This document shows positions 1-64,000 of a stretch of DNA of 64,000 bases, piece by piece (position 1 is the stretch's first letter; each line of letters starts with the position of its first letter). Below the pieces are notes generated by a model. It ran no database searches. It saw only the letters and a list, made by a program, of their open reading frames with translations, and had not been told where the DNA came from. The DNA is from a virus: IMG/VR virus record IMGVR_UViG_3300047550_003635; one strand, written 5' to 3'. The translations under genes were made by a program, and so were the position numbers.

Positions 1-2
1 AA

Positions 3-209
3 ATGATAAATGGTGCTTTTCATAGTGAATTGTCGGAATTTATTCTTGATAATCCAAATATCAAGTATTGGGCGCACGGACATACCCATGACCCATTTGA
101 TTATGAAATTGGGGAATGCCGTGTTATTTGTAATCCTAGAGGATATTATCCTTATGAAAATTCGATGAAATATAAACCACTTGAAATCAATAACTTACAA
201 AATGGTTGA
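3..209 (+). CDS. Metallophosphoesterase, C-terminal part (5' truncated by window)
   Basis: WAHGHTH and CNPRGY motifs of calcineurin-like phosphoesterases; stop TGA overlaps the next TTGACA. Confidence 0.75.
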   Translation: MINGAFHSELSEFILDNPNIKYWAHGHTHDPFDYEIGECRVICNPRGYYPYENSMKYKPLEINNLQNG

Positions 210-233
210 CAAATACAATAATTAATGTATAAT
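206..233 (+). promoter_or_regulatory. Early sigma70-type promoter with upstream IHF box (185-197)
   Basis: TTGACA-N16-TATAAT; AATCAATAACTTA upstream. Confidence 0.8.
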
Positions 234-286
234 GTCTCCTGTAGTTTGAAATTTATTCTTAATTTTAATTGAAAAGGAAATATATT

Positions 287-574
287 ATGACCACCGTAAC
301 ACTTGAGCAAATGAATATTAAGGAACTGCGTGAATTCGTCAAAGTTATCAAGGCTGAAATTGTAAATCGTCGGACCGCTTTGAAAAACCAAAAGGCTGTT
401 GAAGCTAAAGCTAAGAAAGAAAAGCGCGAAGCCCGTAAAGCTGAGAAAATTGCAAAACTTCAGGCTAAGCTGGCCAAACTGACTGGTCCTGCTGCTGTGA
501 AGAAAGCAATTCGGAAACCTAGTCCTGTTACGGTTTTGAAGCCGAACGAAAAAGGCGATTTGATTGCCGCTTAA
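287..574 (+). CDS. Highly basic Lys/Ala-rich protein (putative DNA-binding)
   Basis: AAGGA RBS before ATG 287; K/A/R-rich helical sequence. Confidence 0.7.
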   Translation: MTTVTLEQMNIKELREFVKVIKAEIVNRRTALKNQKAVEAKAKKEKREARKAEKIAKLQAKLAKLTGPAAVKKAIRKPSPVTVLKPNEKGDLIAA

Positions 575-582
575 CGTGATTT

Positions 583-625
583 TATCGATATAGGCGATAT
601 TTTAATTTTATCGCTTATATCGATA
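583..625 (+). terminator. Long inverted repeat (hairpin) after the basic protein gene
   Basis: TATCGATATAGGCGATA...TATCGCTTATATCGATA. Confidence 0.55.
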
Positions 626-678
626 TCGAACAATCATGCAATTAAAATAAACTTGAAAAAAAAAATCATAAGGAAATT

Positions 679-2496
679 ATGCAGCAAGTATGCGATTTGT
701 GTAATATACATAAAATTGAACCATTGCAAAAGCAATATCTAGTGGACAATCTTATTGATGGTATTAGAAAAAATAAAAAATTAAAAGATAAAAAGCACCT
801 TGTGCTAGAAGCCCCTACAGGTTCTGGTAAAACTTATACAATTGTTCACCGCACTATTTTTGAAATTATCAAAAATTTTGATAAAAAAAGAACCGATTCT
901 TTTAACATTTTCTTTTTAGCACCTACTCAGGAATGTGTGGATGAGCCTTACGATTTACTAATGTTATATAATTATAGTTATGCTGATGAAAAAAAAATAC
1001 GAGTATATGATAGTGATACTTTTAAGGCTGCAATAACGAGAAACCTTATAATGGATGGTAACATTCGCATTTTTGTTATGACCACTCAATTTTTCTATCG
1101 TTGGTATGAGAATTCTGACTTTAAAAATCTTGGTAATTTTCCATATCCTGATTTTATTATCAATGATGAGGCTCATCGCGGATTAGGAGTCCCGGATGCT
1201 TCCACGACAAAGGAAGATAAAGGATCCCATTTAAAAGATTGGGAACCGAAATGGTATGATTTGCAACATAAAATGTTGGAAGAGCAAGAACGGCAAACAA
1301 CAATTGTTCACTTAACGGCAACACCCACGCAATCACAACGAATGATGACGATAAAGGGTGCTGATGTGTTTACTAAATTGCCCGTCTTACCGAAATCTAA
1401 AGAATCTAATACATTTACCCGTATTGATTATTTCGGCAATGAGAATAAGAAATGGAAAAAGCCTGAATGGGAAAAAGCATTTGAAGAATATCTTGATAAA
1501 GTCGAATGGTCTTTTAAAGAATATGAAAACTTTCGAAAAATAATTCCCGATGATACTTGGAAAAAGATGGAGGGCAAGATTGATAAAATGGCGCCGGGTG
1601 TTATTATTCAATGTGCGCGTCAGGATTCAGACAATGGAGTTACAATAAAAAAAGCTGAGGAAATGATAAAATCACGCATGGAAAAAGCAAAAATTGAATA
1701 TGATTTATTTATTTCCACTTCAAAGAAAAAATCTTTTGGAAATAAAAAAATTAAGCGTATGAGTGATGGAATCATTTTGGCAAATAGCCCGGAACATATT
1801 AAAAGGCCTTTGATAGTGCTGGTCGTAGAATCTGGAAAAATGGGAATTAATATTCCTCGACTACATATGGCTGCCATTTTTAAGCGACCATCACAACAAA
1901 AAATTCATAATAATCAAACACAATTTGTGGCGCGCACAGGACGACTACCCTTTTTTAGGGATCATGATGCAGCCATCGATTATATTAGAAATTTAGATAT
2001 ATCTAAAGAACAAAAAGCATTTGTGATAGATTATTATACATCAATGTGCACCTCATTCGTTTTTATGCCAAATAATTCCGAATTGATGAATATGGTTGAA
2101 GAATTTTATACAAGAGATACATTTAATTTGATTGAAGGTTCAAAATATGTGTATAATGGTGTGTTTGGTAATCAATCCAAAAAAATAATTTCAGGATATC
2201 GTCGTGCATTTACTAGAGAACAATTGGACAATTCTCCGTTCCGAAAGCAATTTTGTGAAGCGCATCCTAAAGGTGAATGTAAGGTATTAACCATTAAAGG
2301 ATATGATGATACATATGGGAAAGATAAACTTGGTGATTCTAATCAACAGATTGAAAAATCTTTGCAGGTTGACCATAAGGACGGTAATCGATACAACAAT
2401 CACCCATCAAATCTCATAACGGTTTGTCCAAATGTTCATATGTTTAAAACACAACGACAAAAAGATTATCTTAATACTTATCCAAAAAACGAATAA
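679..2496 (+). CDS. SF2 DEAH helicase fused to a C-terminal HNH nuclease domain
   Basis: Walker A APTGSGKT, motif II DEAH, motif III TAT, motif VI QFVARTGR; C-terminal VDHKDGNRYNN..NL..VCPNVH. Confidence 0.8.
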   Translation: MQQVCDLCNIHKIEPLQKQYLVDNLIDGIRKNKKLKDKKHLVLEAPTGSGKTYTIVHRTIFEIIKNFDKKRTDSFNIFFLAPTQECVDEPYDLLMLYNYSYADEKKIRVYDSDTFKAAITRNLIMDGNIRIFVMTTQFFYRWYENSDFKNLGNFPYPDFIINDEAHRGLGVPDASTTKEDKGSHLKDWEPKWYDLQHKMLEEQERQTTIVHLTATPTQSQRMMTIKGADVFTKLPVLPKSKESNTFTRIDYFGNENKKWKKPEWEKAFEEYLDKVEWSFKEYENFRKIIPDDTWKKMEGKIDKMAPGVIIQCARQDSDNGVTIKKAEEMIKSRMEKAKIEYDLFISTSKKKSFGNKKIKRMSDGIILANSPEHIKRPLIVLVVESGKMGINIPRLHMAAIFKRPSQQKIHNNQTQFVARTGRLPFFRDHDAAIDYIRNLDISKEQKAFVIDYYTSMCTSFVFMPNNSELMNMVEEFYTRDTFNLIEGSKYVYNGVFGNQSKKIISGYRRAFTREQLDNSPFRKQFCEAHPKGECKVLTIKGYDDTYGKDKLGDSNQQIEKSLQVDHKDGNRYNNHPSNLITVCPNVHMFKTQRQKDYLNTYPKNE

Positions 2497-2513
2497 GGAT
2501 TCATGATTTTAAC

Positions 2514-2765
2514 ATGATTAATAAAACAGAAATGATACTGCTGACGGTCGAGCAAATCGAACGGCATCGGAACGAACTAATAACGCTTCGCGGCCGTCTC
2601 GGCGAACGCGCCAATCAATATGACATCCGTATTGCGCTCTGCGACCTTGCCCTCATCGGCAGGCAGGCGCTCGATGCGGAGGTGGTAGGTATTGCTGGCA
2701 AGCGATATGACGGAGTTTATAATTTACCTGTTGGTACCGAATTAATCGTCAAACCGAATATATAA
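2514..2765 (+). CDS. Hypothetical protein with GC-rich core
   Basis: ORF in operon orientation. Confidence 0.5.
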   Translation: MINKTEMILLTVEQIERHRNELITLRGRLGERANQYDIRIALCDLALIGRQALDAEVVGIAGKRYDGVYNLPVGTELIVKPNI

Positions 2766-2821
2766 AGATGAATTGGTAGCATTGAAGAAAAAAATCAGCC
2801 GAAAAAAAACTAAGTTACAAA

Positions 2822-3151
2822 ATGTTTAAATGTAAAATCACATTTGACCAAATTACATATGGTCCCAAAACTGATTCATTGGAATCATCTGTTGCAATGG
2901 CATATGCCCAAGAATTAAAAGAAAAAGGTTATAGAAAAACCAGCAATGCATATTGTATTGTTTCACGAATTGACCGTGAAGATTGGCTAGAAGTTTTGGC
3001 AAAACAAATGCGATGCAGCGTAGCACATTTTTATAACGTTGATGGTAGCGGTGTCAGCGACCACTGGCATGACCATTATGTGCGGTGTTATAGTAAAGAC
3101 AAACATACGGTGCATCCCGATATTTTGAAATTTATTCCTACCTACTTTTAA
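2822..3151 (+). CDS. Hypothetical protein
   Basis: 109-aa ORF, co-oriented. Confidence 0.6.
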   Translation: MFKCKITFDQITYGPKTDSLESSVAMAYAQELKEKGYRKTSNAYCIVSRIDREDWLEVLAKQMRCSVAHFYNVDGSGVSDHWHDHYVRCYSKDKHTVHPDILKFIPTYF

Positions 3152-3160
3152 GGAAATAAA

Positions 3161-3361
3161 ATGACAGAAAATCGAAAACTAAAAGTATTCTATGTTGCCG
3201 AATGGGATGAAGGTCGTGGTGATAATGAATTCGTATATGAATCTGGTCCGTATAAAAGTTTTACAGATGCATTGCGTGAATCAAGTGAAAAGGAACGCAA
3301 TTCATTTGGACGGCAATATTGCGTGGTTGAAAGTATGATTGCGATTGAAAACGTCTATTGA
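3161..3361 (+). CDS. Hypothetical protein
   Basis: AAGGA RBS; stop overlaps TTGACA. Confidence 0.65.
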   Translation: MTENRKLKVFYVAEWDEGRGDNEFVYESGPYKSFTDALRESSEKERNSFGRQYCVVESMIAIENVY

Positions 3362-3386
3362 CAAATAAGTAATTATTCTGTATAAT
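3358..3386 (+). promoter_or_regulatory. Early promoter
   Basis: TTGACA-N17-TATAAT. Confidence 0.8.
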
Positions 3387-3412
3387 TGTCTTATTAAGAA
3401 TGGTAAGACAAT

Positions 3413-3937
3413 ATGGACGTTAAAAAACATCTATTGGAACGGCATCTGAATCCCGATTTATACACTGTATCTTGGGATGATGAAACGGCTACATTTGCGC
3501 TTTGGAATCTATCTGGACAATGGGTAGGATACCAGCAATATCGTCCATTCGCACCAAAATCATTTCCGAATGACCCAAAACAAGGCCGTTATTTTACATG
3601 GGCTAAGAATAAGACGGCAGTATGGGGTCTTGAAACTTGGGCATTTAAAAAGGACGTGTTATTTGTAACCGAGGGTGTATTTGATGCATGTCGATTGCAT
3701 AATGTTGGACTGCCCGCGGTCGCAGTATTGACAAATGACCCAAAGCAATTGCGTCCGTGGTTAAATTCTCTTGGTCGTTTTACGGTTGCAGTCTGTGACG
3801 ATGATGCCGCAGGTCGTAAATTAGGTAAACTTTGTGATATGTTTTTAACGCCTTGTGAAAATGGTGACCTTGGTGATATGACTGATGCACAAGTTTTTGA
3901 TTTTGTTAAGAAAAATTCGCTTGACAAATACCGATAA
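3413..3937 (+). CDS. Small TOPRIM-domain (primase-like) protein
   Basis: FVTEGVFDA and VCDDDAAG TOPRIM motifs. Confidence 0.8.
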   Translation: MDVKKHLLERHLNPDLYTVSWDDETATFALWNLSGQWVGYQQYRPFAPKSFPNDPKQGRYFTWAKNKTAVWGLETWAFKKDVLFVTEGVFDACRLHNVGLPAVAVLTNDPKQLRPWLNSLGRFTVAVCDDDAAGRKLGKLCDMFLTPCENGDLGDMTDAQVFDFVKKNSLDKYR

Positions 3938-3949
3938 TTAATCTATAAT
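3921..3949 (+). promoter_or_regulatory. Early promoter
   Basis: TTGACA-N17-TATAAT followed by GATTCCATACTAATTGATT leader. Confidence 0.85.
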
Positions 3950-3978
3950 GATTCCATACTAATTGATTGGAGACTGAA

Positions 3979-4335
3979 ATGAAAATTCTCGCTGCTGGTT
4001 GCACCCTTGATTTGACCGATTATCTGAATCATATCAAAAAAGATTATGCGCGATTTTATGAGACATCAAGTTTTCAGGATGATGCCGATAAAATTGAATA
4101 TGCAAAAAATGCCATTCAAAAATTTGAAAATGAATTGGTGGTAGAATCCGGTAACAAGTATGCAAAAGTGCTTATTGCGACTTCGGTGCATTCTTTTATT
4201 GTTATCAAGGCAACAAAAGGTTTTGCTGTTGGTGACATTCTCAAGGCTGCATCATGGAAAGCACCTGCCACTAACTTTGCGCGTGGCTCAATTCAAAAAG
4301 GTGATTTTTCAAATGTGCGTTGGACTGGTTGTTAA
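3979..4335 (+). CDS. Conserved phage hypothetical protein
   Basis: GGAG RBS; GDILKAASWKAPA..ARG motif common in phage early proteins. Confidence 0.7.
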   Translation: MKILAAGCTLDLTDYLNHIKKDYARFYETSSFQDDADKIEYAKNAIQKFENELVVESGNKYAKVLIATSVHSFIVIKATKGFAVGDILKAASWKAPATNFARGSIQKGDFSNVRWTGC

Positions 4336-4347
4336 TAGGAAAATAAA

Positions 4348-4737
4348 ATGACAATGCCCATTGGTAAATATTATGTTGGTGACCTTTGTTATGTTATGCA
4401 TGAAGAATGGGACGAGGTCTGTGATTTGACGATTAATGATAACCGTTGTCTTGATGGTGAATTCGTTCTAAAAGATGGACGCCGCTTTGCAATGTATCGC
4501 ACAATGCATGGTGATGGCATTTATTATGATAATAGTGGCGATGAATATTCGGTTGATGCTGGACTGATTGGTTGCATCCTATTGTCTGATATTGATATGG
4601 TATGTGGTTCTAATTTTCTACATGGCGGGCAAATTCAAAACTTTTTCAATGAATTTGAAACCTTTGAAGAAAATGGTACCATTCATTTCGGTAATATAGA
4701 AATTAAAACTGATTTTTATGACGAAGATGATGAATAA
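4348..4737 (+). CDS. Conserved phage hypothetical protein
   Basis: YYVGDLCYV...VDAGLIG motifs. Confidence 0.7.
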   Translation: MTMPIGKYYVGDLCYVMHEEWDEVCDLTINDNRCLDGEFVLKDGRRFAMYRTMHGDGIYYDNSGDEYSVDAGLIGCILLSDIDMVCGSNFLHGGQIQNFFNEFETFEENGTIHFGNIEIKTDFYDEDDE

Positions 4738-4758
4738 AATCAATAACTTACAAAATGG

Positions 4759-4786
4759 TTGACATTTGCCAATTAATCTGTATAAT
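4759..4786 (+). promoter_or_regulatory. Early promoter with upstream IHF box (4738-4750)
   Basis: TTGACA-N16-TATAAT; upstream sequence identical to that at 184-211. Confidence 0.8.
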
Positions 4787-4821
4787 AGCTTCTGTTGATT
4801 GATAATTATTTGGAGATTGTT

Positions 4822-5664
4822 ATGCCTAGAGGAATTCCTAGTCGCGGTTTTCGTCTTACTAAGAATAAGAAAATTCAAATGGGTCTTGCACCTGCTATTA
4901 AGATGGAAACGATGGTTCAGCCCGAATCGCGTTTTACCATTAATCAGCGATTTGAATTTGTTACTGATATGGTTCGAATGCTGGCCAATGGTGACCAAGC
5001 GTCCGTGATTGTGACCGGTCCTGGTGGTCTTGGCAAATCGTTCAATGTTATCAAGGCTCTTGAAAAAGCCAACATGAAGGACGTTACTCTGTTGGAAGAA
5101 TTTGAAATTGGCACCCGCATGAACATGAACAAAACGTTCCGTGTTATCAAGGGTTACTCTACTCCCAAAGGTCTGTATCGTGCCCTTTACGAAAACAAAG
5201 ATGGCGTGATTGTTTTTGACGATTGCGATTCGGTTCTCAAAGACCCTGTATCGTTGAATATTCTGAAAGGTGCTCTTGATTCTTACAGCCGTCGGATTAT
5301 TTCGTGGCGCGCTGATTTGAAGGACGAAGATTTGCCCACCAGTTTTGAGTTTAAAGGTCGTGTTATCTTTATCTCCAATATGCCGTCATGCGCCCTCGAC
5401 CAAGCAATTATTTCGCGTTCGATGGCTGTTGATTTGTCCATGACTACGCAACAAAAAGTGGACCGTATGCGTTTTCTGTTGTCGCAAAGTGATTTTATGC
5501 CCGAGTTTCCGATGGCATATAAAACTGATGCGATTAATCTGATTGAAACGTTGAAGGATTCGGTGCGTGAATTGACCCTTCGCACGTTAATTCAAGTTAC
5601 TACCATTCGCAAGGGTGCTGGTGCTAACTGGAAGAATCTGGCTGAATACACCATCTGTGGTTAA
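4822..5664 (+). CDS. AAA+ family ATPase
   Basis: Walker A GPGGLGKS, Walker B VIVFDD, sensor-1 ISN, arginine finger SRS. Confidence 0.8.
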   Translation: MPRGIPSRGFRLTKNKKIQMGLAPAIKMETMVQPESRFTINQRFEFVTDMVRMLANGDQASVIVTGPGGLGKSFNVIKALEKANMKDVTLLEEFEIGTRMNMNKTFRVIKGYSTPKGLYRALYENKDGVIVFDDCDSVLKDPVSLNILKGALDSYSRRIISWRADLKDEDLPTSFEFKGRVIFISNMPSCALDQAIISRSMAVDLSMTTQQKVDRMRFLLSQSDFMPEFPMAYKTDAINLIETLKDSVRELTLRTLIQVTTIRKGAGANWKNLAEYTICG

Positions 5665-5714
5665 TTGGAGTTTTAAATGAAAAAAGCAGAACGAAATATG
5701 GAAGTAATTCGATA

Positions 5715-5894
5715 ATGAAAAATTTTTATCGAGGATGGCACATTTATTATCAACCATCGGCACCAGTTACCGGGCGATACTCTGCCGAACAGCATGGCGT
5801 TAGTATGTGCGCCAATGATGTGAATATGCTGTATAAAATGATTGATGCCAAAATTTATGATAGGGAACAACAACTTAAAAAGATTGACAAATAG
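5715..5894 (+). CDS. Small hypothetical protein (59 aa, MKNFYRGWHIYY...)
   Basis: Read by hand; below ORF-track cutoff; ends in the promoter. Confidence 0.5.
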   Translation: MKNFYRGWHIYYQPSAPVTGRYSAEQHGVSMCANDVNMLYKMIDAKIYDREQQLKKIDK

Positions 5895-5912
5895 GATATT
5901 ATTCGCTATAAT
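5884..5912 (+). promoter_or_regulatory. Early promoter
   Basis: TTGACA-N17-TATAAT. Confidence 0.8.
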
Positions 5913-5938
5913 GATTCCATACTGAATTGAGGTTTTAA

Positions 5939-6397
5939 ATGGTTAACAATGTATTTTTAGATTTGGAAGAAACCGTAATCAATAACTGGGACGAAGGTTT
6001 TCTTGTCCATACTTCCAAAGTCCGTGATTTTCTCAAGGCACAAAATGTAAAAGGCTGGACTGTCTTTTCATTTGCTGTATGGAATGCAAGCGATGTGGCC
6101 GTGTTCCAAAAGCGCCACCAGCGATTCCTTGAAAAAGCGTTAGATTGCCCTGTCCTGTCCTGCCCATCGTGCCAGGACTTCATGGAGTGCGATACAGAAA
6201 AGACTGGAGTAAGGTTTGACAGTCTGACAGATTTTATCAGCATCCGCGGTAAGGTTGGGGCTTTTACCAACTGGTGTGCAGTAAATCATTCGGGACAGCA
6301 TTCGGTGCTGGTCGATGATGTGGTACCAAATGCCGTTTGGACAAATAAAGATACCAATACTACCGTTGAATTTGTTAATGTTTTACAATTATCTTGA
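5939..6397 (+). CDS. HAD-superfamily-like protein
   Basis: N-terminal FLDLEET and C-terminal LVDD motifs. Confidence 0.6.
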   Translation: MVNNVFLDLEETVINNWDEGFLVHTSKVRDFLKAQNVKGWTVFSFAVWNASDVAVFQKRHQRFLEKALDCPVLSCPSCQDFMECDTEKTGVRFDSLTDFISIRGKVGAFTNWCAVNHSGQHSVLVDDVVPNAVWTNKDTNTTVEFVNVLQLS

Positions 6398-6422
6398 CAA
6401 ATACCGATAATTAATCTATAAT
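6394..6422 (+). promoter_or_regulatory. Early promoter
   Basis: TTGACA-N17-TATAAT. Confidence 0.8.
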
Positions 6423-6428
6423 GGTTCC

Positions 6429-6656
6429 ATGATGAATTATTTGATTGGAAACAAATTGAAAGTAAAACCGACTAAAGCCGAGGTTGAAAAATTGCTTAAA
6501 GAATTTGAGAATCGGTCTAAGGCATTGATTGGTACCTCCGGTAGTTATGCATATGCTGCTGGTTATTATTCTTCGATTATAACGCATTTTTTGTCTAATT
6601 CTACTGATTCCGAAACTGTCAATACAATTATGCGCCAGCTTAAGGACCGGATTTAG
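6429..6656 (+). CDS. Hypothetical protein (start uncertain)
   Basis: ORF directly after promoter. Confidence 0.55.
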   Translation: MMNYLIGNKLKVKPTKAEVEKLLKEFENRSKALIGTSGSYAYAAGYYSSIITHFLSNSTDSETVNTIMRQLKDRI

Positions 6657-6690
6657 GTCTTTTTCTTAATCCGAATCTGGTAATAAAATG

Positions 6691-6719
6691 TTGACAAATA
6701 GGACATTATTCGTTATACT
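6691..6719 (+). promoter_or_regulatory. Early promoter
   Basis: TTGACA-N17-TATACT plus conserved leader. Confidence 0.8.
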
Positions 6720-6747
6720 GATTCCATACTAATTGATTGGAAGCAAA

Positions 6748-6930
6748 ATGAAAGCCAAAAAGTCCAAAGTTAAAAAGATTAAAGTTTTTAATACATCTTA
6801 TGATTACGGTTCACTAAAACGCCGTGAATTCCAGGTGCGTCAATTGATTCCGTTTGAAGGTTGGATTACGCGAGGTGTGTTTTTCAATTTTGCCGATGCA
6901 CAGATATTTTTGAAGGCCCTGAAAGGCTAA
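6748..6930 (+). CDS. Hypothetical protein
   Basis: ORF after promoter, GGAAG RBS. Confidence 0.6.
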   Translation: MKAKKSKVKKIKVFNTSYDYGSLKRREFQVRQLIPFEGWITRGVFFNFADAQIFLKALKG

Positions 6931-6931
6931 T

Positions 6932-7162
6932 ATGGAAAATATTATGCGAGTTATTAATGATTATGGTTTGGTGCGTGTAGTAAGTCTTGGTGACCCCTAT
7001 ACTAAGGTGGCTGATATTGTCGTTGAAATTAAGGCGGGTAATCAGTGGGAATATTATGCTGGTTTTAATTCCCTGTCCGATGATTATGCATATACCAATG
7101 CAAAAGAGGCTGCTGGTCGTGCTATCAAAAAAATGGCAGCCGAAATTGTCGCAACGGAGTAA
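6932..7162 (+). CDS. Hypothetical protein
   Basis: Coupled ORF. Confidence 0.6.
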   Translation: MENIMRVINDYGLVRVVSLGDPYTKVADIVVEIKAGNQWEYYAGFNSLSDDYAYTNAKEAAGRAIKKMAAEIVATE

Positions 7163-7165
7163 AAA

Positions 7166-7348
7166 ATGAACGTTTATGTTTATACCACGTATTCTATTAC
7201 GATTCGCGTCAAGGCTGAAACGGAGGATGATGCATATCGTGGATTAATAGATAAAATCTATGATGCATCCCTGATGGATATTGAAATGCCTGCCGGGTAT
7301 GATTTTCAATTAACATCGTCATATGGTGTGGATGAACATGCGCGGTAA
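7166..7348 (+). CDS. Hypothetical protein
   Basis: GGAG RBS. Confidence 0.6.
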   Translation: MNVYVYTTYSITIRVKAETEDDAYRGLIDKIYDASLMDIEMPAGYDFQLTSSYGVDEHAR

Positions 7349-7517
7349 AAAACAAAAGTATAGAATTAGGTCTGGGTCTTGGTCTAGGTCTGGGTCTTGG
7401 TCCAGGTCTTGGTCTAGGTCTGGGTCTTGGTCTTTGTCTAGGTCTGGGTCTTGGTATGGGTCTTTGTCTGGGTCTTTGTCTGGGTCTTGGTCTGGGTCGG
7501 GACAAAATTCTGCTTGA
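7338..7517 (+). CDS. Ser-alternating (S-W/G/R) repeat micro-protein, copy 1
   Basis: MRGKKQKYR-(SX)n-GQNSA*; hexamer repeat NGGTCT at 7368-7500; start could also be 7332. Confidence 0.6.
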   Translation: MRGKKQKYRIRSGSWSRSGSWSRSWSRSGSWSLSRSGSWYGSLSGSLSGSWSGSGQNSA

Positions 7518-7542
7518 CATATATCGGTAATTAATCTATAAT
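7514..7542 (+). promoter_or_regulatory. Early promoter
   Basis: TTGACA-N17-TATAAT; -35 contains the stop of the repeat ORF. Confidence 0.85.
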
Positions 7543-7571
7543 TACTCCATACTGATTGATTGGAGATTGAA

Positions 7572-7949
7572 ATGTTGAAATCTTGGGAAGAATTGTCGCC
7601 GCTTGAACAGGCCCATGAAATCTATTCTGATATGCACAAGGATGCATATGGGTTTCGTCCTCGGAATGATGTTTCCGATTGGACGCTGGAAGATTTTGAA
7701 AAAGAATTCCAGACGATGGGTAAACAAATTGAAGAGGACATGGCTCAAGAAAAAATCAATCAGGACCGTGCAGCCCATGAATTGGAAATGACGCTACAAA
7801 ACCTTTTTGCTGCTGGTGCTAAAACCCGCACTATGGCTATTGGCTGGTTGCATGAAGCGCACGAAACCAACGGCGATGATTCCTATCTGGAATATCTCCT
7901 TGGTGTTGAATATGGGTATTTTAAAAAGTCGGAGAAATTGAATGGCTAA
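7572..7949 (+). CDS. Conserved phage hypothetical protein
   Basis: SDMHKDAYGFRPR motif common in phage early proteins. Confidence 0.7.
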   Translation: MLKSWEELSPLEQAHEIYSDMHKDAYGFRPRNDVSDWTLEDFEKEFQTMGKQIEEDMAQEKINQDRAAHELEMTLQNLFAAGAKTRTMAIGWLHEAHETNGDDSYLEYLLGVEYGYFKKSEKLNG

Positions 7950-8088
7950 TGTAAAAGATATGGTTATGGACGTGCTGGAATTGCTGGAAAGCGGTCTAGG
8001 CGTTGAGGATGTAGCAGAACGAATGAACCTATCGCCCGCTATCGTCCAATCGATTGCCAACGATTATGGTGATTTTGATACCGCTTGA
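7942..8088 (+). CDS. Small HTH-like protein (48 aa)
   Basis: LESGLGVEDVAERMNLSPAIVQ resembles a helix-turn-helix; stop in TTGACA. Confidence 0.55.
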   Translation: MANVKDMVMDVLELLESGLGVEDVAERMNLSPAIVQSIANDYGDFDTA

Positions 8089-8113
8089 CATTTAATCGGT
8101 AATTTGTTATTAT
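8085..8113 (+). promoter_or_regulatory. Early promoter
   Basis: TTGACA-N17-TATTAT. Confidence 0.7.
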
Positions 8114-8137
8114 TATATTTTACTGAAAAGGAATAAC

Positions 8138-8299
8138 ATGGAAACTGTTCAAATTATTCAAGCAGTTATCGGTGCATATCTGATTACTATTTCTTTTATT
8201 ACACTTACCGAAAATGTAGCATCATCCATTATTTTCAAGGTAATTCCGTTTTTCTCGGGTCTGGCACTTTTGGGTATTGTAACCAATCTTATTAAGTAA
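8138..8299 (+). CDS. Small membrane protein (53 aa, two hydrophobic segments)
   Basis: AAGGA RBS, hydrophobic translation. Confidence 0.6.
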   Translation: METVQIIQAVIGAYLITISFITLTENVASSIIFKVIPFFSGLALLGIVTNLIK

Positions 8300-8322
8300 T
8301 ATTAAGATTCGGAAATAATTAC

Positions 8323-8351
8323 TTGACAAATAGGTAATTATTTGCTATACT
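8323..8351 (+). promoter_or_regulatory. Early promoter
   Basis: TTGACA-N17-TATACT. Confidence 0.8.
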
Positions 8352-8357
8352 GATTCC

Positions 8358-8588
8358 ATGATGATTGATGATGTATTGCAATGGATTGGCGCCGGCTTTA
8401 TTATGGCTGGTCATGTTTTGAATAGTGTTGGACCTGATGCATATCCGTATAATATTGTAGCATTTACCATTGGTACGGTGTTTTTTCTTATTTGGACCTT
8501 TCGTGTTAGTAATAAGCCGCAGATGGTTGTAAATGTGGTTGCGATGATAACATGTATAACAGGATTGGTCAAAGCAATTACCGCTTGA
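8358..8588 (+). CDS. Small 3-TM membrane protein
   Basis: Three hydrophobic segments; probably leaderless after the promoter. Confidence 0.65.
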   Translation: MMIDDVLQWIGAGFIMAGHVLNSVGPDAYPYNIVAFTIGTVFFLIWTFRVSNKPQMVVNVVAMITCITGLVKAITA

Positions 8589-8613
8589 CATATATCGGTA
8601 ATTAATCTATAAT
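8585..8613 (+). promoter_or_regulatory. Early promoter
   Basis: TTGACA-N17-TATAAT. Confidence 0.8.
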
Positions 8614-8642
8614 GGTTTCATATTGTTAATAAGGAATAAATC

Positions 8643-8981
8643 ATGACGGTTGATATTAAACAGATTCCGCAAATCGTTCAAGAGGCTAAGAATGCTGCAT
8701 ATTATGCTGCGTCCAATTATCTTCATAATGAAATGAATGGTCAAGATAGTTTTCCCTGTGGCTTTGCATGGATTGGTGTGTCCGAAAAGGGCTCGACTAA
8801 ACTTGGACGCGCATTGATGCAAAACGGTTTTGAAAAAGCATATCGTGGTGGTCTGGAGATGTGGAATCCCTCGGGTCTGCCTGTGCAAAATATTGATGTC
8901 AAGGAAATTGGTGCCAAAGCTGCCGTTGAAGTCTTGCGGAAATATGGTATTTCAGCATACACTGGCAGCCGTCTGGACTAA
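8643..8981 (+). CDS. Conserved phage hypothetical protein
   Basis: CGFAW...SRLD* motif family. Confidence 0.7.
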   Translation: MTVDIKQIPQIVQEAKNAAYYAASNYLHNEMNGQDSFPCGFAWIGVSEKGSTKLGRALMQNGFEKAYRGGLEMWNPSGLPVQNIDVKEIGAKAAVEVLRKYGISAYTGSRLD

Positions 8982-8983
8982 TT

Positions 8984-9124
8984 ATGCTTAAAAGTAAAAA
9001 ACAAAAATGTAGGTCTTGGTCTGGGTATGGGTCTTTGTCTGGGTCTAGGTCTTGGTTTGGGTCTTGGTCTTGGTCTGGGTCTAGGTCTTGGTCTGCGTCT
9101 GGGTCGGGTAAAAATTCTGCTTGA
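8984..9124 (+). CDS. Ser-alternating repeat micro-protein, copy 2 (46 aa)
   Basis: MLKSKKQKCRSWSGYGSLSGSRSWFGSWSWSGSRSWSASGSGKNSA*; missed by ORF track. Confidence 0.6.
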   Translation: MLKSKKQKCRSWSGYGSLSGSRSWFGSWSWSGSRSWSASGSGKNSA

Positions 9125-9149
9125 CAAATATTGGTAATTAATCTATAAT
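9121..9149 (+). promoter_or_regulatory. Early promoter
   Basis: TTGACA-N17-TATAAT. Confidence 0.85.
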
Positions 9150-9164
9150 GGTTCCATACTGATT

Positions 9165-9446
9165 ATGAAAGTTAAAAATTATATGGACGAATTGCAGACT
9201 GTTCCGCTCAAATATTGTGAATATGACAAGGACCGTAAGGTTCTTAAACTTGCATCAGAATATATCGGTATGCCTAAACAGTTTTTTGTGCATTCTGAAA
9301 AAACAGGCAAGGACGTCCGATTTGTTGTTGTCGGCGAACATGATATTTTATTTGACCAAGACCAATGGGATGGTGAACAACAAATTTATCGCCCAATGGG
9401 TCATGTCCCTACGGTAGACCATCTTGTGATTTACCATCAATATTAA
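9165..9446 (+). CDS. Hypothetical protein
   Basis: ORF after promoter. Confidence 0.6.
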   Translation: MKVKNYMDELQTVPLKYCEYDKDRKVLKLASEYIGMPKQFFVHSEKTGKDVRFVVVGEHDILFDQDQWDGEQQIYRPMGHVPTVDHLVIYHQY

Positions 9447-9457
9447 TAGGAAATAAC

Positions 9458-9775
9458 ATGAAATTTGAAAAAACAAACGGCTCAAATGCAAACGGTACCT
9501 GTTATCAGGATATTGTTTATACTGATTATGAAAGTCTTGTAGGAGTATTTGGTAAGCCCAATTATGGTCCTCTTGAATTTGATGATGGTGATAAAGTGAC
9601 ATGTGAATGGATTCTAAAATTTCAGGATGGCACTATTGCAACCATCTATGATTGGAAAACGTATTCAGGAACTCCGATGGGCACTTATGGCTGGCATATC
9701 GGTGGTTTTGATAAGGATGCATCAATCCGCGTCCGTGAAGCCCTTTTGTTGCATGATAACGTGGTAGCGCAATAA
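9458..9775 (+). CDS. Conserved phage hypothetical protein
   Basis: DKVTCEW...ATIYDWK...WHIGG motif family. Confidence 0.7.
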   Translation: MKFEKTNGSNANGTCYQDIVYTDYESLVGVFGKPNYGPLEFDDGDKVTCEWILKFQDGTIATIYDWKTYSGTPMGTYGWHIGGFDKDASIRVREALLLHDNVVAQ

Positions 9776-9795
9776 AAAATTATGGAGAGAGCCTA

Positions 9796-9824
9796 TTGAC
9801 AAATACTAATTAATTTGATACAAT
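9796..9824 (+). promoter_or_regulatory. Early promoter
   Basis: TTGACA-N17-TACAAT. Confidence 0.75.
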
Positions 9825-9870
9825 GGTTTCTGTAGTTTAAAAATTTAATTTTAATTTTTTGGAGATTGTA

Positions 9871-10134
9871 ATGAAAAAACTTGTGAATGTTGCTGAGGTT
9901 GAAGGTGAAGGTCTGGTTAAACTCATGGGTGAGCGTGTTACCCTGTTTTGCATGAATTACATTTATACAGGGAAGCTGGTTGGTGTCAATGATACTTGTG
10001 TCCTTCTGGAAGATGCTGGTATTGTTTACGAAACTGGCGAATTGACCACCAAGTCTTGGAAAGATATGCAAAAACTTCCGGGCGAGTGGTATGTTTCGAC
10101 CTCGGCTATTGAATCCTTCGGCTTGCTGAAGTAA
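9871..10134 (+). CDS. Sm/LSm (Hfq-like)-fold protein
   Basis: Sm1-like LVKLMGERVTL..YIYTGKLVGVND..VLLEDA and Sm2-like WYVSTSAIESF. Confidence 0.6.
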   Translation: MKKLVNVAEVEGEGLVKLMGERVTLFCMNYIYTGKLVGVNDTCVLLEDAGIVYETGELTTKSWKDMQKLPGEWYVSTSAIESFGLLK

Positions 10135-10162
10135 TTTAATAGAAGTCTATAGGACTTAAAAC

Positions 10163-10197
10163 AAAACAGGTAGAGAAAGAACCTCTACCTGTTTTTT
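10163..10197 (+). terminator. Intrinsic terminator
   Basis: AAAACAGGTAGAG-N7-CTCTACCTGTTTTTT. Confidence 0.75.
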
Positions 10198-10199
10198 AT

Positions 10200-10424
10200 A
10201 TGATAAAAAGTAAAAAACAAAAATATCGGTCTTTGTCTAGGTCTAAATCTTGGTCTGGGTCTTTGTCTAGGTCTGAGTCTGGGTCTGGGTCTGAGTCTTG
10301 GTCTTTGTCTAGGTCTAGGTCTGGGTCTAGGTCTTGGTTCGGGTCTTTGTCTGGGTCTTGGTCTTGGTATGGGTCTGGGTCTAAATCTTGGTCTTGGTCT
10401 GGGTCGGGTAAAAATTCTGCTTGA
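10200..10424 (+). CDS. Ser-alternating repeat micro-protein, copy 3 (74 aa)
   Basis: MIKSKKQKYR-(SX)n-GKNSA*. Confidence 0.6.
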   Translation: MIKSKKQKYRSLSRSKSWSGSLSRSESGSGSESWSLSRSRSGSRSWFGSLSGSWSWYGSGSKSWSWSGSGKNSA

Positions 10425-10449
10425 CATTTACCGATTAAAAGCGTATTAT
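10421..10449 (+). promoter_or_regulatory. Early promoter
   Basis: TTGACA-N17-TATTAT. Confidence 0.8.
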
Positions 10450-10491
10450 TACTCCAATAGTCCTTTACTGATTGATTAAACGGAGTCCGAT

Positions 10492-10746
10492 ATGCGAACC
10501 AAGCAAATATATGAATCGTTCAAAAATTCACAGAAAATTCGAATTATGGTGAATGGTTTTGGCATGTATATGCAAATCAAGGACATTCCCAATATTTGCA
10601 CGACTATTCATCGTGTCGCTGTAGAGGCTACATTGGTTGAAATGGATATGTTTAATAGTCTTGGACTGGGTAAAACGATAACAGTTTATGATAGTAAAAT
10701 GAATCCTGTTAGCGTTGATGTTCAGATTGATTTGGTTGAGGAATAG
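10492..10746 (+). CDS. Hypothetical protein
   Basis: GGAG RBS. Confidence 0.65.
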   Translation: MRTKQIYESFKNSQKIRIMVNGFGMYMQIKDIPNICTTIHRVAVEATLVEMDMFNSLGLGKTITVYDSKMNPVSVDVQIDLVEE

Positions 10747-10750
10747 AAAA

Positions 10751-11005
10751 ATGATTAAACTGTCAGAAAATAAAACTGCTCTAATTAATTTGGAAAGCAC
10801 AATTTCGGCATTGGAAAATATTGCCGAATTGATTAAAATGTATGAAGTGGACAAGCCGGGTCCCGCATATTGCCTATTTAGGTATGCCGAAGGTATTCCC
10901 GTTACCGAGGTGCAATTTGACCGACAAATTATGGTCGATGCATTGTATGCACAGCGATTGGTTTTGATTGATTATTTGGCTAATTTGGGTATTGATGCAT
11001 CATGA
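10751..11005 (+). CDS. Hypothetical protein
   Basis: GAGGA RBS. Confidence 0.6.
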   Translation: MIKLSENKTALINLESTISALENIAELIKMYEVDKPGPAYCLFRYAEGIPVTEVQFDRQIMVDALYAQRLVLIDYLANLGIDAS

Positions 11006-11172
11006 AGCGCAGTAAAAAACAAAAATATATGTCTTGGTCTAGGTCTGGGTATGGGTATAGGTCTAGGTCTTGGTCCGGGTCTAGGTCTTGGTCTTGGTCT
11101 GAGTCTAGGTCTTGGTCTAGGTCTTGGTCTTGGTCTGGGTCTAAATCTTGGTCTTGGTCTTTGTCTGGGTAA
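11002..11172 (+). CDS. Ser-alternating repeat micro-protein, copy 4 (56 aa)
   Basis: MKRSKKQKYM-(SX)n*; ATGA overlap with upstream stop; missed by ORF track. Confidence 0.6.
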   Translation: MKRSKKQKYMSWSRSGYGYRSRSWSGSRSWSWSESRSWSRSWSWSGSKSWSWSLSG

Positions 11173-11188
11173 AAATAGTGTTTAATCT

Positions 11189-11377
11189 ATGTTAAAAAGT
11201 AAAAAACAAAGATATCGGTCTTGGTCTGAGTCTGGGTCTAGGTCTGGGTCTGGGTATTGGTCTTTGTCTTGGTCTAGGTCTGGGTCTTGGTCTGGGTCTG
11301 GGTCGGGATCTTGGTCTTGGTCTTGGTCTGGGTCTGAGCCTGAGTCTGCGTCTAGGTCGGGTAAAAATTCTGCTTGA
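11189..11377 (+). CDS. Ser-alternating repeat micro-protein, copy 5 (62 aa)
   Basis: MLKSKKQRYR-(SX)n-GKNSA*. Confidence 0.6.
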   Translation: MLKSKKQRYRSWSESGSRSGSGYWSLSWSRSGSWSGSGSGSWSWSWSGSEPESASRSGKNSA

Positions 11378-11402
11378 CAAATACCGATTAATTGTCTATA
11401 AT
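11374..11402 (+). promoter_or_regulatory. Early promoter
   Basis: TTGACA-N17-TATAAT. Confidence 0.85.
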
Positions 11403-11429
11403 GATTCCATACTGATTAGGAAAAGCCAA

Positions 11430-11621
11430 ATGAATGTTTATATTGTGTCATGTTCTAAATTTACCATGCCTTTGGGTGTATATTCTACTGAAGCCGATGC
11501 TGAGAATTCCCTTGCTGCTTTTATGAAAAAATACCCGTCCTATAGTGCAAATTATGAGGTTTCCGAGTATATTTTGGGTGCTCCTGCTGCTTTTAATCCT
11601 TCGTCAGCCGTTGTTGAGTAA
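11430..11621 (+). CDS. Hypothetical protein
   Basis: M.VYIV...LGVYST motif, similar to 12024 gene. Confidence 0.65.
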   Translation: MNVYIVSCSKFTMPLGVYSTEADAENSLAAFMKKYPSYSANYEVSEYILGAPAAFNPSSAVVE

Positions 11622-11862
11622 AAAAATCATGCGAAAAAAATGGCGTATTATTAGTAAAAATACTCATTCTCAAATTATAATGAAAGCCGGGGCTTCCAGA
11701 GTAGCCATGTCCTCAAAAGAAAGCCGAGTATTTTCACCAATGCGAAATACCGATATAAACCCCAATGATTGGTCAGAATTACTCAAAAAAGCTATGATAC
11801 AGACCATTCGTTTCCGTAATGAATTCTATAGATAATATACGGAATTGACCAAAAATCCGCGG

Positions 11863-11881
11863 AATGATAATGATTCTCATT
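11863..11881. promoter_or_regulatory. Fur box
   Basis: AATGATAATGATTCTCATT, one mismatch from the 9-1-9 Fur inverted repeat. Confidence 0.65.
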
Positions 11882-11963
11882 CATAATTGATGATTTATAT
11901 TAAAGTGACGAAAATACGACATGTTGTAAAAAAACAACACTTTTCCGAAAATAAACGGTACCA

Positions 11964-11992
11964 TTGACAAATACTGATTAATTTGCTATTAT
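11964..11992 (+). promoter_or_regulatory. Early promoter
   Basis: TTGACA-N17-TATTAT. Confidence 0.8.
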
Positions 11993-12023
11993 TACTCCAT
12001 ACTGATTGATTAAAGGAATTCCG

Positions 12024-12209
12024 ATGAAAGTTTACGTGGTTGCCGATTTTATTGAATATGAAGGTTATTCTGAGCCGTTGGGTGTATTTGCGACCTGTGA
12101 AGAGGCTCAAGCCTATGTGAAATACCTTGGGGACAAAGGTGCTGGCGATATTCTTGATATTTTCGAGCGTGAATTGGGTAAATTTTATCGGGATGGTTCG
12201 GTGGCTTAG
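12024..12209 (+). CDS. Hypothetical protein
   Basis: AAGGA RBS; MKVYVV..LGVFAT..EA motif. Confidence 0.65.
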   Translation: MKVYVVADFIEYEGYSEPLGVFATCEEAQAYVKYLGDKGAGDILDIFERELGKFYRDGSVA

Positions 12210-12222
12210 AATTAAAAACCAC

Positions 12223-12251
12223 TTGACATTTACCGATTAATTGTCTATAAT
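12223..12251 (+). promoter_or_regulatory. Early promoter
   Basis: TTGACA-N17-TATAAT. Confidence 0.85.
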
Positions 12252-12283
12252 TACTCCATACTGATTGATAACGGAGATACCCC

Positions 12284-13003
12284 ATGAAATTGCTTACTAC
12301 TGCGAATACTAAAACCCTCAAATCGAACGGTCTTGGTTATATTACTGCGGTTCTCCACTTGTCTCCCGCTGCTACCTCTGGTTTCCAAGTGTGCCCGAAA
12401 GCCTCTGAAGGGTGCAAAATGTCATGTCTGGCCTTTGCTGGTCGAGGCGTTTTCTCTACTGTTCAAAAAGCACGGATTGAAAAGACAAAATACTTTTTTC
12501 AGAACCGCGAAGCCTTTATGGCGCAATTGGTCAAGGAAGTAGAATCCTTCGTCAAAAAGGCTGCTAAACTTGACGCTATTCCTGCCATTCGCTTGAATAC
12601 TCTGTCGGATTTGCCCTTCTATAAATTCCGTGTTACTCGCGCTGGTGTTGAGTATCGTAACATCATGGACGCATTCCCCAATGTTCAATTCTATGATTAT
12701 ACTGCGGTGGTTTCAAAGGCTGGTGCTAGTATTTCCAACTACCACTTGACATTTTCCCGCAAGGAAAGCAACCAGGCTGATGTGGAGAAAGCGATTAAAC
12801 TTGGCTATAATGTGACAGTGGTTTTCGATATTGCCAAGACTGCACCGCTTCCTGCGACGTATATGGGATTGCCTGTTATTTCGGGCGATAACGATGATGC
12901 CCGCTTCCTTGACCCGAAAGGGGTAATCGTTGGTCTCTATATCAAAGGTACCAATAAAGCTAAACAAGCGGCTCGGGACTCTGGTTTCGCGGTTTCTGTT
13001 TAA
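12284..13003 (+). CDS. GP88-family phage protein (Cys-cluster, radical-SAM-like)
   Basis: VCPKASEGCKMSCL..GRG, RLN..SD, FYDYT, YHLTFS motifs. Confidence 0.7.
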   Translation: MKLLTTANTKTLKSNGLGYITAVLHLSPAATSGFQVCPKASEGCKMSCLAFAGRGVFSTVQKARIEKTKYFFQNREAFMAQLVKEVESFVKKAAKLDAIPAIRLNTLSDLPFYKFRVTRAGVEYRNIMDAFPNVQFYDYTAVVSKAGASISNYHLTFSRKESNQADVEKAIKLGYNVTVVFDIAKTAPLPATYMGLPVISGDNDDARFLDPKGVIVGLYIKGTNKAKQAARDSGFAVSV

Positions 13004-13016
13004 AATCAGTCACTTA

Positions 13017-13032
13017 TGTTTCACGTGAAACA
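13017..13032. promoter_or_regulatory. parS centromere-like site
   Basis: Perfect 16-bp palindrome TGTTTCACGTGAAACA, intergenic. Confidence 0.75.
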
Positions 13033-13055
13033 ATTTCCGATAAACCACTTGACAA

Positions 13056-13244
13056 ATGATAAAATCCAAAAAACAAAAATATCGGTCTTGGTTTAGGTCT
13101 GGGTTTAGGTCTGGGTCTTGGTCTGGGTCTTGGTCTTGGTCTAGGTCTTGGTCTTGGTCTTGGTCTTTGTCTGGGTCTTTGTCTGGGTCTTGGTCTGGAT
13201 CTAGGTCTGGGTCTTGGTCTGGGTCGGGTAAAAATTCTACTTGA
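13056..13244 (+). CDS. Ser-alternating repeat micro-protein, copy 6 (62 aa)
   Basis: MIKSKKQKYR-(SX)n-GKNST*. Confidence 0.55.
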   Translation: MIKSKKQKYRSWFRSGFRSGSWSGSWSWSRSWSWSWSLSGSLSGSWSGSRSGSWSGSGKNST

Positions 13245-13269
13245 CAAATACCGATTAAAAGCGTATTAT
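13241..13269 (+). promoter_or_regulatory. Early promoter
   Basis: TTGACA-N17-TATTAT. Confidence 0.8.
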
Positions 13270-13300
13270 TACTCCATACTGATTAATACGGAGCTACCAA

Positions 13301-13504
13301 ATGCAAAAACTGTCCAAAAAGACTACCCGCGAATTGTCTAAACTGTTCAATTCCTGCTCGGTTTTTACTACCATGGCTAAGGATGCGATTCTGGAAGAAA
13401 ACTACGATTTGGGTGAAAGAGCCATGGTGTGGCACAATGAAGCAGCTAACGAATTGGCCAAGTATGGAATCTCGGTTGTCAAATTTAACGTGGGAAATCG
13501 ATAA
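13301..13504 (+). CDS. Hypothetical protein
   Basis: GGAG RBS. Confidence 0.65.
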   Translation: MQKLSKKTTRELSKLFNSCSVFTTMAKDAILEENYDLGERAMVWHNEAANELAKYGISVVKFNVGNR

Positions 13505-13677
13505 TGACCGTCGCAAACGTAGCATATATCGCATCCAAGGGTAACCTGAAACTGTTCTCCCTTGGCAATTACCAGTATCAAATCTGCAAATTTACCAATG
13601 GCAACGTGAACACCGTCAAAAACCTCTATGGCTATGACCTTGACCGTGCGTTGGACACTCTGAAAGCGATGGGCTAA
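13504..13677 (+). CDS. Hypothetical protein (57 aa)
   Basis: TAATG coupling; read by hand. Confidence 0.55.
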   Translation: MTVANVAYIASKGNLKLFSLGNYQYQICKFTNGNVNTVKNLYGYDLDRALDTLKAMG

Positions 13678-13959
13678 TGGTCGAAAATCTTAAAGTGGCT
13701 CTGATGGTAGCCGTGGTGCTGCCGGTTGCATGGTTTTCATTGTGCGTCCTGTTCAGTCTTGGCGGCGGTATGTGATTGAACAGTGAAAATATGGTGGAAA
13801 TAGTCGGAAATACAGTCACCAGAGTCTCATCCAAGCAGGTCTACTTGTGCAAAGCAACCTTATGGCATCGAATGGACGGATTTTTTTCGGTATGGACGGA
13901 TTCTAAAATTTTTTTTTGGCCAAAAATACGCTAAAAATATCAATAACTTACAGCATCTA

Positions 13960-13988
13960 TTGACATTATACACATTATTTGTTATACT
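13960..13988 (+). promoter_or_regulatory. Early promoter with IHF box (13938-13950)
   Basis: TTGACA-N17-TATACT. Confidence 0.75.
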
Positions 13989-14021
13989 GACTTCGAAATA
14001 ATTACTCTATAAGGTTTTTTA

Positions 14022-14177
14022 ATGAAATATATCGCTTCTTTTGCACTATTGATTTTCTGGATTGCGGGTATTGTTATCGCAAAGGGCTTTTGGTCGACGT
14101 TTTTTGCTATTATTGTTCCTTTCTGGGCTTATTATCTGACAATTGAAATGCTTATCATCAAATTTATTGGACTATAA
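14022..14177 (+). CDS. Small membrane protein (51 aa)
   Basis: Hydrophobic ORF, read by hand. Confidence 0.55.
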   Translation: MKYIASFALLIFWIAGIVIAKGFWSTFFAIIVPFWAYYLTIEMLIIKFIGL

Positions 14178-14178
14178 C

Positions 14179-14589
14179 ATGAAAACTCTGAAATTCTCTA
14201 AAAATAGCTGGCATTATAAACTTGCACGATTTGGTGATGAATTTGAATGTCGTGATTTGTCAAATATCTGCTCCTATACACGTGCATTTCTCTGGGGCAC
14301 ACTTCTATTTTTACTTTTTGTTGCGTTTATGCTTGGTGTCATCGTTATGCATGGCGAAGCAATCGGCTATTTCGCTGCAATGATTGCACAGGGAACATGG
14401 ATTATACCTGATACTTTCGCGGGCGTTTGTCTGATGCTATATTGCGCTCTTTTCACTATCTGGTTTTTTACTCGCGCACACATAATCGTCACTGAACATA
14501 AATTTAAAGAGGATAACTTTATTATCAATGCATACCATTCATTCAAAGACAAATATTGTGTTCGCATCGAGGTAAAAGATGAAGTTTAA
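14179..14589 (+). CDS. Membrane protein, conserved phage hypothetical
   Basis: SWHYKL..ICSY, two TM segments, KDKYC. Confidence 0.65.
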   Translation: MKTLKFSKNSWHYKLARFGDEFECRDLSNICSYTRAFLWGTLLFLLFVAFMLGVIVMHGEAIGYFAAMIAQGTWIIPDTFAGVCLMLYCALFTIWFFTRAHIIVTEHKFKEDNFIINAYHSFKDKYCVRIEVKDEV

Positions 14590-14803
14590 ACATGCAAAAC
14601 ATGGCGATACAATACCATGGAAAAGAAAATTTGCACTGTTACCCAAAACAGTCTGGAGTAGTATCGATGAAAGAACATATACAATCTGGCTTGATTATTA
14701 TTTTGAAAAGAAAACTTATCGTGTAAGAAATCGCCCCACTAAATTTGGTTATTCAATCGAATGTGGTGATTGGGATACTTTTCGTAAAATGGAAATCGAA
14801 TGA
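14579..14803 (+). CDS. Hypothetical protein
   Basis: Overlap-coupled ORF. Confidence 0.6.
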   Translation: MKFKHAKHGDTIPWKRKFALLPKTVWSSIDERTYTIWLDYYFEKKTYRVRNRPTKFGYSIECGDWDTFRKMEIE

Positions 14804-15327
14804 ACGAAAAACTTGAAAATGCTTTGCTTGAAAAATATCCTTTGATGTTTGAAGGATATACACAAGGATTTGCTTGTGGCGATGGATGGTATTATCTGAT
14901 TGATACTCTCTGTGGGTCAATTACTGTTGATATCGAACAAAAGAAACGCGATGTTGCATTTCACCAAAAAATGCTGGATGAACAAAATCGGTCGGATTGG
15001 ACACCATATATGCGCGAAATTTGGACACCCGAAAAACTGATTCCAAAAATCGAAGCATATGAACAATCGAAAAAAATTCGTGTTGCACAAGTAAAAGAGA
15101 AATTTGGTGGATTGCGATTTTATGTTGACAATTCTACCAAAGAACAAAATATCAAAATTGCATTTGCCGAAGATATGAGTTATCGTATCTGTGAGGATTG
15201 TGGAACTATGGAAAACGTTATGCGATATCCTCTTGGTTGGGTTCGGTCACTTTGCAATAAACATGCAAATTCAGCTTATGGTAAAAATAAAGCTGAGAAA
15301 TATCGGAATGAACAAAAATGCCTATAA
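14800..15327 (+). CDS. Conserved phage hypothetical (QVKEKFGGLRFY family, Zn-binding)
   Basis: CGDGW, QVKEKFGGLRFY, CEDCG..LC. Confidence 0.75.
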   Translation: MNEKLENALLEKYPLMFEGYTQGFACGDGWYYLIDTLCGSITVDIEQKKRDVAFHQKMLDEQNRSDWTPYMREIWTPEKLIPKIEAYEQSKKIRVAQVKEKFGGLRFYVDNSTKEQNIKIAFAEDMSYRICEDCGTMENVMRYPLGWVRSLCNKHANSAYGKNKAEKYRNEQKCL

Positions 15328-15454
15328 CTTTTCATATAGCACTTCTCTGCCTATTTTCTGCATGGTTGATTAATAAGGTCGACCCTAATGATAATGAACA
15401 TTTCTGGACTAATATTACTCTATCGGTAATCTTACTGATACAGACAAATCTCTC

Positions 15455-15483
15455 TTGACAGGTAATATTTTTTTTGCTATAAT
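15455..15483 (+). promoter_or_regulatory. Early promoter
   Basis: TTGACA-N17-TATAAT. Confidence 0.75.
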
Positions 15484-15819
15484 AACTGTGTCAGAAGAAA
15501 AGAAAAAAGGAATTAATACTATATGTCTGAAATGGTCTGGGTTATGATAGCAGTATTCAGTATGGGTCATGTTACAGTCGTTGATAATATTGTATCTCAA
15601 AACGAATGTAACATTTTAGCTAACAAGATGAAAATGGTATATGAAAAAGAAGTCAAAAAAGCAGAATGCTTTGCAGTCAAAAAAGCAAAATGAAGTAATC
15701 GAAACTTATATCGAAAATGGTATAAAGATTACTGTTTATAAATCTCAATATCCTCGATTGGAAGAACTGACATTTCCACGCCAGAAAGAGTTTATTGAAT
15801 ATTTTGTTAAGGATTAATT

Positions 15820-16014
15820 ATGGGTGATGATAACGCACGTTGGTTTACTAATTTCGCTGGTTGTATTGGTATTGTAAAAGTGATTGACGAATACGATGGA
15901 GTGAAGTATTATATCTCTGCTGTTCAGGGATTAGATGTTGAAGAAGATATTGATTATATTCAGAAATTTGGTGCAAGTTTTCCTAAAGCTGCTGGTGACG
16001 TTCTTTTTAATTAA
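15820..16014 (+). CDS. Hypothetical protein
   Basis: AAGGA RBS. Confidence 0.6.
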   Translation: MGDDNARWFTNFAGCIGIVKVIDEYDGVKYYISAVQGLDVEEDIDYIQKFGASFPKAAGDVLFN

Positions 16015-16028
16015 TAGGAGTTTATATT

Positions 16029-16484
16029 ATGGGTCTTGATATGTATTTGAAAGCGAATCGGTATCTTTCTCAATTTGATGATGAAGAAAATAAGATTAGC
16101 GAAAAAGTAAAAGAACTTTTGCCTACTATGCCGGGTAGAATCAATGTGCTTGAATCTGAAGCTATCTATTGGCGTAAAGCAAATGCTATTCATAAATGGT
16201 TTGTTGATAATGTTCAAGAAGGTAAAGATGATTGTGGCAGTTATTATGTTTCACAAGATAACTTGAGAGAACTTAAGGATATCTGTGAAAGGGTTCTTGC
16301 GGATAATTCACTTGCCGAAGAATTGTTGCCATCACAGTCTGGTTTCTTTTTTGGTGGAACAGATTATGATGAATGGTATTTTAAAGATTTGAAATTTACG
16401 GCTGAAGAAATTGGTAAACTGTTGAAGATTCATGAAAATGAGAATTATTCGGCATGGTCTTATGAATATCATTCTTCATGGTAA
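16029..16484 (+). CDS. Conserved phage hypothetical (MGLDMYL family)
   Basis: YWRKANAIHKWF, GFFFGGTDYDEWY motifs. Confidence 0.75.
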   Translation: MGLDMYLKANRYLSQFDDEENKISEKVKELLPTMPGRINVLESEAIYWRKANAIHKWFVDNVQEGKDDCGSYYVSQDNLRELKDICERVLADNSLAEELLPSQSGFFFGGTDYDEWYFKDLKFTAEEIGKLLKIHENENYSAWSYEYHSSW

Positions 16485-16496
16485 AAGGATAAAATA

Positions 16497-16916
16497 ATGA
16501 AAGAAATCGTAATTAATACTTGTTATGGTGGTTTTAGCTTGTCACATGAAGCTATTATGCGTTATGCTGAAATCAAGGGATATACTCTTTATCCAGTAAA
16601 AGGTAAATTTAGCTTTTCGACTTATTGGAAAGTTCCTGAGAATGAACGTGTAAAAGAATTGCCGGGTCTTTGGAATTCACATTCTCTTGAAGCGCGACAA
16701 GAATATAATAAAAAATATCGTGAACAAACATTATATGACCGAGAAATTCCACGTGACGACCCAGCACTTGTTCAGGTCGTAAAAGAAATGGGTGAGCGTT
16801 CATTTGGTGGTCATGTTAGTTTGAGCGTTGTTGAAATTCCCGATGACGTTGAATGGCAAATTGAAGAATATGATGGTAACGAATGGGTTGCAGAAAAACA
16901 TAGGACTTGGAGATAA
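16497..16916 (+). CDS. Conserved phage hypothetical
   Basis: INTCYGGFSLS..R.DP.LV..IEEYDG motifs. Confidence 0.75.
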   Translation: MKEIVINTCYGGFSLSHEAIMRYAEIKGYTLYPVKGKFSFSTYWKVPENERVKELPGLWNSHSLEARQEYNKKYREQTLYDREIPRDDPALVQVVKEMGERSFGGHVSLSVVEIPDDVEWQIEEYDGNEWVAEKHRTWR

Positions 16917-16918
16917 TT

Positions 16919-17491
16919 GTGTTTATTTTTGACGTTGAGACTTTGGGTAAAGAATCAAAGGCAGTAATTCTGTCAATCGGTTGTGTTTATTTTAAACCCG
17001 AAGAAAAACCATCATTTGAGAAACTTAAAGAAAATTCATTCTTTATTAAATTTGATGCCGAAGACCAAGTAAAAAGATTAAAACGTAATATGACCAAATC
17101 TTCGCTTCAATGGTGGTCAAAACAATGTCTTAATGTTCGCAAGAAATCTTTTATTCCCGACCCTTCGCGTGATGTGAAAATTGAGGAAGGTCTTGAACAA
17201 TTTAGACAATGGACACAACAATTTAATGATAATAAATGTTGTGTCTGGGCACGTGGCAATCTAGACCAATTGGTTCTAGATTCCATGGAAGAGCAGCTTG
17301 ACATTGAACCTATTTTCTACTATAATAGATGGCGTGATGTGAGAACTGCGATTGACTTGTGGCATGATACATCATCTGGATATTGTAATGTTGATTATGC
17401 AAACTTTAATCCTGAATTAATGATTACAAAACATGACCCAGTTGATGATTGTCTATATGATGCGATGATGTTACTTTACGGTAAAAAGTAA
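16919..17491 (+). CDS. dexA: DexA-like DEDDh 3'-5' exonuclease
   Basis: FDVETLG, WARG, RDVRT, HDPVDDC motifs. Confidence 0.75.
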   Translation: MFIFDVETLGKESKAVILSIGCVYFKPEEKPSFEKLKENSFFIKFDAEDQVKRLKRNMTKSSLQWWSKQCLNVRKKSFIPDPSRDVKIEEGLEQFRQWTQQFNDNKCCVWARGNLDQLVLDSMEEQLDIEPIFYYNRWRDVRTAIDLWHDTSSGYCNVDYANFNPELMITKHDPVDDCLYDAMMLLYGKK

Positions 17492-17712
17492 TGCGGTATT
17501 GGACCATTTGTGAACCAAAAGACCCGGAAAATGATGATTGGTCATCTGAATATTTTACACTATCAGATGAAGATATTTTAAAAGAATATTGGGATTATTG
17601 GTATGGTAAAATGTGTGAAAAATATGGCAAAGAACATGTTGATACACATTATTCTCCACAAGAATGTATTGATGATTGGGTAATTATTCATTGGGCACAG
17701 GAAAGTAAATGA
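17491..17712 (+). CDS. Hypothetical protein
   Basis: Coupled ORF. Confidence 0.6.
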   Translation: MRYWTICEPKDPENDDWSSEYFTLSDEDILKEYWDYWYGKMCEKYGKEHVDTHYSPQECIDDWVIIHWAQESK

Positions 17713-18071
17713 AACCACTACTTCATGCTAATTTATCAGTAAAGTCATATGGCGGTAATGTTGATGATTATTTGCCCATTCATAACTTTATTGATAGTAG
17801 CAAGGCAGCACATGCAGATATTCGTCATCGTGCAATTCTACATTCTGCATTTGGATGTTTTATCGTAGAAAAAGTATTTGGCACTTATATTGTAAATTCA
17901 GCAGGTAAAAAAGTTTCAGTTCGTGACATTGCTGAGGAACATATTATTCAAGACTTGGGTTTTCTTCCTACTTTGGAAAAGTATTTGAATAATATGCAAA
18001 TTCAAAAATGGATGTCAGGAACAGAAAAAAGGCAGAGTTTTAAAAAACGTCACATTTCACTTGAGGATTAA
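17709..18071 (+). CDS. Conserved His-rich hypothetical (putative metal-binding)
   Basis: H..DSSK..D.RHR..LH..AEEHI..DLG. Confidence 0.7.
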   Translation: MKPLLHANLSVKSYGGNVDDYLPIHNFIDSSKAAHADIRHRAILHSAFGCFIVEKVFGTYIVNSAGKKVSVRDIAEEHIIQDLGFLPTLEKYLNNMQIQKWMSGTEKRQSFKKRHISLED

Positions 18072-18074
18072 AAA

Positions 18075-18530
18075 ATGAGTAATCTTAGCAAAATTATTGA
18101 AGAATATGAAATCACAAAAGAAAAATTCCAAACAGAAGCTAAAAAACTTCTTAAGGAAGAATTTAAAACTTTTTTCGACCAAGTTCCTGAAATCAAAACA
18201 ATCAAATGGTCACAATACACACCATATTTTAATGATGGTGATGAATGTGTTTTTGGTGTAAATGAACCTGTATTTTCAAATTGTGAAGATACAAATTCGG
18301 TATCATCATGGGGTGAATATGATGGTGATGAAAATGATGGTATGTTTGCATTTCAGGGAACTTGGGGTTTGCCTGATGAATTTAAATCAAAAGAACATCT
18401 TTTCCAAGAAATGGATTCTTTGATTTGTGCTAGTGCTATGCGTGAAGTTATGCTTGGTGCTTTTGGTGACCATTGTGAAGTGACCGTGACAAAAGACGGT
18501 ATTGATGTGGACCATTACGAACACGAATAA
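18075..18530 (+). CDS. Conserved phage hypothetical
   Basis: WSQYTPYFNDGDEC, FGDH motifs. Confidence 0.7.
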   Translation: MSNLSKIIEEYEITKEKFQTEAKKLLKEEFKTFFDQVPEIKTIKWSQYTPYFNDGDECVFGVNEPVFSNCEDTNSVSSWGEYDGDENDGMFAFQGTWGLPDEFKSKEHLFQEMDSLICASAMREVMLGAFGDHCEVTVTKDGIDVDHYEHE

Positions 18531-18704
18531 TGAAATATATTATTAATACGAGAATACATCCTAGTATAATTCTCACCTATAACTGTCCACCCAGTGCAGG
18601 TGAGATTTATTTTTTTAAGCCTGTTGATTATGATTCTATTGAGGATAATTTAAAAAATTCTGATTTTAAAGAGGCTAAAGAAATTATTGATAGGATATCA
18701 AAAC

Positions 18705-18914
18705 ATGAATAAAAAACTAAAAGAAATTGCCAAGAAAGTTATTGATGAAAATTATAATCAAGACGAGTATAAATTTTTTGTAGAATTTGCCAATATGTAT
18801 GGTTTGGCAATTCTACAAGAATGTATTGCTGCTGTAACTGAAAAAGAATATCCTAATGCATACGGTGAAATTACAGGTGTAAAAGCAATTCGTGACCGAT
18901 TTGAACTAGAATAG
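18705..18914 (+). CDS. Hypothetical protein
   Basis: AGGA RBS. Confidence 0.55.
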   Translation: MNKKLKEIAKKVIDENYNQDEYKFFVEFANMYGLAILQECIAAVTEKEYPNAYGEITGVKAIRDRFELE

Positions 18915-18922
18915 GAGACAAT

Positions 18923-19108
18923 ATGTTTTTAAAATATGAAACGACGGCAAAAGAATTTGTTGCAGTAAATCCAACACAGATTGCAATGATTCGTGATTTT
19001 GGTAATGATACAACTGAAATTGTTTTGTCTCATCATTTAACAAGAGTATGGGTAAAAGTTCCTTATCTTCAAGTTTTGGGAGATTTGCAAAGTGCCACAA
19101 AAGAATAA
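18923..19108 (+). CDS. Hypothetical protein
   Basis: AGGAG RBS. Confidence 0.6.
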   Translation: MFLKYETTAKEFVAVNPTQIAMIRDFGNDTTEIVLSHHLTRVWVKVPYLQVLGDLQSATKE

Positions 19109-19373
19109 AATATATTTTGTTGATACTGTTTCAATCTTTAGAATGAGATATGCTATTCGCGCCGAATCCGCTGAAAAAGCGCGAGAAAAATTTTATGAAT
19201 TGGATAAGGATGATTATAAATCAATAACTGAATTTTCACAAAAGCATTTGGGTGAAAAAGTATCCGATATTCGTGAAGTTAATCAAAAACAATATCTTTT
19301 GGATTTTGATACTGATAATGCTTACTTAAAAAGTTGGTCAAAACAAAAAAAATTAGACTTTATAAATCAATAA
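19092..19373 (+). CDS. Conserved phage hypothetical
   Basis: FRMRY..EFSQKHLGE motif. Confidence 0.65.
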   Translation: MPQKNKIYFVDTVSIFRMRYAIRAESAEKAREKFYELDKDDYKSITEFSQKHLGEKVSDIREVNQKQYLLDFDTDNAYLKSWSKQKKLDFINQ

Positions 19374-19383
19374 CTTACGACGC

Positions 19384-19412
19384 TTGACAAATAAATAATA
19401 AATCTGTATAAT
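19384..19412 (+). promoter_or_regulatory. Early promoter with IHF box (19365-19377)
   Basis: TTGACA-N17-TATAAT. Confidence 0.8.
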
Positions 19413-19442
19413 GATTGTATTGATAATTGACTAAGAGTAATC

Positions 19443-19592
19443 ATGTTCGATAAAATTAAAAAACGCGATTTCTATGCTAAAGATTTACTTACTCCGAAAT
19501 ATAGAATGCGTGTTGTAAAAAGTAAAAAATCTTATAATCGTCAAGCTGAAAAAATGGAAGCACGGAATGCAAACCGAAATTCCTATTTCTAA
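19443..19592 (+). CDS. Small basic ArfA-like protein (49 aa)
   Basis: KRDFYAKDLLTPKYRMRVVKSKKSYNR resembles the ArfA core; missed by ORF track. Confidence 0.5.
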   Translation: MFDKIKKRDFYAKDLLTPKYRMRVVKSKKSYNRQAEKMEARNANRNSYF

Positions 19593-19965
19593 GGTTCGTG
19601 CTTTTTTGAGTAAGTTTGACGGGTTTTTCTTTTTACCCATATATGATGAAGATATTCATGTGGATTATAAGATTGACCTTTTTGAATTCAATGAAAAGAA
19701 ATTGAAATCGAAAAAGATTGAACATACAGAAATAGGTGATATGTATCATATTGCTTTTTTTAAGATTGATAATGATACTTTTAAATATGATGAATCGTTT
19801 GAAGCCATTTTTGTTGACCCATTAACATATGTGAAAAATCTTATTGGTAGCAATCTTCACGGTATCATGGTCAGGAAAACGAAAAAATCGACTAAATGGT
19901 TCAATCAAGTATTGACTAATTTGAAGAATGATGTTAAGATAGATTCTATTACAAATAAAGGATAA
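19567..19965 (+). CDS. Hypothetical protein
   Basis: 132-aa ORF. Confidence 0.6.
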   Translation: MQTEIPISKVRAFLSKFDGFFFLPIYDEDIHVDYKIDLFEFNEKKLKSKKIEHTEIGDMYHIAFFKIDNDTFKYDESFEAIFVDPLTYVKNLIGSNLHGIMVRKTKKSTKWFNQVLTNLKNDVKIDSITNKG

Positions 19966-19969
19966 TATT

Positions 19970-20245
19970 ATGACTTTGTGGAATGATTTTTTGATTGAAA
20001 GTGCCCGTAAAAATCTGCGTGAATTGATTCGTGAAAATGTTGTAGAAGTTACGTTTGAAAAGGCTGACGGCACTGACAGAACAATGCTTTGCACATTGAT
20101 GGATTATAAAATTCCAGAAGATATGAAATCTAAAAATGCTGGTAAGAAAATTAATCCTGAAGTTTTGCCCGTTTTTGACCTGGAAAAGGGTGAATGGCGT
20201 AGTTTTCGGTATAGTTCCATAAAATATTTTACAATTATTACTTAA
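19970..20245 (+). CDS. WYL-like SH3 beta-barrel protein
   Basis: VTFEKADGTDRTMLCTL...VFDLEKGEWRSFR. Confidence 0.75.
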   Translation: MTLWNDFLIESARKNLRELIRENVVEVTFEKADGTDRTMLCTLMDYKIPEDMKSKNAGKKINPEVLPVFDLEKGEWRSFRYSSIKYFTIIT

Positions 20246-20252
20246 AAATCGC

Positions 20253-20281
20253 TTGACAAACAAAAAAGATACATATATAAT
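20253..20281 (+). promoter_or_regulatory. Promoter of tRNA operon leader
   Basis: TTGACA-N17-TATAAT. Confidence 0.8.
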
Positions 20282-20312
20282 AGTAGTATATTAAATTTTA
20301 AGAGATTCAAAA

Positions 20313-20411
20313 ATGTTACACAGTCATTCATCATTTATAGCCATTAGTCAAGAGTATCGCTTGCCAACAGCAGGATGCGATAATTGGCTATCGGACGGGG
20401 ATTGTGTATAG
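20313..20411 (+). CDS. Putative attenuator leader peptide (32 aa)
   Basis: MLHSHSSFIAISQEYRLPTAGCDNWLSDGDCV*; AAGAG RBS; 3' end overlaps the antiterminator strand. Confidence 0.65.
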   Translation: MLHSHSSFIAISQEYRLPTAGCDNWLSDGDCV

Positions 20412-20475
20412 ACTTAAAATAAGACAGTAATTCTAAACACAAACCCCTAGCAAAAACTAGGGGTTTTTTGTTTTT
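20397..20475 (+). terminator. Attenuator: terminator 20441-20469 with mutually exclusive antiterminator 20397-20412/20432-20447
   Basis: AAACCCCTAG-CAAAAA-CTAGGGGTTTTTT; GGGGATTGTGTATAGA pairs 14/16 with TCTAAACACAAACCCC. Confidence 0.75.
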
Positions 20476-20492
20476 AGCAGTATTGTTTTATC

Positions 20493-20518
20493 GTTCTTTA
20501 AAAATTAGGATTATTTGT
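20493..20518 (+). promoter_or_regulatory. boxA-like antitermination element, copy 1
   Basis: GTTCTTTAAAAATTAGGATTATTTGT, identical copy at 21598. Confidence 0.65.
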
Positions 20519-20594
20519 GTCCTGTTTGACTTCTGGTGAGGTCATCACCCTTTCAAGGTGACCAGAGCGGGTTCGAATCCCCTACAGGACGCCA
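20519..20594 (+). tRNA. tRNA-Glu(TTC)
   Basis: Cloverleaf, loop CT-TTC-AA, CCA. Confidence 0.9.
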
Positions 20595-20678
20595 TATTGA
20601 AACACATTAGCAAGACATGGTAAATCCAAGTGCCCAGTGTTGATAGCTTGTCGGTCAACATAGTGTGTTTCAATATGG
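20592..20678 (+). repeat. Repeated long-stem RNA element, copy 1
   Basis: CCATATTGAAACACATTA...TAGTGTGTTTCAATATGG. Confidence 0.7.
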
Positions 20679-20686
20679 TGAACAAA

Positions 20687-20778
20687 GGAAGTGTGGCTGA
20701 GCCTGGTTTAAGGCAACGGTCTTGAAAACCGTCGGCTCCGTAAGGGGTCCGTGAGTTCGAATCTCACCGCTTCCGCCA
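20687..20778 (+). tRNA. tRNA-Ser(TGA)
   Basis: Cloverleaf, long variable arm, CCA. Confidence 0.92.
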
Positions 20779-20786
20779 AATATAAA

Positions 20787-20878
20787 GGAGACTTGGCAGA
20801 GTGGTCGATTGCAGGAGTTTGCTAAACTCTAGGCTGGCGAAAGCTGGTCCATAGGTTCAAATCCTATAGTCTCCGCCA
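20787..20878 (+). tRNA. tRNA-Ser(GCT)
   Basis: Cloverleaf, long variable arm, CCA. Confidence 0.92.
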
Positions 20879-20885
20879 GATTTTT

Positions 20886-20980
20886 ACTTCTCAGCACTGG
20901 TGTGCGGCGGTGTCTTATAAACACTGGAGATTGGTCAGATAGGCTGAAACGGTAGGGTTCGAATCCCTAGGGAAGTACCA
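20886..20980 (+). tRNA. Atypical tRNA, anticodon TAT (Ile), long variable arm
   Basis: ACTTCTC/GGGAAGT acceptor, loop CT-TAT-AA, GGTTCGAATCC, CCA. Confidence 0.7.
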
Positions 20981-20992
20981 AAATTCGTTTAG

Positions 20993-21000
20993 TATAAATA
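20993..21000 (+). promoter_or_regulatory. T4-type late promoter
   Basis: TATAAATA upstream of HNH gene. Confidence 0.65.
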
Positions 21001-21041
21001 ATAGTTATACTTATTATTTTTCACTAAGATAGGAATAAAAT

Positions 21042-21434
21042 ATGAAAAAATGTATTTACTGTAATTTTGATTTAGTTGATGATTTTTATCCGTCGCATCC
21101 TAAAGCACACAAGAGATGTTGGAAAACAAGAACTTACCAATTGAAATTAAAAATAATTTATGATTATATGATGAAGCGTGGTGGACTTCGTTGTTCTAAA
21201 TGTGGTTACGATAATCATCCATCATCGTTATGTTTTCATCATAGAAATCCTGATGAAAAGGATCCGAAATGGAATAAACAATGGGCTAAAGCAAAATTGT
21301 ATAAAGAATTAGATAAGTGTGATATCTTATGTTTGAACTGTCATCAAGAGCATCATGCAATCACATCTGAATATGACCATTGGACAGACATGATAACAAA
21401 AATAAAGAATGATACATGGGAAATAAAAAAATAA
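21042..21434 (+). CDS. HNH homing endonuclease inserted in tRNA array
   Basis: CSKCGY..LCFHHRNP..C..LCLNCHQEHH. Confidence 0.8.
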   Translation: MKKCIYCNFDLVDDFYPSHPKAHKRCWKTRTYQLKLKIIYDYMMKRGGLRCSKCGYDNHPSSLCFHHRNPDEKDPKWNKQWAKAKLYKELDKCDILCLNCHQEHHAITSEYDHWTDMITKIKNDTWEIKK

Positions 21435-21443
21435 TAGAATAAC

Positions 21444-21521
21444 AGTGGGATGGCTGAGTGGACAAAAGCAACCGTCTGCAAAACGGTAAAATCGTGGGTT
21501 CGAATCCCACTCCTACTTCCA
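21444..21521 (+). tRNA. tRNA-Cys(GCA)
   Basis: Cloverleaf, U73, CCA. Confidence 0.9.
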
Positions 21522-21551
21522 AGTTGTTGTTTTAGAAGTAAAAGAAAATGC

Positions 21552-21579
21552 TTGACAAATGACGTAAAAAGAGTATAAT
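21552..21579 (+). promoter_or_regulatory. Internal tRNA-array promoter
   Basis: TTGACA-N16-TATAAT. Confidence 0.75.
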
Positions 21580-21597
21580 GATTTACATAGATTGATT

Positions 21598-21623
21598 GTT
21601 CTTTAAAAATTAGGATTATTTGT
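21598..21623 (+). promoter_or_regulatory. boxA-like antitermination element, copy 2
   Basis: Identical 26-mer between the promoter and tRNA-Gln. Confidence 0.65.
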
Positions 21624-21699
21624 AGGGGATTAGCCAAGCTGGTAAGGCAACGGATTTTGATTCCGTCATGCACTGGTTCGAATCCAGTATCCCCCACCA
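21624..21699 (+). tRNA. tRNA-Gln(TTG)
   Basis: Cloverleaf, CCA. Confidence 0.9.
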
Positions 21700-21787
21700 T
21701 ATTGAAATACATTCTTGTTAGAATGAAACTCTCGTAGAATGCCAATGGCCGCTTCAAAACCCGAGCGTAGAGTGTGTTTCAATATGG
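21697..21787 (+). repeat. Repeated long-stem RNA element, copy 2
   Basis: CCATATTGAAATACATTCT...AGAGTGTGTTTCAATATGG. Confidence 0.7.
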
Positions 21788-21789
21788 TA

Positions 21790-21926
21790 ACAGGTGGCAG
21801 CATGAGCGTGGTGTGATCCTCGAGGTAAGCGCCCGGACATGCGCTCACTCGTGCAGAGCAGTCGGGCGGCCGCCCGACCTCGGTGGAGTGAGAGATATGG
21901 GTTCGATTCCCATCTACTTGTGACCA
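21790..21926 (+). ncRNA. tRNA-like ncRNA (~137 nt) with T-arm and CCA but enlarged body
   Basis: ACAGGTGG/CTACTTGT stem, ATGGG-TTCGATT-CCCAT, ACCA end. Confidence 0.6.
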
Positions 21927-22048
21927 TATTGAAGCGCATTGCAAGCCCGAGTATAAACGTTAATACTTGGTAGAATGTGGAAGTTAGATATAAACTGGCC
22001 AGTGATAGCTAACAAAACATTTAAATAGTGTAGTGTGTTTCAATATGG
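21924..22048 (+). repeat. Repeated long-stem RNA element, copy 3
   Basis: CCATATTGAAGCGCATTGCA...TGTAGTGTGTTTCAATATGG. Confidence 0.7.
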
Positions 22049-22051
22049 TAA

Positions 22052-22143
22052 TTAGGCTACTTTCTGATGAGTTCTCGCCTGACAATAGAGAACGAAACAA
22101 CAAGTCGCGGTTGATGCTCCGGACATCCCCCTTGTTGTAAAAG
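22052..22143 (+). ncRNA. Type I hammerhead ribozyme
   Basis: CTGATGA core, stem II GTTCTC/GAGAAC, GAAA, stem III CAACAAG/CTTGTTG, GTA cleavage triplet, stem I CTTT/AAAG. Confidence 0.85.
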
Positions 22144-22147
22144 ATAT

Positions 22148-22221
22148 GGGAGTATAGTATAGTGGTAATACAGTGGACTTTTAATCCATCAACCAGAGTT
22201 CGATTCTCTGTGCTCCTACCA
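22148..22221 (+). tRNA. tRNA-Lys(TTT)
   Basis: Cloverleaf, CCA. Confidence 0.9.
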
Positions 22222-22228
22222 AGATTTT

Positions 22229-22302
22229 GCCTCCATGTTGTAATGGTAACCTGCTGGGCTGTCTACCTAGCGTCAGGGGTTCGATTCCCCTTGGGGGCGC
22301 CA
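22229..22302 (+). tRNA. tRNA-Asp(GTC)
   Basis: Cloverleaf, CCA. Confidence 0.9.
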
Positions 22303-22309
22303 ATATAAT

Positions 22310-22401
22310 GCGTGAACGGCAGAGACGGTGGTTCTGCAACAGACTGTAAATCTGTTCCCACAGGGTAAACATTGGAGGTTCGAATCCTTCTTCACGCACC
22401 A
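22310..22401 (+). tRNA. tRNA-Tyr(GTA)
   Basis: Cloverleaf, long variable arm, CCA. Confidence 0.9.
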
Positions 22402-22417
22402 AGATATATAATAATAC

Positions 22418-22491
22418 GGGGACTTCGTATAACGGGATTACGGTAGCTTTGCAAGCTATTCACAAGGGTTCGACTCCCTTAGTCTCCACCA
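22418..22491 (+). tRNA. tRNA-Ala(TGC)
   Basis: Cloverleaf, G3-U70, CCA. Confidence 0.9.
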
Positions 22492-22498
22492 GATTTAT

Positions 22499-22575
22499 TG
22501 CGGGAGGGTGAAACGGTTTCCACGTTGGTCTCATAAGCCAAAGACATCAGGTTCAACTCCTGTTTCCCGCAACCA
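22499..22575 (+). tRNA. tRNA-Met(CAT), initiator-like
   Basis: TGCGGGA/TCCCGCA acceptor, TTCAA T-loop. Confidence 0.8.
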
Positions 22576-22582
22576 GTTTTAA

Positions 22583-22657
22583 GCCCTGTTAGTTCTAGTG
22601 GTAAAACGTCGGTTTTGTAATCCGAATTCGGGTGTTCGATTCACCCACGGGGCACCA
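22583..22657 (+). tRNA. tRNA-Thr(TGT)
   Basis: Cloverleaf, CCA. Confidence 0.9.
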
Positions 22658-22665
22658 AGTTTTAA

Positions 22666-22742
22666 CCGAGTGTAGCGCAGTCTGGTAGCGCAGATGCTTT
22701 GGGAGCATAAGGTCGGGAGTTCGAATCTCTCCACTCGGACCA
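22666..22742 (+). tRNA. tRNA-Pro(TGG)
   Basis: Cloverleaf, CCA. Confidence 0.9.
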
Positions 22743-22749
22743 ATATAAT

Positions 22750-22828
22750 ACCCCATTAGTTCAGTGGATTTAAGAACGAGTGGCTACGGACCACTAGGTC
22801 GGGAGTTCGATTCTCTCATGGGGTGCCA
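22750..22828 (+). tRNA. tRNA-Arg(ACG)
   Basis: Cloverleaf, CCA. Confidence 0.9.
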
Positions 22829-22899
22829 ATATGTTGCAACTAATCTTAGGGATTGAATGTTAGCCTAAGTTAAAATGAAAAAAATCATTCACAGATTAT

Positions 22900-22978
22900 T
22901 CCTCATAATCCGAGCAAGGTGCACGGACGTGACTGTTAATCACTGACTAGCAAGGTTCGATTCCTTGATGGGGAGCCA
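22900..22978 (+). tRNA. tRNA-Asn(GTT)
   Basis: Cloverleaf, CCA. Confidence 0.88.
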
Positions 22979-22981
22979 GAA

Positions 22982-23174
22982 CGTGCCGTCTAATCAACGG
23001 CTAGTCTTACCCAGACGATGAGAAGTGGGATGATTTCCCAAGGGTGGTTCCAGTCCTACCGAACTGGCGCTGGCAATGCGAGAACGGTTCTTGTCGTGGA
23101 GCGGGTGGAGGGTGTAGTGAGGGGTTAAAAACCTGATGCATACACTAAATTACCGCCGAAGAATGTCAGAGCAT
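22982..23174 (+). ncRNA. Unassigned GC-rich structured ncRNA (~190 nt)
   Basis: Non-coding, multiple hairpins, lies between two tRNAs. Confidence 0.55.
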
Positions 23175-23177
23175 AAA

Positions 23178-23254
23178 GCCCCGGTGACGGAACTGGCATA
23201 CGTGTTGGTCTTAGAAGCCAAATTTTGTGGGTTCGACTCCCACCTGGGGCACCA
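23178..23254 (+). tRNA. tRNA-Leu(TAG), short variable arm
   Basis: 77-nt cloverleaf, CCA. Confidence 0.88.
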
Positions 23255-23260
23255 AATTTC

Positions 23261-23336
23261 GGATAGTTGGCTGAGCGATTGAGGCGCTGCTCTCATAAGG
23301 CAGTTTAGAGTGGTTTAACTCCACTACTATCCACCA
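23261..23336 (+). tRNA. tRNA-Met(CAT), elongator-like
   Basis: Cloverleaf, CCA. Confidence 0.8.
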
Positions 23337-23341
23337 GTAAT

Positions 23342-23415
23342 GCTTCGATAGTTAAATGGTATAACGGTCGGCTGATAACCGGCTATCACAAGTTCGATTC
23401 TTGTTCGAAGCACCA
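23342..23415 (+). tRNA. tRNA-Ile(GAT)
   Basis: Cloverleaf, CCA. Confidence 0.9.
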
Positions 23416-23421
23416 ATATAT

Positions 23422-23496
23422 GACTGCGAGGTGTTACGGTAGCATGCCGGTCTCCAAAACCGTGCGGATGGGGTTCAATTCCCTACGTGGTCGCCA
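23422..23496 (+). tRNA. tRNA-Trp(CCA)
   Basis: Cloverleaf, G73, CCA. Confidence 0.88.
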
Positions 23497-23520
23497 TTTT
23501 TATTAACAAGAGGTGTAATC

Positions 23521-23997
23521 ATGCAAAAATTAAACATAGATGAAGTAAAAGATTTTTTGATGAAACAAAGTGAAAGCACCAAAGTTTATATTGGTGCTGA
23601 TTCAGAACGATTTCTATTGAATGGAAAATGGTATGCAGATTACACAATTGCTATTGTTATTCATTTGGATGGTTGTCACGGTTGTAAAATCTTCGGTGAA
23701 ACTACACGTGAATTGGATTTTGACCAACGTAAAGATAAACCAGCAATGCGTTTGATGAATGAAGTTTACAAGGCATCTGAAATGTTCCATCGTTTAGCAG
23801 ATGTGTTGGAAGACCGTTACGTCGAAGTTCATTTGGACATTAATCCAAACGAAATGCATGGTTCTTCATGTGTTGTTCAACAAGCTATTGGTTATATTCG
23901 TGGAACTTGTAATGTTGTTCCTCTTGTTAAGCCAAATGCTTTCGCAGCAAGTTATGCAGCAGACCGTTTGAAACATGTATTGTCATATGCTGCATAA
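23521..23997 (+). CDS. RNase H-like YkuK-family protein
   Basis: YIGADS, RLMNEV, VHLDIN, KP.AFAAS.AAD motifs. Confidence 0.8.
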   Translation: MQKLNIDEVKDFLMKQSESTKVYIGADSERFLLNGKWYADYTIAIVIHLDGCHGCKIFGETTRELDFDQRKDKPAMRLMNEVYKASEMFHRLADVLEDRYVEVHLDINPNEMHGSSCVVQQAIGYIRGTCNVVPLVKPNAFAASYAADRLKHVLSYAA

Positions 23998-24010
23998 TAT
24001 ATAAGAGTAT

Positions 24011-24084
24011 GCGGGTTTAGTTTAGTGGTAAAATCAGTGCTTGCCAAGCATTAGATGAGAGTTCGATTCTCTCAGCCCGCACCA
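24011..24084 (+). tRNA. tRNA-Gly(GCC)
   Basis: Cloverleaf, CCA. Confidence 0.9.
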
Positions 24085-24085
24085 C

Positions 24086-24114
24086 TTGACAAATAACGAT
24101 TAATGTAGTATAAT
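24086..24114 (+). promoter_or_regulatory. Promoter between the two tRNA-Gly genes
   Basis: TTGACA-N17-TATAAT. Confidence 0.75.
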
Positions 24115-24122
24115 TTTAAAAT

Positions 24123-24196
24123 GCGGGATTAGTTTAATGGTAAAACGAGTGCCTTCCAAGCACACGACAGGAGTTCGATTCTCCTATCCCGCTCCA
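24123..24196 (+). tRNA. tRNA-Gly(TCC)
   Basis: Cloverleaf, CCA. Confidence 0.9.
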
Positions 24197-24200
24197 TTTT

Positions 24201-24341
24201 ATGAATTATAAGAGAAAAAAATCTAAAAGAAATGTAAGATGCACGATTTGCACCAAACTTCGTTGGTTGGGCAATTCAAAGCGCAGAAAAAGAATTAGTG
24301 ATATTAAAAATGATTTAAAAGAGAAATCGTTTAACGAATGA
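24201..24341 (+). CDS. Small basic CxxC protein (46 aa)
   Basis: MNYKRKKSKRNVRCTICTKLRWLGNSK...; ATGA coupling to the next gene. Confidence 0.5.
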   Translation: MNYKRKKSKRNVRCTICTKLRWLGNSKRRKRISDIKNDLKEKSFNE

Positions 24342-24880
24342 AAAAACGTGAAGCATATCAGCAAGGTATTCTTGATGGAATGTGTGGATTTTATTCCATC
24401 ATAAATGCTTTGTATTATCTTAAACCAGATTTATCTCCAACAAAAGCTGAAAAGCTGTTGAGAAATTTGGTAAAGACTAAGCCTCGCTCATTTCATAAGA
24501 TGTATATTGAAGGCACATATTTTGAAAATGTTGTAGATTTGATGAAACATGTTGTAAATTATGAAAGAGGTTTTTCTGATATAAATTTTAAAGTTTTATA
24601 TCAAGATGATGATTTTGAAGATGCATATGAATACATTTCTTGTTTAAACGAAGAAATTGATGGTAAAAATAGTGTTGCAATAATTTCAGTCGGTGAGCCA
24701 CTTCATCATTGGACTGTAGCAACAAAAGTAAATTTAAAACAAAACAGATTGTATCTTTTTGATTCTTATCGTCAATATTATAAACATGATTATTTGGATT
24801 TAGATGAATTAGATTTGAAAAAGAAAGAAAATCGTTTTCAATTATACACTTACGAAACATTAATAGTTCGTAAAAAATAA
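24338..24880 (+). CDS. Papain-fold cysteine peptidase-like protein
   Basis: Q..GMCG..SIINAL, HHWTV, LFDS (Cys-His-Asp). Confidence 0.6.
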   Translation: MKKREAYQQGILDGMCGFYSIINALYYLKPDLSPTKAEKLLRNLVKTKPRSFHKMYIEGTYFENVVDLMKHVVNYERGFSDINFKVLYQDDDFEDAYEYISCLNEEIDGKNSVAIISVGEPLHHWTVATKVNLKQNRLYLFDSYRQYYKHDYLDLDELDLKKKENRFQLYTYETLIVRKK

Positions 24881-24881
24881 T

Positions 24882-24957
24882 ACCCCCGTAACTCAGCGAA
24901 CAGAGTGTCTCGGTCCTAACGAGAAAGTCACAGGTTTGAATCCTGTCGGGGGTACCA
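24882..24957 (+). tRNA. tRNA-Arg(CCT)
   Basis: Cloverleaf, CCA. Confidence 0.85.
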
Positions 24958-24962
24958 ATATT

Positions 24963-25076
24963 ATGAGAAAATTTATTTTAGGTTTTATCTTAGGAAGTCT
25001 AATAGGAATCTTCACATATAAAAAAGGATTCCAAGACGGACGAGAAAAACAAGCAAAATTTTATAGAAAAGATTAA
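24963..25076 (+). CDS. Small membrane peptide (37 aa)
   Basis: MRKFILGFILGSLIGIF... Confidence 0.45.
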   Translation: MRKFILGFILGSLIGIFTYKKGFQDGREKQAKFYRKD

Positions 25077-25077
25077 T

Positions 25078-25153
25078 GGTGGCTATAATGTAGTGGTCTG
25101 CATACTTGGCTGTGAACCAGGTAGTGAGAGTTCAATCCTCTCTAGTCACCCCA
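25078..25153 (+). tRNA. tRNA-His(GTG)
   Basis: G-1/C73, cloverleaf, CCA. Confidence 0.9.
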
Positions 25154-25166
25154 AAGAAAGAATATT

Positions 25167-25697
25167 ATGCCAAGCGTATTTTTAGTTTCAGACACACACT
25201 TCGGTCATCGCGGTGTATGTCAATTTTTAAGAGAAGATGGAATAACAAAACTTCGTCCGTGGGATAATCCAGCGGATATGGATGAAGAAATGATTAAGCG
25301 TTGGAACGAAACAGTAAAGCCAACAGACAAAGTTTATCATCTTGGTGATGTTGTTATTAATCGTAAAGCATTAAAAACATTATCAAGATTAAACGGTGAT
25401 AAAGTATTAATAAAAGGTAATCACGATATATTCAGATTAAATGAATACACAGAATATTTTCGTGATGTTCGTGGGTATCATGTCATGAACAATTTTATAC
25501 TTAGTCATATACCAGTTCATCCTGATAGTAAAGGAAGATTTGTTGGAAACATTCATGGTCATCTTCACGCAAGAAAAATAAATGACCCTTGGTATCATTG
25601 TGTTTGTGTTGAACAGACTGATTTTAAACCCATTCTGTTCGAAGATGTTATGAAAAGAATAAAAGAACAAAGCCTCGATAACTCAGCGGTAGAGTAA
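25167..25697 (+). CDS. Calcineurin-like metallophosphoesterase
   Basis: SDTHFGH, HLGD, GNHD, HGHLH; last codons overlap tRNA-Val. Confidence 0.85.
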   Translation: MPSVFLVSDTHFGHRGVCQFLREDGITKLRPWDNPADMDEEMIKRWNETVKPTDKVYHLGDVVINRKALKTLSRLNGDKVLIKGNHDIFRLNEYTEYFRDVRGYHVMNNFILSHIPVHPDSKGRFVGNIHGHLHARKINDPWYHCVCVEQTDFKPILFEDVMKRIKEQSLDNSAVE

Positions 25698-25746
25698 CTC
25701 CCTTACAAGGAGAAGGTCAGCGGTTCGATCCCGTTTCGAGGTACCA
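25672..25746 (+). tRNA. tRNA-Val(TAC)
   Basis: Cloverleaf, CCA. Confidence 0.9.
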
Positions 25747-25751
25747 GTTTT

Positions 25752-25825
25752 GCTGCTATAGGTAAATGGCATACCACAACTTTGGTAAAGTTGTATCCCA
25801 AGTTCGATTCTTGGTAGCAGCACCA
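25752..25825 (+). tRNA. tRNA-Thr(GGT)
   Basis: Cloverleaf, CCA. Confidence 0.9.
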
Positions 25826-25830
25826 GTTTT

Positions 25831-25906
25831 GCAACCTTAGCTGATGCGGTCATAGCGGGCGCCTGAAGAGCGTCGGAACGTGGTTCAACTCCACGAGGTT
25901 GCACCA
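25831..25906 (+). tRNA. tRNA-Phe(GAA)
   Basis: Cloverleaf, CCA. Confidence 0.9.
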
Positions 25907-26006
25907 GAATACAGCGTTGACAAGTGTTAGTTATAAACGCCTTTGGGCAAGCTAATAAGGCATCGCGCAATAAGTCCTTATCGTAGGCTAACGACCTACC
26001 GCTGTA

Positions 26007-26195
26007 AAAATATATTGTGAAATATGTCGTATTGATAATTGGTTAGGTAAAAAATTATCTTTTGAATTGGACCACATAGATGGTAATAAGTATAATAATC
26101 ATTTGGATAATTTAAGAATAATTTGTCCAAATTGTCATTCACAAACAAGCACTTACAGAGGAAGAAATAAAAGCAAGAAATCTATTGACAAATAA
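26007..26195 (+). pseudogene. HNH endonuclease remnant (no start codon)
   Basis: CEIC...LDHIDGNKYNNHLDNLRIICPNCHSQT; in-frame stop at 25989 and no ATG between it and the motif. Confidence 0.7.
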
Positions 26196-26213
26196 ATTAA
26201 TTGTCTGTATAAT
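26185..26213 (+). promoter_or_regulatory. Promoter before tRNA-Leu(TAA)
   Basis: TTGACA-N17-TATAAT. Confidence 0.75.
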
Positions 26214-26225
26214 GTTTTTATGAAT

Positions 26226-26308
26226 GCGAGAGTGGTGAAATAGGCAAACACAAGGCACTTAAAATGCCTCGCTTCGGCTTGCGGGTTCGATTCCCGCCTC
26301 TCGCACCA
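26226..26308 (+). tRNA. tRNA-Leu(TAA)
   Basis: Cloverleaf with variable hairpin, CCA. Confidence 0.9.
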
Positions 26309-26328
26309 AAATTTTAAGGAGATAGAAT

Positions 26329-26865
26329 ATGCCATATTATGCACCTAATGTAACTTTTATGTGTCGTGAAGGTGATGTTGCTCCACAAGAGGGAACTTGT
26401 CCTATTGGTGGAAAATTTGTTGAAAAAACCAGTCAAGAACTTTTTGGTGGTAAGCGTGTAATTATTTTTAGTTTACCTGGTGCTTTTACACCAACATGTA
26501 GCACTTATCAATTACCTGGTTTTGAATCTATGTATGATGAATTTAAAGCTTTGGGTATTGATGAAATTTATTGTATTAGTGTTAATGATGCTTTTGTAAT
26601 GAATGCATGGGCACAACAATTGGGTATTAAGAAAGTTAAAATGTTGCCTGATGGTAATGGTGATTTTACTCGGTTGATGGGTATGCTTGTTAGTAAGAGT
26701 AAAATTGGATTTGGTATGCGTAGCCATCGTTATGCTGCTATTTTAACTGACATGGTTCGTGAAAAACTCTTTGTTGAAGATGGTCGTGAAGATAACTATG
26801 GTTCAGACCCTTATGATAAAAGTAGTCCTGAATCTTTGTTAGATTATTTGAAATCTACACAATAA
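26329..26865 (+). CDS. Peroxiredoxin (Prx5 type)
   Basis: PGAFTPTCS, SVNDAFVMNAW, DGNGDFT, RS.RYA. Confidence 0.9.
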   Translation: MPYYAPNVTFMCREGDVAPQEGTCPIGGKFVEKTSQELFGGKRVIIFSLPGAFTPTCSTYQLPGFESMYDEFKALGIDEIYCISVNDAFVMNAWAQQLGIKKVKMLPDGNGDFTRLMGMLVSKSKIGFGMRSHRYAAILTDMVREKLFVEDGREDNYGSDPYDKSSPESLLDYLKSTQ

Positions 26866-26871
26866 GGGATT

Positions 26872-26948
26872 GGGCCCATAGCTTAATTGGTTAAAGCAGC
26901 AAACTCATAATTTGTTGACTCTAGGTTCAAGTCCTAGTGGGCCCACCA
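26872..26948 (+). tRNA. tRNA(CAT), Ile2 (lysidine) type
   Basis: GGGCCCA acceptor typical of Ile2, CCA. Confidence 0.8.
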
Positions 26949-26953
26949 GATTT

Positions 26954-27030
26954 GCCTCGGTGACGGAATTGGCATACGTGTCTGACTCAAAATCAGAATT
27001 TTGCGGGTTCGACTCCCGCCTGAGGCACCA
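26954..27030 (+). tRNA. tRNA-Leu(CAA), short variable arm
   Basis: 77-nt cloverleaf, paralogous to 23178. Confidence 0.88.
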
Positions 27031-27045
27031 AATAATCCTAATTAG

Positions 27046-27123
27046 GCGGCTGTAGCACAGTGGATTTAGTGCAGACGGCTTCTACCCGTCAGGTCGGGGG
27101 TTCGAATCCCTCCAGCCGCGCCA
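27046..27123 (+). tRNA. tRNA-Arg(TCT)
   Basis: Cloverleaf, CCA. Confidence 0.9.
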
Positions 27124-27131
27124 TATAAATA
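27124..27131 (+). promoter_or_regulatory. T4-type late promoter
   Basis: TATAAATA. Confidence 0.7.
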
Positions 27132-27201
27132 GAGTAGTTATATTGATTTAGATTATTTTTTTGTTGTTTTCGTTATAAAAATATAAAGGAAACTAACAAA
27201 A

Positions 27202-27654
27202 ATGTCTAAAAAGATATTAACTACTCTATTTTTTATTTTAGTATCAGGTATTTCTATAGCACAGCCTATAGTTACTGAATCTACTGCATATACCAAATCT
27301 GATACGACAGTAAAATCTCCTCCACCAACAGCAATTGCACCAGCTATAAGCACAATCAATAATGATGTGTGTACCGTCGGTGCTTCGGGTGCTGTTCAAA
27401 CACAAATTTTAGGTTTGTCTTTTGGTTCAATGGCACGTGATTTTAATTGCGAACGAATCAAATTAGCAAAAAATTTATTTGATATGGGAATGAAGGTTGC
27501 TGCTGTTGCTACATTATGTCAAGACAGACGGGTATTTGATGCAATGATGAATGCAGGAACACCATGTCCTATTGATGGTAAAATTGGTGAAGAAGCAAAA
27601 GAAATATGGGATAAAGAACCAGCAAGAAAACCAGTAGCAGTTAAAGAAAAATAA
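27202..27654 (+). CDS. Exported Cys-containing protein
   Basis: Signal peptide; SPPPTAIAP, C.RIKLAK, AGTPCP. Confidence 0.75.
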   Translation: MSKKILTTLFFILVSGISIAQPIVTESTAYTKSDTTVKSPPPTAIAPAISTINNDVCTVGASGAVQTQILGLSFGSMARDFNCERIKLAKNLFDMGMKVAAVATLCQDRRVFDAMMNAGTPCPIDGKIGEEAKEIWDKEPARKPVAVKEK

Positions 27655-29157
27655 ATGAAAAAAATTCTACTGTTGTTGTTTTGTATTATTGCAAGTGCCG
27701 TATTTGCACAATCTGGTGTTTCTCCAAATCTAGTAAATCCTACTGTAGGTAATGCTCAATTGACATTGGGTGGCACTACAAATTATACTGGGACGGGTGG
27801 TGGTTTTTCTGGTGGTTCTATACCAGGTTATAATTCTACAAATAATACCATCTATTTTGGTTACAGTCAAAAGACAGTAGCACTGACATATGCTTTTAGC
27901 CAAGCACTTCAGAATAGTGGAATGACAATACAAGGTTATAATTATTCTTGGGATTATATTAATCAAGGAACTTCAGCAGGAACATTATCAGCATCAGTAA
28001 ATTTTGCTGCAACTAATGGAACTTCTCTACATTCAAAAAATTGGTCATTAGGCACAACAACTGATTGGACAACAATTAGTGGTACCGAAACTTTTGCTAA
28101 TTCTGGTTTATTGGCATCAAGTATTTCTAATTTTTCTTTAAACTTTACAGGCAAAGATAATCGCTTTTGGGCTGGATATTATGGACCACAAGTAAGAAAT
28201 CCATCTCTATCTTTAAATTATACATTTGATGCTTGTTCTTCTAATCCATTATCAAGTCCAAGCTGTCCTGGTTATGCACAAGCATATTTGAATCAACAAT
28301 GTAATGCAAATCCATTATACAATCAATCATGTCCTGGTTATTTACAAGCATATCATGACCAACAATGTTCAATTAATCCTCTTTTTGCTACCGATTGTCC
28401 TGGTTATGCACAAGCATACTTTAATCAACAATGTTCAATAAATCCATTGTATAATTCTAATTGTCCTGGTTATGCAGAAGCATATAAATCACAGCAATGT
28501 AATTTAAATGGATTGTATGATAGGTCGTGTCCTAATTACTCAACCGCGTATGCAACAAAACAATTAACGACAACAAATACAACACAATCAACAACTACAG
28601 TAACCACATCTGCTGTTACTGACCCTGTTACAACAATAACAAATCCCGTATCTGTTGCGACAACTACATCATCGACCACTTCATCAACAAGTCCAACATC
28701 AGTAACTTCTGTTACATCTGTTATTGCGCCTGCACCAGCACCAGCAGCACAAAATAATACAACAACTTCTGCACCAGTATCACAATCAACAGAACAAAAA
28801 CAAGAAACAAAGAAAACAGAAAATACTGTTGCTAGTATAGAAAAAAAAGCCGAAAGTAAATCTGATGCAAAAGCTGCCGCAACAGAAAAAGCAAAACAAA
28901 TAGCTAAACAAGCTGGTGGTGCAACATCAATGGAAGCACAGATGGAAACTCAAACTGCTTTACTGGGTTTGATGGGGTATGTTCCAGGATTCTCAGCATA
29001 TAATAATTCAATGATACGTGATATTAATGAACGTGAAATGATGAAAAAATATACTAAAGATAATGTTGATAATAGAAGCATATTGCGTAGATTGGGTGGC
29101 GCTAGTGAATCTAGGTGGTCTGAAATGGTTGATAGTCAGTATAAAATAGCAGAATGA
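27655..29157 (+). CDS. Exported protein with 22-aa Cys repeats and Thr-rich linker
   Basis: Signal peptide; five C..NPL....CPGYAQAY-type repeats. Confidence 0.75.
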   Translation: MKKILLLLFCIIASAVFAQSGVSPNLVNPTVGNAQLTLGGTTNYTGTGGGFSGGSIPGYNSTNNTIYFGYSQKTVALTYAFSQALQNSGMTIQGYNYSWDYINQGTSAGTLSASVNFAATNGTSLHSKNWSLGTTTDWTTISGTETFANSGLLASSISNFSLNFTGKDNRFWAGYYGPQVRNPSLSLNYTFDACSSNPLSSPSCPGYAQAYLNQQCNANPLYNQSCPGYLQAYHDQQCSINPLFATDCPGYAQAYFNQQCSINPLYNSNCPGYAEAYKSQQCNLNGLYDRSCPNYSTAYATKQLTTTNTTQSTTTVTTSAVTDPVTTITNPVSVATTTSSTTSSTSPTSVTSVTSVIAPAPAPAAQNNTTTSAPVSQSTEQKQETKKTENTVASIEKKAESKSDAKAAATEKAKQIAKQAGGATSMEAQMETQTALLGLMGYVPGFSAYNNSMIRDINEREMMKKYTKDNVDNRSILRRLGGASESRWSEMVDSQYKIAE

Positions 29158-29714
29158 TTGACCCAGTTTCTATAGGTTTAGCTGTAGCTGGTGCTAAACA
29201 AGCCGTAAGTTTTATTAAAGAAGCTATAAATGTAGGACATGATATCGCTTCTATGGGTAAAGAATTAAGTAATTTTTTTACAGCGCAAGGTGAAGTTGAA
29301 GCCGCTGCAAAAGAAGCTGAAGCTGTTAGAAAAGACCCAAAAAAATCTGGAGATAAATCAGCGACAGCAATTGCGATGGATTGTGTTTTACGTGCAGAAG
29401 AATTAAGAGCCGCTGAACAAGAATTAAAAAATATGTTTGCAATGCAAGGTAAACTTGAGATGTATAATAGAATGTGTAAAATACGTGCTGAAATTATACA
29501 TTCAAGAGAAAAAGTTTTGCGTGATGAACGACGAGCGATTGAATATAAAATAGAAAAACGTCGTCAATTTATACAAAATATAAAAGATGCGATTTCAGGT
29601 TTATTCATAGCAACATTTATTTGGAGTTTTTTTATAGGTATTATATGGCTAGTAGTCTTTTTTACTACTACTTGGCATAAATGGTATTTTTGTTTTGGTC
29701 ATATAATATGTTAA
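29154..29714 (+). CDS. Coiled-coil membrane protein
   Basis: MIDPVS start, C-terminal TM segment. Confidence 0.7.
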   Translation: MIDPVSIGLAVAGAKQAVSFIKEAINVGHDIASMGKELSNFFTAQGEVEAAAKEAEAVRKDPKKSGDKSATAIAMDCVLRAEELRAAEQELKNMFAMQGKLEMYNRMCKIRAEIIHSREKVLRDERRAIEYKIEKRRQFIQNIKDAISGLFIATFIWSFFIGIIWLVVFFTTTWHKWYFCFGHIIC

Positions 29715-29752
29715 GATATTATCATTGGTAAATTTAAAAGGAAAAAAGTAAA

Positions 29753-30370
29753 ATGGCAGAAGAAATCAAAGATGTAAATAAAAAAATAGATGAAATGGAT
29801 GCTGCTGTCAAAAAATATGCCAGCAAAGATACTGTAATTAGTATTGGTGGATATGAATTTACACCTGCAAAATTGATGGTTGCTTTTACAATCATATCAT
29901 CAACTCTTGGTGGACTTTATGGTGCATTTGAAGTCTATAAAGACTATCAGAGTATGAAAAAGAAAATTGCTGAATATGTGACACCAGACCTTACTGAAAT
30001 TAATAAGAAATTAGAATTGGTCCAACAAAATTCAGAAAAAGGAACACAATATACACAAGATATTAAGACTGATTTAAAACAAGATATCCGTCGTCTTGAA
30101 AGTGTTGTTGAAAATGTTGAAAGGTCAAACAGACAAATTCAGCGTGAAACAATGGATGGTATTAATGCTGCAAATCGTGAAATGAAACAAACACAAAAAG
30201 AAATTAATGATTCTATGAAAACATCTGAAAGAGCAATTAATGAAACCATCAAATCATCTGAAAGAGCAATAACACAAGTCCAAAGAGATATGGACAATCA
30301 ATTCCGTAATGTAAGAAAGGAAGTTGATGATAAGATTAAAAAAGCATTGGATAACCCGTTGGCAAAATAG
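29753..30370 (+). CDS. Membrane-anchored coiled-coil protein
   Basis: One TM segment, long coiled coil, ALDNPL end. Confidence 0.7.
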   Translation: MAEEIKDVNKKIDEMDAAVKKYASKDTVISIGGYEFTPAKLMVAFTIISSTLGGLYGAFEVYKDYQSMKKKIAEYVTPDLTEINKKLELVQQNSEKGTQYTQDIKTDLKQDIRRLESVVENVERSNRQIQRETMDGINAANREMKQTQKEINDSMKTSERAINETIKSSERAITQVQRDMDNQFRNVRKEVDDKIKKALDNPLAK

Positions 30371-30397
30371 TCTTATATATCAATGACTTAAAAGTTG

Positions 30398-30426
30398 TTG
30401 ACAAACAGTGCTGAATTTGTTATAAT
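30398..30426 (+). promoter_or_regulatory. Early promoter with IHF box (30378-30390)
   Basis: TTGACA-N17-TATAAT. Confidence 0.8.
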
Positions 30427-30433
30427 ATATCAT

Positions 30434-30733
30434 ATGAACGGAATTTATATACTAAAAACGTCGGATGGGTACCGTGTTGCCTATTCCGACCGTTATTATT
30501 CGCTTGTTGACATTGTTGAGGATGAATGCTACAATATTCGTCATGAAGTTAATGGAAAAGTGGCTGCTGAAGTTTTTGGTAATAGTAAAGTTTTTGAAAA
30601 CTATGAAAGCGCACTAAAACAGGCAAAAATCACTTCACAGATTTATGAAGAAACTGATGATGGTATTTGCTTGATTTCGTATGCTCAAAATATTAATTAT
30701 GGAGATTTAATTGAAACGCCTTCTGGATGCTAA
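30434..30733 (+). CDS. Hypothetical protein
   Basis: NGIYILKT.DGYRVAY motif. Confidence 0.6.
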   Translation: MNGIYILKTSDGYRVAYSDRYYSLVDIVEDECYNIRHEVNGKVAAEVFGNSKVFENYESALKQAKITSQIYEETDDGICLISYAQNINYGDLIETPSGC

Positions 30734-31787
30734 TCTTGCATTTTCTGGTAGTGAACCCAAGTTTTCTAAACAATTGTCTGAAACGGAACTGATTCAGACA
30801 TTGAATTGGTATTCGCAAAATAAAGACAATAAGACGGCATACAAATACGCCAGTGATTTTCTTAAAAAGAAACACAAGATTGATGCATCCGAAGTCGTAA
30901 AGAATTATTCTACCACTTTTGGATGGGTTTGTCGTATTCTTACCAACGGTGGTTCTCTTTTGCCTAAAAATCAAAAGAATTTCGACTCATTCATTTATAA
31001 TGTTGTAAAACAAGTCAAATCTGAAAAAAAGAATAACGTAAAAGTAGAAAAAACTACGTTCTCTATTCAAGATAAATTGAATGAACGTATCAATCTTATT
31101 TGTGGCGAATTGGAAGGTTCTGTTGACGAATATATTTTGAGTAAATTCAAAGTAGTTCCTTCGCCGTATGCTATTATGTTGGACATGTCAACAAAAGCAA
31201 TGCATGCCAAGAAAATCATCGAATTGTTCAAACAAATTCGTGACCAATTTCAAGATACTTTGACTACGGATGATGAACAAATATTGGAAGCATATTCCTG
31301 TTATTCTAAATCAGAGATTAAGAAAATTATTGCTTATTGTGATTTGATTGTTAATGATGCAATTAAAATTTCTGGTGAATCAAAACAAAATCGTAAACCT
31401 CGTAAACGTAAACAAAAGACACCAGAACAATTGATTGCAAAACTCAAGTATAGCAAAAAGTTTGCTGATTTGAAATTGACATCAATTGACCCTACTGAAA
31501 TTATTGGTAAATCTCAATTGTGGATTTATAATACGAAAACACGTAAACTCGGTTGTTATAATGCAGATGATGCATCAGGTCTTTCTGTCAAAGGTTCGAC
31601 CATTTTGAATTTTACCGAAAGCAAATCTACGCATAAGAAACTTCGAAAACCTGAACAGATTCTTCCTGAAGTTATTTCTGGTGGTAAAGTATTTCTGCGT
31701 AATGTTCTTGGTGATATTCGTGCTGTTGAATCTAAATTGACTGGTCGTATTAATAAAGATACTATTCTCCTGCGAGTTATTAAATGA
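30711..31787 (+). CDS. Conserved T4-like hypothetical protein
   Basis: 358 aa; KKLRKPE..GRINKDTILL. Confidence 0.75.
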   Translation: MKRLLDANLAFSGSEPKFSKQLSETELIQTLNWYSQNKDNKTAYKYASDFLKKKHKIDASEVVKNYSTTFGWVCRILTNGGSLLPKNQKNFDSFIYNVVKQVKSEKKNNVKVEKTTFSIQDKLNERINLICGELEGSVDEYILSKFKVVPSPYAIMLDMSTKAMHAKKIIELFKQIRDQFQDTLTTDDEQILEAYSCYSKSEIKKIIAYCDLIVNDAIKISGESKQNRKPRKRKQKTPEQLIAKLKYSKKFADLKLTSIDPTEIIGKSQLWIYNTKTRKLGCYNADDASGLSVKGSTILNFTESKSTHKKLRKPEQILPEVISGGKVFLRNVLGDIRAVESKLTGRINKDTILLRVIK

Positions 31788-32044
31788 GTTATTCGCGTTG
31801 GTCATATTCTAAATGGTATTCATTTTGGAATTGTTCACATGATGGTGATACAAAAGAAAATCAAACTATGTCTTTGTGGCAAAAAGGCAAGATTTTAGAT
31901 TGGTCTTATAGTGATTTGGAAAAAATGTGTGTTCGTGATGTTCAGACAATTTATGAATGCTCATTGGAGGAAGCCGAAGAAGCGATGTTATATATTAAAG
32001 AATTTATAGATGATGTGAATGATGTATTTGAAAATGGAAAATAA
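31784..32044 (+). CDS. Hypothetical protein
   Basis: Coupled ORF. Confidence 0.6.
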   Translation: MSYSRWSYSKWYSFWNCSHDGDTKENQTMSLWQKGKILDWSYSDLEKMCVRDVQTIYECSLEEAEEAMLYIKEFIDDVNDVFENGK

Positions 32045-32379
32045 TGGCTTCAATACCTAATAATTTTAACGAATCTTTTGGTATTAATGTATCAACAATT
32101 CCTGATTATATTATAAAAGGAGAAATGATTACTGCAAGTCATGTTATTGATATTAATAAGATTAGTCAATTTTCTGGCTCAACATTAAACAATGTTGAAT
32201 ATGAAATAAAAAAACAGTTAACGGCATCTTTGGTCGAAGAAATGTTTAAGAGCAAATATATTTTGTTTACCAAAGTTCAAGATGTCACAACATATCAAGA
32301 TAAATATATGGCAAGAGTATTTGTTACACCAAGTGAGCAAGTTCAAATAATTAGAGATTTAAGTAGATTTAAGTTCTAA
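32044..32379 (+). CDS. Hypothetical protein
   Basis: Coupled ORF. Confidence 0.6.
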   Translation: MASIPNNFNESFGINVSTIPDYIIKGEMITASHVIDINKISQFSGSTLNNVEYEIKKQLTASLVEEMFKSKYILFTKVQDVTTYQDKYMARVFVTPSEQVQIIRDLSRFKF

Positions 32380-32401
32380 TAAAAAATAAAGTGAATTTAT
32401 A

Positions 32402-33250
32402 ATGATTATTTTTGATTACAATCAAGTAGCTATTTCAAATCTGATGCAACAAATCGGTTCTTCAAAAGGACCTGTTGATGAAGCATTGGTAAGACATATG
32501 ATTTTGAATACAATCAGAACATATGTTAAAAAATTCAGAGAAACTCATGGACCTGAGATTGTTATTGCTTGTGATAGCAAAAACTATTGGCGTCGTGATG
32601 TTTTCAAATACTATAAAGCCAGTCGTAAAAAAGCACGTGAAACTTCTGGTCATGATTGGAATTCTATTTTTGAATGTTTGAACAAGATTCGTGATGAATT
32701 GAAAGAGCATTCACCATATAAAGTTATAGATTATGAAACATGTGAAGCCGATGATGTTATCGCTACACTTACCATGAAATTTGCATCTACGCAAAAAATC
32801 ATGATTCTTTCTTCGGATAAAGATTTTGCTCAACTTCAACGTTTTCCAAATGTTGAACAATATTCTCCTATACTAAAGAAATTTATCAAAGAACCTTTGC
32901 CCTTTATGCAATTGAAACAGCTTATCATTCGTGGTGATAAGGGTGATGGTATTCCTAACATTTTATCGAAAGATGATGTGTTTGTTTTAGGTGAACGTTC
33001 AAAAGCAATTACTGAAGCTAAGATTATCAATTGGCTTAATCAAGAACCTAAAGAATTTTGTAATGAAGAAATGCTTAGGAATTATTCGCGCAATGAATCT
33101 ATTATTGACTTGACTAAAATTCCCGAACATCTGGTCCAAGGAATTCTAAATAAGTATGAAAACACTAAGGGTCACACCAAAAGTGAATTTATGAATTACA
33201 TGATAGCAAATCGTTTGAAAAACCTGTTACAAGTTATGGATGAATTTTAA
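32402..33250 (+). CDS. rnh: T4 RNase H (5'-3' exonuclease)
   Basis: YWRR..YKASR, EADD, SSDKDFAQL, GDKGDGIPN. Confidence 0.9.
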   Translation: MIIFDYNQVAISNLMQQIGSSKGPVDEALVRHMILNTIRTYVKKFRETHGPEIVIACDSKNYWRRDVFKYYKASRKKARETSGHDWNSIFECLNKIRDELKEHSPYKVIDYETCEADDVIATLTMKFASTQKIMILSSDKDFAQLQRFPNVEQYSPILKKFIKEPLPFMQLKQLIIRGDKGDGIPNILSKDDVFVLGERSKAITEAKIINWLNQEPKEFCNEEMLRNYSRNESIIDLTKIPEHLVQGILNKYENTKGHTKSEFMNYMIANRLKNLLQVMDEF

Positions 33251-33251
33251 T

Positions 33252-33680
33252 ATGTCAGCTACAAAACTATTCTCAGAAATCTTAGATGATTTCACAAAAG
33301 CAACCACAAAAAAAGAACGCATCGAAATATTGCAAAAATATGACCACCCGATGTTTCGTTCATTTTTAATTCTCTCTTTTAACAAAAATATTGAATTTGA
33401 TGTCGAAATACCTCAATATCGTCCAGCACCAGAACCTGCTGGATTGAATTTTACATATCTTGATATGGAAATGGATAAGATTTATAGATTCATTAAAAAT
33501 CACCCAAAGAGAAGTCCTAATTTATCATCAAAAAAACAAAAGTCACTTCTTGTCGTAATTCTTGAATCCTTACATAAAGATGAAGCTGACTTAATGGTTA
33601 AAATGTTCAAGAAAAATCTTGATGTTAAATTTCTAACACCTACTCTTATTAAGGAAGCATATCCAGGCATCAATGTATGA
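33252..33680 (+). CDS. Conserved T4-like hypothetical downstream of rnh
   Basis: LESLH.DEA motif. Confidence 0.7.
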   Translation: MSATKLFSEILDDFTKATTKKERIEILQKYDHPMFRSFLILSFNKNIEFDVEIPQYRPAPEPAGLNFTYLDMEMDKIYRFIKNHPKRSPNLSSKKQKSLLVVILESLHKDEADLMVKMFKKNLDVKFLTPTLIKEAYPGINV

Positions 33681-34426
33681 AAGTAGCAGTTGTAACACCA
33701 ACAATTGGTTCTGAACATTTGACACAATGTTTGCAAAGTGTTCAGAATCAAACTTATGAAAATCTTGTTCATTATATTTTTATTGATGGTGAAGAATATT
33801 TCAATAAGATATTGATGATGGGAGTAAAAAATCAAGATAAAAAACAAGTAAAGACTATTGCACTTCAAGATAATATAGGCAAAGGCTGGTATGGACATCG
33901 TGTTTATGCTGCATGTTCATTTTTAGTTAATGCCGATGTTATTTGTTATCTAGATGAAGATAATTGGTATGACCCCGAACATGTTGAAAAGTTGGTTGCA
34001 AAAATTAACGAGGGTAATCAGTGGTCTTATTCATTAAGAAAAATATACGATAAAAAAGGGGATTTTGTTTGTGAAGATAATTGTGAATCGCTTGGTAAAT
34101 GGCCTGTTTACTTTAATGGAAACACTCATCATATTGATACCAGCAGCTTTGCTATTAGGCGTGATATTGCTGTCCATATTGGCCATTCTTGGTATGGACA
34201 GTGGGGCGCAGACCGTCAATTTTATCAAGCCATAAAAAAGTATTTTCCATCATATGACTGCACAGGTTCATATAGTCTCTGTTATAGATTAGACGGCAAT
34301 CCTAATTCGGTAACAGATAAGTTTTTTATTGAAGGTAACGAAGTTCAAAAAAATAAATATAAAGATGGATACCCTTGGCTAAAGAATAATCAACAAATAG
34401 GACCTGGAATAACTTTAATATCATGA
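33677..34426 (+). CDS. Glycosyltransferase family 2
   Basis: VVTPT, SVQNQTY, YLDEDN (DxD). Confidence 0.85.
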   Translation: MKVAVVTPTIGSEHLTQCLQSVQNQTYENLVHYIFIDGEEYFNKILMMGVKNQDKKQVKTIALQDNIGKGWYGHRVYAACSFLVNADVICYLDEDNWYDPEHVEKLVAKINEGNQWSYSLRKIYDKKGDFVCEDNCESLGKWPVYFNGNTHHIDTSSFAIRRDIAVHIGHSWYGQWGADRQFYQAIKKYFPSYDCTGSYSLCYRLDGNPNSVTDKFFIEGNEVQKNKYKDGYPWLKNNQQIGPGITLIS

Positions 34427-35361
34427 AAACAGTATTAGTAACTGGAGCCGCTGGTTATCTAGGCTCACATGTTTGTAAAGCACTAAAAAAAGATGACTGG
34501 AAGGTAGTAGGATTTGGTCACAAAAGACATACTTTAAATCCATATATTGATAAAATGATTTATGGTGATGTTAGAAACTATTGTGATATGCAAAATGTTT
34601 TTCAAATGGACGATTATGATGTTGTTGTCCATTTAGCAGGAAGAATAGAATCAGGAATATCTTTTAAAGAACCCACAGAATTCTATTCAGTCAATACAGG
34701 CGGAACATGTAACATTCTAAACGCAATGTGGGAAAAAAATGTTAAGAATGTTGTCTTTTCTTCGACTGCCGCTGTTTATAAAGCAAAAATTGAACCTATC
34801 AAAGAAACAGATGAAATAACAAATAATTCACCTTATGGTTATAGTAAATTGTGTGCTGAACGAGCGATTCGTGCATCCAATTTGAATTATGTTATTTTTA
34901 GATTTTTTAATTTGACTGGTGCAGACCCCGATGGAGAAATGGGTGAAGCACATGAACCAGAAACACATTTAATTCCTAAAATGATTCAGAATTTAAATAA
35001 TTTTGAAATCAATGGTAAAGATTATAAAACACCAGACGGAACATGTATTCGTGATTATGTTCATGTAACTGATGTTGCCAATGCACACGTTTCAGCAGTA
35101 AATCATTTGTATAATGGTAGTGCATCTATTACATTAAATCTGGGAACTGGCAAAGGTCATTCAATTCTGCAAATGCTGCAAGAATTGGAAAAAATTATTG
35201 GTAGAAAAATAGATTATACCGTAAAATCCAGAAGGCAAGGTGATGCAGACAGTTTAGTTGCTGATACTTATCTTGCCAGAAAGATTTTGAGGTATGACCC
35301 AAAACACGATATTAGTTCAATTTTATCAACAGCCTATAAATGGCACACGAAAGGAGAGTAA
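34423..35361 (+). CDS. galE: UDP-glucose 4-epimerase
   Basis: TGAAGYLGSH, SSTAAVY, YGYSK, HEPETHLIP, DGTCIRDYVHV. Confidence 0.9.
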   Translation: MKTVLVTGAAGYLGSHVCKALKKDDWKVVGFGHKRHTLNPYIDKMIYGDVRNYCDMQNVFQMDDYDVVVHLAGRIESGISFKEPTEFYSVNTGGTCNILNAMWEKNVKNVVFSSTAAVYKAKIEPIKETDEITNNSPYGYSKLCAERAIRASNLNYVIFRFFNLTGADPDGEMGEAHEPETHLIPKMIQNLNNFEINGKDYKTPDGTCIRDYVHVTDVANAHVSAVNHLYNGSASITLNLGTGKGHSILQMLQELEKIIGRKIDYTVKSRRQGDADSLVADTYLARKILRYDPKHDISSILSTAYKWHTKGE

Positions 35362-35716
35362 TTTCTAAGTATGTTTACAAGTAAGAAATATCAAAAGCCA
35401 GTTAGAACCAAGTTTCGCAAAAATAAAGACTTAGATAATGAAAAATTAAAAAATAAAAAGCATCATGACAAATCAACCTGGAGATTGATGCGAGAAGAAA
35501 AGGAAGATTATGTCGTATAAAGACTTATTGCAAAAACAAATAAAAGAATTAGAAAAGAAAATAGAAACCGCGCAAGAAGATAAAAATGAATTGATTCTTC
35601 AGTTAAATAAACTGAAAATATCTGAATTTGAGGAAGATATGCGTGGCGATTCTACACAGAAATTACTGCTAGAATAGCTAATCGTAAGTGCTTGATTTTA
35701 TTGAATAAAAAAGCAC

Positions 35717-35745
35717 TTGACAAACGGAATTAATCATGATAATAT
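35717..35745 (+). promoter_or_regulatory. Early promoter with inverted IHF box (35685-35697)
   Basis: TTGACA plus -10-like hexamer. Confidence 0.6.
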
Positions 35746-35751
35746 TGTATC

Positions 35752-36132
35752 ATGATGAATATTCCAGCTATAGGTTCGGTTGTTGAAGTAGTTACGAAAT
35801 TTCGTAATATCAACTATTTTGTGAAAGATGAGTATGAATACAAATCATACAAAGGGCGTATTGTCGCAAATGAGCGATGGGTTGCATCTGACAGTTTCAG
35901 TATTGAAACGGGAAATCCTCATTATCCAATATCAATTATATCCTTACGTAATGTTTCTGATGTAAAAATCATCAAAGGTTACAAAGTTCCTATTCGTAAA
36001 TTCAAAGTGTCAGGAACTAAGGGTGAGTATATTGTTACTCAAAACAATAAACATTTCTCATGCACTTGCATTGGTTTTAAATATCATGCAAAATGTAAAC
36101 ATATTACTTCCGTGAAGATGAAAATAAAATGA
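35752..36132 (+). CDS. SWIM zinc-finger protein
   Basis: CTC.GF...CKH. Confidence 0.75.
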   Translation: MMNIPAIGSVVEVVTKFRNINYFVKDEYEYKSYKGRIVANERWVASDSFSIETGNPHYPISIISLRNVSDVKIIKGYKVPIRKFKVSGTKGEYIVTQNNKHFSCTCIGFKYHAKCKHITSVKMKIK

Positions 36133-36479
36133 TTATCTACACTAATACTCCTAAATCTAAAAAACGTAAACCTAACGCCAAGAAACGCGCACTTGCTTCG
36201 TCTTGGCAAGAAATTTTAAATAAACATAAAGTTGGTTATTCTTATACAAAAAAACCAGCTTTTACTGTATATGTTCCACCAAAACCTCGTTGGGTTGAAC
36301 CTGGACGTGATTCCAAAGCATATCCATCAGTGAATACAGACTATCATGATACATCAAAAAAGACACCTCTATTTTATACGGGTGATAAGATGAAAGGTAT
36401 TGGTACCCTTCATAAGAGTAATGCAGTTCCTATTTTTACAGATGAAGAAGCGAAGGACCAAGCAAATATGCGGCGTTAA
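36129..36479 (+). CDS. Conserved T4-like hypothetical
   Basis: YTG..MKGIGTLHKSNAVP motif. Confidence 0.75.
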   Translation: MIIYTNTPKSKKRKPNAKKRALASSWQEILNKHKVGYSYTKKPAFTVYVPPKPRWVEPGRDSKAYPSVNTDYHDTSKKTPLFYTGDKMKGIGTLHKSNAVPIFTDEEAKDQANMRR

Positions 36480-36483
36480 CCAC

Positions 36484-36512
36484 TTGACAAATAGTAATTA
36501 AAATGTTATAAT
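36484..36512 (+). promoter_or_regulatory. Early promoter
   Basis: TTGACA-N17-TATAAT. Confidence 0.8.
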
Positions 36513-36544
36513 GAATTATCTCAACTCAAAAAAGGAAATATACT

Positions 36545-36928
36545 ATGGCTCGTATTAAAAAAGGTAGTCTTAAACAGCACGATAAAATTCTGACCATTAT
36601 GTTGGACGGTCAGCCCGTAGCAATCAAACAAATTGAAACTCTCTTGGGTAAAGAAATTGAAATGTATCGTATTTCAGCTTATATGCTAGGAATTAAATAC
36701 GATTATAAGGGCGTTATCAAAACACAAAAGAATGGTCGTAATGTTCTTTCCTATCAACTTGTTAATGCTGATGAAGTTAAGATTGAATTTGAAAAACGCT
36801 ATCCTCAAGCAGCAAAACAAACCATCACAAAGTTGGATGACTTGAACGCAAAGCCTAAAAAAGTCACAAAGCCTAAAAAAGAAAAAGTCGTTGAAGAATT
36901 GAAAGTAGAAGAAATCACCGAAGAATAA
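36545..36928 (+). CDS. Putative winged-HTH DNA-binding protein
   Basis: AAGGA RBS; K.GRNV.SYQLVN. Confidence 0.6.
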   Translation: MARIKKGSLKQHDKILTIMLDGQPVAIKQIETLLGKEIEMYRISAYMLGIKYDYKGVIKTQKNGRNVLSYQLVNADEVKIEFEKRYPQAAKQTITKLDDLNAKPKKVTKPKKEKVVEELKVEEITEE

Positions 36929-36931
36929 ATC

Positions 36932-37168
36932 ATGGAATTGGACCCTAAAACATTTAAAGTTAGCAGGCATCGTTGGACAAAACGTAATTTTGACCCAACA
37001 AATGCTGAAGATTTGATAGAATATGATTTCTTTCTTAAACAACGGAAATGGCGTATTAATTGTCCGTTCGATTTAGAATGGCCTTTTCTATCTATTCCAG
37101 AAATGATTCAATCTAAATTGATTGATACTTATTTGAATATGATGCTAACTGTAAATGAAAAAATCTGA
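36932..37168 (+). CDS. Conserved hypothetical
   Basis: CPF.LEWP motif. Confidence 0.65.
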   Translation: MELDPKTFKVSRHRWTKRNFDPTNAEDLIEYDFFLKQRKWRINCPFDLEWPFLSIPEMIQSKLIDTYLNMMLTVNEKI

Positions 37169-37427
37169 AAAAGAAATTCTTTCTATAACACAGGAAGAAT
37201 GTGCAGAAGTAACACAAGTTATTTCTAAAATTTTTCGATTTGGATGGGATTCATGTCACCCAGACCTTCCTCAAAACAATAAAGAACGTCTTGAGGAAGA
37301 ATTGGGTGACTTAATTTGCATGATTGGTTTGCTTATTGACAAAGGCTATATTAACTGCGATAATGTAGAACAAGCATCCAAAAATAAACTTGAAAAACTT
37401 AAAAAGTGGTCATCTATTTTTGATTAA
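37155..37427 (+). CDS. MazG-like NTP pyrophosphohydrolase
   Basis: QEECAEV..SK..RFG..LEEELGD. Confidence 0.8.
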   Translation: MKKSEKEILSITQEECAEVTQVISKIFRFGWDSCHPDLPQNNKERLEEELGDLICMIGLLIDKGYINCDNVEQASKNKLEKLKKWSSIFD

Positions 37428-37429
37428 TT

Positions 37430-37990
37430 ATGAATATTTTTTATCTTGATAATGATGTAAAAACTTGCGCTCAATACCATAACGATAAACATTGCGTTAA
37501 AATGATTTTGGAATATTGTCAATTACTTTCAACCGCGCATCGTGTTCTTGATGGTGTTGAAATGCAAATTGTCAGTAAAACTGGGCGCAAAATGAAATGC
37601 TGGTCGCTTTTGGATGACCGTGAACATATTTTGTATAAAGCAACACACATGAATCACCCATCTGCTGTTTGGGTGCGTCAATCGGCAAATAACTATACAT
37701 GGTTGTCTTTTCTACTATCCGAATTGTGCCGCGAATACACTTATCGTTACGGTAAAGTCCATAAATGTGAAGCTACGGGTCTTGTGAATGCTTTGTTTCA
37801 ATGTCCTAAAAATATTCCTGTAAAACATTTTACACAACCTACACCAGCAATGCCTGATGATTGTAAGATTAACGGTGATTCAATTGCATCATATAGAAAT
37901 TACTATATAAACAATAAGACTCACTTGGCAAGTTGGAAAAATCGTAATATTCCTGAATGGTATAAGAATGCCCACATACACGTTTCGTAA
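37430..37990 (+). CDS. Pyrimidine-dimer DNA glycosylase (DenV-like family)
   Basis: MNIFYLD, DKHCVKMILE, THMNHPS..W, EYTYRYGKVH. Confidence 0.8.
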   Translation: MNIFYLDNDVKTCAQYHNDKHCVKMILEYCQLLSTAHRVLDGVEMQIVSKTGRKMKCWSLLDDREHILYKATHMNHPSAVWVRQSANNYTWLSFLLSELCREYTYRYGKVHKCEATGLVNALFQCPKNIPVKHFTQPTPAMPDDCKINGDSIASYRNYYINNKTHLASWKNRNIPEWYKNAHIHVS

Positions 37991-38273
37991 TAAAAATACT
38001 GAAGAACAATTTGAAATGTTTATGGGTATTTCAGCAAAAGAAAATTATTTGCTTGAAAATCCTGATATTGAGCAAATCATTGTTGAATGTCCCATGATTG
38101 TTTCTGGTGTTAATTCTGGTGCTAAAGTTCCTTCTGGTTTTAAAGATGTATTGTCTAAAATTTCAGATGCACATCCGCAAAGTCCATTAGCAGAAAAACA
38201 TAAACAAAAATCTATCAAAGAATCAAAGACACGCGATATCATCAAAAAACACGTTAAAAAAATGATTTCTTGA
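37968..38273 (+). CDS. FmdB-like small protein
   Basis: MPTYTF start; GFKDVL.KI..HP. Confidence 0.65.
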   Translation: MPTYTFRNKNTEEQFEMFMGISAKENYLLENPDIEQIIVECPMIVSGVNSGAKVPSGFKDVLSKISDAHPQSPLAEKHKQKSIKESKTRDIIKKHVKKMIS

Positions 38274-38938
38274 TGTTCAATTTTGTAAACTTACCTGAAT
38301 TAGATTTTGACCTTGAAGCGATAACAACAGATACGGGTCGTGTTTATGTTTGTCCTAATGGTGAAAGATATCCATCAGTAACAACAATATTATCTTCATA
38401 TAGCAAAGAAGGTATTCAAGAATGGCGTAATATTGTTGGTGAAGAGGAAGCCAATAAAATAACAAAACGTGCAGGTCGCAGAGGGACGCGATTGCATAAA
38501 TTGTGTGAAGATTATGTGAACGGATTTTTGACCGAATTAAGACAACGTTCAATGATGCCGTTTGACAAAATGATGTTTCGTCAATTGAAGAAATATATTG
38601 ATGAAAATGTGGGTGATATCTATTGTCAAGAGCAGGCACTTTATAGCACAAAATTAAGAATTGCTGGTCGTGTTGATTGTATTGCCGAATGGAAAGGTAA
38701 ATTATCGGTAATTGATTATAAGTCGTCAACGAAAATGAAGGACGAGAGTTATATACTTAATTACTTCATGCAATGCACAGCATATTCGGAAATGTTTGAG
38801 GAGTTGACAGGACGCAGTATTGATGATATAGTAGTTCTTATTGCAACAGAGGAAGAGATTCCACAAGTATTTGAACGTAAGAAAAAAGATTACTTAGACG
38901 AATTAAATAAATACATTAACAATTTTATTGCTGTATGA
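38270..38938 (+). CDS. PD-(D/E)xK (Cas4-like) exonuclease
   Basis: YPSVTTIL, RGT.LH, AGRVDC, IDYKSS, Q..AY. Confidence 0.85.
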   Translation: MMFNFVNLPELDFDLEAITTDTGRVYVCPNGERYPSVTTILSSYSKEGIQEWRNIVGEEEANKITKRAGRRGTRLHKLCEDYVNGFLTELRQRSMMPFDKMMFRQLKKYIDENVGDIYCQEQALYSTKLRIAGRVDCIAEWKGKLSVIDYKSSTKMKDESYILNYFMQCTAYSEMFEELTGRSIDDIVVLIATEEEIPQVFERKKKDYLDELNKYINNFIAV

Positions 38939-39262
38939 AGTGAAGTAAAAGGTGTTCTGGACGTGGGTTCGATTCCCACCGTCTCCACCAAAAACATAAG
39001 CAAGAAAAGTATCCTTGAGTGGATATACGATTCTAGTTCGTGGAAGCGGGTAACAGAAAAAAGTGAACCTGAATGGCTACTAGAATGTTTTTGAGGGGGA
39101 CGACCGGTTTCGACAGGGCAAGGAGTAACGGAACAGACAGCACGGTAGGCGATGACCGTAAATCAAGCAAAACTAATAAATGCAAACGAAAGCGTTTATA
39201 AATTAGCAGCCTAAAAACTGCTTAGGGTTTCGGTAACTGTCCTAGTAACAGAATCAGTTACC
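38929..39262 (+). ncRNA. ssrA: Circularly permuted (two-piece) tmRNA, tag ANESVYKLAA
   Basis: T-arm/CCA (38959-38990) precedes the 5' GGGGACG (39096); G3-U70; tag ORF 39182-39214. Confidence 0.88.
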
Positions 39263-39286
39263 ACTTTATTAACTAAGGAGAATCAA

Positions 39287-39433
39287 ATGAAATTTATTAC
39301 TACAATTTTCGCAATGTTGTTCGCTGCAAGTGTTTTCGCTGCTGATGCACCTAAGAAAGACGAAGCCAAGAAAGAAGCACCTAAGGCTGAAGCTAAGAAA
39401 GAAGAAGCGAAAAAAGACGCAGCAAAGAAGTAA
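39287..39433 (+). CDS. Small exported Lys/Ala/Glu-rich peptide (48 aa)
   Basis: AAGGAG RBS; signal peptide MKFITTIFAMLFAASVFA. Confidence 0.7.
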   Translation: MKFITTIFAMLFAASVFAADAPKKDEAKKEAPKAEAKKEEAKKDAAKK

Positions 39434-39450
39434 TAAGTTTGTTATGGTTT

Positions 39451-39482
39451 TGGCGGGTTATCCAGTAAAACCCGCCATTTTT
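39451..39482 (+). terminator. Intrinsic terminator
   Basis: TGGCGGGTT...AACCCGCCA-TTTTT. Confidence 0.75.
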
Positions 39483-39493
39483 GAAAGTATATT

Positions 39494-40225
39494 ATGAAGA
39501 TACATATTGGTCCTTATAAAAACTATTTTGGTCCTTATCAACTGGCTGAAGCATTATGTTTTTGGGTTCGTAAAGTTCCCGATGCATATGGCATTTATCG
39601 TAAACCAGAATGGGTTCATAACTTCGGTGAATTTCTTGCATACGGTTCTATCAAGAAAGATGAAGATGTTGAAAAATTCAATGATGACCGAAAAGAAACA
39701 TTAGTATATAAATTTTTGAGTTGGATTGAAAGTAAGCGTAAACGAAAAATAAAAATACATATTGACCGTTATGATACGTGGAACATGGAATCAACATTGG
39801 CATTGATTATTCTACCCATGTTGAAACAATTGAAAAAAGATACTCACGGTGCACCTCTTGTTGAAGATTCTGATGTTCCTGAAGGAATGAATCTTCGTAG
39901 CACCGAAGCAAAACCTAAAGATAATGAATATGATGTTGATGAAAATCATTTCAAACGTTGGAATTGGGTTCTTGATGAATTAATTTGGACATTTGAACAG
40001 TTTCAACCCGATGCTGATTGGGAACAACAGTATTATAGCGGTGAACATGACATGCTTTGGGTTAAAACTGATGAAAAAGATACAAAAGGTGAATCATTTT
40101 ATCGAATGGAAAAAGGACCTAAAGATACATTTAAAATTGACCATGACGGTATGAATAAACATAATGAAAGAATAAATAATGGTCTGCGTCTATTTGGTAA
40201 ATACTATCGCAACTTGTGGGATTAA
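39494..40225 (+). CDS. Conserved phage hypothetical
   Basis: DTWNM..TLA.IILPML..L; LFGKYY.NLWD. Confidence 0.75.
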   Translation: MKIHIGPYKNYFGPYQLAEALCFWVRKVPDAYGIYRKPEWVHNFGEFLAYGSIKKDEDVEKFNDDRKETLVYKFLSWIESKRKRKIKIHIDRYDTWNMESTLALIILPMLKQLKKDTHGAPLVEDSDVPEGMNLRSTEAKPKDNEYDVDENHFKRWNWVLDELIWTFEQFQPDADWEQQYYSGEHDMLWVKTDEKDTKGESFYRMEKGPKDTFKIDHDGMNKHNERINNGLRLFGKYYRNLWD

Positions 40226-40283
40226 CTAAATAGAGTATCGGCAACACACACAACGCCGATTAACACACACAAGGAGACACACC

Positions 40284-40556
40284 ATGAGTAATCTAACACC
40301 TTTCGAGATTCGCCTGCAACTTCTACAAATGGCGAAAGATATGCTTGAGCAAGATTACAATGCTCAACGCGAAAAATTAATTTCAGAGTGGCATATTAAA
40401 GTAGAATCTTCCAAAATAAATGGAAGCCCTACACCAGAGCATCCTGCTTTGCCGACATATCCATCTGAAGGCGATATCATAACAAAAGCACAAGCACTAA
40501 ACACATTCGTATCAAATACGAATATTCCAGAAGTGAAAAGCAAGAAATCTACTTAA
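40284..40556 (+). CDS. Conserved T4-like hypothetical
   Basis: PFEIRL.LL.MAKDML..YPS..KA..L..FVS; ACTAAATA late-type promoter at 40225. Confidence 0.75.
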   Translation: MSNLTPFEIRLQLLQMAKDMLEQDYNAQREKLISEWHIKVESSKINGSPTPEHPALPTYPSEGDIITKAQALNTFVSNTNIPEVKSKKST

Positions 40557-40607
40557 TGTAATCTGAGGGAACTTTCGGGTTCCCTCTCCTAACAAAAAGG
40601 AGAAACA

Positions 40608-41147
40608 ATGCGTAACGCTGTTTTAATAAGCGTCATTATGATTATGACAATTTTAGGCGCAAGTTTTTTTATGGCAGAAAAATCTTTTTATTATTTGCCA
40701 TATAAAGTAGTCTATGAGAATTTATCATCACCTACTCAAAAAGAGGTTGAATGTCTTGCAGAAAATATCTATTTTGAATCTGCATATGAACCAAAAGAAG
40801 GAAAAATTGCAGTAGCGTTTGTAACATTGAATAGAGTGAATAAGGGTTTTGCTAATTCTATTTGTGATGTTGTTAAACAAAAGATAAACAATGTATGCCA
40901 ATTTTCTTGGTGGTGTGAAGCGAAGCCATATAGTATTTCTACTAATAAGTCATTGACAAATAACTACAATTCGTTGTATAATGATATTAGAAATTTAGCA
41001 ACTTATGTTTATGTTAATCAAGAAAAAATAAAAGACCCGTCAAAGGGTGCTTTATTCTATCATGCTGATTATGTAAATCCTGGTTGGCCAAATATGAAAA
41101 CGACAGCAAAAATCGGTAGACACATTTTTTACAAAAAGGTATCCTAA
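40608..41147 (+). CDS. Cell wall hydrolase (SleB/Hydrolase_2) with N-terminal TM
   Basis: CLAENIYFES, VTLNRV, CQFSW, YHADYV.P.W, IGRHIFY. Confidence 0.85.
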   Translation: MRNAVLISVIMIMTILGASFFMAEKSFYYLPYKVVYENLSSPTQKEVECLAENIYFESAYEPKEGKIAVAFVTLNRVNKGFANSICDVVKQKINNVCQFSWWCEAKPYSISTNKSLTNNYNSLYNDIRNLATYVYVNQEKIKDPSKGALFYHADYVNPGWPNMKTTAKIGRHIFYKKVS

Positions 41148-41434
41148 TGGAACAAAATACTACACCCGAAACAACAAAACAACCGTTCATTAAGTTAGAT
41201 TCTACAATTGTTGTTTGCATAATGCTTGTTATAATTTCAATGATTATTGGTTATTGTTATTACTCAATCAAAGACCGTGAAATGATGGCACAGAATATTG
41301 ATACAGCAATTTCAAAGGGTATTGACCCAATGTCAGTTCGTTGTTCATATGCAAAAACTGAAGATACCATTTGTGTGGCTTTTGCGATAACTCACACATC
41401 AACTAATCCTGCAATCGCTATGTCTAAAAAATAA
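41147..41434 (+). CDS. Membrane protein
   Basis: One TM segment, coupled to the hydrolase. Confidence 0.65.
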   Translation: MEQNTTPETTKQPFIKLDSTIVVCIMLVIISMIIGYCYYSIKDREMMAQNIDTAISKGIDPMSVRCSYAKTEDTICVAFAITHTSTNPAIAMSKK

Positions 41435-41449
41435 TATTGGAGATTTATT

Positions 41450-41722
41450 ATGAAATTTACTTTTATACTTGAAGATGATACACTTCCTGAAGCACAACGA
41501 AAAATTACTTATCAATTTGAGCAGGATGATTTAGATATGATTCTTGATGAATTTAGTGATTTTATTAGAGGTTGTGGATTTGTTCCTGACGGTCATCTTC
41601 AATTTGTTAATTATGAAAGTAGTGATTTAGAATGTGCATCTGGTCCACTTACAACATTGAAGGCTGATGATTTTCTAAAAGGACCCAAGTCTCTTTCAGA
41701 AGTGACACATAATGCCATCTAA
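41450..41722 (+). CDS. Hypothetical protein
   Basis: F..FIRGCGF motif. Confidence 0.65.
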   Translation: MKFTFILEDDTLPEAQRKITYQFEQDDLDMILDEFSDFIRGCGFVPDGHLQFVNYESSDLECASGPLTTLKADDFLKGPKSLSEVTHNAI

Positions 41723-41936
41723 GGAAGAAATGGCACAATTTGCCAATGCTATTGAAGAAATAGTTTTAAATACAGATTATAACTATCTTGAAGCTATCAC
41801 ATATTATTGTGAAACTACTGGTCTAGAAATTGAAGTAGCGGCGACTTTGATTAATCCAAATCTGAAATCAAAGATTCAGCGAGTTGCTATGGACCATAAT
41901 TTATTGAAAGTTAAAACTTCTCGTCTCCCTATATGA
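41712..41936 (+). CDS. 33: Late transcription coactivator gp33
   Basis: Sequence pattern (YLEAI.YYCE..LK.KI..SRLPI) and position before gene 59. Confidence 0.8.
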   Translation: MPSKEEMAQFANAIEEIVLNTDYNYLEAITYYCETTGLEIEVAATLINPNLKSKIQRVAMDHNLLKVKTSRLPI

Positions 41937-42535
41937 TTACTGGTTATGAAGCGTTTGGTTTATATCAAGCACTAAAGTTACATTTTACTACCGAACAGTT
42001 TGATTTTTTCAAGTATAATGGAAAAACAAACATAAGTGTGACATCGTTTGAAAATAGAAAAGACAAATATTTTTTCTATAAACTATCTAGGAAATATAAA
42101 GATAAAAAAGCATTGACTGATTTTATCGTATATAATATGATTGAGGATAGTAAAACTTGGGCAGGTAGTCTTTTGGATGAACAAGCTGAAATTCATTGCA
42201 AAAAACATGAAAAGATAATTCAGTCATTAAGTTATACATTTAAAAATGATTGTGAAACATTGTTTGGTAATTCTATTGACCCAAATGAACATCTTTTGAT
42301 TGGAAATGGTGAGTATCCAACTTTATTAAGAACTGCTTTACATAAAGATATTTGTCTTGAAACTTTTTGCATATTGAACAGACTATTGAATTTTGTTCCT
42401 ATGTGGACAAAGAAAATAAATGATACGATTCATTGGCCACAATTCAGGATGACTGCTTTGAAATATACACCTTTTATTCATGCAGATTTAGATAAATGTA
42501 AAGAAATATTGAGGAATGTTCTAAATGTTAATTAA
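41933..42535 (+). CDS. 59: Helicase loader gp59
   Basis: LKLHFT..YNGK..F..RKDKYFF. Confidence 0.85.
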   Translation: MITGYEAFGLYQALKLHFTTEQFDFFKYNGKTNISVTSFENRKDKYFFYKLSRKYKDKKALTDFIVYNMIEDSKTWAGSLLDEQAEIHCKKHEKIIQSLSYTFKNDCETLFGNSIDPNEHLLIGNGEYPTLLRTALHKDICLETFCILNRLLNFVPMWTKKINDTIHWPQFRMTALKYTPFIHADLDKCKEILRNVLNVN

Positions 42536-43001
42536 GAAAATATATTTGGATATGGATGGAGTTCTTTGTAATTTTGATAAAAGATACGAAGAACTTTATG
42601 GTAAAAAAACTAAGAATAATTTTCGTAACAATTGGCCAAACTTCATTCAAACAAAACAATTTGAAACTTTGGAATGGATGCCTGGTGCTAGAGTGTTACT
42701 GGACTTTATTGAGTTTTATCCAGTAAAAATTGAAATACTATCTTCATCAGGTGGTAGTGATTATCATGAATATGTTAAAGCACAAAAAGAATTGTGGCTT
42801 TTAAATCATGATATCAATTATTATCCTAATATTGTTCCGGGAAAAGGTTATAAGAAAGTATATGCTAGTCCTGAAAATATTCTGATTGATGATACACAGT
42901 CTATTATTGATGATTTTAATGAAGCAGGCGGTATTGGAATACATCATCAGGATATCGGTAAAACTATCGATTCTTTGAAATATATTCTTGATGTTGACTA
43001 A
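42525..43001 (+). CDS. HAD 5'(3')-deoxyribonucleotidase-like
   Basis: LDMDGVL, ILIDD, GGIGI. Confidence 0.8.
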   Translation: MLIKKIYLDMDGVLCNFDKRYEELYGKKTKNNFRNNWPNFIQTKQFETLEWMPGARVLLDFIEFYPVKIEILSSSGGSDYHEYVKAQKELWLLNHDINYYPNIVPGKGYKKVYASPENILIDDTQSIIDDFNEAGGIGIHHQDIGKTIDSLKYILDVD

Positions 43002-43030
43002 ATACTATGATATAATGATTTTGTGGATAA
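42988..43030 (+). promoter_or_regulatory. Gene 32 promoter region with DnaA box
   Basis: TTGATG-N17-TATAAT, ACTAAATA, TGTGGATAA (43022-43030). Confidence 0.55.
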
Positions 43031-43076
43031 GAAATTTATACACCGTTAATACTCCGTTTATACGAAAGGAAATAAT

Positions 43077-43964
43077 ATGAGCAGTTTCGCAAATCTCAAA
43101 CGCAACGCAAGTTCCCTAGAAAAACTAGCCAAAGCAATCGAATCATCAAAGAATCAATCTGAAGGTGGTTCAAAAGATGATAATCGTTTTTGGACTCCCA
43201 CAGTAGATAAAGCAGGAAACGGAATGGCAATCATTCGGTTTCTTCCCGCAGCAGCAGATGATGGTGATGATGCACTTCCATGGGTTCGTATCTTTGGTCA
43301 TGGCTTTCAAGGTCCTGGTGGTTGGTTGATTGATAACTGTTTGACTACCGTAAATGGTAAGTGTCCTGTTTGTGAACATAATTCTACTTTGTGGAATTCT
43401 GGTATCGAAGCAAACAAAGATATCGTTCGCAAACAAAAACGTAAATTGAATTACGTTGCAAATATCTACATCGTTTCAGACCCAGCAAATAAAGAAAACG
43501 AAGGACAAGTTAAATTGTTCAAGTTCGGTAAGAAAATCTTTGATAAGATTACCGAAGCAATGAATCCTGAATTTGCTGATGAAACGCCTTTGAATCCGTT
43601 TGACTTGTGGACTGGTGCAAACTTCAAAGTGAAGATTCGTAATGTTGAGGGTTATCGTAATTATGATAAAAGTGAGTTTGATGCAGTTGGTCCTTTGAAA
43701 AATGATGATGCTGAATTGGAAAAGATTTGGAAATCAGAACACTCGTTGAAAGAGTTTACTGACCCATCTAAATTTAAATCCTATGACCAGATTCGTGCTA
43801 GACTTGATAAAGCATTGGGTTTTGATGGTATGCCAGTCAAGAGCAAAGCCGAAGATGTTGCAGAAAGTATTGACGTTCCTTTTAAAGCAACATCAAGTGT
43901 TAATCTTGCATCCGAAGAAGATGAAGATTTGGACTACTTCAAAGGTCTAGCAAAAGCAGATTAA
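43077..43964 (+). CDS. 32: Single-stranded DNA-binding protein gp32
   Basis: DKAGNG.A.IRFLP, C...CPVC, FGKKIFDKI, NYDKS; acidic tail. Confidence 0.95.
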   Translation: MSSFANLKRNASSLEKLAKAIESSKNQSEGGSKDDNRFWTPTVDKAGNGMAIIRFLPAAADDGDDALPWVRIFGHGFQGPGGWLIDNCLTTVNGKCPVCEHNSTLWNSGIEANKDIVRKQKRKLNYVANIYIVSDPANKENEGQVKLFKFGKKIFDKITEAMNPEFADETPLNPFDLWTGANFKVKIRNVEGYRNYDKSEFDAVGPLKNDDAELEKIWKSEHSLKEFTDPSKFKSYDQIRARLDKALGFDGMPVKSKAEDVAESIDVPFKATSSVNLASEEDEDLDYFKGLAKAD

Positions 43965-43987
43965 AACATACTTGATATGTTTTTTAC

Positions 43988-44011
43988 AACCCCACTTCGG
44001 TGGGGTTTTTT
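43988..44011. terminator. Terminator between convergent genes
   Basis: AACCCCAC-TTCG-GTGGGGTTTTTT. Confidence 0.8.
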
Positions 44012-46322
44012 ATGCAGCAGCAGCGGCATAAGAGCCAGCTACATTATTATTTTTAACAATTAAATTTTGTTTTTTAGTTGTGACTACATTATTATTTGTA
44101 GTTGGTGCATTAACAATAATTGGTGTTTGTGGTTTTTGTTGTTGTCTTTGTGCTGCTGATATATCAACAGAATTCGCTGCTATTTTTGAGCCTGAAGAAT
44201 CTAAACCACCTTCAGATTTAGATTCTTTCATTTCTACTGGTTTATCACCAATAGCGATTAAATTAGGTGCACCAGATTTTAATGGGTCGAAAGTTGCTAC
44301 TTCAGCATCTTGATATGAAGATTTTGAACGATGTTCAAAATGTAAATGTGGTCCAGTTCCTATTCCAGTATTACCTAATGTACCGATAATTGTTTTTGGT
44401 GTTACATCATCACCTTTCTTAACATTCATAGAATCTAAATGAGCAAATCTTAAAACCTCTCCATTAATCAAAAGGTCAATCATATTACCATAACCAGTTT
44501 TTGATGTTGCCTCTAAAACTTTACCTGAAGCTAATATTTGAATTGGTGAACCTTTTGGAACACCTGCATAATCTATACCGCCATGAAATATTCTTTCTCC
44601 TTGTTTTGGACCTGCGGGTTGTTTTCTCCATCCATACATAGAAGTTACTTTTGCTTGTCCGCCACTTGTTGGATATTTTGCAGTATCATCACCAGAACCT
44701 TTTGGTTCTTCTTTTTTAGCATCAGTTTGAGTAGTTGTTAAAAATCCACCTGAACCAGTTTGTATTGGTGTTCCTGTTCCTGATGTAACGACATTTGAAG
44801 GTATTCCGGTAACTTCAGGGTCATCTTTAAATAAATCAAAATATTTTTTTCTATCATCTAAACCGTTTAAACCACCATTGACAGCGCGTGTTATTGCTTC
44901 TGTATTACTCCAATCTCCCTTACTTAATTTACTAACTTTACCTGCATTTTTATCGAACCAAAATAATGCGGATTCTGCTGCATATTCAGGTTTTGCTAAT
45001 AATGATGGGTCTGAAATTACATCAACACCAAATTTATCTTTAAATTGCTGATAATTTGTTCTTCCTGTGGTTTGCAAAAAACCTCGGCCTATAAATTTTA
45101 ATCCATCGCCAGGATTAACATTTCCCAAATCTTTTCTACCTTCATATTTTTGAAAATATTTTTCATTTCCCAATTCTTGAGTATGTTTAAATCCACCAGA
45201 TTCGTGTGCAGTTTGTGCTAATATTTGAGCCCTTTGTTTTGGGTCTTTTATACCTTTTTTATCCATCGCATCAATCATCGCTTTTTTACCAGCAGAAAAT
45301 CCGGGTGATGATGGTTTCTTTAAAGGCGCAGTTTCTTTTTTTTCTGCTGTTTTTGGTGCTGTTGCGGGTGCTTCAAATGTTCCAGTTGCACCAGCACCTG
45401 CACTTTTACCACCTTTACCAGTTACGGGCGCTGGTGCACCTTTTTCTTCAGCTTTTTTCGCTTGAGCAGCTTGAGCCTCAGCCCTTTTTTCTTGACTTTT
45501 TTGTTTTGCAGATTTTTTAGCTTCTATAGCATCTCTTGCTTGTTGTGCAGCTTCTTTTTGTTGTTTATCTTCTTCTGCTCTTTTTCTTTTTAATTCTTCA
45601 TTCGCTTTATCACCAGCATCACCAGTTTTCGGTTCTAATTTTGTTCCGAATAATGAACCTACGAATGCAAATTTATCTGCAAACCATTTTCCTATTGAAC
45701 CAAAGAAATTACCTACAGAATCTACAAGGGGTGCTATTAAATCTTGTATTGAGTTAAAGAATCCTTTGACCATTTCTTTGTCGATTAAACCCACTGAAAA
45801 GAATTCTACTATTTGTCCTATTGCACCAACAAAAGCGTCACCTATATTTCCTGTTTCTTGATATGCTTCCCATGCGCCAACAATACCTTGCCAAATTGTT
45901 GTTAATATAAGTAAAGGTAATGCAATTTTACCCAAAACACTTAAAATATTTTTTGGATTAAATAAACCTTTAAAAATATTAAAGATAACATCTTTTGCTT
46001 TTTTAATTGGAGAACTAATTTTATCTCCAATTTTACCAGAAATTTTTTCAAATAAACTTTTCTCTTTTACTTCAGTTTTTTCGACTTTTTGTGGTTTTAA
46101 TTTTTCTTTTTCTTTTTCTAATTCAGCATCTAGTCTTTCTTCACTTTTCCACATTGCGTCTGGTTTATCACGAACTTTACCACCTTCAAGTTTTACCAAC
46201 TTTTGAATGTTGATGCGAGCGACGTTCATATCTCTCGACATCATGTGTAGAGAGATTGAGTGTTTTGCGATAACTCGTAAGAATGTATCGACTAAAGATT
46301 TTTTATTGTCTTGTTCTTCCAT
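44010..46322 (-). CDS. Tail/baseplate hub protein with GH19 lysozyme and M23 peptidase domains
   Basis: AQTAHESGGF..GRGFLQTTGRTNY..NGG.NG (GH19); HGGIDY..HL..TGPHLHFE (M23). Confidence 0.85.
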   Translation of the reverse strand: MEEQDNKKSLVDTFLRVIAKHSISLHMMSRDMNVARINIQKLVKLEGGKVRDKPDAMWKSEERLDAELEKEKEKLKPQKVEKTEVKEKSLFEKISGKIGDKISSPIKKAKDVIFNIFKGLFNPKNILSVLGKIALPLLILTTIWQGIVGAWEAYQETGNIGDAFVGAIGQIVEFFSVGLIDKEMVKGFFNSIQDLIAPLVDSVGNFFGSIGKWFADKFAFVGSLFGTKLEPKTGDAGDKANEELKRKRAEEDKQQKEAAQQARDAIEAKKSAKQKSQEKRAEAQAAQAKKAEEKGAPAPVTGKGGKSAGAGATGTFEAPATAPKTAEKKETAPLKKPSSPGFSAGKKAMIDAMDKKGIKDPKQRAQILAQTAHESGGFKHTQELGNEKYFQKYEGRKDLGNVNPGDGLKFIGRGFLQTTGRTNYQQFKDKFGVDVISDPSLLAKPEYAAESALFWFDKNAGKVSKLSKGDWSNTEAITRAVNGGLNGLDDRKKYFDLFKDDPEVTGIPSNVVTSGTGTPIQTGSGGFLTTTQTDAKKEEPKGSGDDTAKYPTSGGQAKVTSMYGWRKQPAGPKQGERIFHGGIDYAGVPKGSPIQILASGKVLEATSKTGYGNMIDLLINGEVLRFAHLDSMNVKKGDDVTPKTIIGTLGNTGIGTGPHLHFEHRSKSSYQDAEVATFDPLKSGAPNLIAIGDKPVEMKESKSEGGLDSSGSKIAANSVDISAAQRQQQKPQTPIIVNAPTTNNNVVTTKKQNLIVKNNNVAGSYAAAAA

Positions 46323-46326
46323 ATTT

Positions 46327-48198
46327 TTACGCTGCTAAAAGTCTTTTTGCCAATTCTGCATCATAAACATCAACTATTGATGGTGATGATTTATCTTCAC
46401 TTAAATTACCAGATGTATTATTTGTTGTAGGTGCGTTTATTACATTTCCTATTTCTGCTGCTGATTCCATTCGCTGTGCTTCTGATAAATCTGAAGATTG
46501 TTGACTTATCTGTGAACCCAAATTAGATGCTTCTGCACTTGATAGTTGTCCGGAATCAGCTTCTTGTGTTGGTGTCATAGTTTGTGCTGATGGACCACCG
46601 GATATTAAACCTTCAGAACCAGCAGCGCCTTCGGAACCAGCAACACTTCCGGTACCAGTAGCACTAACACCTAAACCACCTGAAGCACTGCCACCACTTC
46701 CAGCATCAGCAGCAGTTGGTGTTGATGCTGATGCTGATTCTGCTGATGAAGTTGTTGCTGGTGATGGAGTTGTATCTGTTTTCTTTTCTACTACGTTTGT
46801 TTCACCTGTCATTCCATTAAAAACTTTAACATTATTTTCACTTGGAATTTCAACAATAGATTTATTATCAATTGCTGCAATCATAGCATTCATTTCTTTT
46901 TGATTGCTTGCGTTAAATGGAACACCCTTATACATAAAAGTGTTACCGTTATATGTAACACCTTCTTGTAGTTTAATACTTTCTCCACCAATTAATTGAA
47001 CTTGAGTGGCATCATTTTTTGAAGATTCACTCCATGTTCCTGTTGCGCCTGCGCCACCTGATTTGCCACCTTCACCCTTTACATCTTCGGTTCTTTTAGA
47101 TATTTCATCTGCTTCACTTTTAGGGTCCGATTTGAATGGATACCAAGGACCAACTTCATAACCAAAAACTTTAAATTTTGGTATACCCAAATTGTTCACA
47201 ATCCAATCTTTTATTTTATAATAAACATCTTTGATAGTGTCAATCATTGGTCCAATAAACGATTCAACTTTATCGAATAAGTCCCGTATTGTATCTTTAC
47301 CAAAAAAACCAAAAGATAAAAATTCGACAATTGCGCCAAGACCGCTAATAATTGCTTCTTTTAAACTGCCCGTTTCTTTCCATGCATCAAATGCTGCTGT
47401 TATACCTTTAAATAATGATGCAATTATTGTTCCTATAACAAATATTTTACCAAGTAATTTCAATATTGTCATTGGATTAAGTAATGAAGAAAGTGATTCT
47501 AATAATCCACCTTTAAACATATTCATGATGGAATCTAAAAATCCACCACCACTTTCAGATTCATCTTTTTTTTCTGTTTTCTTTTCTTGTGTTGGAGTAG
47601 TTTTTTTCTTACCCTTATTCAATTCTGCTTCAAGTAGTGCTTCTTTTTCATCAGCACTTTTAAAGTATTTGTCAGCTTCACCACCAAAAGTATTTTTCTT
47701 TTCACCTTTCTTTTTAGGTTTTTTTAAATTCACAAGTTCGACAATATTACGACGAAGAACATTCACATCTCTTGCCATATTATGCAATGATATAGAATTT
47801 TTAGCAATAATTCTTAGATATGAAACTGAATCTTCTGATAAAGATGTTTTTGAATCACCAGAACTTTCTTCGGCATCTTTTTCATCATTCCCTTTTTTTC
47901 TCATCTTTCCCCTCATGTAAGCGGAAAAGATATCATCTCCCTTAAAAAATTCTTTTTTAACGTTTTTACCAAATTTCTTAACACCCTTCATTGAAAAGGT
48001 TTCTTTGATGGATGATATTTTTGATTGAGTTGCACTTGAAAATGCTTCTTTAAAACCAACACCCTGTTCAAGGTTTGATTTTACATTTTGAGCCCAATCA
48101 CCACTATCTCTTGCTCTAAGTGCTGCTCTGAGTTCTTTAGCGTTATTATAACCTAATTCTTTCGCTAAAATTTCTGCAATGGGTTTACTTTTTTGCAT
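46327..48198 (-). CDS. Tape-measure/baseplate hub-like protein
   Basis: Amphipathic central region, position; N-terminal and tail motifs shared with the 44010 gene. Confidence 0.6.
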   Translation of the reverse strand: MQKSKPIAEILAKELGYNNAKELRAALRARDSGDWAQNVKSNLEQGVGFKEAFSSATQSKISSIKETFSMKGVKKFGKNVKKEFFKGDDIFSAYMRGKMRKKGNDEKDAEESSGDSKTSLSEDSVSYLRIIAKNSISLHNMARDVNVLRRNIVELVNLKKPKKKGEKKNTFGGEADKYFKSADEKEALLEAELNKGKKKTTPTQEKKTEKKDESESGGGFLDSIMNMFKGGLLESLSSLLNPMTILKLLGKIFVIGTIIASLFKGITAAFDAWKETGSLKEAIISGLGAIVEFLSFGFFGKDTIRDLFDKVESFIGPMIDTIKDVYYKIKDWIVNNLGIPKFKVFGYEVGPWYPFKSDPKSEADEISKRTEDVKGEGGKSGGAGATGTWSESSKNDATQVQLIGGESIKLQEGVTYNGNTFMYKGVPFNASNQKEMNAMIAAIDNKSIVEIPSENNVKVFNGMTGETNVVEKKTDTTPSPATTSSAESASASTPTAADAGSGGSASGGLGVSATGTGSVAGSEGAAGSEGLISGGPSAQTMTPTQEADSGQLSSAEASNLGSQISQQSSDLSEAQRMESAAEIGNVINAPTTNNTSGNLSEDKSSPSIVDVYDAELAKRLLAA

Positions 48199-48396
48199 TT
48201 ATTTTTTTCTTGTCTGTTTTTGTAATTCTATTCTTTCTTTTTCTTTTTTCAAATAGTCTACCAAAAGACCAACATAAATTGTTCTTTCCCATGGAATCAT
48301 ATTTTCAAGTTCAGTCAGACTATATTTGTGATGCTGCATCAACGCAAAATTAGTCTGATAGTAATTACTCAGAGTATCATAACGAACAACTAGCCG
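48199..48396 (-). CDS. 51: gp51-like hub assembly domain, probably reached by -1 frameshift (internal ATG at 48339)
   Basis: YDTLSNYYQTNFALMQHHKYSLTELENMIPWERTIY. Confidence 0.7.
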   Translation of the reverse strand, partial: RLVVRYDTLSNYYQTNFALMQHHKYSLTELENMIPWERTIYVGLLVDYLKKEKERIELQKQTRKK

Positions 48397-49127
48397 AAAA
48401 AATTTTCTATGCCTTTAATAGTAAGTTTTTCAGCATATTCACATTTATTACATTTAAATTCAACTTCTTTTTTTAATTCAGGAACAGTCTCAAAGAATTT
48501 TTGTATTTTTTCTAAATTTCTTTGCTGGAGATTATCAACAAATTCACGAAGTTCTTCTTTTGTTGAATCTTTCGCATAATAAATTTGGTCTTTATCGTAT
48601 AAGTAATCAATACAATCCGTTAGAATTTCCAACATTACATCACCAGACTCTTTACCCTCATATTTTTCAATCATTTCAAATGTAGGATATTTTAAACAAA
48701 TACCTAGATTTTCTGTCAATTGAAATTTATTTGAGTGTTCTGGATTTACTATTGGTTTGATATCCAATAAATTCACATCAAATTCAACGACATTATTACA
48801 TTTCTTATCATCACCTTTGTCGTCTTTACCCACAATATTATTACACTTATATTTTAAGTTTACTATTTCTTCCACAGACCTTGCACGAAGATTTACGAAA
48901 ACATATTCTAAATCAAATACAGGTAAATCATCGATATTGATATCATCAAGAATACAATTTTTTAATACTTGTTTGATTACATTTATTGTTTCTTTAGGGT
49001 CAGGTGATTCTGAGGCCATAAAAAACAATTTCTGTTCTTTTACAAGAAATGGACGAAATCTTATAGATTTTCCTGTCGAAATTAATTTCAACTCATATGT
49101 TGGTACATCTATTTTTGGTAATGACAT
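48390..49127 (-). CDS. Baseplate hub assembly/chaperone protein (gp26/gp51-like)
   Basis: LPKI..PTYEL, FRPFLVKE, LRARSV.E, C..C, ends ENFFG. Confidence 0.8.
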   Translation of the reverse strand: MSLPKIDVPTYELKLISTGKSIRFRPFLVKEQKLFFMASESPDPKETINVIKQVLKNCILDDINIDDLPVFDLEYVFVNLRARSVEEIVNLKYKCNNIVGKDDKGDDKKCNNVVEFDVNLLDIKPIVNPEHSNKFQLTENLGICLKYPTFEMIEKYEGKESGDVMLEILTDCIDYLYDKDQIYYAKDSTKEELREFVDNLQQRNLEKIQKFFETVPELKKEVEFKCNKCEYAEKLTIKGIENFFG

Positions 49128-49145
49128 AATATCCTCACGTTAAAG

Positions 49146-49907
49146 TTATAGTGTTAGTGCTGTGCCTATAGGTAATAATCTTGAAGCTGCTGAACCAAAT
49201 AACGCCGTAGCCGCTTCTCCAAGATTATAGTTACCGTTATATAATGTTTTGTATTTTTGATAAGCGAATTGAACACCCAATCGATGAAAACCTTCTTCAC
49301 CCCAATTTAGTGCTTGAGATGCTATTCCTATAGGGAATGCATCTATTAATTCAACCGCATATATTTGTTTTATAAAATCATCATATTGAATTATTTTTAT
49401 ATTTGTCAGATATCTTGAATTTTCACCTTTGGCATATCTGACGTTGTTTGTATCAGATGGATGAATTGCTTCCATCCATCTATCAAATAATTTTCTTTCA
49501 TAAAAGTCGTTTGTGCATAAAAAAGTTAGATTTGTATCACCATATACACTTTGATATGGCACTTTAAAAATTGGTCCATAAATTTTTACATCAGCAGTTT
49601 GTAATGTTCTGCCTGGTAATTCGGCTGATTCACACTGTAAAGACAAATAACGTGATAGAGAACCCGTTGTTGTCGATTTAGCATCACTGTTTTGTGCGTC
49701 TTTAGCACCACCCACAGCAGAAGTTATGGCATCAGTGACATCAGTAAAAATGGAATTTGGAAAATTTAATATTTTTTCTATAATTGAATTACCTATAGAA
49801 TTATTAACTACATTTGGAATTGGTAATATTACTTGAAAACGACATGGTTTTGCAAGTCCATCTTTGCCGCGTATATTTGATAGGAACAGATTGGGTGAAA
49901 ACGACAT
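49146..49907 (-). CDS. 54: Tail tube initiator (gp54-like)
   Basis: Tube-family fold motifs (CESAELPG, AFPI); position. Confidence 0.65.
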   Translation of the reverse strand: MSFSPNLFLSNIRGKDGLAKPCRFQVILPIPNVVNNSIGNSIIEKILNFPNSIFTDVTDAITSAVGGAKDAQNSDAKSTTTGSLSRYLSLQCESAELPGRTLQTADVKIYGPIFKVPYQSVYGDTNLTFLCTNDFYERKLFDRWMEAIHPSDTNNVRYAKGENSRYLTNIKIIQYDDFIKQIYAVELIDAFPIGIASQALNWGEEGFHRLGVQFAYQKYKTLYNGNYNLGEAATALFGSAASRLLPIGTALTL

Positions 49908-50488
49908 TAGAATTTTTTCCTTGAATCGTAAAATACTTTATTTTTTGAAGCATTCACAAAACTCTCGACAGGCAACATTACTGCTATATCCCACTCGCTT
50001 GCGTTTATTTCTAGAAATCTTGATTCTATATGATTAAATAGATATCTTTTGATGCATGGCATGGCTTCAAATGCTTTTGATGTTGCAATCAAATGTGGAT
50101 ATGTTACACGTAATCTGGTTTTTTCATCATAATTATCATCTGTTAATGTTGTGCTTAACTTATCCAACAAAATTATTCTCTGTTTTGGATGTATATAATG
50201 TAGATTTAGACCTAAAAATCCATCGTTATATCTTTCAATAGGTATAACCAATGGAAATGTGTCATAGTATGGTAATTTATCTTTTGTTTTTGGGTCATAG
50301 TAGTAAAAATACATTCTACCTAAAAGAGATTTTTGTTTTAATCTTTCTCTATCTCTCATCAAAGTATCTGACGTTGGTTTTAATTCTTTAACTTTAGCAC
50401 GAAGCCATTGTCTAGAAGCATTTGTTCTAGGTTTAAAACCCTCTTTCGCAAGGGATTCTTGTATTCTGTCTATTAATTTTTTAGCCAT
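49907..50488 (-). CDS. 2: DNA end protector gp2
   Basis: YDPKTKDKLPYYDTFPL, GLNLHY, CIKRYL. Confidence 0.9.
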   Translation of the reverse strand: MAKKLIDRIQESLAKEGFKPRTNASRQWLRAKVKELKPTSDTLMRDRERLKQKSLLGRMYFYYYDPKTKDKLPYYDTFPLVIPIERYNDGFLGLNLHYIHPKQRIILLDKLSTTLTDDNYDEKTRLRVTYPHLIATSKAFEAMPCIKRYLFNHIESRFLEINASEWDIAVMLPVESFVNASKNKVFYDSRKKF

Positions 50489-50495
50489 TATCTAT

Positions 50496-50930
50496 TTATC
50501 TTATGCCTAAATCTTTTTCAGTTAATACAATAAATTGCCATCCATGTTCTTGGCAAAATATATCGGCTGCTTTCCATTTTTCCTGATTGACAATGTATGT
50601 TTTAGCTTCTTCTAAATATGTTTTTGTTTTACGCTTTTGTGTTGGTTTTTGAGTTTGTTTATATGGTTTTATTTCTATAACCATAGTTTTCTCATTACCG
50701 TCTTTTTTTCTTGTATGAATGACGAAATCCGGAAAATATCTATGTATTCTCTGGTCTATTGGCGACTTATAGCGAATAATTAGTTCTTCGGATGACCACC
50801 AGATGATACTGGAATTTTCATCCAACCACTTCATCACTCTAAGTTCCCAATTAGAGCGATATACTATATCGTTGACTTTACCTCTATATTTTTGAGGGTA
50901 TTTTGGTGTAAATCTACCTTTATATGACAT
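50496..50930 (-). CDS. 4: Head completion protein gp4
   Basis: YRSNWE, WSSEE, HRYFPDF, EIKP, N.EKW.AA. Confidence 0.9.
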   Translation of the reverse strand: MSYKGRFTPKYPQKYRGKVNDIVYRSNWELRVMKWLDENSSIIWWSSEELIIRYKSPIDQRIHRYFPDFVIHTRKKDGNEKTMVIEIKPYKQTQKPTQKRKTKTYLEEAKTYIVNQEKWKAADIFCQEHGWQFIVLTEKDLGIR

Positions 50931-50963
50931 AAATAATACTTATCTAACTTATTAGGAATCAAA

Positions 50964-52274
50964 ATGGCTCTTTTTGGTTTTTCAGACATAAAATTCAATA
51001 AAAATGAGGTCAGAAGTGGACCATTAGAAAAACTGGTTAGTTCTGATTTTCAGAGGTCTACTTATCGTTATCCAATCGATTTGGGAAACTATGATAAGAG
51101 TCATTATGTAGTTTTTTATATCAGAGAACAAGTTGGTGTTGGTGGTGCGATAAAAAACGCATTACAAAAAGATGATATACCCACAAATGCAAATGACTTT
51201 GGTCAAGGTAGGGGTGGAGTATCATTTTCAGGTTCTGGTTCTGGAAACTCAATACAAAATCTAACAAATAATTTAAAAAGTTATGGTAATGAGATAGCAA
51301 ATCAAATAAATTCTGGTGCAGGTATAAGCAATATATTTCAATCATTCAAAAATGCAGTTTCTGGTATGGGGAGCTCATTAGATAACGTTTTAGGTAACGG
51401 ACAGTTTAATGGAAGTTCTCAGGCAACAAAAGGATTAATAGACAATTCAATTAATAAAATAAAAGGTGAGTCTATTTTTTCAGGAAAAACTACAAGATTG
51501 ACGAAAGATGCGATTGCATTGTATATGCCCGATACAGTTTTATATCAATATAGTCAGGGTTATGCAGATGCTAATATTGGCGGTGAACTTGCTGGTAAAG
51601 TTGCAGGTGGTATTGATGCTGCGTTAGAACAATACAAAGAAGCAGCAAAAAATGAAAGTAAAGTGGTAGCACTTATGAAAGGCGTTGGGTCGGGTTTAGC
51701 ATCAGTTGGTGCCGCCGTTGGCCAAAAAGGTGGAGAAGCTGTTGCTTCTGCTTTAGGTAGTAAAAATACTGGAAAACTTGCGCTACTTGGTGCAACTGGT
51801 GCTGTTCCAAATCCAATGCTTGAAATGATTTATAGTGGACCAAATTTTAGAACGTTTCAATTTACTTTTGATTTTTACCCTAGAAGTGAAAAAGAGGCTC
51901 TTGAAGTCCAAAGAATAATTGAAAGATTACGATATCATCAAGCACCATCAAAACCCGAAATAGAAACTGGAAAAATAAAAGTTGGTGGTTTTCTAGTTCC
52001 TCCTTCAGAATTTGATATAAAATTTTATTATGGTGGACGTGAAAATCCAAATATACCACCAATAGCTTCAAATTGTATTTTGAAAACTATTGATGTGAAC
52101 TATGCACCTGAAGGATTTCAGACATATGAAGTTCCTGGAGAAAATTTTCCTACTTATGGTAGAACAGGTATGCCAGTTCATATTAATGTTCAATTACAAT
52201 TCCAAGAAACAAAGTATCTAACAAAAGATGATTTTAATAAAGATTTAATAAGAGAGGAAACTTTAGGCGGATAA
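50964..52274 (+). CDS. 48: Baseplate tail-tube cap gp48
   Basis: LYMP, NP.LE.IY..P.FRTFQF.F.F.PRS..EA. Confidence 0.8.
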   Translation: MALFGFSDIKFNKNEVRSGPLEKLVSSDFQRSTYRYPIDLGNYDKSHYVVFYIREQVGVGGAIKNALQKDDIPTNANDFGQGRGGVSFSGSGSGNSIQNLTNNLKSYGNEIANQINSGAGISNIFQSFKNAVSGMGSSLDNVLGNGQFNGSSQATKGLIDNSINKIKGESIFSGKTTRLTKDAIALYMPDTVLYQYSQGYADANIGGELAGKVAGGIDAALEQYKEAAKNESKVVALMKGVGSGLASVGAAVGQKGGEAVASALGSKNTGKLALLGATGAVPNPMLEMIYSGPNFRTFQFTFDFYPRSEKEALEVQRIIERLRYHQAPSKPEIETGKIKVGGFLVPPSEFDIKFYYGGRENPNIPPIASNCILKTIDVNYAPEGFQTYEVPGENFPTYGRTGMPVHINVQLQFQETKYLTKDDFNKDLIREETLGG

Positions 52275-52277
52275 AAT

Positions 52278-52940
52278 ATGGCAGAATTTTTCAATTATTA
52301 TCCTTCCGTATATTACTCAGGTAATACGAGTGTTAATGGATTAGATACAGTAACGAATATTATTGCAAGATTTGGTTTTGAACAAAAATTTAAAAATAAT
52401 TCTCTTGTGTTTTACCCATATCAAATAAGAGAAGGTGATACACCAGAAATTATTGCTTATAAATTTTATGGTGACGTTGAAAGACATTGGATTGTTTTAA
52501 TGTTTAATGACATTATTGACCCACAATACGAATGGCCTTTAAGTTACAATAGTTTCATTGATTATGTCGATAAAAAATATTCAGCAAATGGTGCAGCAAA
52601 TACAACAGTCCAAACTGGGTTAGCATGGGCGATGAGTGTCAATAATACACATTCATATTACAAAATTATTAAAACATCTGTTGCTGATGGTTCTTCTACA
52701 GGTTCAATAACGACTGAAAAAATTGAAGTTGATGCAAATACATATGCAAACGTTGCGAGTTCATCAAATACATATACATTACAAGACGGTAATGTAATTA
52801 CAGTAACAACATCAAAAGAGAAAAAAACATATTATGATTATGAAGTTGAAACGAATGAAGAAAAAAGAGAAATTAATTTACTTAAACCTGAATTTGTTAC
52901 GCAAGTCGAAGAAGAATTTAAAAGAGTAATTTCTCTATGA
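52278..52940 (+). CDS. 53: Baseplate wedge protein gp53
   Basis: GDTPEIIA.K.YG...HWIVLMFN..DP.YEWP; NEEKR.I.LLKPE. Confidence 0.85.
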   Translation: MAEFFNYYPSVYYSGNTSVNGLDTVTNIIARFGFEQKFKNNSLVFYPYQIREGDTPEIIAYKFYGDVERHWIVLMFNDIIDPQYEWPLSYNSFIDYVDKKYSANGAANTTVQTGLAWAMSVNNTHSYYKIIKTSVADGSSTGSITTEKIEVDANTYANVASSSNTYTLQDGNVITVTTSKEKKTYYDYEVETNEEKREINLLKPEFVTQVEEEFKRVISL

Positions 52941-54268
52941 ACTTTTTCAGAAAAGCTACTGATTTTAAAATTATAGAATTATCTATAGTTACTAAATCTG
53001 GTAAAATTGACATAACAAACTTATTCATTGAGTTGAATATATTTGATTCGATGCTTGTTCCTGTTATGTCTGGAAATTTGTTAATATCAGATTCTATAGG
53101 ACTTGCAAATAAATTAATGTTTGATGGTTCAGAATCAATTTTAATTGAGATATCAAAGAGTGCAAAATTTCCTGTTGCTAGATTCAAAAAAGCATTTAGA
53201 ATTTATAAACAATCTGACAGAAAAAATACAAATCTTACCAACGAACAATATATTTTACATTTTGTTTCTGATGAATTAATGTTTTCAGACCAACAAAAAA
53301 TAAATCAATCTTTTGAAGGCACATACTCATCTATAGTAAAAAGAATACTTGAGAACTATTTAAAAATACCAAAAAATAATTATAAGGGTCTTTATGAGAA
53401 TACAAAAGGTATTAAAAAAATTGTAATACCTAATTTAAGACCTATTGATGCCATTCAATGGTGCACAAAAAGGTCAATCGATATACAAAATTCACCTAAC
53501 TTTTTATTTTTTCAAAATGTTATAGGTTATAATTTTGCATCACTATCGACATTATTGACACAAGAGCAAGTTCTCGACATTATTTTTGATTTAAAAAATC
53601 AAAAAGATGCTGACCCCATAGACGAAATGAAAATGGCAAGAGCGATGCAAATGGTAGAACAAGTGGATGAAAATCAGAGAATTCGTGATGGTGTAAATGC
53701 TGGTAAATTTATAGGGTTTGACCCAATGACGGGTGTGATAGCCAATAAGAATATAAGTTACGGCGATGTCTTTGCAGATATGAAACATGGAAATAAAAAC
53801 CCAAATGTTTCTGTAATAGAGAATCGAGATGGAGTTACAAATATTCAAGCATTCGATTCGAAAAAAATGATGAATGTATTTGGTGCCGCAAAACAATTAA
53901 GTAATTATATTAAAAATAATGACCCCACATCATTATCAAAAGAAGAAAATTATGAATCATTTATGTTTCAGAGAGCATCACTGATAGGTAATTTAATGTC
54001 GAGAAGATTGAAACTTCTAATGCCTGGTAATTTCCAGCTAAGTTCAGGTTTCAATGTTTATATAAATGCACCAAGTTTTTCAAAACACAACAAAGGTATA
54101 AATTCAAAAGATGAAACTTTGTCGGGTAAATATATTATTTTAGCATCAAGACATGTTATAGGTTTTGACAAACACGAAACAGCTATTGAAGTAGCAACAA
54201 CTTCTACACAAAACCCATTTATTCCAGCAAGCAGTTTGGAAGAAACCAGACTAATGTTAGATTATTAA
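52937..54268 (+). CDS. Baseplate hub protein (gp27-like)
   Basis: Position between genes 53 and 5; IPNLRP, SGKYII. Confidence 0.65.
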   Translation: MNFFRKATDFKIIELSIVTKSGKIDITNLFIELNIFDSMLVPVMSGNLLISDSIGLANKLMFDGSESILIEISKSAKFPVARFKKAFRIYKQSDRKNTNLTNEQYILHFVSDELMFSDQQKINQSFEGTYSSIVKRILENYLKIPKNNYKGLYENTKGIKKIVIPNLRPIDAIQWCTKRSIDIQNSPNFLFFQNVIGYNFASLSTLLTQEQVLDIIFDLKNQKDADPIDEMKMARAMQMVEQVDENQRIRDGVNAGKFIGFDPMTGVIANKNISYGDVFADMKHGNKNPNVSVIENRDGVTNIQAFDSKKMMNVFGAAKQLSNYIKNNDPTSLSKEENYESFMFQRASLIGNLMSRRLKLLMPGNFQLSSGFNVYINAPSFSKHNKGINSKDETLSGKYIILASRHVIGFDKHETAIEVATTSTQNPFIPASSLEETRLMLDY

Positions 54269-54269
54269 T

Positions 54270-55106
54270 ATGTCAGATAAAGAACAAAAATTTGCTGGTA
54301 AAGATGGTTTTGTATGGTGGACTGGTGTTGTTGAGAGTCGTCAAGACCCTCTAAAAATGGGTCGTTGCAGAGTTCGTTGTGTTGGATGGGATTCTGATAA
54401 CAAAATGCAAGCACCGACAGAATCATTACCATGGGCTATGCCTTTATTACCTATTAATAATCCAAATCCATATGCGATTAAAGAGGGTGATATGGTTATG
54501 GGTTTCTTCATGGACGGAGAAAATGCTCAAGAACGTGTGATTATGGGTATATTTCCAAAAATACCTTTGAGAAAAGCTAATAATCAACAACCATATAATG
54601 ACCCGAGAAATGAAACAGAACTATCTGCTGCACCAGTAAAACCAAACGAAACTGCAACTGGATACCCAAGACGTTTAGATGAACCAACAACTTCACGTTT
54701 AGCCCGAAATGAGAGTATCGATGATTCTATCGTTTCGATGAAAAAAGCTAAAAAAGCAAGCAAAGTTGAACCAGACCCATACTATAACGCAAAGTATCCA
54801 TATAATAATGTATATGAATCAGAATCTGGTCATGCGATGGAATTTGATGATACGAAAGATAATGAAAGAGTTCATTTGTATCATAGGTCTGGTTCTTATA
54901 TAGAATGGGGTCCTGCTGGTGATAGAGCAGAAAGAATTCAAAAAGACAAATTTACTGTTGTTGTTGGTAATGAAAAAGTCTATGTAAAGGGTGATGTGAC
55001 TGTTTATGTTGATGGAAATGTGAATATGCAAGTTGGAGGAACATATACAGTTCAATCAGGTGGAACGATGACATTTATTGCGCCTAAAATAGATTTGAAT
55101 CCATAA
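54270..55106 (+). CDS. 5: Baseplate spike gp5 (OB-fold and short beta-helix, no lysozyme)
   Basis: GVVE.R.DPLKMGRCRVR, LPWA, YPYN...ESGH..EFDDT. Confidence 0.85.
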   Translation: MSDKEQKFAGKDGFVWWTGVVESRQDPLKMGRCRVRCVGWDSDNKMQAPTESLPWAMPLLPINNPNPYAIKEGDMVMGFFMDGENAQERVIMGIFPKIPLRKANNQQPYNDPRNETELSAAPVKPNETATGYPRRLDEPTTSRLARNESIDDSIVSMKKAKKASKVEPDPYYNAKYPYNNVYESESGHAMEFDDTKDNERVHLYHRSGSYIEWGPAGDRAERIQKDKFTVVVGNEKVYVKGDVTVYVDGNVNMQVGGTYTVQSGGTMTFIAPKIDLNP

Positions 55107-55399
55107 TGGCACAGATACATAGAAATACAGATTCTAGAATTTGTGGTGCATCAACAGTTGTTGTTGGTCAATCAACAGTATTTGCAAATAGTCTTTTAGT
55201 TGCAGTTAATGGTGACCCAAATACTCATAGTGGTGGTAATTTAATAGCTGCATGTAAGAACGTTTTTATCAATCAAAAAATGGTTGTAAATCATAGTCCA
55301 GATAATGCTGAACCTGATGGTCTTTGTCCTATACCTGGTGGTCCACATTGTGCGCCAGCAACTGCAAGTGGTTCACCTAACGTCTATGTTGGAGATTAA
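55106..55399 (+). CDS. 5.4: PAAR-like spike tip (gp5.4)
   Basis: Cys/His-rich, GSPNVYVG end. Confidence 0.8.
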   Translation: MAQIHRNTDSRICGASTVVVGQSTVFANSLLVAVNGDPNTHSGGNLIAACKNVFINQKMVVNHSPDNAEPDGLCPIPGGPHCAPATASGSPNVYVGD

Positions 55400-55412
55400 G
55401 AATAAATAGAAC

Positions 55413-55817
55413 ATGGCTACCGTAAATATTAAAACAACAAGAATTTTTTCTGATTTGGACTTAAATTTTAAAGTTCATCCAGTAAAAAAAGATATCAATA
55501 AATTTAAAAATGAATATGCTATAACCAATTCAGTGAAAAATTTGGTTCTGACAAATCACTATGAAAGACCTTTTAATCCTGTTTTGGGAAGTAATGTAAA
55601 ACGACTTTTGTTTGAAAATGTCGATGATATTAATGGAGCACAAATTGAACGTGAGATATCAGAGACTATAGATAATTTTGAACCCAGAGTAAGTGTATCA
55701 AAAGTGATAGCTACTCCTGCACCCGATGAAAATGGATATAGAGTTACTTTAGAATTTTATATTGTGAATTTACCAAACCCAATAACAATAAACTTTTTCT
55801 TAGAACGAATTAGATAA
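55413..55817 (+). CDS. 25: Baseplate wedge gp25
   Basis: SVKNLVLT..YERPF.P.LGS, FEPRV. Confidence 0.9.
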   Translation: MATVNIKTTRIFSDLDLNFKVHPVKKDINKFKNEYAITNSVKNLVLTNHYERPFNPVLGSNVKRLLFENVDDINGAQIEREISETIDNFEPRVSVSKVIATPAPDENGYRVTLEFYIVNLPNPITINFFLERIR

Positions 55818-55818
55818 A

Positions 55819-57876
55819 ATGGCTGACCGTTTACGCATAACAGAACTTGATTTCGATACAATCAAGCAAAATTTAAAAACTTTTTTAAATCAACAATCTG
55901 AATTTACAGATTATGATTTTGAAGGTTCTGGACTTTCTGTCCTTTTAGATATACTAGCTTATAATACACATTATAACGCTTATTATTTGAACATGGTTGC
56001 AAATGAATCTTTCTTAGATACTGCAATATTAAGAGATTCTGTAGTATCTCATGCGAAAACATTAGGTTATTTACCTTATTCAATGACATGTCCTGTTGCT
56101 ACAATTAATTTTACTGCCAACTCATCATCGAATACAGCAGATACATTGACACTTCCTGCTGGTTACATTTTCATGTCAAATTTAATAGATGGTAAATCTT
56201 ATAATTTTGTAGTTTTGGAAGATACAATCGCAACAAAATCAAATACTTCTTTCTATTTTGAAAATCTTGAGATATATGAGGGTAATTATACCACTTATAA
56301 TTATAGTTATAATGCAGCGACAAATCCAAAACAGGTTTTCTCATTACCAGATGCAAATATAGATATACAAACATTAAAGGTGTCTGTCAAACCATCATCA
56401 TCAAGCACATCAATAAATTCATATCAAAGAGTTACTGAAATTCTTGATATTACATCAACATCAAAAGCATTTTTCATACAAGAAAATAAAGCAGGATTTT
56501 ATCAGATATATTTTGGTAATGATTCTGTTGGTGCAAGTTTACCTGATGGTGCGGTTGTTATAGTTTCATATGTCATAACAAGTGGTGATAATGCGAATAA
56601 AGCTAACAATTTTATAGCGGGTTCAAGTGTGACTACAGATGGATTGGAATCTATAAATGAATTTATAATTAGTCCAGTTTCAGCAGCAGCAGGTGGTTCA
56701 GATAGGGAATCTGTCGATAATATTAAATTCTCAGCAGCAGCGCAATTTTCAACACAAAATAGATTGGTCACATTTAAAGACTATGAATCATATTTACTAA
56801 AGAGTTATCCAAGTATTGATTCACTATCTGTATGGGGCGGTGAAGATGAAACAATACCTGTTTATGGTAAAGTTTTCATTTCATTAAAACCTAAAACAGG
56901 TTATTATATTTCCGAAACAGAAAAGCAAAGAATTATTGATGAAATAATTAAACCTAAAGCTATTGTTACAACAACACCTGAAATACGTGACCCTGAATTT
57001 CTTTATCTTGTTGTTGAGAATTATGTTGAATATGACCCAACAAAAACTTCATTAAGTTCGGATGCATTAAAAACAGCAATTAAAAATGCCGTAATTTCTT
57101 ATAATACAACATATCTGAATAAATTTGCTTCATCTTTTGTTCTATCAAAATTACAAGATGCAATTGATTCTATTGATACTAATGCGATTAAGGGTTCTGA
57201 AGTAATTTTAAGATTGCAGAAAAGATTTGAACCTCAAATCGGAATATCAGCAAACTATACAATCGATTTTGCAGCACCATTGCATCGCGGAACTACAACA
57301 AATAAATTACAATCAACTGAATTTTCGGCATATGATATTCTAGGTGTTTTAAGAAAAGTTCAAATAGAAGAAACACCCGAATCGTTTACAGGTATTTCAT
57401 CTATATCAGTATTAAATCCTGGAACAGGTTATTTGACTACACCAACAGTCACTATCACTGGAGATGGCACTGGTGCAACAGCCGAAGCAGTAATAGTCAA
57501 TGGTAAAATACAAAGTATTAATGTTCTAAATCGCGGAATTAACTATACACGCGCTGTCGTTACTATTTCTGGTGGTAGTGGTAATGGTGCAACTGGATTA
57601 GCTATTTTGGATGGCAGACAGGGAACTCTACGTTTAGTTTATTTTGATGATAACGCACAAAGACAGATTATAAACGATAATATTGGTTCGATAAATTATG
57701 ATAGTGGTGTAGTTCAGCTTAATGATTTAAGAGTTATTTCAGCAGATACTTCTGATTCATTGTTAAGACTTACAATAGAATCGCAAAGAGGTATTGTTGA
57801 TTCATTTAGAAATACAATAATTTCCATCGATGTGGAAGACCCAACAGCAATTTCAACTGAATTAGTTAAGATTTAA
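55819..57876 (+). CDS. 6: Baseplate wedge gp6
   Basis: LDFD.IK, FTDYDFEGSG, LAYNTHYNA, QNRLVT..DY, WGGE. Confidence 0.92.
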   Translation: MADRLRITELDFDTIKQNLKTFLNQQSEFTDYDFEGSGLSVLLDILAYNTHYNAYYLNMVANESFLDTAILRDSVVSHAKTLGYLPYSMTCPVATINFTANSSSNTADTLTLPAGYIFMSNLIDGKSYNFVVLEDTIATKSNTSFYFENLEIYEGNYTTYNYSYNAATNPKQVFSLPDANIDIQTLKVSVKPSSSSTSINSYQRVTEILDITSTSKAFFIQENKAGFYQIYFGNDSVGASLPDGAVVIVSYVITSGDNANKANNFIAGSSVTTDGLESINEFIISPVSAAAGGSDRESVDNIKFSAAAQFSTQNRLVTFKDYESYLLKSYPSIDSLSVWGGEDETIPVYGKVFISLKPKTGYYISETEKQRIIDEIIKPKAIVTTTPEIRDPEFLYLVVENYVEYDPTKTSLSSDALKTAIKNAVISYNTTYLNKFASSFVLSKLQDAIDSIDTNAIKGSEVILRLQKRFEPQIGISANYTIDFAAPLHRGTTTNKLQSTEFSAYDILGVLRKVQIEETPESFTGISSISVLNPGTGYLTTPTVTITGDGTGATAEAVIVNGKIQSINVLNRGINYTRAVVTISGGSGNGATGLAILDGRQGTLRLVYFDDNAQRQIINDNIGSINYDSGVVQLNDLRVISADTSDSLLRLTIESQRGIVDSFRNTIISIDVEDPTAISTELVKI

Positions 57877-57878
57877 TA

Positions 57879-60665
57879 ATGGCTACAGATTTAAAAACTT
57901 CGATACTCATAAACAGACAACTTCCCGAATTCGTTCGTGAAGAATATCCTTTATTTCAAACATTTCTTGAAGCATATTATGAGTATTTGGAACAGAAACA
58001 AACTGGTGAAAAAAATGATTTAATAGCAGAAGCTAAAAATCTTCGTTATATTTCAGATGTTGATTATTCTATAGATGAGTTTGAACAACAATTTTTTAAT
58101 ACCTTTGCAAGTTTATTTCCAAAAGATGTTGCAGTTGATAAAGCATTTTTGATTAAACATGTGTTACCATTATATCTTTCAAAAGGTTCTGAAAAGTCGT
58201 TCAAACTTTTATTCAGAATGTTGTTTGGGCAAGAACTTGAAGTAAATTACCCCAAAAATAATGTATTAAGAGCATCGGATGGTAAATGGTTAGTTGAAAA
58301 TATTATTCGTATAACGACAGACATATATTCAGAATATCAAAGCGATGGCACGAATAAAGAATTTTATTTAATTGAAAAGCCAACACAAAATACTGATATA
58401 TCAATAGTATCAGTAGATTATTCAAAAATGGCTTTACATTTATTAGATGCTGCTGTTTCGATAGAGCCATATTTTTCATTATTAAACGAGTCGATTAATG
58501 GAAGAAAATTAGGTGATTTGAATAATAGTGGGTTAGTAACTTCTGCTGATGCTGGAATATACAATCAGTGGTATAATGGAGCAACTATATCAAATTCAAT
58601 TAAAGACTATATTGAGAATATATTTAATCCTACAATTCTTTCAAATAGAACAAAATATGCGTCTTTGTTGAATACGACATCAGTTTATTTAAGACCAGAA
58701 TCACAAAAAATTGCTTTTGATAGTGCTATACCAAATGGTGAAAAAGTTTTAGTTTATTATAACAATCTAAATTATAATATTTTCTCAAATCGTAAAATAA
58801 ATGGCGTTACATCGGGTGCAACAGCAATCGTTGAAAAAACTTCATCAAGATATATCAATAATCAATTAGTTGTTGAATTTTATATTAATAATAAAACTCT
58901 TGATGGTGAATTTGATTTTGGTGAAAAATTAACAACAGATATTATTGGTCCTAACGATGAATTAATTGATGTTTCACTACAAACATATTCATCACTTAAA
59001 TCGATAACAGTTATTGATGGTGGTGCAAATTACAATGTAGGTGACCCAGTTCTTATAAGTTCACCTGAATCAGTAAGAACACCTTCAGCACTAATTTCAA
59101 AAGTTTTTAAAGGAACAGTATCAAAAATAAATGTAAATGACGGTGGTGCCGGATTTAATGTTGGTTCAAGTATAGTTGCTGTTGATTATTTACCCACACA
59201 ATTTTTATTTTCAGTAAGTTCTGTAGATAATACGGGTGCAAATACTGCAAATACTTTTACAATATATTCTGATATTATTAGTGATGTTGACCCAACAAAT
59301 ACAATATTGAGTGCAAGTGATTGGCATTTTACTGGAAATACTGGCGGTGGTTCAAATCTTTATAGTAATATATCAACAGTTTTATCAAATACATCATATG
59401 TTGGTATAGGTGAAATAGCGATTGTTAGTATCAATGTAGCAAATGCTGTAGTTGTTACATCTCCTGTATTAAATGCTGCGCCAGCTACAGTAAATATTGC
59501 ACCACTAACAGCAAATACAGCATCTTATACATTGATTAAAATTGATACATTTGGTTCTTTGGGTAAAATGGTGATACATGATGGTGGCACTGGTTATTCT
59601 GTTGGTGATGAATTAGTCTTTACAAATAAACCTATGTCATTGGGTATAGGTGCAGAGGGTGAAGTTTCTTCTGTAAATGCTACAGGTTCAATTACAAAAG
59701 TTGAATTTGTTCCACCAAAATTAACGGGAACAGCAAACATACAATCATCAAATGTTATGGTTGTTGGAACAGGTACCTTATTTACTACTGAATTAAAAGT
59801 TGGTAACAAAATAAAAATAGGAAATAATACAAGAACTGTTTCTGTCATAGCATCAGATACTTCACTAAATGTAAATACGCATTTTGGACAAACTGCAACA
59901 TCACAGAAAATACGTTTATGGAACAAGTATCTTCTTGGTGGACAAAACTATAGACAAGATAAATTACCGACAGTTTCAGTTTCAAATTTATCAGCTTCGG
60001 GTGCAAATATTTCTGTCACATCAATAATGGGCGATGGTGAAGATTTATCTGTTGTTTCAGGTAATAATAAACCAGGTGAAATACAAGAAATTATTATTAC
60101 TGATAATGGTGTTGGTTTGAAGTATGTTCCTGCTATCGATTTAACAAATAAAGGTGATGGAACTGCTACAGCATATGCGAATGTATTTGCAACATATGAA
60201 TCATTACCAGGTAGATGGACATCTTCAGACAGTATTATATCATCATCTGATAGAAAATTACAGGGAAGAAATTATTATGTTGATTATTCATATGTGACAA
60301 CAACATCAGAGGAATTTGCAAAATATAAGAGCATTTTCAAACAACTAATTCATCCAGCAGGTTATAGAGCATATGCCGAAATAACCAAATTAGATATTCC
60401 AAATTATGTTGAAAGTAATGTTCCATATTCGAATTCATCAGTTACCATTTCTGGCACAGCAAATGTTGTCAATAATAGCATCTATGTGACAGGAACAAAT
60501 ACCAAATTTAATGTTGCTAATACCGTAATTTTCAATATAGGTTCACAGATAGCAATTAACTCTGAAATTAGAGTAATAAGCAGTATTATAAGCAATACAA
60601 ATCTTGCTGTTACATCAGCATTTTCAATAACGACAAATAATGAAAGTATTGTTATTTTAAATTGA
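57879..60665 (+). CDS. 7: Baseplate wedge initiator gp7-like
   Basis: QLPEFVRE.YP.F..FLEAYYE, KG...SF..LFR, YY.DYSYV..HPAG. Confidence 0.8.
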   Translation: MATDLKTSILINRQLPEFVREEYPLFQTFLEAYYEYLEQKQTGEKNDLIAEAKNLRYISDVDYSIDEFEQQFFNTFASLFPKDVAVDKAFLIKHVLPLYLSKGSEKSFKLLFRMLFGQELEVNYPKNNVLRASDGKWLVENIIRITTDIYSEYQSDGTNKEFYLIEKPTQNTDISIVSVDYSKMALHLLDAAVSIEPYFSLLNESINGRKLGDLNNSGLVTSADAGIYNQWYNGATISNSIKDYIENIFNPTILSNRTKYASLLNTTSVYLRPESQKIAFDSAIPNGEKVLVYYNNLNYNIFSNRKINGVTSGATAIVEKTSSRYINNQLVVEFYINNKTLDGEFDFGEKLTTDIIGPNDELIDVSLQTYSSLKSITVIDGGANYNVGDPVLISSPESVRTPSALISKVFKGTVSKINVNDGGAGFNVGSSIVAVDYLPTQFLFSVSSVDNTGANTANTFTIYSDIISDVDPTNTILSASDWHFTGNTGGGSNLYSNISTVLSNTSYVGIGEIAIVSINVANAVVVTSPVLNAAPATVNIAPLTANTASYTLIKIDTFGSLGKMVIHDGGTGYSVGDELVFTNKPMSLGIGAEGEVSSVNATGSITKVEFVPPKLTGTANIQSSNVMVVGTGTLFTTELKVGNKIKIGNNTRTVSVIASDTSLNVNTHFGQTATSQKIRLWNKYLLGGQNYRQDKLPTVSVSNLSASGANISVTSIMGDGEDLSVVSGNNKPGEIQEIIITDNGVGLKYVPAIDLTNKGDGTATAYANVFATYESLPGRWTSSDSIISSSDRKLQGRNYYVDYSYVTTTSEEFAKYKSIFKQLIHPAGYRAYAEITKLDIPNYVESNVPYSNSSVTISGTANVVNNSIYVTGTNTKFNVANTVIFNIGSQIAINSEIRVISSIISNTNLAVTSAFSITTNNESIVILN

Positions 60666-60680
60666 GATAAATAGAAAACT

Positions 60681-62243
60681 ATGCCATCATATACATCTAA
60701 AAAAATATCTTATAATAATGCAGAGCAATTCAAGGAATCTTTCTTTGAACCAGAACCAGCTACTTTGGGATATGTTTTCATTGGAAATCATGTTCCTTAT
60801 GCCAATGAATCGTCACCCGATATCATTTCTGATACTGTTGCAGCAGAAAAACAAGTATGGAATAACATGTATGCTGCAAAAAAGATTACAGGAAATGATG
60901 TAGAATTAGTTGCAGCAAGAGTTGATTGGACAGGGAATACAAAATATCGTCAATTTGATGATACTATAACATTGGATACTCTACTATCGTCAAATACATC
61001 ACAGAATCTTAAACCGATGTATGTTATAACTACTGATAGAAATGTTTATTTGTGTCTATCAAACAATTCTTCAGCTAATTCAACAGTTCAACCAACAGGT
61101 CAAAATTTATCATCAAACGGGAATATTTCAACAAATGATGGTTATATTTGGAAATATTTGTATAATGTTCGCCCATCAAATAAGTTTTTATCAAATACAT
61201 GGATACCAGCACCATCATCACAGTCAAAGTTAGATTATAGCACATCGGATACTATACCTGTTGATGGTGAAATAACAACCGTAAATATTGATAATGCTGG
61301 TACTGGCTATTATCATACTTCAATAAATGTTAGTTCTTTTTCCACAAGTTGTTCTAATTTGACTATTTCAGATACAAGCTATTCTGCGTCAAATATTGCT
61401 GTAAATATGTCGATATCAGGAACAGGGATTGCAAACGGAACTTATGTTACAGCATTTGATGTTGTAAATAAGAAAATAACACTTTCAACAGAAACAATTG
61501 CATCTGGTGGTGGTAGTTCGAATAATATATCACTAAAAACCAGAGCATATTTTGATGGAGATGGTGATTCTGTTGTTGGAGATGTCACTCTATCATCAAA
61601 TACAATTGGAAAAGTAACAATAACAACCAATGGTAAAAATTATACCAGATGTAATGTTACTTTATATGGAACAGGAACTGGCGCAAATGCAAGAGTAATA
61701 TTACCACCTAAATTTGGACACGGTTTTAATCCAGCAAGAGATATTGGCGCATCAAATGTTATGATTGTTGAAAAAATTGGTGAAGTCGATTCAACAGAAG
61801 GTGGATTAATTTCTTCAAATACAACATATCGCCAATATGGTATTCTAATAAACCCAAATAAATATGGTGAGACAAGTTCTGATACAGTAGCAAATGCAAA
61901 TAGTGTTATATCACAGACAAGTAATGTATCATTATTGGGTGGTTCATCATATAATTTAGACGAGTTTGTTTATCAAGGCACTTCAGAATCAGCAGCATCA
62001 TTTAGTGGTTTTGTAAACAGACAGGGCACTAATAATGTAAATTTGACAAGAGTAAAAGGTTCAATATCAATTGGAGCGCCTTTAAAAGGTAATACAACAA
62101 ATCCAACAGGAAGAATTGTTGTGAGTAACGCAAACCCAGAACTTGAACCATATACTGGTGATATACTTTATGTTGAAAATATCACAAAAACTCAAAGAAC
62201 AGACGGTCAAGCAGAAAACTTAAAATTTGTTATCCGTTTTTAG
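60681..62243 (+). CDS. 8: Baseplate wedge gp8
   Basis: VYLCLSN, DGYIWKYLY, RQYGI, GDILYVEN; GATAAATA late promoter upstream. Confidence 0.85.
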   Translation: MPSYTSKKISYNNAEQFKESFFEPEPATLGYVFIGNHVPYANESSPDIISDTVAAEKQVWNNMYAAKKITGNDVELVAARVDWTGNTKYRQFDDTITLDTLLSSNTSQNLKPMYVITTDRNVYLCLSNNSSANSTVQPTGQNLSSNGNISTNDGYIWKYLYNVRPSNKFLSNTWIPAPSSQSKLDYSTSDTIPVDGEITTVNIDNAGTGYYHTSINVSSFSTSCSNLTISDTSYSASNIAVNMSISGTGIANGTYVTAFDVVNKKITLSTETIASGGGSSNNISLKTRAYFDGDGDSVVGDVTLSSNTIGKVTITTNGKNYTRCNVTLYGTGTGANARVILPPKFGHGFNPARDIGASNVMIVEKIGEVDSTEGGLISSNTTYRQYGILINPNKYGETSSDTVANANSVISQTSNVSLLGGSSYNLDEFVYQGTSESAASFSGFVNRQGTNNVNLTRVKGSISIGAPLKGNTTNPTGRIVVSNANPELEPYTGDILYVENITKTQRTDGQAENLKFVIRF

Positions 62244-62258
62244 GGAAAAGAAAATAAC

Positions 62259-64000
62259 ATGACAATCAATACGAATTTCAATGCAAATCCATATTACGAC
62301 GATTTTGATGAAGCCAAAAAACATCTTCGTGTTTTATTTAAACCTGGATATGCAGTCCAATCACGCGAACTAACACAACTCCAAACATCGTTACAAAATC
62401 AAATTGGAAATTTTGGTAAACATGTTTTTAGAAACGGTTCAAGAGTAAATGGTGCTGGACAAACAAAACAAGTAGTAACATATCTCAAATTAAACTCAAG
62501 CTATTCTGGTTCTGATATCATTGCTAATAATTTTTCAGATATGGTAATCTATTCGTCTGATGAATCGAAAAGAGCAAAAGTAATAAAAGCATATGCTGCT
62601 GATGCGGGAACTGGTGACCCAATAACTCTAATGGTCGTTCAAGACATAGGTGATGCATTCGTTGCAGGTGAAACAATAAAAACTGATGAAACATCACCAG
62701 CATTTGCTACAATTGCAACTTCTGGTGTTGGAAATGGTTTAACTTTTTCCGTTGATGAGGGTATTTGGTTTTATGAAGGATTCTTCATAAGAAATGACAA
62801 GCAAACAATTGCAGTTTCAAAATATACAACAACAGCAAATGCAAAAGTTGGTTTTGAAATTACAGAATCTATATCAACAACAAATGATGATACCACTCTG
62901 CTTGACCCTGCAATGGATTCTTCAAATTATCAAGCGCCTGGTGCAGACCGTTACATTATCAATTTAACTCTTTCTTCTCGTTCATTAGATTCGACAGATA
63001 CAACACAATTTATTGAAATCGCAAGATTTATAAACGGTCAATTAACATCATTAAAAGATAGTCCTGAATATGCTGTTTTGGCTGATGAATTTGCACGTAG
63101 AACATATGATGAATCGGGCAATTATACAGTTGAACCTTTTCTGATTTCATTATCAGATAATTCATCAAATACTGCACAAACTGTTGTATCACTTTCAACA
63201 GGAACCGCATATGTTTATGGTTATGAAGTGAGAAAGAAATTCCCAGAAAACATTAATGTTGATAAACCAAGAGAAACTGTAAGCGTCAACAATAAATTGA
63301 TAACGGCTGACTATGGTGAATATGTTTATACAAAAAATCATTATGGTTCATTGCCTATAGATTCACTTACAACAATGGATGTTCATTGTGTTCCTATTGC
63401 TAATGATTCAACCACAGCAATCTATAGCAATACAAAAATAGGAACTGTTCGTATTAAGTCATATTTGTATGATTCTGGAAATACACAGAATTCACAGACA
63501 TATGTTTATAGGACTTCAATATTTGATGTTAATATTAATAATTCAATAATTGGTAATGTTAATACTGCAACTGCAACAACAGTAAGTATCGGTAATACTG
63601 TTGCGGGCATGTATTATTCAAATGTTGCTAATGCTTATGCTGGTGCAAAATTAAGAATTACAACAGGAACTGGTTCAGATGAAAATGCAAAAACTATTAC
63701 ATCTTTTGATGTAGCAACACAAACACTTACTTTTTCTACAGCAGATTCTTTTGCAAGTATACCAACATCAGCATCACAATTCTCAATAGATTTTGAATTT
63801 AATGATGCAGAAAGTTTTGTATCACTAAACGGTTCTTCAAAAATAGTATCGTCAGCACAAATTGACGATTATTCTAAAGATTTTGCTTCAACTTATCAAG
63901 ATGCATATATTAGTGATACTGTTTTAGAACCTATTATTTTCAAATTAGGTGAAGAATGGATTGCAAATAATTCGATAACTGATATGTCTTATTCATATAA
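62259..64000 (+). CDS. Large virion structural protein (DUF4815/VrlC-like), 3' truncated by window
   Basis: NPYYDDFD..VLFKPGYAVQSRELTQLQ; APGADR; RRTYDESGNY; not in ORF track. Confidence 0.8.
   Translation, partial: MTINTNFNANPYYDDFDEAKKHLRVLFKPGYAVQSRELTQLQTSLQNQIGNFGKHVFRNGSRVNGAGQTKQVVTYLKLNSSYSGSDIIANNFSDMVIYSSDESKRAKVIKAYAADAGTGDPITLMVVQDIGDAFVAGETIKTDETSPAFATIATSGVGNGLTFSVDEGIWFYEGFFIRNDKQTIAVSKYTTTANAKVGFEITESISTTNDDTTLLDPAMDSSNYQAPGADRYIINLTLSSRSLDSTDTTQFIEIARFINGQLTSLKDSPEYAVLADEFARRTYDESGNYTVEPFLISLSDNSSNTAQTVVSLSTGTAYVYGYEVRKKFPENINVDKPRETVSVNNKLITADYGEYVYTKNHYGSLPIDSLTTMDVHCVPIANDSTTAIYSNTKIGTVRIKSYLYDSGNTQNSQTYVYRTSIFDVNINNSIIGNVNTATATTVSIGNTVAGMYYSNVANAYAGAKLRITTGTGSDENAKTITSFDVATQTLTFSTADSFASIPTSASQFSIDFEFNDAESFVSLNGSSKIVSSAQIDDYSKDFASTYQDAYISDTVLEPIIFKLGEEWIANNSITDMSYSY

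Follow-up and report, generated by a model that had tools for sequence, protein, structure and literature searches.

Serine-alternating repeat micro-genes in the early region of a T4-like phage as the candidate partner of an Sm-like gene

Eukaryotic Sm and LSm proteins such as SmD1, SmD3, SmB, and LSm4 carry Arg-Gly dipeptide-repeat tails, and SR proteins carry RS domains. The C9orf72 dipeptide-repeat proteins bind RNA and ribosomes and phase-separate, and among membrane-active antimicrobials, Arg/Trp-rich peptides form an established class. For the shuffling of cassettes, promoter-early stem-loop (PeSL) cassettes in T4-type phages provide a precedent (PMC2839356, PMC4122927). Here, we analyzed a 64,000-nt stretch of DNA, the window, from an uncultured freshwater T4-like phage (IMG/VR record IMGVR_UViG_3300047550_003635) that contains six Ser-alternating micro-genes and a gene for an Sm-like protein. 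The best explanation, to which as a whole we give a probability of roughly 0.45 from sequence comparison, is that the six ORFs are real, translated paralogues that would supply the micro-protein in a two-gene phage module whose other member is the Sm-like gene.

The window contains six (TCTNGG)n arrays, all on the + strand and each within an ORF of 46–74 codons carrying a basic head, so that the six ORFs described in an earlier sequence-only reading, with their basic heads and repeat bodies, are present as reported. A search for (TCTNGG)x3 with at most one mismatch gave 92 matches in the window, every one inside the six arrays and on the + strand, and none in 100 shuffles of the sequence; array periods in Tandem Repeats Finder were 6, 12, 18, and 30. 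The body of each micro-gene is a (Ser-X)n run built from one hexamer type, TCT+NGG, joined to a head with the consensus M-x-K-S-K-K-Q-K-Y-R or near variants, in which the Ser codon at position 4 is AGT in four window copies and TCC in copy 6. The head of copy 1 agrees with the MRGLKQKYRS heads found in relatives. The encoded proteins are 46–74 aa long with net charges of +6 to +11, and the AF2 model of the copy 3 product has a pLDDT of 50 and no secondary structure; the peptides are strongly basic and probably unstructured. The cross-beta or condensate behaviour suggested in the earlier reading stays hypothetical on this low-confidence model.

Table 1 Positions of the micro-genes, the Sm-like gene, and associated elements in the window
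Feature	Position	Strand	Remarks
Micro-gene copy 1	7338..7517	+	59 aa, head MRGKKQKYR, net +10
Promoter fused to copy 1 end	7514..7542	+	TTGACA-17-TATAAT, sigma70-type early consensus
Micro-gene copy 2	8984..9124	+	46 aa, net +8
Early promoter fused to copy 2 end	9121..9149	+	
Sm-like partner gene	9871..10134	+	87 aa, acidic (net -3), C-terminus ...AIESFGLLK
Intrinsic-terminator-like hairpin between Sm-like gene and copy 3	10163..10197	+	9-bp G+C-rich stem, then T6
Micro-gene copy 3	10200..10424	+	74 aa, net +11; canonical position after Sm-like gene
Early promoter fused to copy 3 end	10421..10449	+	
Micro-gene copy 4	11002..11172	+	56 aa, net +11
Micro-gene copy 5	11189..11377	+	62 aa, net +6; 16 nt past copy 4
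Early promoter fused to copy 5 end	11374..11402	+	
Micro-gene copy 6	13056..13244	+	62 aa, net +10
Early promoter fused to copy 6 end	13241..13269	+	
Phage tRNA-Arg(CCU)	24882..24957	+	reads only AGG

Copies 1, 2, and 4 had been described as overlapping or abutting upstream stops, and they do: the ATG of copy 1 lies 8 nt ahead of the stop of the upstream ORF 7166–7348 (an 11-nt overlap), copy 2 begins 2 nt past the stop of ORF 8643–8981, and copy 4 overlaps ORF 10751–11005 through ATGA. The sole RNA evidence is a short, weak RNA-library contig (X18) that spans the upstream gene into copy 2. Copies 3 and 6 have no Shine-Dalgarno (SD) sequence and no upstream ORF available for coupling. The ATG of copy 6 is immediately 3′ of a −35-like remnant (cTTGACAaATG), and copy 3 starts right behind the terminator-like hairpin that sets it apart from the Sm-like gene. 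The hairpin (stem arms 10167–10175/10183–10191; dG −22.5, z −5.0) has an identical stem in a variant strain, with changes confined to the loop and flanks.

Copies 1, 2, 3, 5, and 6 end in G-K/Q-N-S-A/T with the TGA stop inside the TTGACA of a consensus promoter, one of about 28 repeated early promoters in the window; copy 4 ends in GGG-TAA with no promoter behind it. This part of the sequence-only reading stands for the five copies, but the tail is not a conserved peptide feature. The tail DNA, GGGTAAAAAT...TTGACA, gives GGG-TAA, and hence a stop, in both copy 4 and L129, the closest relative; because the same DNA is read in two frames, the G-K-N-S-A tail is promoter-upstream DNA translated by chance. 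Promoter fusion is confined to the phage's own lineage and one other case.

The same architecture recurs in other phages: at least 120 IMG/VR contigs match the pattern (GGTCTN)x5. Within most of these contigs, a small ORF holds the array, beginning with an in-frame ATG 8–11 codons ahead of it and closing with a stop 0–3 codons past it. An AGGAGG SD is clearly present before the array ORF in some lineages, and many contigs have tandem clusters of up to 14–17 copies. The module is very widespread, recurring in hundreds to thousands of phages, and these comparative data back the earlier view of paralogous, low-complexity micro-genes of the early region in which repeat order and length vary.

The earlier description overlooked the gene directly upstream of copy 3 (9871–10134), whose product was identified as an Sm fold by jackhmmer, AF2 (pLDDT 91), and Foldseek; the best PDB matches of the model are all Sm/LSm proteins, with SmD3, LSm5, and SmB on top. 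Its 3851 homologous clusters are all annotated 'hypothetical'. The protein had no match in Pfam (E ≤ 1), including LSM and Hfq, or in PHROG, and the canonical Sm1 Asn and Sm2 Arg-Gly uridine-binding residues are absent as read from the alignment; on these grounds, and given its acidity, RNA binding by the Sm-like protein is only putative. Sm-like homologues end 12–130 nt ahead of the first array in about 48 loci, and in the reverse test a Ser-[WGR] micro-ORF was found directly behind the Sm-like gene in 68 of 75 IMG/VR relatives, with an ATGA/GTGA overlap in 27 of those 68. Among members of the Sm-like family, the median net charge is −3, and 99% of 120 relatives are negative; this is complementary to the +6 to +15 of the micro-proteins, and the type of micro-protein head follows the Sm subfamily. 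No published description of this gene pair was found in the literature.

A chromosomal version of the pair is present in Nitrospinaceae, where the same Sm-like gene and a 51-codon ORF overlap; this ORF is rich in S/W/G/R, constant in length, and not a repeat, and the pair lies next to gyrA and a gene for an Mrp-type ATPase. Codon differences in this ORF are synonymous in 13–19 cases versus 11–13 non-synonymous ones, and the micro-protein is, by such counts, under purifying selection. No Hfq match was found in four Nitrospinales genomes carrying the pair, a weak hint that the pair may replace Hfq in this group.

Related strains differ in the placement of the copies. Relative to a strain about 90% identical, gene order differs, with breakpoints at cassettes consisting of head, array, tail, and promoter. 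In strain L210, the orthologue of copy 6 keeps its ORF but has a different array (46 codons), the two differences in the head both being synonymous, and a different gene lies behind the Sm-like gene, so adjacency to a micro-gene is not obligatory. We infer that the unit of head, array, tail, and early promoter would be copied around the hyperplastic early region via recombination at the repeated early promoters, and that slippage during replication, in units of 6, 12, and 18 nt, would alter the arrays, since function would depend on composition and not on exact order.

Whether the repeat is read as peptide or acts as nucleic acid is addressed by codon usage. Among 164 arrays with 927 TGG codons, only 1 TAG and 8 TGA occur, all of them either the terminal codon or within one unrelated GC-rich array; against about 100 expected over the arrays, no array has an internal stop. 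G>A variants of other codons are frequent (GAG 78, CAG 51, AAG 35, GGA 35), and the exclusion of stops spans about 3000 X codons. The frame retention first noted in the window, where the arrays have no in-frame stop, thus extends to the family: a check of homologous arrays for frequent frameshifts and stops found stops depleted and 19 of 20 neighbouring arrays in phase. The Ser codon of the micro-ORFs varies by lineage (TCT 54, TCG 16, TCA 9, AGC 6, AGT 2) with the peptide pattern unchanged, which weakens a purely nucleic-acid role. Taken together, these comparisons support Ser-X as the translated frame. Whichever Ser codon is used, nearly every X codon is NGG; GGG makes up 95% of array Gly codons, against 15% in the Sm genes next to the arrays and 3% in long ORFs of the window. 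Synonymous sites within the arrays are unusually uniform, and peptide selection alone does not account for the NGG uniformity. AGG and GGG codons are more numerous in the six micro-genes than in the 11,782 codons of the window's ordinary ORFs, and the link of these main AGG/GGG users to the phage tRNA-Arg(CCU) is circumstantial. The other phage tRNAs are Gly(UCC), Trp, and Ser(UGA).

The NGG bias leaves some room for the earlier suggestion that the repeat works as RNA or DNA, an unlikely alternative in which the Sm-like ring would dock on GG-every-6-nt RNA, or the DNA would be a promoter-upstream element, with translation incidental or keeping the RNA unfolded. Consistent with this are promoters directly downstream of five arrays, synonymous changes at Ser positions that are rarer than non-synonymous ones (35 vs 201), and two of four arrays folding better than shuffles (z −5.1 and −6.1), along with the bias itself. 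It is disfavoured in that relatives spell the same peptide with other hexamers, conserved only in GG, and there is one frame, and one only, that strongly excludes stops; moreover, the ORFs as a rule have in-frame ATGs, SDs, and ATGA coupling, promoter fusion occurs in just 9 of 290 micro-ORFs, and the Nitrospinaceae version is a non-repeat under protein-level purifying selection. The opposite strand would encode (Arg-Pro)n peptides (MSSRIFTRPRPRP...), similar to antimicrobial peptides of the proline-rich type, as the minus strand is also open through every window array and the hexamer position that varies falls at the third base of a Pro codon, where changes would be synonymous. This frame is effectively refuted by the codon data, since 108 TCA Ser codons of relatives become TGA when the minus strand is read, and AGC would give Ala-Pro; in addition, the start on the minus strand sits within the −35 box and has no SD, copy 4 has no such start, and neighbouring genes and strong promoters are all on the + strand.

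A different role for the peptides is also conceivable, though we consider it improbable: that they are themselves the active agents, RNA not being involved, aimed at the host membrane, nucleoid, ribosome, or a defence protein or serving as decoys, with the acidic Sm-fold protein as their binder, neutralising or delivering them. The opposite charges of the two proteins, their location among small early genes of the host-take-over type, and the lack of conserved Sm RNA-binding residues agree with this, and hypervariability and between-strain copy-number variation suit an arms-race target. However, the peptides lack both a signal peptide and any hydrophobic segment, and the stable, non-repeat Nitrospinaceae version in a housekeeping neighbourhood suits a cellular housekeeping role better than a weapon. 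Very unlikely, in our view, are functionless coding microsatellites, in which slippage-prone hexamers persist harmlessly and spread with promoter cassettes. Extreme variation in length and order, homogenised arrays, tolerance of Phe, Ala, Tyr, and Pro at Ser positions, and the absence of copy 3 from a related strain would fit such elements, but not the conserved partner, heads, and coupling across so many phages, the exclusion of stops throughout the X codons, or the non-repeat orthologue kept under purifying selection by a bacterial clade.

If the micro-genes are translated partners of the Sm-like gene, host RNA polymerase would transcribe them early, and ribosomes would reach copies 1, 2, 4, and 5 through coupling to the preceding ORF. 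As the most likely function, we tentatively propose that the flexible, cationic, Trp/Arg-rich peptides might serve the Sm-like ring as RNA-binding 'tails supplied in trans', with Arg for phosphate contacts and Trp for base stacking. Peptides and ring would jointly bind, anneal, or condense RNA in host take-over, and several paralogues would increase dose and diversity.

Compared to known systems, the peptides resemble indolicidin, tritrpticin, and synthetic (RW)n in being short and strongly cationic with Arg and Trp, but they lack signal or export features, are made intracellularly, and have Ser at every second residue and abundant Gly. The locus shares with the PeSL cassettes of T4-type phages near-identical repeated early promoters in a hyperplastic early region (PMC2839356, PMC4122927) and a related strain that differs by cassette-bounded insertions and deletions; unlike PeSL, it has a single stem-loop (10163–10197), and five promoters are preceded by a translated micro-gene and not a terminator. 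As a small phage-encoded Sm-fold protein, the partner is similar to Hfq and phage Hfq-like proteins (PF17209; Phage_Hfq, PF23874), and its nearest named ESM Atlas clusters include Phage_Hfq and LSM at low scores (0.80–0.83), although it differs in lacking a Pfam match at E ≤ 1 and no repeat micro-protein partner is described for Hfq. The eukaryotic Sm/LSm RG tails and RS domains likewise combine an Sm fold with a cationic, low-complexity, dipeptide-periodic Arg/Gly/Ser region. In the phage, that region is encoded apart, as a translationally coupled micro-protein with abundant Trp and strict Ser alternation that frequently has many copies, and the Sm-like protein is acidic and without Sm1/Sm2 sequence motifs. 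Like the C9orf72 GGGGCC products poly-GR and poly-PR, the micro-proteins are cationic dipeptide-repeat polypeptides translated from a hexanucleotide repeat. Whereas repeat-associated non-AUG translation in several frames yields those products from a pathological expansion, the phage micro-genes have an ATG, a single selected frame, a conserved head, and a mixed second residue (W/G/R), as evolved genes.

Open reading frames were re-derived from the window, and the six arrays described in the sequence-only reading were recovered at the same positions (see the table of features). All 92 matches to three successive TCTNGG units, with at most one mismatch, fall on the plus strand within 7369-13227, and no match was obtained in 100 dinucleotide-preserving shuffles. 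Tandem Repeats Finder reported array periods of 6, 12, 18, and 30, which points to amplified blocks, for example (Ser-Gly-Ser-Trp)n. All six copies are small ORFs with a short head followed by serine alternating mostly with Trp, Gly, or Arg (the X residue of Ser-X), the body being written in a single hexamer type, TCT plus NGG; at head position 4, serine is encoded by AGT in four copies and by TCC in copy 6. The predicted micro-proteins are 46-74 aa long and 35-40% serine, with 5-9 Trp, 5-10 Gly, and 3-7 Arg per copy, net charges of +6 to +11, and pI values of 10.6-12. The copy 3 peptide has no predicted secondary structure (AF2, pLDDT 50), an ESM Atlas search with it gave no usable match, and no Pfam or PHROGs family was found for the micro-proteins. 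The proposed coupling of copies 1, 2, and 4 to upstream genes agrees with their position, as each overlaps or abuts the stop of the preceding ORF, and copy 5 starts 16 nt after copy 4. Copies 3 and 6, which have a common head start and nearly identical downstream promoters, have neither a Shine-Dalgarno sequence nor an upstream ORF for coupling; their A-rich heads might allow initiation independent of a Shine-Dalgarno sequence.

Coordinates of the features discussed (in the window unless a contig is named)
Feature	Position	Strand	Details
Micro-gene copy 1	7338-7517	+	
Micro-gene copy 2	8984-9124	+	
Micro-gene copy 3	10200-10424	+	
Micro-gene copy 4	11002-11172	+	
Micro-gene copy 5	11189-11377	+	
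Micro-gene copy 6	13056-13244	+	
Sm-like gene	9871-10134	+	87 aa, ends ...AIESFGLLK; jackhmmer, AF2, Foldseek
(Arg-Pro)n open frames, five of six arrays (not copy 4)	7209-7520, 8978-9127, 10185-10427, 11192-11380, 13014-13247	-	
GP88-family gene	12284-13003		239 aa; Pfam GP88 PF17338, E 4e-40; phrog_1617; conserved in large IMG/VR phage contigs L121-L128
28 tRNA genes	20687-27123		including Arg(CCU), Gly(UCC), Trp(CCA), Ser(UGA), Leu(CAA)
Nitrospinota pair, L225 (Nitrospinales MAG, 3.37-Mb contig)	2980-3374		
Nitrospinota pair, L226	2995-3404		
Nitrospinota pair, L219, L222, L224, L227, L229, L230			

The architecture is widespread. A pattern search across phages had been proposed, and an IMG/VR scan for five exact GGTCTN units matched at least 120 contigs, in most of which the array lies in a small Ser-X ORF with its ATG 8-11 codons upstream and its stop 0-3 codons past the array. 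The heads vary by lineage (MIKKSIYKRNI, MVTKRTKY, MITKRTKWRR, MIRGKKQK, MRYLFEGS, MNNAVTGCC, and others) and are in frame with the array in every lineage; some lineages have an obvious AGGAGG Shine-Dalgarno sequence, and in many contigs the copies stand in tandem, up to 14-17 per cluster. Altogether, 290 Ser-X micro-ORFs were retrieved across loci. A megablast search with 7000-13600 as query found no near DNA match among cultured and deposited phages. In contigs of the sediment metagenome run X8, depth over the arrays (7221-7441, 8989-9209, 10978-11419, and 12967-13187) was 5-25 times that of the flanks; many Ser-X arrays of other phages in the sample apparently map onto those of the window.

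A partner gene had been overlooked in the sequence-only reading: the ORF directly upstream of copy 3 encodes a protein with an Sm fold. Its model (AF2, 38-row alignment, pLDDT 91) has a helix at residues 14-17 and strands at 22-27, 30-39, 43-54, 65-68, 73-76, and 82-84 that form a bent sheet, giving the N-terminal helix and strongly bent five-stranded beta-sheet of Sm proteins, and the best PDB matches in Foldseek were all Sm or LSm proteins (SmD3, LSm5, SmB, archaeal Sm; E ~3e-4, TM 0.55-0.64). The protein matched no Pfam family at E<=1, including LSM and Hfq, and no PHROG, and the family alignment, as read by eye, shows no conservation at the Sm1 'MN' or the Sm2 'RG' positions. With jackhmmer, homologues were found in ~50 of the loci obtained from the pattern scan; they share the strand of the arrays and end 12-130 nt before the first array. 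The reverse search with the partner profile gave 326 IMG/VR relatives; among the best 80 of these, 75 had enough downstream DNA, of which 68 have a Ser-[WGR] micro-ORF immediately after the Sm-like gene, 27 with an ATGA or GTGA overlap. Clustering of ORFs at the 80 loci revealed no conserved third gene near the pair, the recurrent clusters being only antisense artefacts. The charges of the two products are complementary: the Sm-like family is acidic (median net charge -3, with 99% of 120 relatives negative), and the micro-proteins carry +6 to +15. Two Sm subfamilies can be distinguished, an IESFG type, including that of the window, with basic K-Q-K-aromatic heads and another type with hydrophobic or neutral heads. 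All 3851 Sm-like clusters in a large public protein collection are labeled 'hypothetical', none with a Pfam domain, and the only deposited phage record carrying the partner, from an uncultured spring-water phage, annotates neither the Sm gene nor the array. No description of the peptides or the gene pair was found in the papers searched; the Sm-like and (Ser-X)n module appears to be undescribed, and both peptides and pair are absent from the curated libraries Pfam and PHROGs.

A chromosomal version of the pair is present in Nitrospinaceae/Nitrospinales MAGs, on contigs of up to 3.37 Mb, where the Sm-like gene overlaps via ATGA or GTGA a 51-codon ORF that is not a repeat, is rich in S/W/G/R, and has a basic head. 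The length of this ORF is identical in four genomes, among which 13-19 synonymous and 11-13 non-synonymous codon differences were counted, a pattern that points to purifying selection. The pair is single-copy in 10 of 120 Nitrospinota genomes and sits between an HTH gene, an Mrp/ApbC-type ATPase gene, and gyrA; no Pfam Hfq match was found in four Nitrospinota genomes carrying it.

By composition alone, a TCTNGG array has four open frames out of six, among them an antisense (Arg-Pro)n frame, so an open frame by itself is no proof of coding. At the X position of 164 non-identical arrays, there are 927 TGG codons, one TAG, and eight TGA, and all nine stops are either the terminal codon of the array or lie in one unrelated GC-rich array. 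G>A variants are common at the other codons (GAG 78 of 924 GGG, CAG 51 of 279 CGG, AAG 35 of 602 AGG, together with 35 GGA, 18 AGA, and 11 CGA), and by analogy with these rates ~75 TAG and ~33 TGA would be expected without translation. Selection on the arrays is thus frame-specific. The frequent frameshifts and stops that had been named as evidence against coding were not seen, stops being depleted and 19 of 20 neighboring arrays being in phase. In other phages there are micro-ORFs whose dominant serine codon is TCG, TCA, AGC, or AGT, and the Ser-[W/G/R] pattern is unchanged in them. This rules out antisense (Arg-Pro)n coding, since on the minus strand TCA becomes the stop TGA and AGC would be read as Ala-Pro; the minus-strand frames of the window, which start inside the -35 box (MSSRIFTRPRP...), were judged a compositional by-product. 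In a ~90% identical strain (L210), the copy 6 orthologue, missed by gene calling, has a head differing by two synonymous changes only and an array of 46 rather than 62 codons. Stop exclusion, the diversity of serine codons, purifying selection in the fixed versions, and head synonymy together favor translation in the Ser-X frame, which we regard as very probable from these sequence patterns. Simple-sequence phase variation was considered and rejected, since on/off slippage needs a unit that is not a multiple of three and the unit here is 6 nt, with neighboring arrays in phase as noted.

Because lineages differ in their serine codon, the only nucleotide feature common to all arrays is GG every six bases, and a role of this periodicity at the RNA level has evidence in its favor. 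NGG accounts for nearly all X codons in each lineage (NGG fraction 0.79-0.94 in relatives, where one serine codon makes up 94-100% within each ORF), Gly is GGG in 95% of cases in arrays versus 15% in adjacent Sm genes and 3% in the long ORFs of this phage, and synonymous changes at the Ser position (35) are rarer than non-synonymous ones (201). The same NGG bias may come from concerted evolution by slippage, with the single codon of Trp holding the unit, and given the depletion of stops in one frame we consider an RNA-level role improbable. The arrays as UP-like promoter elements were rejected as a general explanation, since fusion to a promoter is lineage-specific (9 of 290 micro-ORFs: the window, its lineage, and one case in contig L082).

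In other phages, one micro-gene or a tandem series comes directly after the Sm-like gene; in the window, the five copies other than copy 3 are dispersed 0.6-3 kb away, and copy 3 is separated from the Sm-like gene by a 65-nt spacer with a terminator hairpin (dG -22.5 kcal/mol, z -5.0) in place of an ATGA overlap or a gap of a few nucleotides. The stem of the hairpin is unchanged in a variant strain, with differences confined to loop and flanks. In the closest IMG/VR relative listed (L129, Sm-like protein 79% identical), the Sm-like gene overlaps via ATGA a single micro-gene, which ends GGG-TAA and is followed by AAATTCTGC-TTGACA. This same post-array DNA follows five copies in the window, where a 5-nt difference (TCGGG) shifts the frame so that it reads G-K-N-S-A with the TGA inside TTGACA as stop; copy 4 keeps the GGG-TAA end. 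The placement of that TGA within the next TTGACA, as described in the sequence-only reading, therefore holds for five copies, which run into perfect or near-perfect sigma70-type promoters, and the G-K-N-S-A tail is not a conserved peptide. Read in different frames, the tail is promoter-upstream DNA, consisting of an A-tract at ~-46 to -42 followed by the -35 box.

Promoter remnants also border the arrays: copy 6 directly follows a -35-like remnant (cTTGACAaATG), and a fragment of promoter spacer with a -10 box (TTAATCTAT) is found at the copy 4/5 junction. The spacer just upstream of copy 6 contains a perfect 16-bp palindrome at 13017-13032, TGTTTCACGTGAAACA, a candidate canonical parS site. 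About 28 consensus TTGACA-17-TATAAT promoters occur on the plus strand at 3358-36484, many with a common spacer and the downstream element 'tactccatactgattga'; such highly repeated early promoter cassettes are characteristic of hyperplastic regions in T4-like phages. The ~90% identical strain, a Logan contig, lacks the terminator and copy 3, in place of which it has a 62-aa CxxC...CC zinc-ribbon-like gene (L210 804-992); the genes that in the window lie after copy 3 and before the GP88-family gene are also absent, and the breakpoints are at micro-gene/promoter cassettes.

The window belongs to an uncultured freshwater T4-like myovirus, with T4-type baseplate genes and the 28 tRNA genes, which is present in freshwater metagenomes of several studies. 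The five tRNAs named in the table match the codons dominating the micro-genes, in whose 359 codons GGG occurs 42 times and AGG 26 times, compared with 21 and 24 times in the 11,782 codons of window ORFs of at least 150 aa; the phage tRNA set is circumstantial evidence for micro-gene expression. The four sequencing runs used consist of assembled contigs that are broken at the arrays, and one RNA-library contig (run X18, 93% identical), for which DNA carry-over is possible, spans the end of ORF 8643-8981 into copy 2. Elsewhere in the window, a 66-bp tandem repeat (~3.9 copies, 73% match, 28243-28522), which could be a repeated protein module or iterons, lies inside a 500-aa ORF without a PHROG family (27655-29157), and two overlapping tmRNA-like genes called by ARAGORN at 38788-39305, which may be false positives, adjoin a Lys/Glu-rich repeat of 15 and 27 bp (39347-39430).

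We infer that the peptides work with the Sm-like protein. In our main reading, to which we assign a probability of roughly one in three, they would serve a putative Sm-like ring in trans as cationic, aromatic tails that bind RNA, and would act on RNA early in infection. Peptide composition would then count more than residue order, so that slippage would be tolerated and paralogues would be many. A complex prediction with the Sm-like protein and residues 1-40 of the micro-protein scored 0.01, below the mark, and weighs neither for nor against the pairing. The main rival, which we consider doubtful, takes the peptides for effectors or decoys and the acidic barrel for their chaperone or antidote. 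A tentative extension of the main reading is that the acidic Sm-fold ring and its separate, hypervariable cationic peptides form a two-component RNA-handling or condensate-forming system in many uncultured phages, with a fixed, non-repeat form in Nitrospinaceae. In such a system, NGG codons at the X position would generate peptide diversity by design: one mutation would be enough to change Trp, Gly, and Arg into one another, and slippage would reshuffle them.

Should the micro-genes encode functional proteins, they would represent a large unannotated class of phage genes, skipped by gene callers in both the GenBank record and L210, and with 3851 'hypothetical' partner clusters the module would be a component of phage early programmes that is both new and common. 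As a natural coding microsatellite, it appears to maintain its composition and evolvability as well as its reading frame, and through the Nitrospinaceae version its function could be approached outside viruses.

The pair unites a classical RNA-chaperone fold with dipeptide-repeat peptides seen elsewhere in eukaryotic RNA biology and repeat-expansion disease, and the proposed two-component system would correspond, in viruses and bacteria, to Sm proteins bearing low-complexity tails. The arrangement in the window is compatible with recombination between early promoter repeats of the kind described for the PeSL cassettes of T4-type phages (PMC2839356, PMC4122927): consensus early promoters recur, and cassettes bound the rearrangements between strains. 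A PeSL, however, is a composite of terminator stem-loop and early promoter that recurs in hyperplastic regions and at indel boundaries between related phages, whereas in the window stem-loops are mostly absent and a gene lies upstream of the promoter instead. The arrays also resemble C9orf72-type repeats, in which a hexanucleotide repeat undergoes non-AUG translation in several frames, but the phage arrays have an in-frame ATG and a conserved head, and stops are excluded in the Ser-X frame only.

Follow-up and report, generated by a model that had tools for sequence, protein, structure and literature searches.

The window analysed here, i.e. the whole stretch of 64,000 nucleotides deposited as IMG/VR record IMGVR_UViG_3300047550_003635, is DNA of about 33% GC from an uncultured T4-like phage. 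It carries around 30 tRNA genes, spanning positions 20519 to 27123, together with a gene for tmRNA and numerous small early genes, and the tRNAs identified across this array represent all 20 amino acids. No close relative of the window was found among deposited phage records (INPHARED), in which the DNA of the region discussed below has no relatives and the only matches are to tRNA genes. This region, at 20253–20518, consists in order of a sigma70-type promoter, a short open reading frame (ORF), an intrinsic terminator and a boxA-like block, followed by the tRNA genes (Table 1). A previous sequence-only reading of the same DNA had listed a promoter, a ribosome-binding site, a 32-codon ORF, a terminator, a boxA and the first tRNA, and all of them lie where it had placed them.

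Table 1. Features of the region upstream of the tRNA array and of the first tRNA block (positions in the window)
Feature	Position	Strand	Description
Sigma70-type promoter, TTGACA-17-TATAAT	20253..20281	+	12/12 consensus matches
Shine-Dalgarno-like motif, TTAAGAG	20298..20304	+	AAGAG at 20300-20304, 8 nt 5' of the ATG
Leader ORF, 32 codons + TAG, peptide MLHSHSSFIAISQEYRLPTAGCDNWLSDGDCV	20313..20411	+	stop TAG at 20409-20411
Segment 1 (codons 2-5)	20317..20325	+	pairs with 20400-20408 in the full-length minimum-energy fold
Internal hairpin	20337..20391	+	outer arms ATAGCCA/TGGCTAT, inner arms TATCGC/GCGATA
Segment 2, putative antiterminator 5' arm, GGGGATTGTGTATAGA	20397..20412	+	last four codons, stop and one base
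Segment 3, putative antiterminator 3' arm, TCTAAACACAAACCCC	20432..20447	+	shares 20441-20447 with the terminator 5' arm
Intrinsic terminator	20441..20475	+	10-bp stem 20441-20466 (AAACCCCTAG/CTAGGGGTTT), loop CAAAAA, then T run
boxA-like tRNA 5' leader block, TCGTTCTTTAAAAATTAGGATTATTTGT	20482..20518	+	second copy at 21587-21623
Putatively gated block	20519..21521	+	tRNA-Glu-like, Ser(tga), Ser(gct), tat tRNA, HNH gene, tRNA-Cys

The promoter is one of five perfect (12/12) promoters within 10 kb, and transcription is predicted to start at about 20288. The Shine-Dalgarno (SD) motif is ordinary in strength: it pairs with the anti-SD at -2.9 kcal/mol, close to the median of the long ORFs of the phage, and an equally good motif is found at 29% of all ATGs in the window. 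An Rfam search of 20253–20518, at E values up to 1, gave no match to cis-regulatory families (leaders, T-box, riboswitches), and the sole Rfam match beside the leader is the tRNA at 20519. This first tRNA gene (20519–20591) is missed by ARAGORN and scores 41 bits with the Rfam tRNA model; the fourth tRNA of the block, with anticodon tat, has a long arm, and the HNH endonuclease gene occupies 21042–21434. There is no promoter between the terminator and the tRNAs, either in the window or in a related contig (L051), and the next consensus promoter comes after the tRNA-Cys gene (at 21552 in the window, at 1672 in L051), so that only the first tRNA block would be under the control of a switch at the terminator. 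The remainder of the array has promoters of its own, the second boxA-like copy lying directly 3' of the promoter at 21552–21579, which agrees with the view of the sequence-only reading that, with internal promoters present, only part of the array may depend on the switch.

Relatives of the element and reading of the ORF

Relatives were reached via protein searches with the two genes located upstream, which led to metagenome contigs. A nucleotide profile applied to all fetched loci then located the element in 18 of them, 17 at full length and one (L027) on a contig that ends inside the ORF, and as a single copy in the window. These loci contain ten distinct sequences, which fall into three clades: clade A includes the window and near-identical variants, clade B includes L051 and L055, and clade C includes L046, L050, L053 and L054/L056, conservation being assessed over these three clades only. 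The neighbouring WYL_2-family protein is 60–73% identical between clades, and the first tRNA, Glu-like in the window, is a tRNA-Gln in most variants as well as in clades B and C.

In all three clades, the ORF begins with ATGTTAC and ends with GTGTATAG (GGGG.T.GTGT.TAG), and the clades also share segment 3, the terminator with its T run and the boxA-like block, after which comes a tRNA. Segment 2 is nearly invariant, and the boxA-like block is identical at about 29 of 30 bases in all clades. The promoter and the initial transcribed sequence are the same in clades B and C (L051, L053 and L054), and in L046 and L050 the promoter is replaced by an inserted gene of 96 amino acids located upstream. 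The TTAAGAG motif is invariant in 10/10 sequences, while its flanks vary, and its distance to the ATG is fixed.

Beyond these clades, no homologue of the leader was found in IMG/VR by exact or degenerate patterns, nor in genome contigs. Searches of IMG/VR and JGI metagenomes with the upstream proteins gave relatives of mostly 37–47% identity, and the leader is absent from the heads of their tRNA arrays; in more distant relatives, the array begins directly after the neighbouring gene, without a leader. Two further candidates were discarded, namely P0056, which lies in a different genomic context, and L019, in which a terminator, a promoter and a tRNA occur in that order and the leader is absent. 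Gene callers almost never call the leader ORF.

Is this ORF actually read as such? Its length is 32, 34 or 37 codons (96, 102 or 111 nt), all insertions and deletions being multiples of three, and it is the only ATG ORF conserved across the six frames. Its interior has strongly diverged between clades, yet has stayed open, in comparison with about 21% of shuffled versions of the window's ORF. Of the 12 substitutions within clades, 8 affect codon position 3 (binomial P=0.019), for example in the pair L046/L050, where 5 of 114 bases of the ORF differ, four of them at position 3. In the same pair, the interval separating the stop codon from the tRNA differs at only 1 of 98 bases, compared with 10% in the neighbouring gene, and no other part of the locus is as well conserved. 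Between clades, 14–19 codons carry non-synonymous differences and 1–3 synonymous ones, and the leader peptides are only 45–56% identical, with the invariant motifs ML, I, Y, T, G, DNW and G..V. As non-synonymous changes dominate between clades, it is the frame that seems to be kept, rather than the peptide sequence, which is what would be expected of a leader peptide. The ORF is probably translated, and its translation would be coupled to transcription.

Two other explanations have to be weighed against these data. The first one considers the region as an untranslated small RNA, or as a leader acting purely at the RNA level, in the form of a structured transcript of about 185 nt in which the ORF would be incidental. 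The predicted transcript (20288–20476) indeed folds far better than shuffled sequences (z=-4.8), the opposite strand folds nearly as well, and the conserved blocks, including the non-coding segment 3, are conserved at the nucleotide level; the low identity of the peptides between clades and an SD motif of only average quality are also in line with this explanation. It does not, however, account for a frame that survives three length variants as the sole conserved ATG ORF, for the bias of recent substitutions towards the third codon position, or for the invariance of TTAAGAG and of the ATG at a fixed spacing. Moreover, the copies of the element in L046 and L050 are located behind a gene and lack a promoter of their own, which points to a leader acting in cis rather than to a separate RNA gene, and no Rfam family matches it. 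An untranslated RNA is therefore considered unlikely. According to the second explanation, the ORF would encode a small protein of 32–37 amino acids acting in trans, followed by an ordinary terminator. Conservation of the ORF and its invariant motifs would fit such a gene, as would the existence of one database record for the peptide: a peptide profile compared with 1.84 billion representative proteins retrieved one true match, a 37-amino-acid record corresponding to a clade C variant. Nevertheless, this search gave no homologue outside the lineage, non-synonymous differences predominate between clades, and the invariant residues coincide with the blocks that form helices in the RNA, making a trans-acting product very improbable.

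Antiterminator, terminator and RNA folding

The sequence-only reading had stated that the end of the ORF pairs with the terminator arm. Segments 2 and 3 are paired at 14 of 16 positions when aligned by eye, as it had reported, and their duplex reaches -19.4 kcal/mol, a value attained by 0.02% of 5,000 dinucleotide shuffles made from the sequence upstream (P=0.0002), and by none of 653 other phage windows. The stop codon TAG lies inside segment 2, with the same placement in 10/10 sequences, and both the frame of the ORF and the pairing are kept in the three clades. Since bases 20441–20447 are used by both structures, antiterminator and terminator would be mutually exclusive, as had been proposed, and the folds predicted for truncated and full-length RNAs differ accordingly.

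An RNA ending at the 3' end of segment 3, mimicking the situation in which the polymerase is still upstream of the terminator 3' arm, has the antiterminator in its minimum-energy fold, in the window as well as in every relative (-16.4, -17.5 and -19.5 kcal/mol in the three clades). For the full-length RNA, the predicted fold consists of a long irregular hairpin closing the ORF and, 3' of it, the terminator, with an additional base helix between 20295–20302 and 20413–20420 in the window; the antiterminator is thus not the structure that the completed RNA adopts at equilibrium. Such a modelled change of fold between the truncated and the full-length RNA is the behaviour expected of an attenuator.

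Over nine aligned sequences, 87% of the cells in the antiterminator columns are paired, against at most 59% when one partner is slid along the other. The arms are nearly invariant: only two pairs vary, on one side each, and they are still paired, no pair is changed on both sides across the three clades, and the shuffle control cannot discriminate in this respect. The antiterminator helix is consequently backed by conservation and by the chance test, and not by covariation. The comparison of relatives suggested by the sequence-only reading returned the conserved short ORF and its high amino-acid diversity, but not the covariation of the antiterminator. Compensatory changes are found elsewhere, as in the terminator, where an A-U pair becomes G-C and CUAG/CUAG becomes AGA/UCU in clade C. 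The hairpin previously noticed inside the ORF is present with both its outer and inner arms, and RNAalifold retains its inner helix (UAUCGC/GCGAUA), in which clade C has A-U in place of C-G, a double change; this hairpin might act as a pause hairpin. The long hairpin closing the ORF occurs in the minimum-energy fold of every clade, in a register that differs between clades. For the 1:2 (anti-antiterminator) helix, cognate pairs are no better than cross-clade pairs, and its register is not conserved. A co-variation of the translation start region with the region following the stop codon was not supported.

The terminator could also be a plain, constitutively leaky one, closing the upstream early operon and letting a fixed fraction of polymerases reach the tRNAs, with an ORF and a complementary segment devoid of regulatory function. 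No other terminator is found on the + strand between the promoter at 19384 and position 20441, so that upstream transcripts would also end at this terminator, and the latter is the thermodynamically favoured structure in the full-length RNA. Such a simple device would leave unexplained why a 16-nt complement to the terminator arm, with so low a probability of arising by chance, has persisted in every clade along with the stop codon that it contains, and why the interval between the stop codon and the tRNA is better conserved than any other part of the locus, and we regard it as quite unlikely. Each of the three alternatives, i.e. an untranslated RNA, a leaky terminator or a protein acting in trans, fits less of the evidence than an attenuator does.

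Amino-acid composition of the leader

The leader of the window uses 19 of the 20 amino acids, only Lys being absent, and 29 distinct codons in 32 positions, as counted in the sequence-only reading. This count is rare among dinucleotide shuffles that stay open, 0.7% of which reach 29 codons (P=0.007) and 1% of which reach 19 amino acids (P=0.01), and it is above the maximum of 27 distinct codons recorded in 32-codon windows of the long ORFs of the phage; the diversity statistic was, however, chosen after inspection of the sequence, and is only suggestive when taken alone. The idea that 29 distinct codons in 32 would be an ordinary random outcome is ruled out by these shuffles. No codon occurs as a run in the leader.

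High diversity is also observed in the other clades, with 19 amino acids in clade A, 19 or 18 in clade B and 20 or 19 in clade C, the database peptide of clade C containing all 20. Compared with the phage's amino-acid composition, the diversity of three clade representatives has probabilities of 0.006, 0.011 and 0.002, and 0.1–0.5% of the sliding windows taken from real phage proteins are as diverse. When the 11 invariant residues are held fixed, the probabilities are 0.012, 0.022 and 0.003. Against uniform amino-acid usage, the leaders are only modestly unusual (P=0.035, 0.06 and 0.017). Phe, Cys, Ala, Gln and Arg occur in each clade at differing columns of the alignment, which would be the outcome expected from selection acting on composition and not on sequence. 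Completeness is not strict, as clades A and B lack Lys, the loss of Ala leaves L055 with 18 amino acids, and the loss of Lys leaves L050 with 19. Selection for amino-acid completeness is plausible in view of these comparisons, with few lineages behind the claim.

Position within the leader matters as well. In clades A and C, Val and Trp are only found in or beside segment 2, and a ribosome stalled at the codons of segment 2 would mask the antiterminator instead of freeing it. The proposal that stalling at almost any codon could act as a signal was therefore too broad, as the geometry lets only about the first 24 codons do so. When the sensing part alone is considered (the first 24, 26 and 29 codons), 17, 17 and 18 amino acids are represented (P between 0.014 and 0.035). 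A hand count of the residues that correspond to the gated block (Ser, Ile, Cys and Gln/Glu) gives 24–31% in the leaders compared with 19% in the proteome, an apparent and modest excess.

Similar modules exist inside the tRNA arrays of two distant relatives, L023 (3703–3890) and L010 (4632–4825), whose WYL_2 gene product is 37–39% identical to that of the window. These modules consist of a promoter, an AAGGA SD motif, a mini-ORF with a GTG start and a CCCCTAG..TAGGGG terminator, followed by tRNAs, and the last codons and stop of the mini-ORF form the arm of the potential antiterminator. In L023, the peptide (M)IKTNTTNITCWPPKGGMS (..CWPP..) precedes tRNA-Trp, Pro, Cys and Arg, and in L010, the peptide (M)LRTVQQSSLQNWCPIHGRGMS (..QQ..Q.WC..) precedes tRNA-Trp, Gln and Cys. 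The Pro/Gln swap in the peptides parallels the swap of the tRNAs, in two cases only, and fits the idea that such leaders may name the tRNAs located behind them. With 19–22 codons and a GTG start, they name only the tRNAs that follow (Trp, Pro or Gln, Cys), unlike the leader of the window, which is located at the array's head and includes nearly all amino acids. Both modules were read by eye, and apart from them a rough scan of 14 distant loci for leader-like ORFs ahead of terminators yielded no convincing case; further copies of the CCCCTAG..TAGGGG terminator pattern were not found in five viral records.

A candidate attenuator of phage tRNA genes

Taken together, the anatomy of the locus, the chance test on the complementary segments and the conservation in three clades lead us to consider the element as a leader-peptide transcription attenuator, operated by the ribosome and gating the first tRNA block, with a probability of roughly 0.65. 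The sequence-only reading had proposed a translated leader in which an antiterminator competes with a terminator ahead of the tRNAs, and this architecture is supported by the sequence of the window and by its conservation in the three clades. At the level of sequence, all the parts of such a switch, the mutual exclusivity of its two structures and its conservation are established.

The attenuator would operate as follows. Host RNA polymerase would start at about 20288, at the consensus promoter, and transcribe the short translated ORF, whose last four codons and stop would serve as the 5' arm of the antiterminator, tying up the 5' arm of the terminator by pairing with 20432–20447. If a ribosome quickly reaches the stop codon, 20397–20412 would be covered, the terminator would form and transcription would end at about 20475. 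A ribosome that lags or stalls within about the first 24 codons would let the antiterminator form first, and the polymerase would then pass the boxA-like leader and transcribe the first tRNA block (Glu or Gln, Ser, Ser, tat and Cys). From the geometry of leader, antiterminator and terminator, we infer this direction of control, with termination under fast translation and read-through under slow translation, and we likewise infer the trigger. With nearly every amino acid represented in the leader, slow decoding at many different codons could open the switch, and more of the first-block tRNAs are probably made when ribosomes read slowly. The simplest role of the attenuator would then be a feedback in which the speed of translation sets the amount of tRNA.

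A more ambitious interpretation, which was already present in the sequence-only reading and which we regard as rather doubtful, is that the leader senses the integrity of the whole tRNA pool and acts as an inducible counter-defence. Anticodon nucleases, other tRNA-degrading systems, or starvation following a host shut-off induced by the phage would cause ribosomes to stall on the leader, which would in turn switch on replacement tRNAs.

Leader-peptide attenuators are well known from enterobacterial amino-acid operons (trpL, hisL, leuL, thrL, ilvL and pheL), and from pheST, which is controlled by pheM. The phage element shares with them a promoter-proximal leader that would be translated, an intrinsic terminator located before the genes, an antiterminator that excludes this terminator, and a stop codon positioned such that the antiterminator arm would be masked by a ribosome that has reached the end of the leader. 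In contrast, it has no run of cognate codons, almost every amino acid being present about once, and it would regulate tRNAs, whereas the enterobacterial attenuators regulate biosynthetic enzymes or a synthetase. It also differs in being found in a lytic T4-like phage, in having no sequence match to the enterobacterial attenuators, and in the lack of conservation of the register of its 1:2 helix. Judged on its structure, it would be classified with the leader-peptide attenuators of the trp/his type, except for a conserved 1:2 helix and a cognate codon run. T-boxes, which are typical of Firmicutes, also couple tRNA charging to terminator read-through in genes of the translation apparatus. They bind uncharged tRNA directly and without any leader peptide, and the phage element has no match to them.

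The whiB7 (wblC) uORF attenuator of mycobacteria is an antiterminator/terminator switch that depends on a uORF and senses the shortage of many amino acids (PMC10274678). In M. smegmatis, this uORF encodes 19 of the 20 amino acids, whiB7 is activated when genes for 18 of the 20 are knocked down, and when an amino acid is removed from the uORF, the corresponding response is lost, showing that the composition of the uORF sets what is sensed (PMC10274678). The whiB7 uORF is enriched in alanine and controls a transcription factor of stress and antibiotic resistance in Actinobacteria (PMC10274678). Similarly, the uORF of the phage encodes most amino acids and appears to be wired to an antiterminator and a terminator, a likeness of function and not of homology. 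The differences are that Ala occurs 0–2 times in the phage leader, that the downstream genes are tRNAs, and that both sequence and host are unrelated. By analogy, the whiB7 uORF attenuator is the closest published counterpart of the phage element.

Full-text searches of the literature found no description of a control of tRNA genes, phage ones included, by a leader peptide. The tRNA genes of phages are usually seen as constitutive cargo, which either matches codon usage or replaces tRNAs destroyed during infection. If the attenuator reading is true, the phage would gauge the speed of decoding and adjust its own supply of tRNAs, thus applying the logic of the trp operon to the translation machinery itself. 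The leader would then represent a compact natural sensor for slow decoding at many different codons, and would provide a testable handle on when and why phage tRNAs matter, whether in feedback, in starvation or in response to host defences that target tRNAs.

Apparent exchange of tRNA modules behind the leader

The leader sequence is shared by the window and its near-identical variants L036-L045 up to position 20518, after which the sequences differ (boundary 20518/20519). The first tRNA following the leader is a tRNA-Gln in most of these variants, and a Glu-like tRNA in the window and in the variant L040; the tRNA-Gln module of the window lies behind a separate promoter at 21552. The tRNA modules appear to be exchanged at exact boundaries. 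The tRNA block of the window that the leader is proposed to gate also contains an HNH endonuclease gene, flanked by the tat tRNA and tRNA-Cys. Several of the window's tRNAs are followed by hairpins with repeated arms (see table below), which might signal processing, serve as endonuclease targets or represent small mobile hairpins.

In both copies of a boxA-like block the 3' boundary coincides with the 5' end of a tRNA, and the second copy begins at the predicted transcription start of the promoter at 21552. The block is near-invariant across clades A, B and C, and its first motif agrees at 10-11 of 13 positions with the rrn boxA consensus. As it sits downstream of the leader terminator, it cannot act on this terminator; it may protect the untranslated tRNA array against Rho, or play a role in processing.

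Features in the window and related contig loci
Feature	Locus	Coordinates	Details
boxA-like block, two copies	window	20482-20518; 21587-21623	TGTTCTTTAAAAA then AATTAGGATTATTTGT
Hairpins, repeated arms CCATATTGAAACACA / TGTGTTTCAATATGG	window	20592-20678; 21696-21788; 21923-22049	3' of several tRNAs
Similar sequence in relatives	e.g. L051 (clade B)	1060-1140	3' of tRNA-Gln
Long-extra-arm tRNA, 94-101 nt	window; L046 (clade C); L051	20880-20980; 4581-4677; 1465-1558	anticodon loop CTTATAA (anticodon UAU)
HNH endonuclease gene	window	21042-21434	PHROG 2255, E=3e-18
tmRNA gene, two-piece (permuted) betaproteobacterial type	window	38890-39268	Rfam, ARAGORN
Inserted 96-aa gene	L046; L050 (clade C)	3687-3977; 2347-2637	between WYL_2 gene and leader
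Promoter, GTG mini-ORF and antiterminator/terminator module	L023; L010 (distant relatives)	3703-3890; 4632-4825	within tRNA arrays

Variation around the leader in relatives

In part of clade C, a 96-aa gene is inserted and takes the place of the leader's own promoter; its product begins with a hydrophobic, signal-peptide-like N-terminus (MRKLLIVFISLISFSTFA...). The mini-ORF modules of the distant relatives encode peptides that name the tRNAs following them (..CWPP.. for Trp-Pro-Cys, ..QQ..Q.WC.. for Trp-Gln-Cys), and their terminator stem, CCCCTAG/TAGGGG, resembles that of the window's leader.

A long-arm tRNA and a tmRNA

The long-arm tRNA is conserved immediately after the pair of tRNA-Ser genes in the three loci, and is assigned to Ile(tat) by ARAGORN, its top Rfam model being tRNA-Sec at a below-threshold 33.7 bits. 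A long extra arm is unusual for an AUA-reading tRNA. Codon 9 of the leader ORF is an invariant ATA.

The tmRNA gene scores 140 bits with tmRNA_permuted and 116 bits with beta_tmRNA, with ANESVYKLAA as the tag predicted by ARAGORN, and its type may hint at the host. Considering this tmRNA, the full tRNA set and the putative translation-sensing leader, the phage invests heavily in translation.
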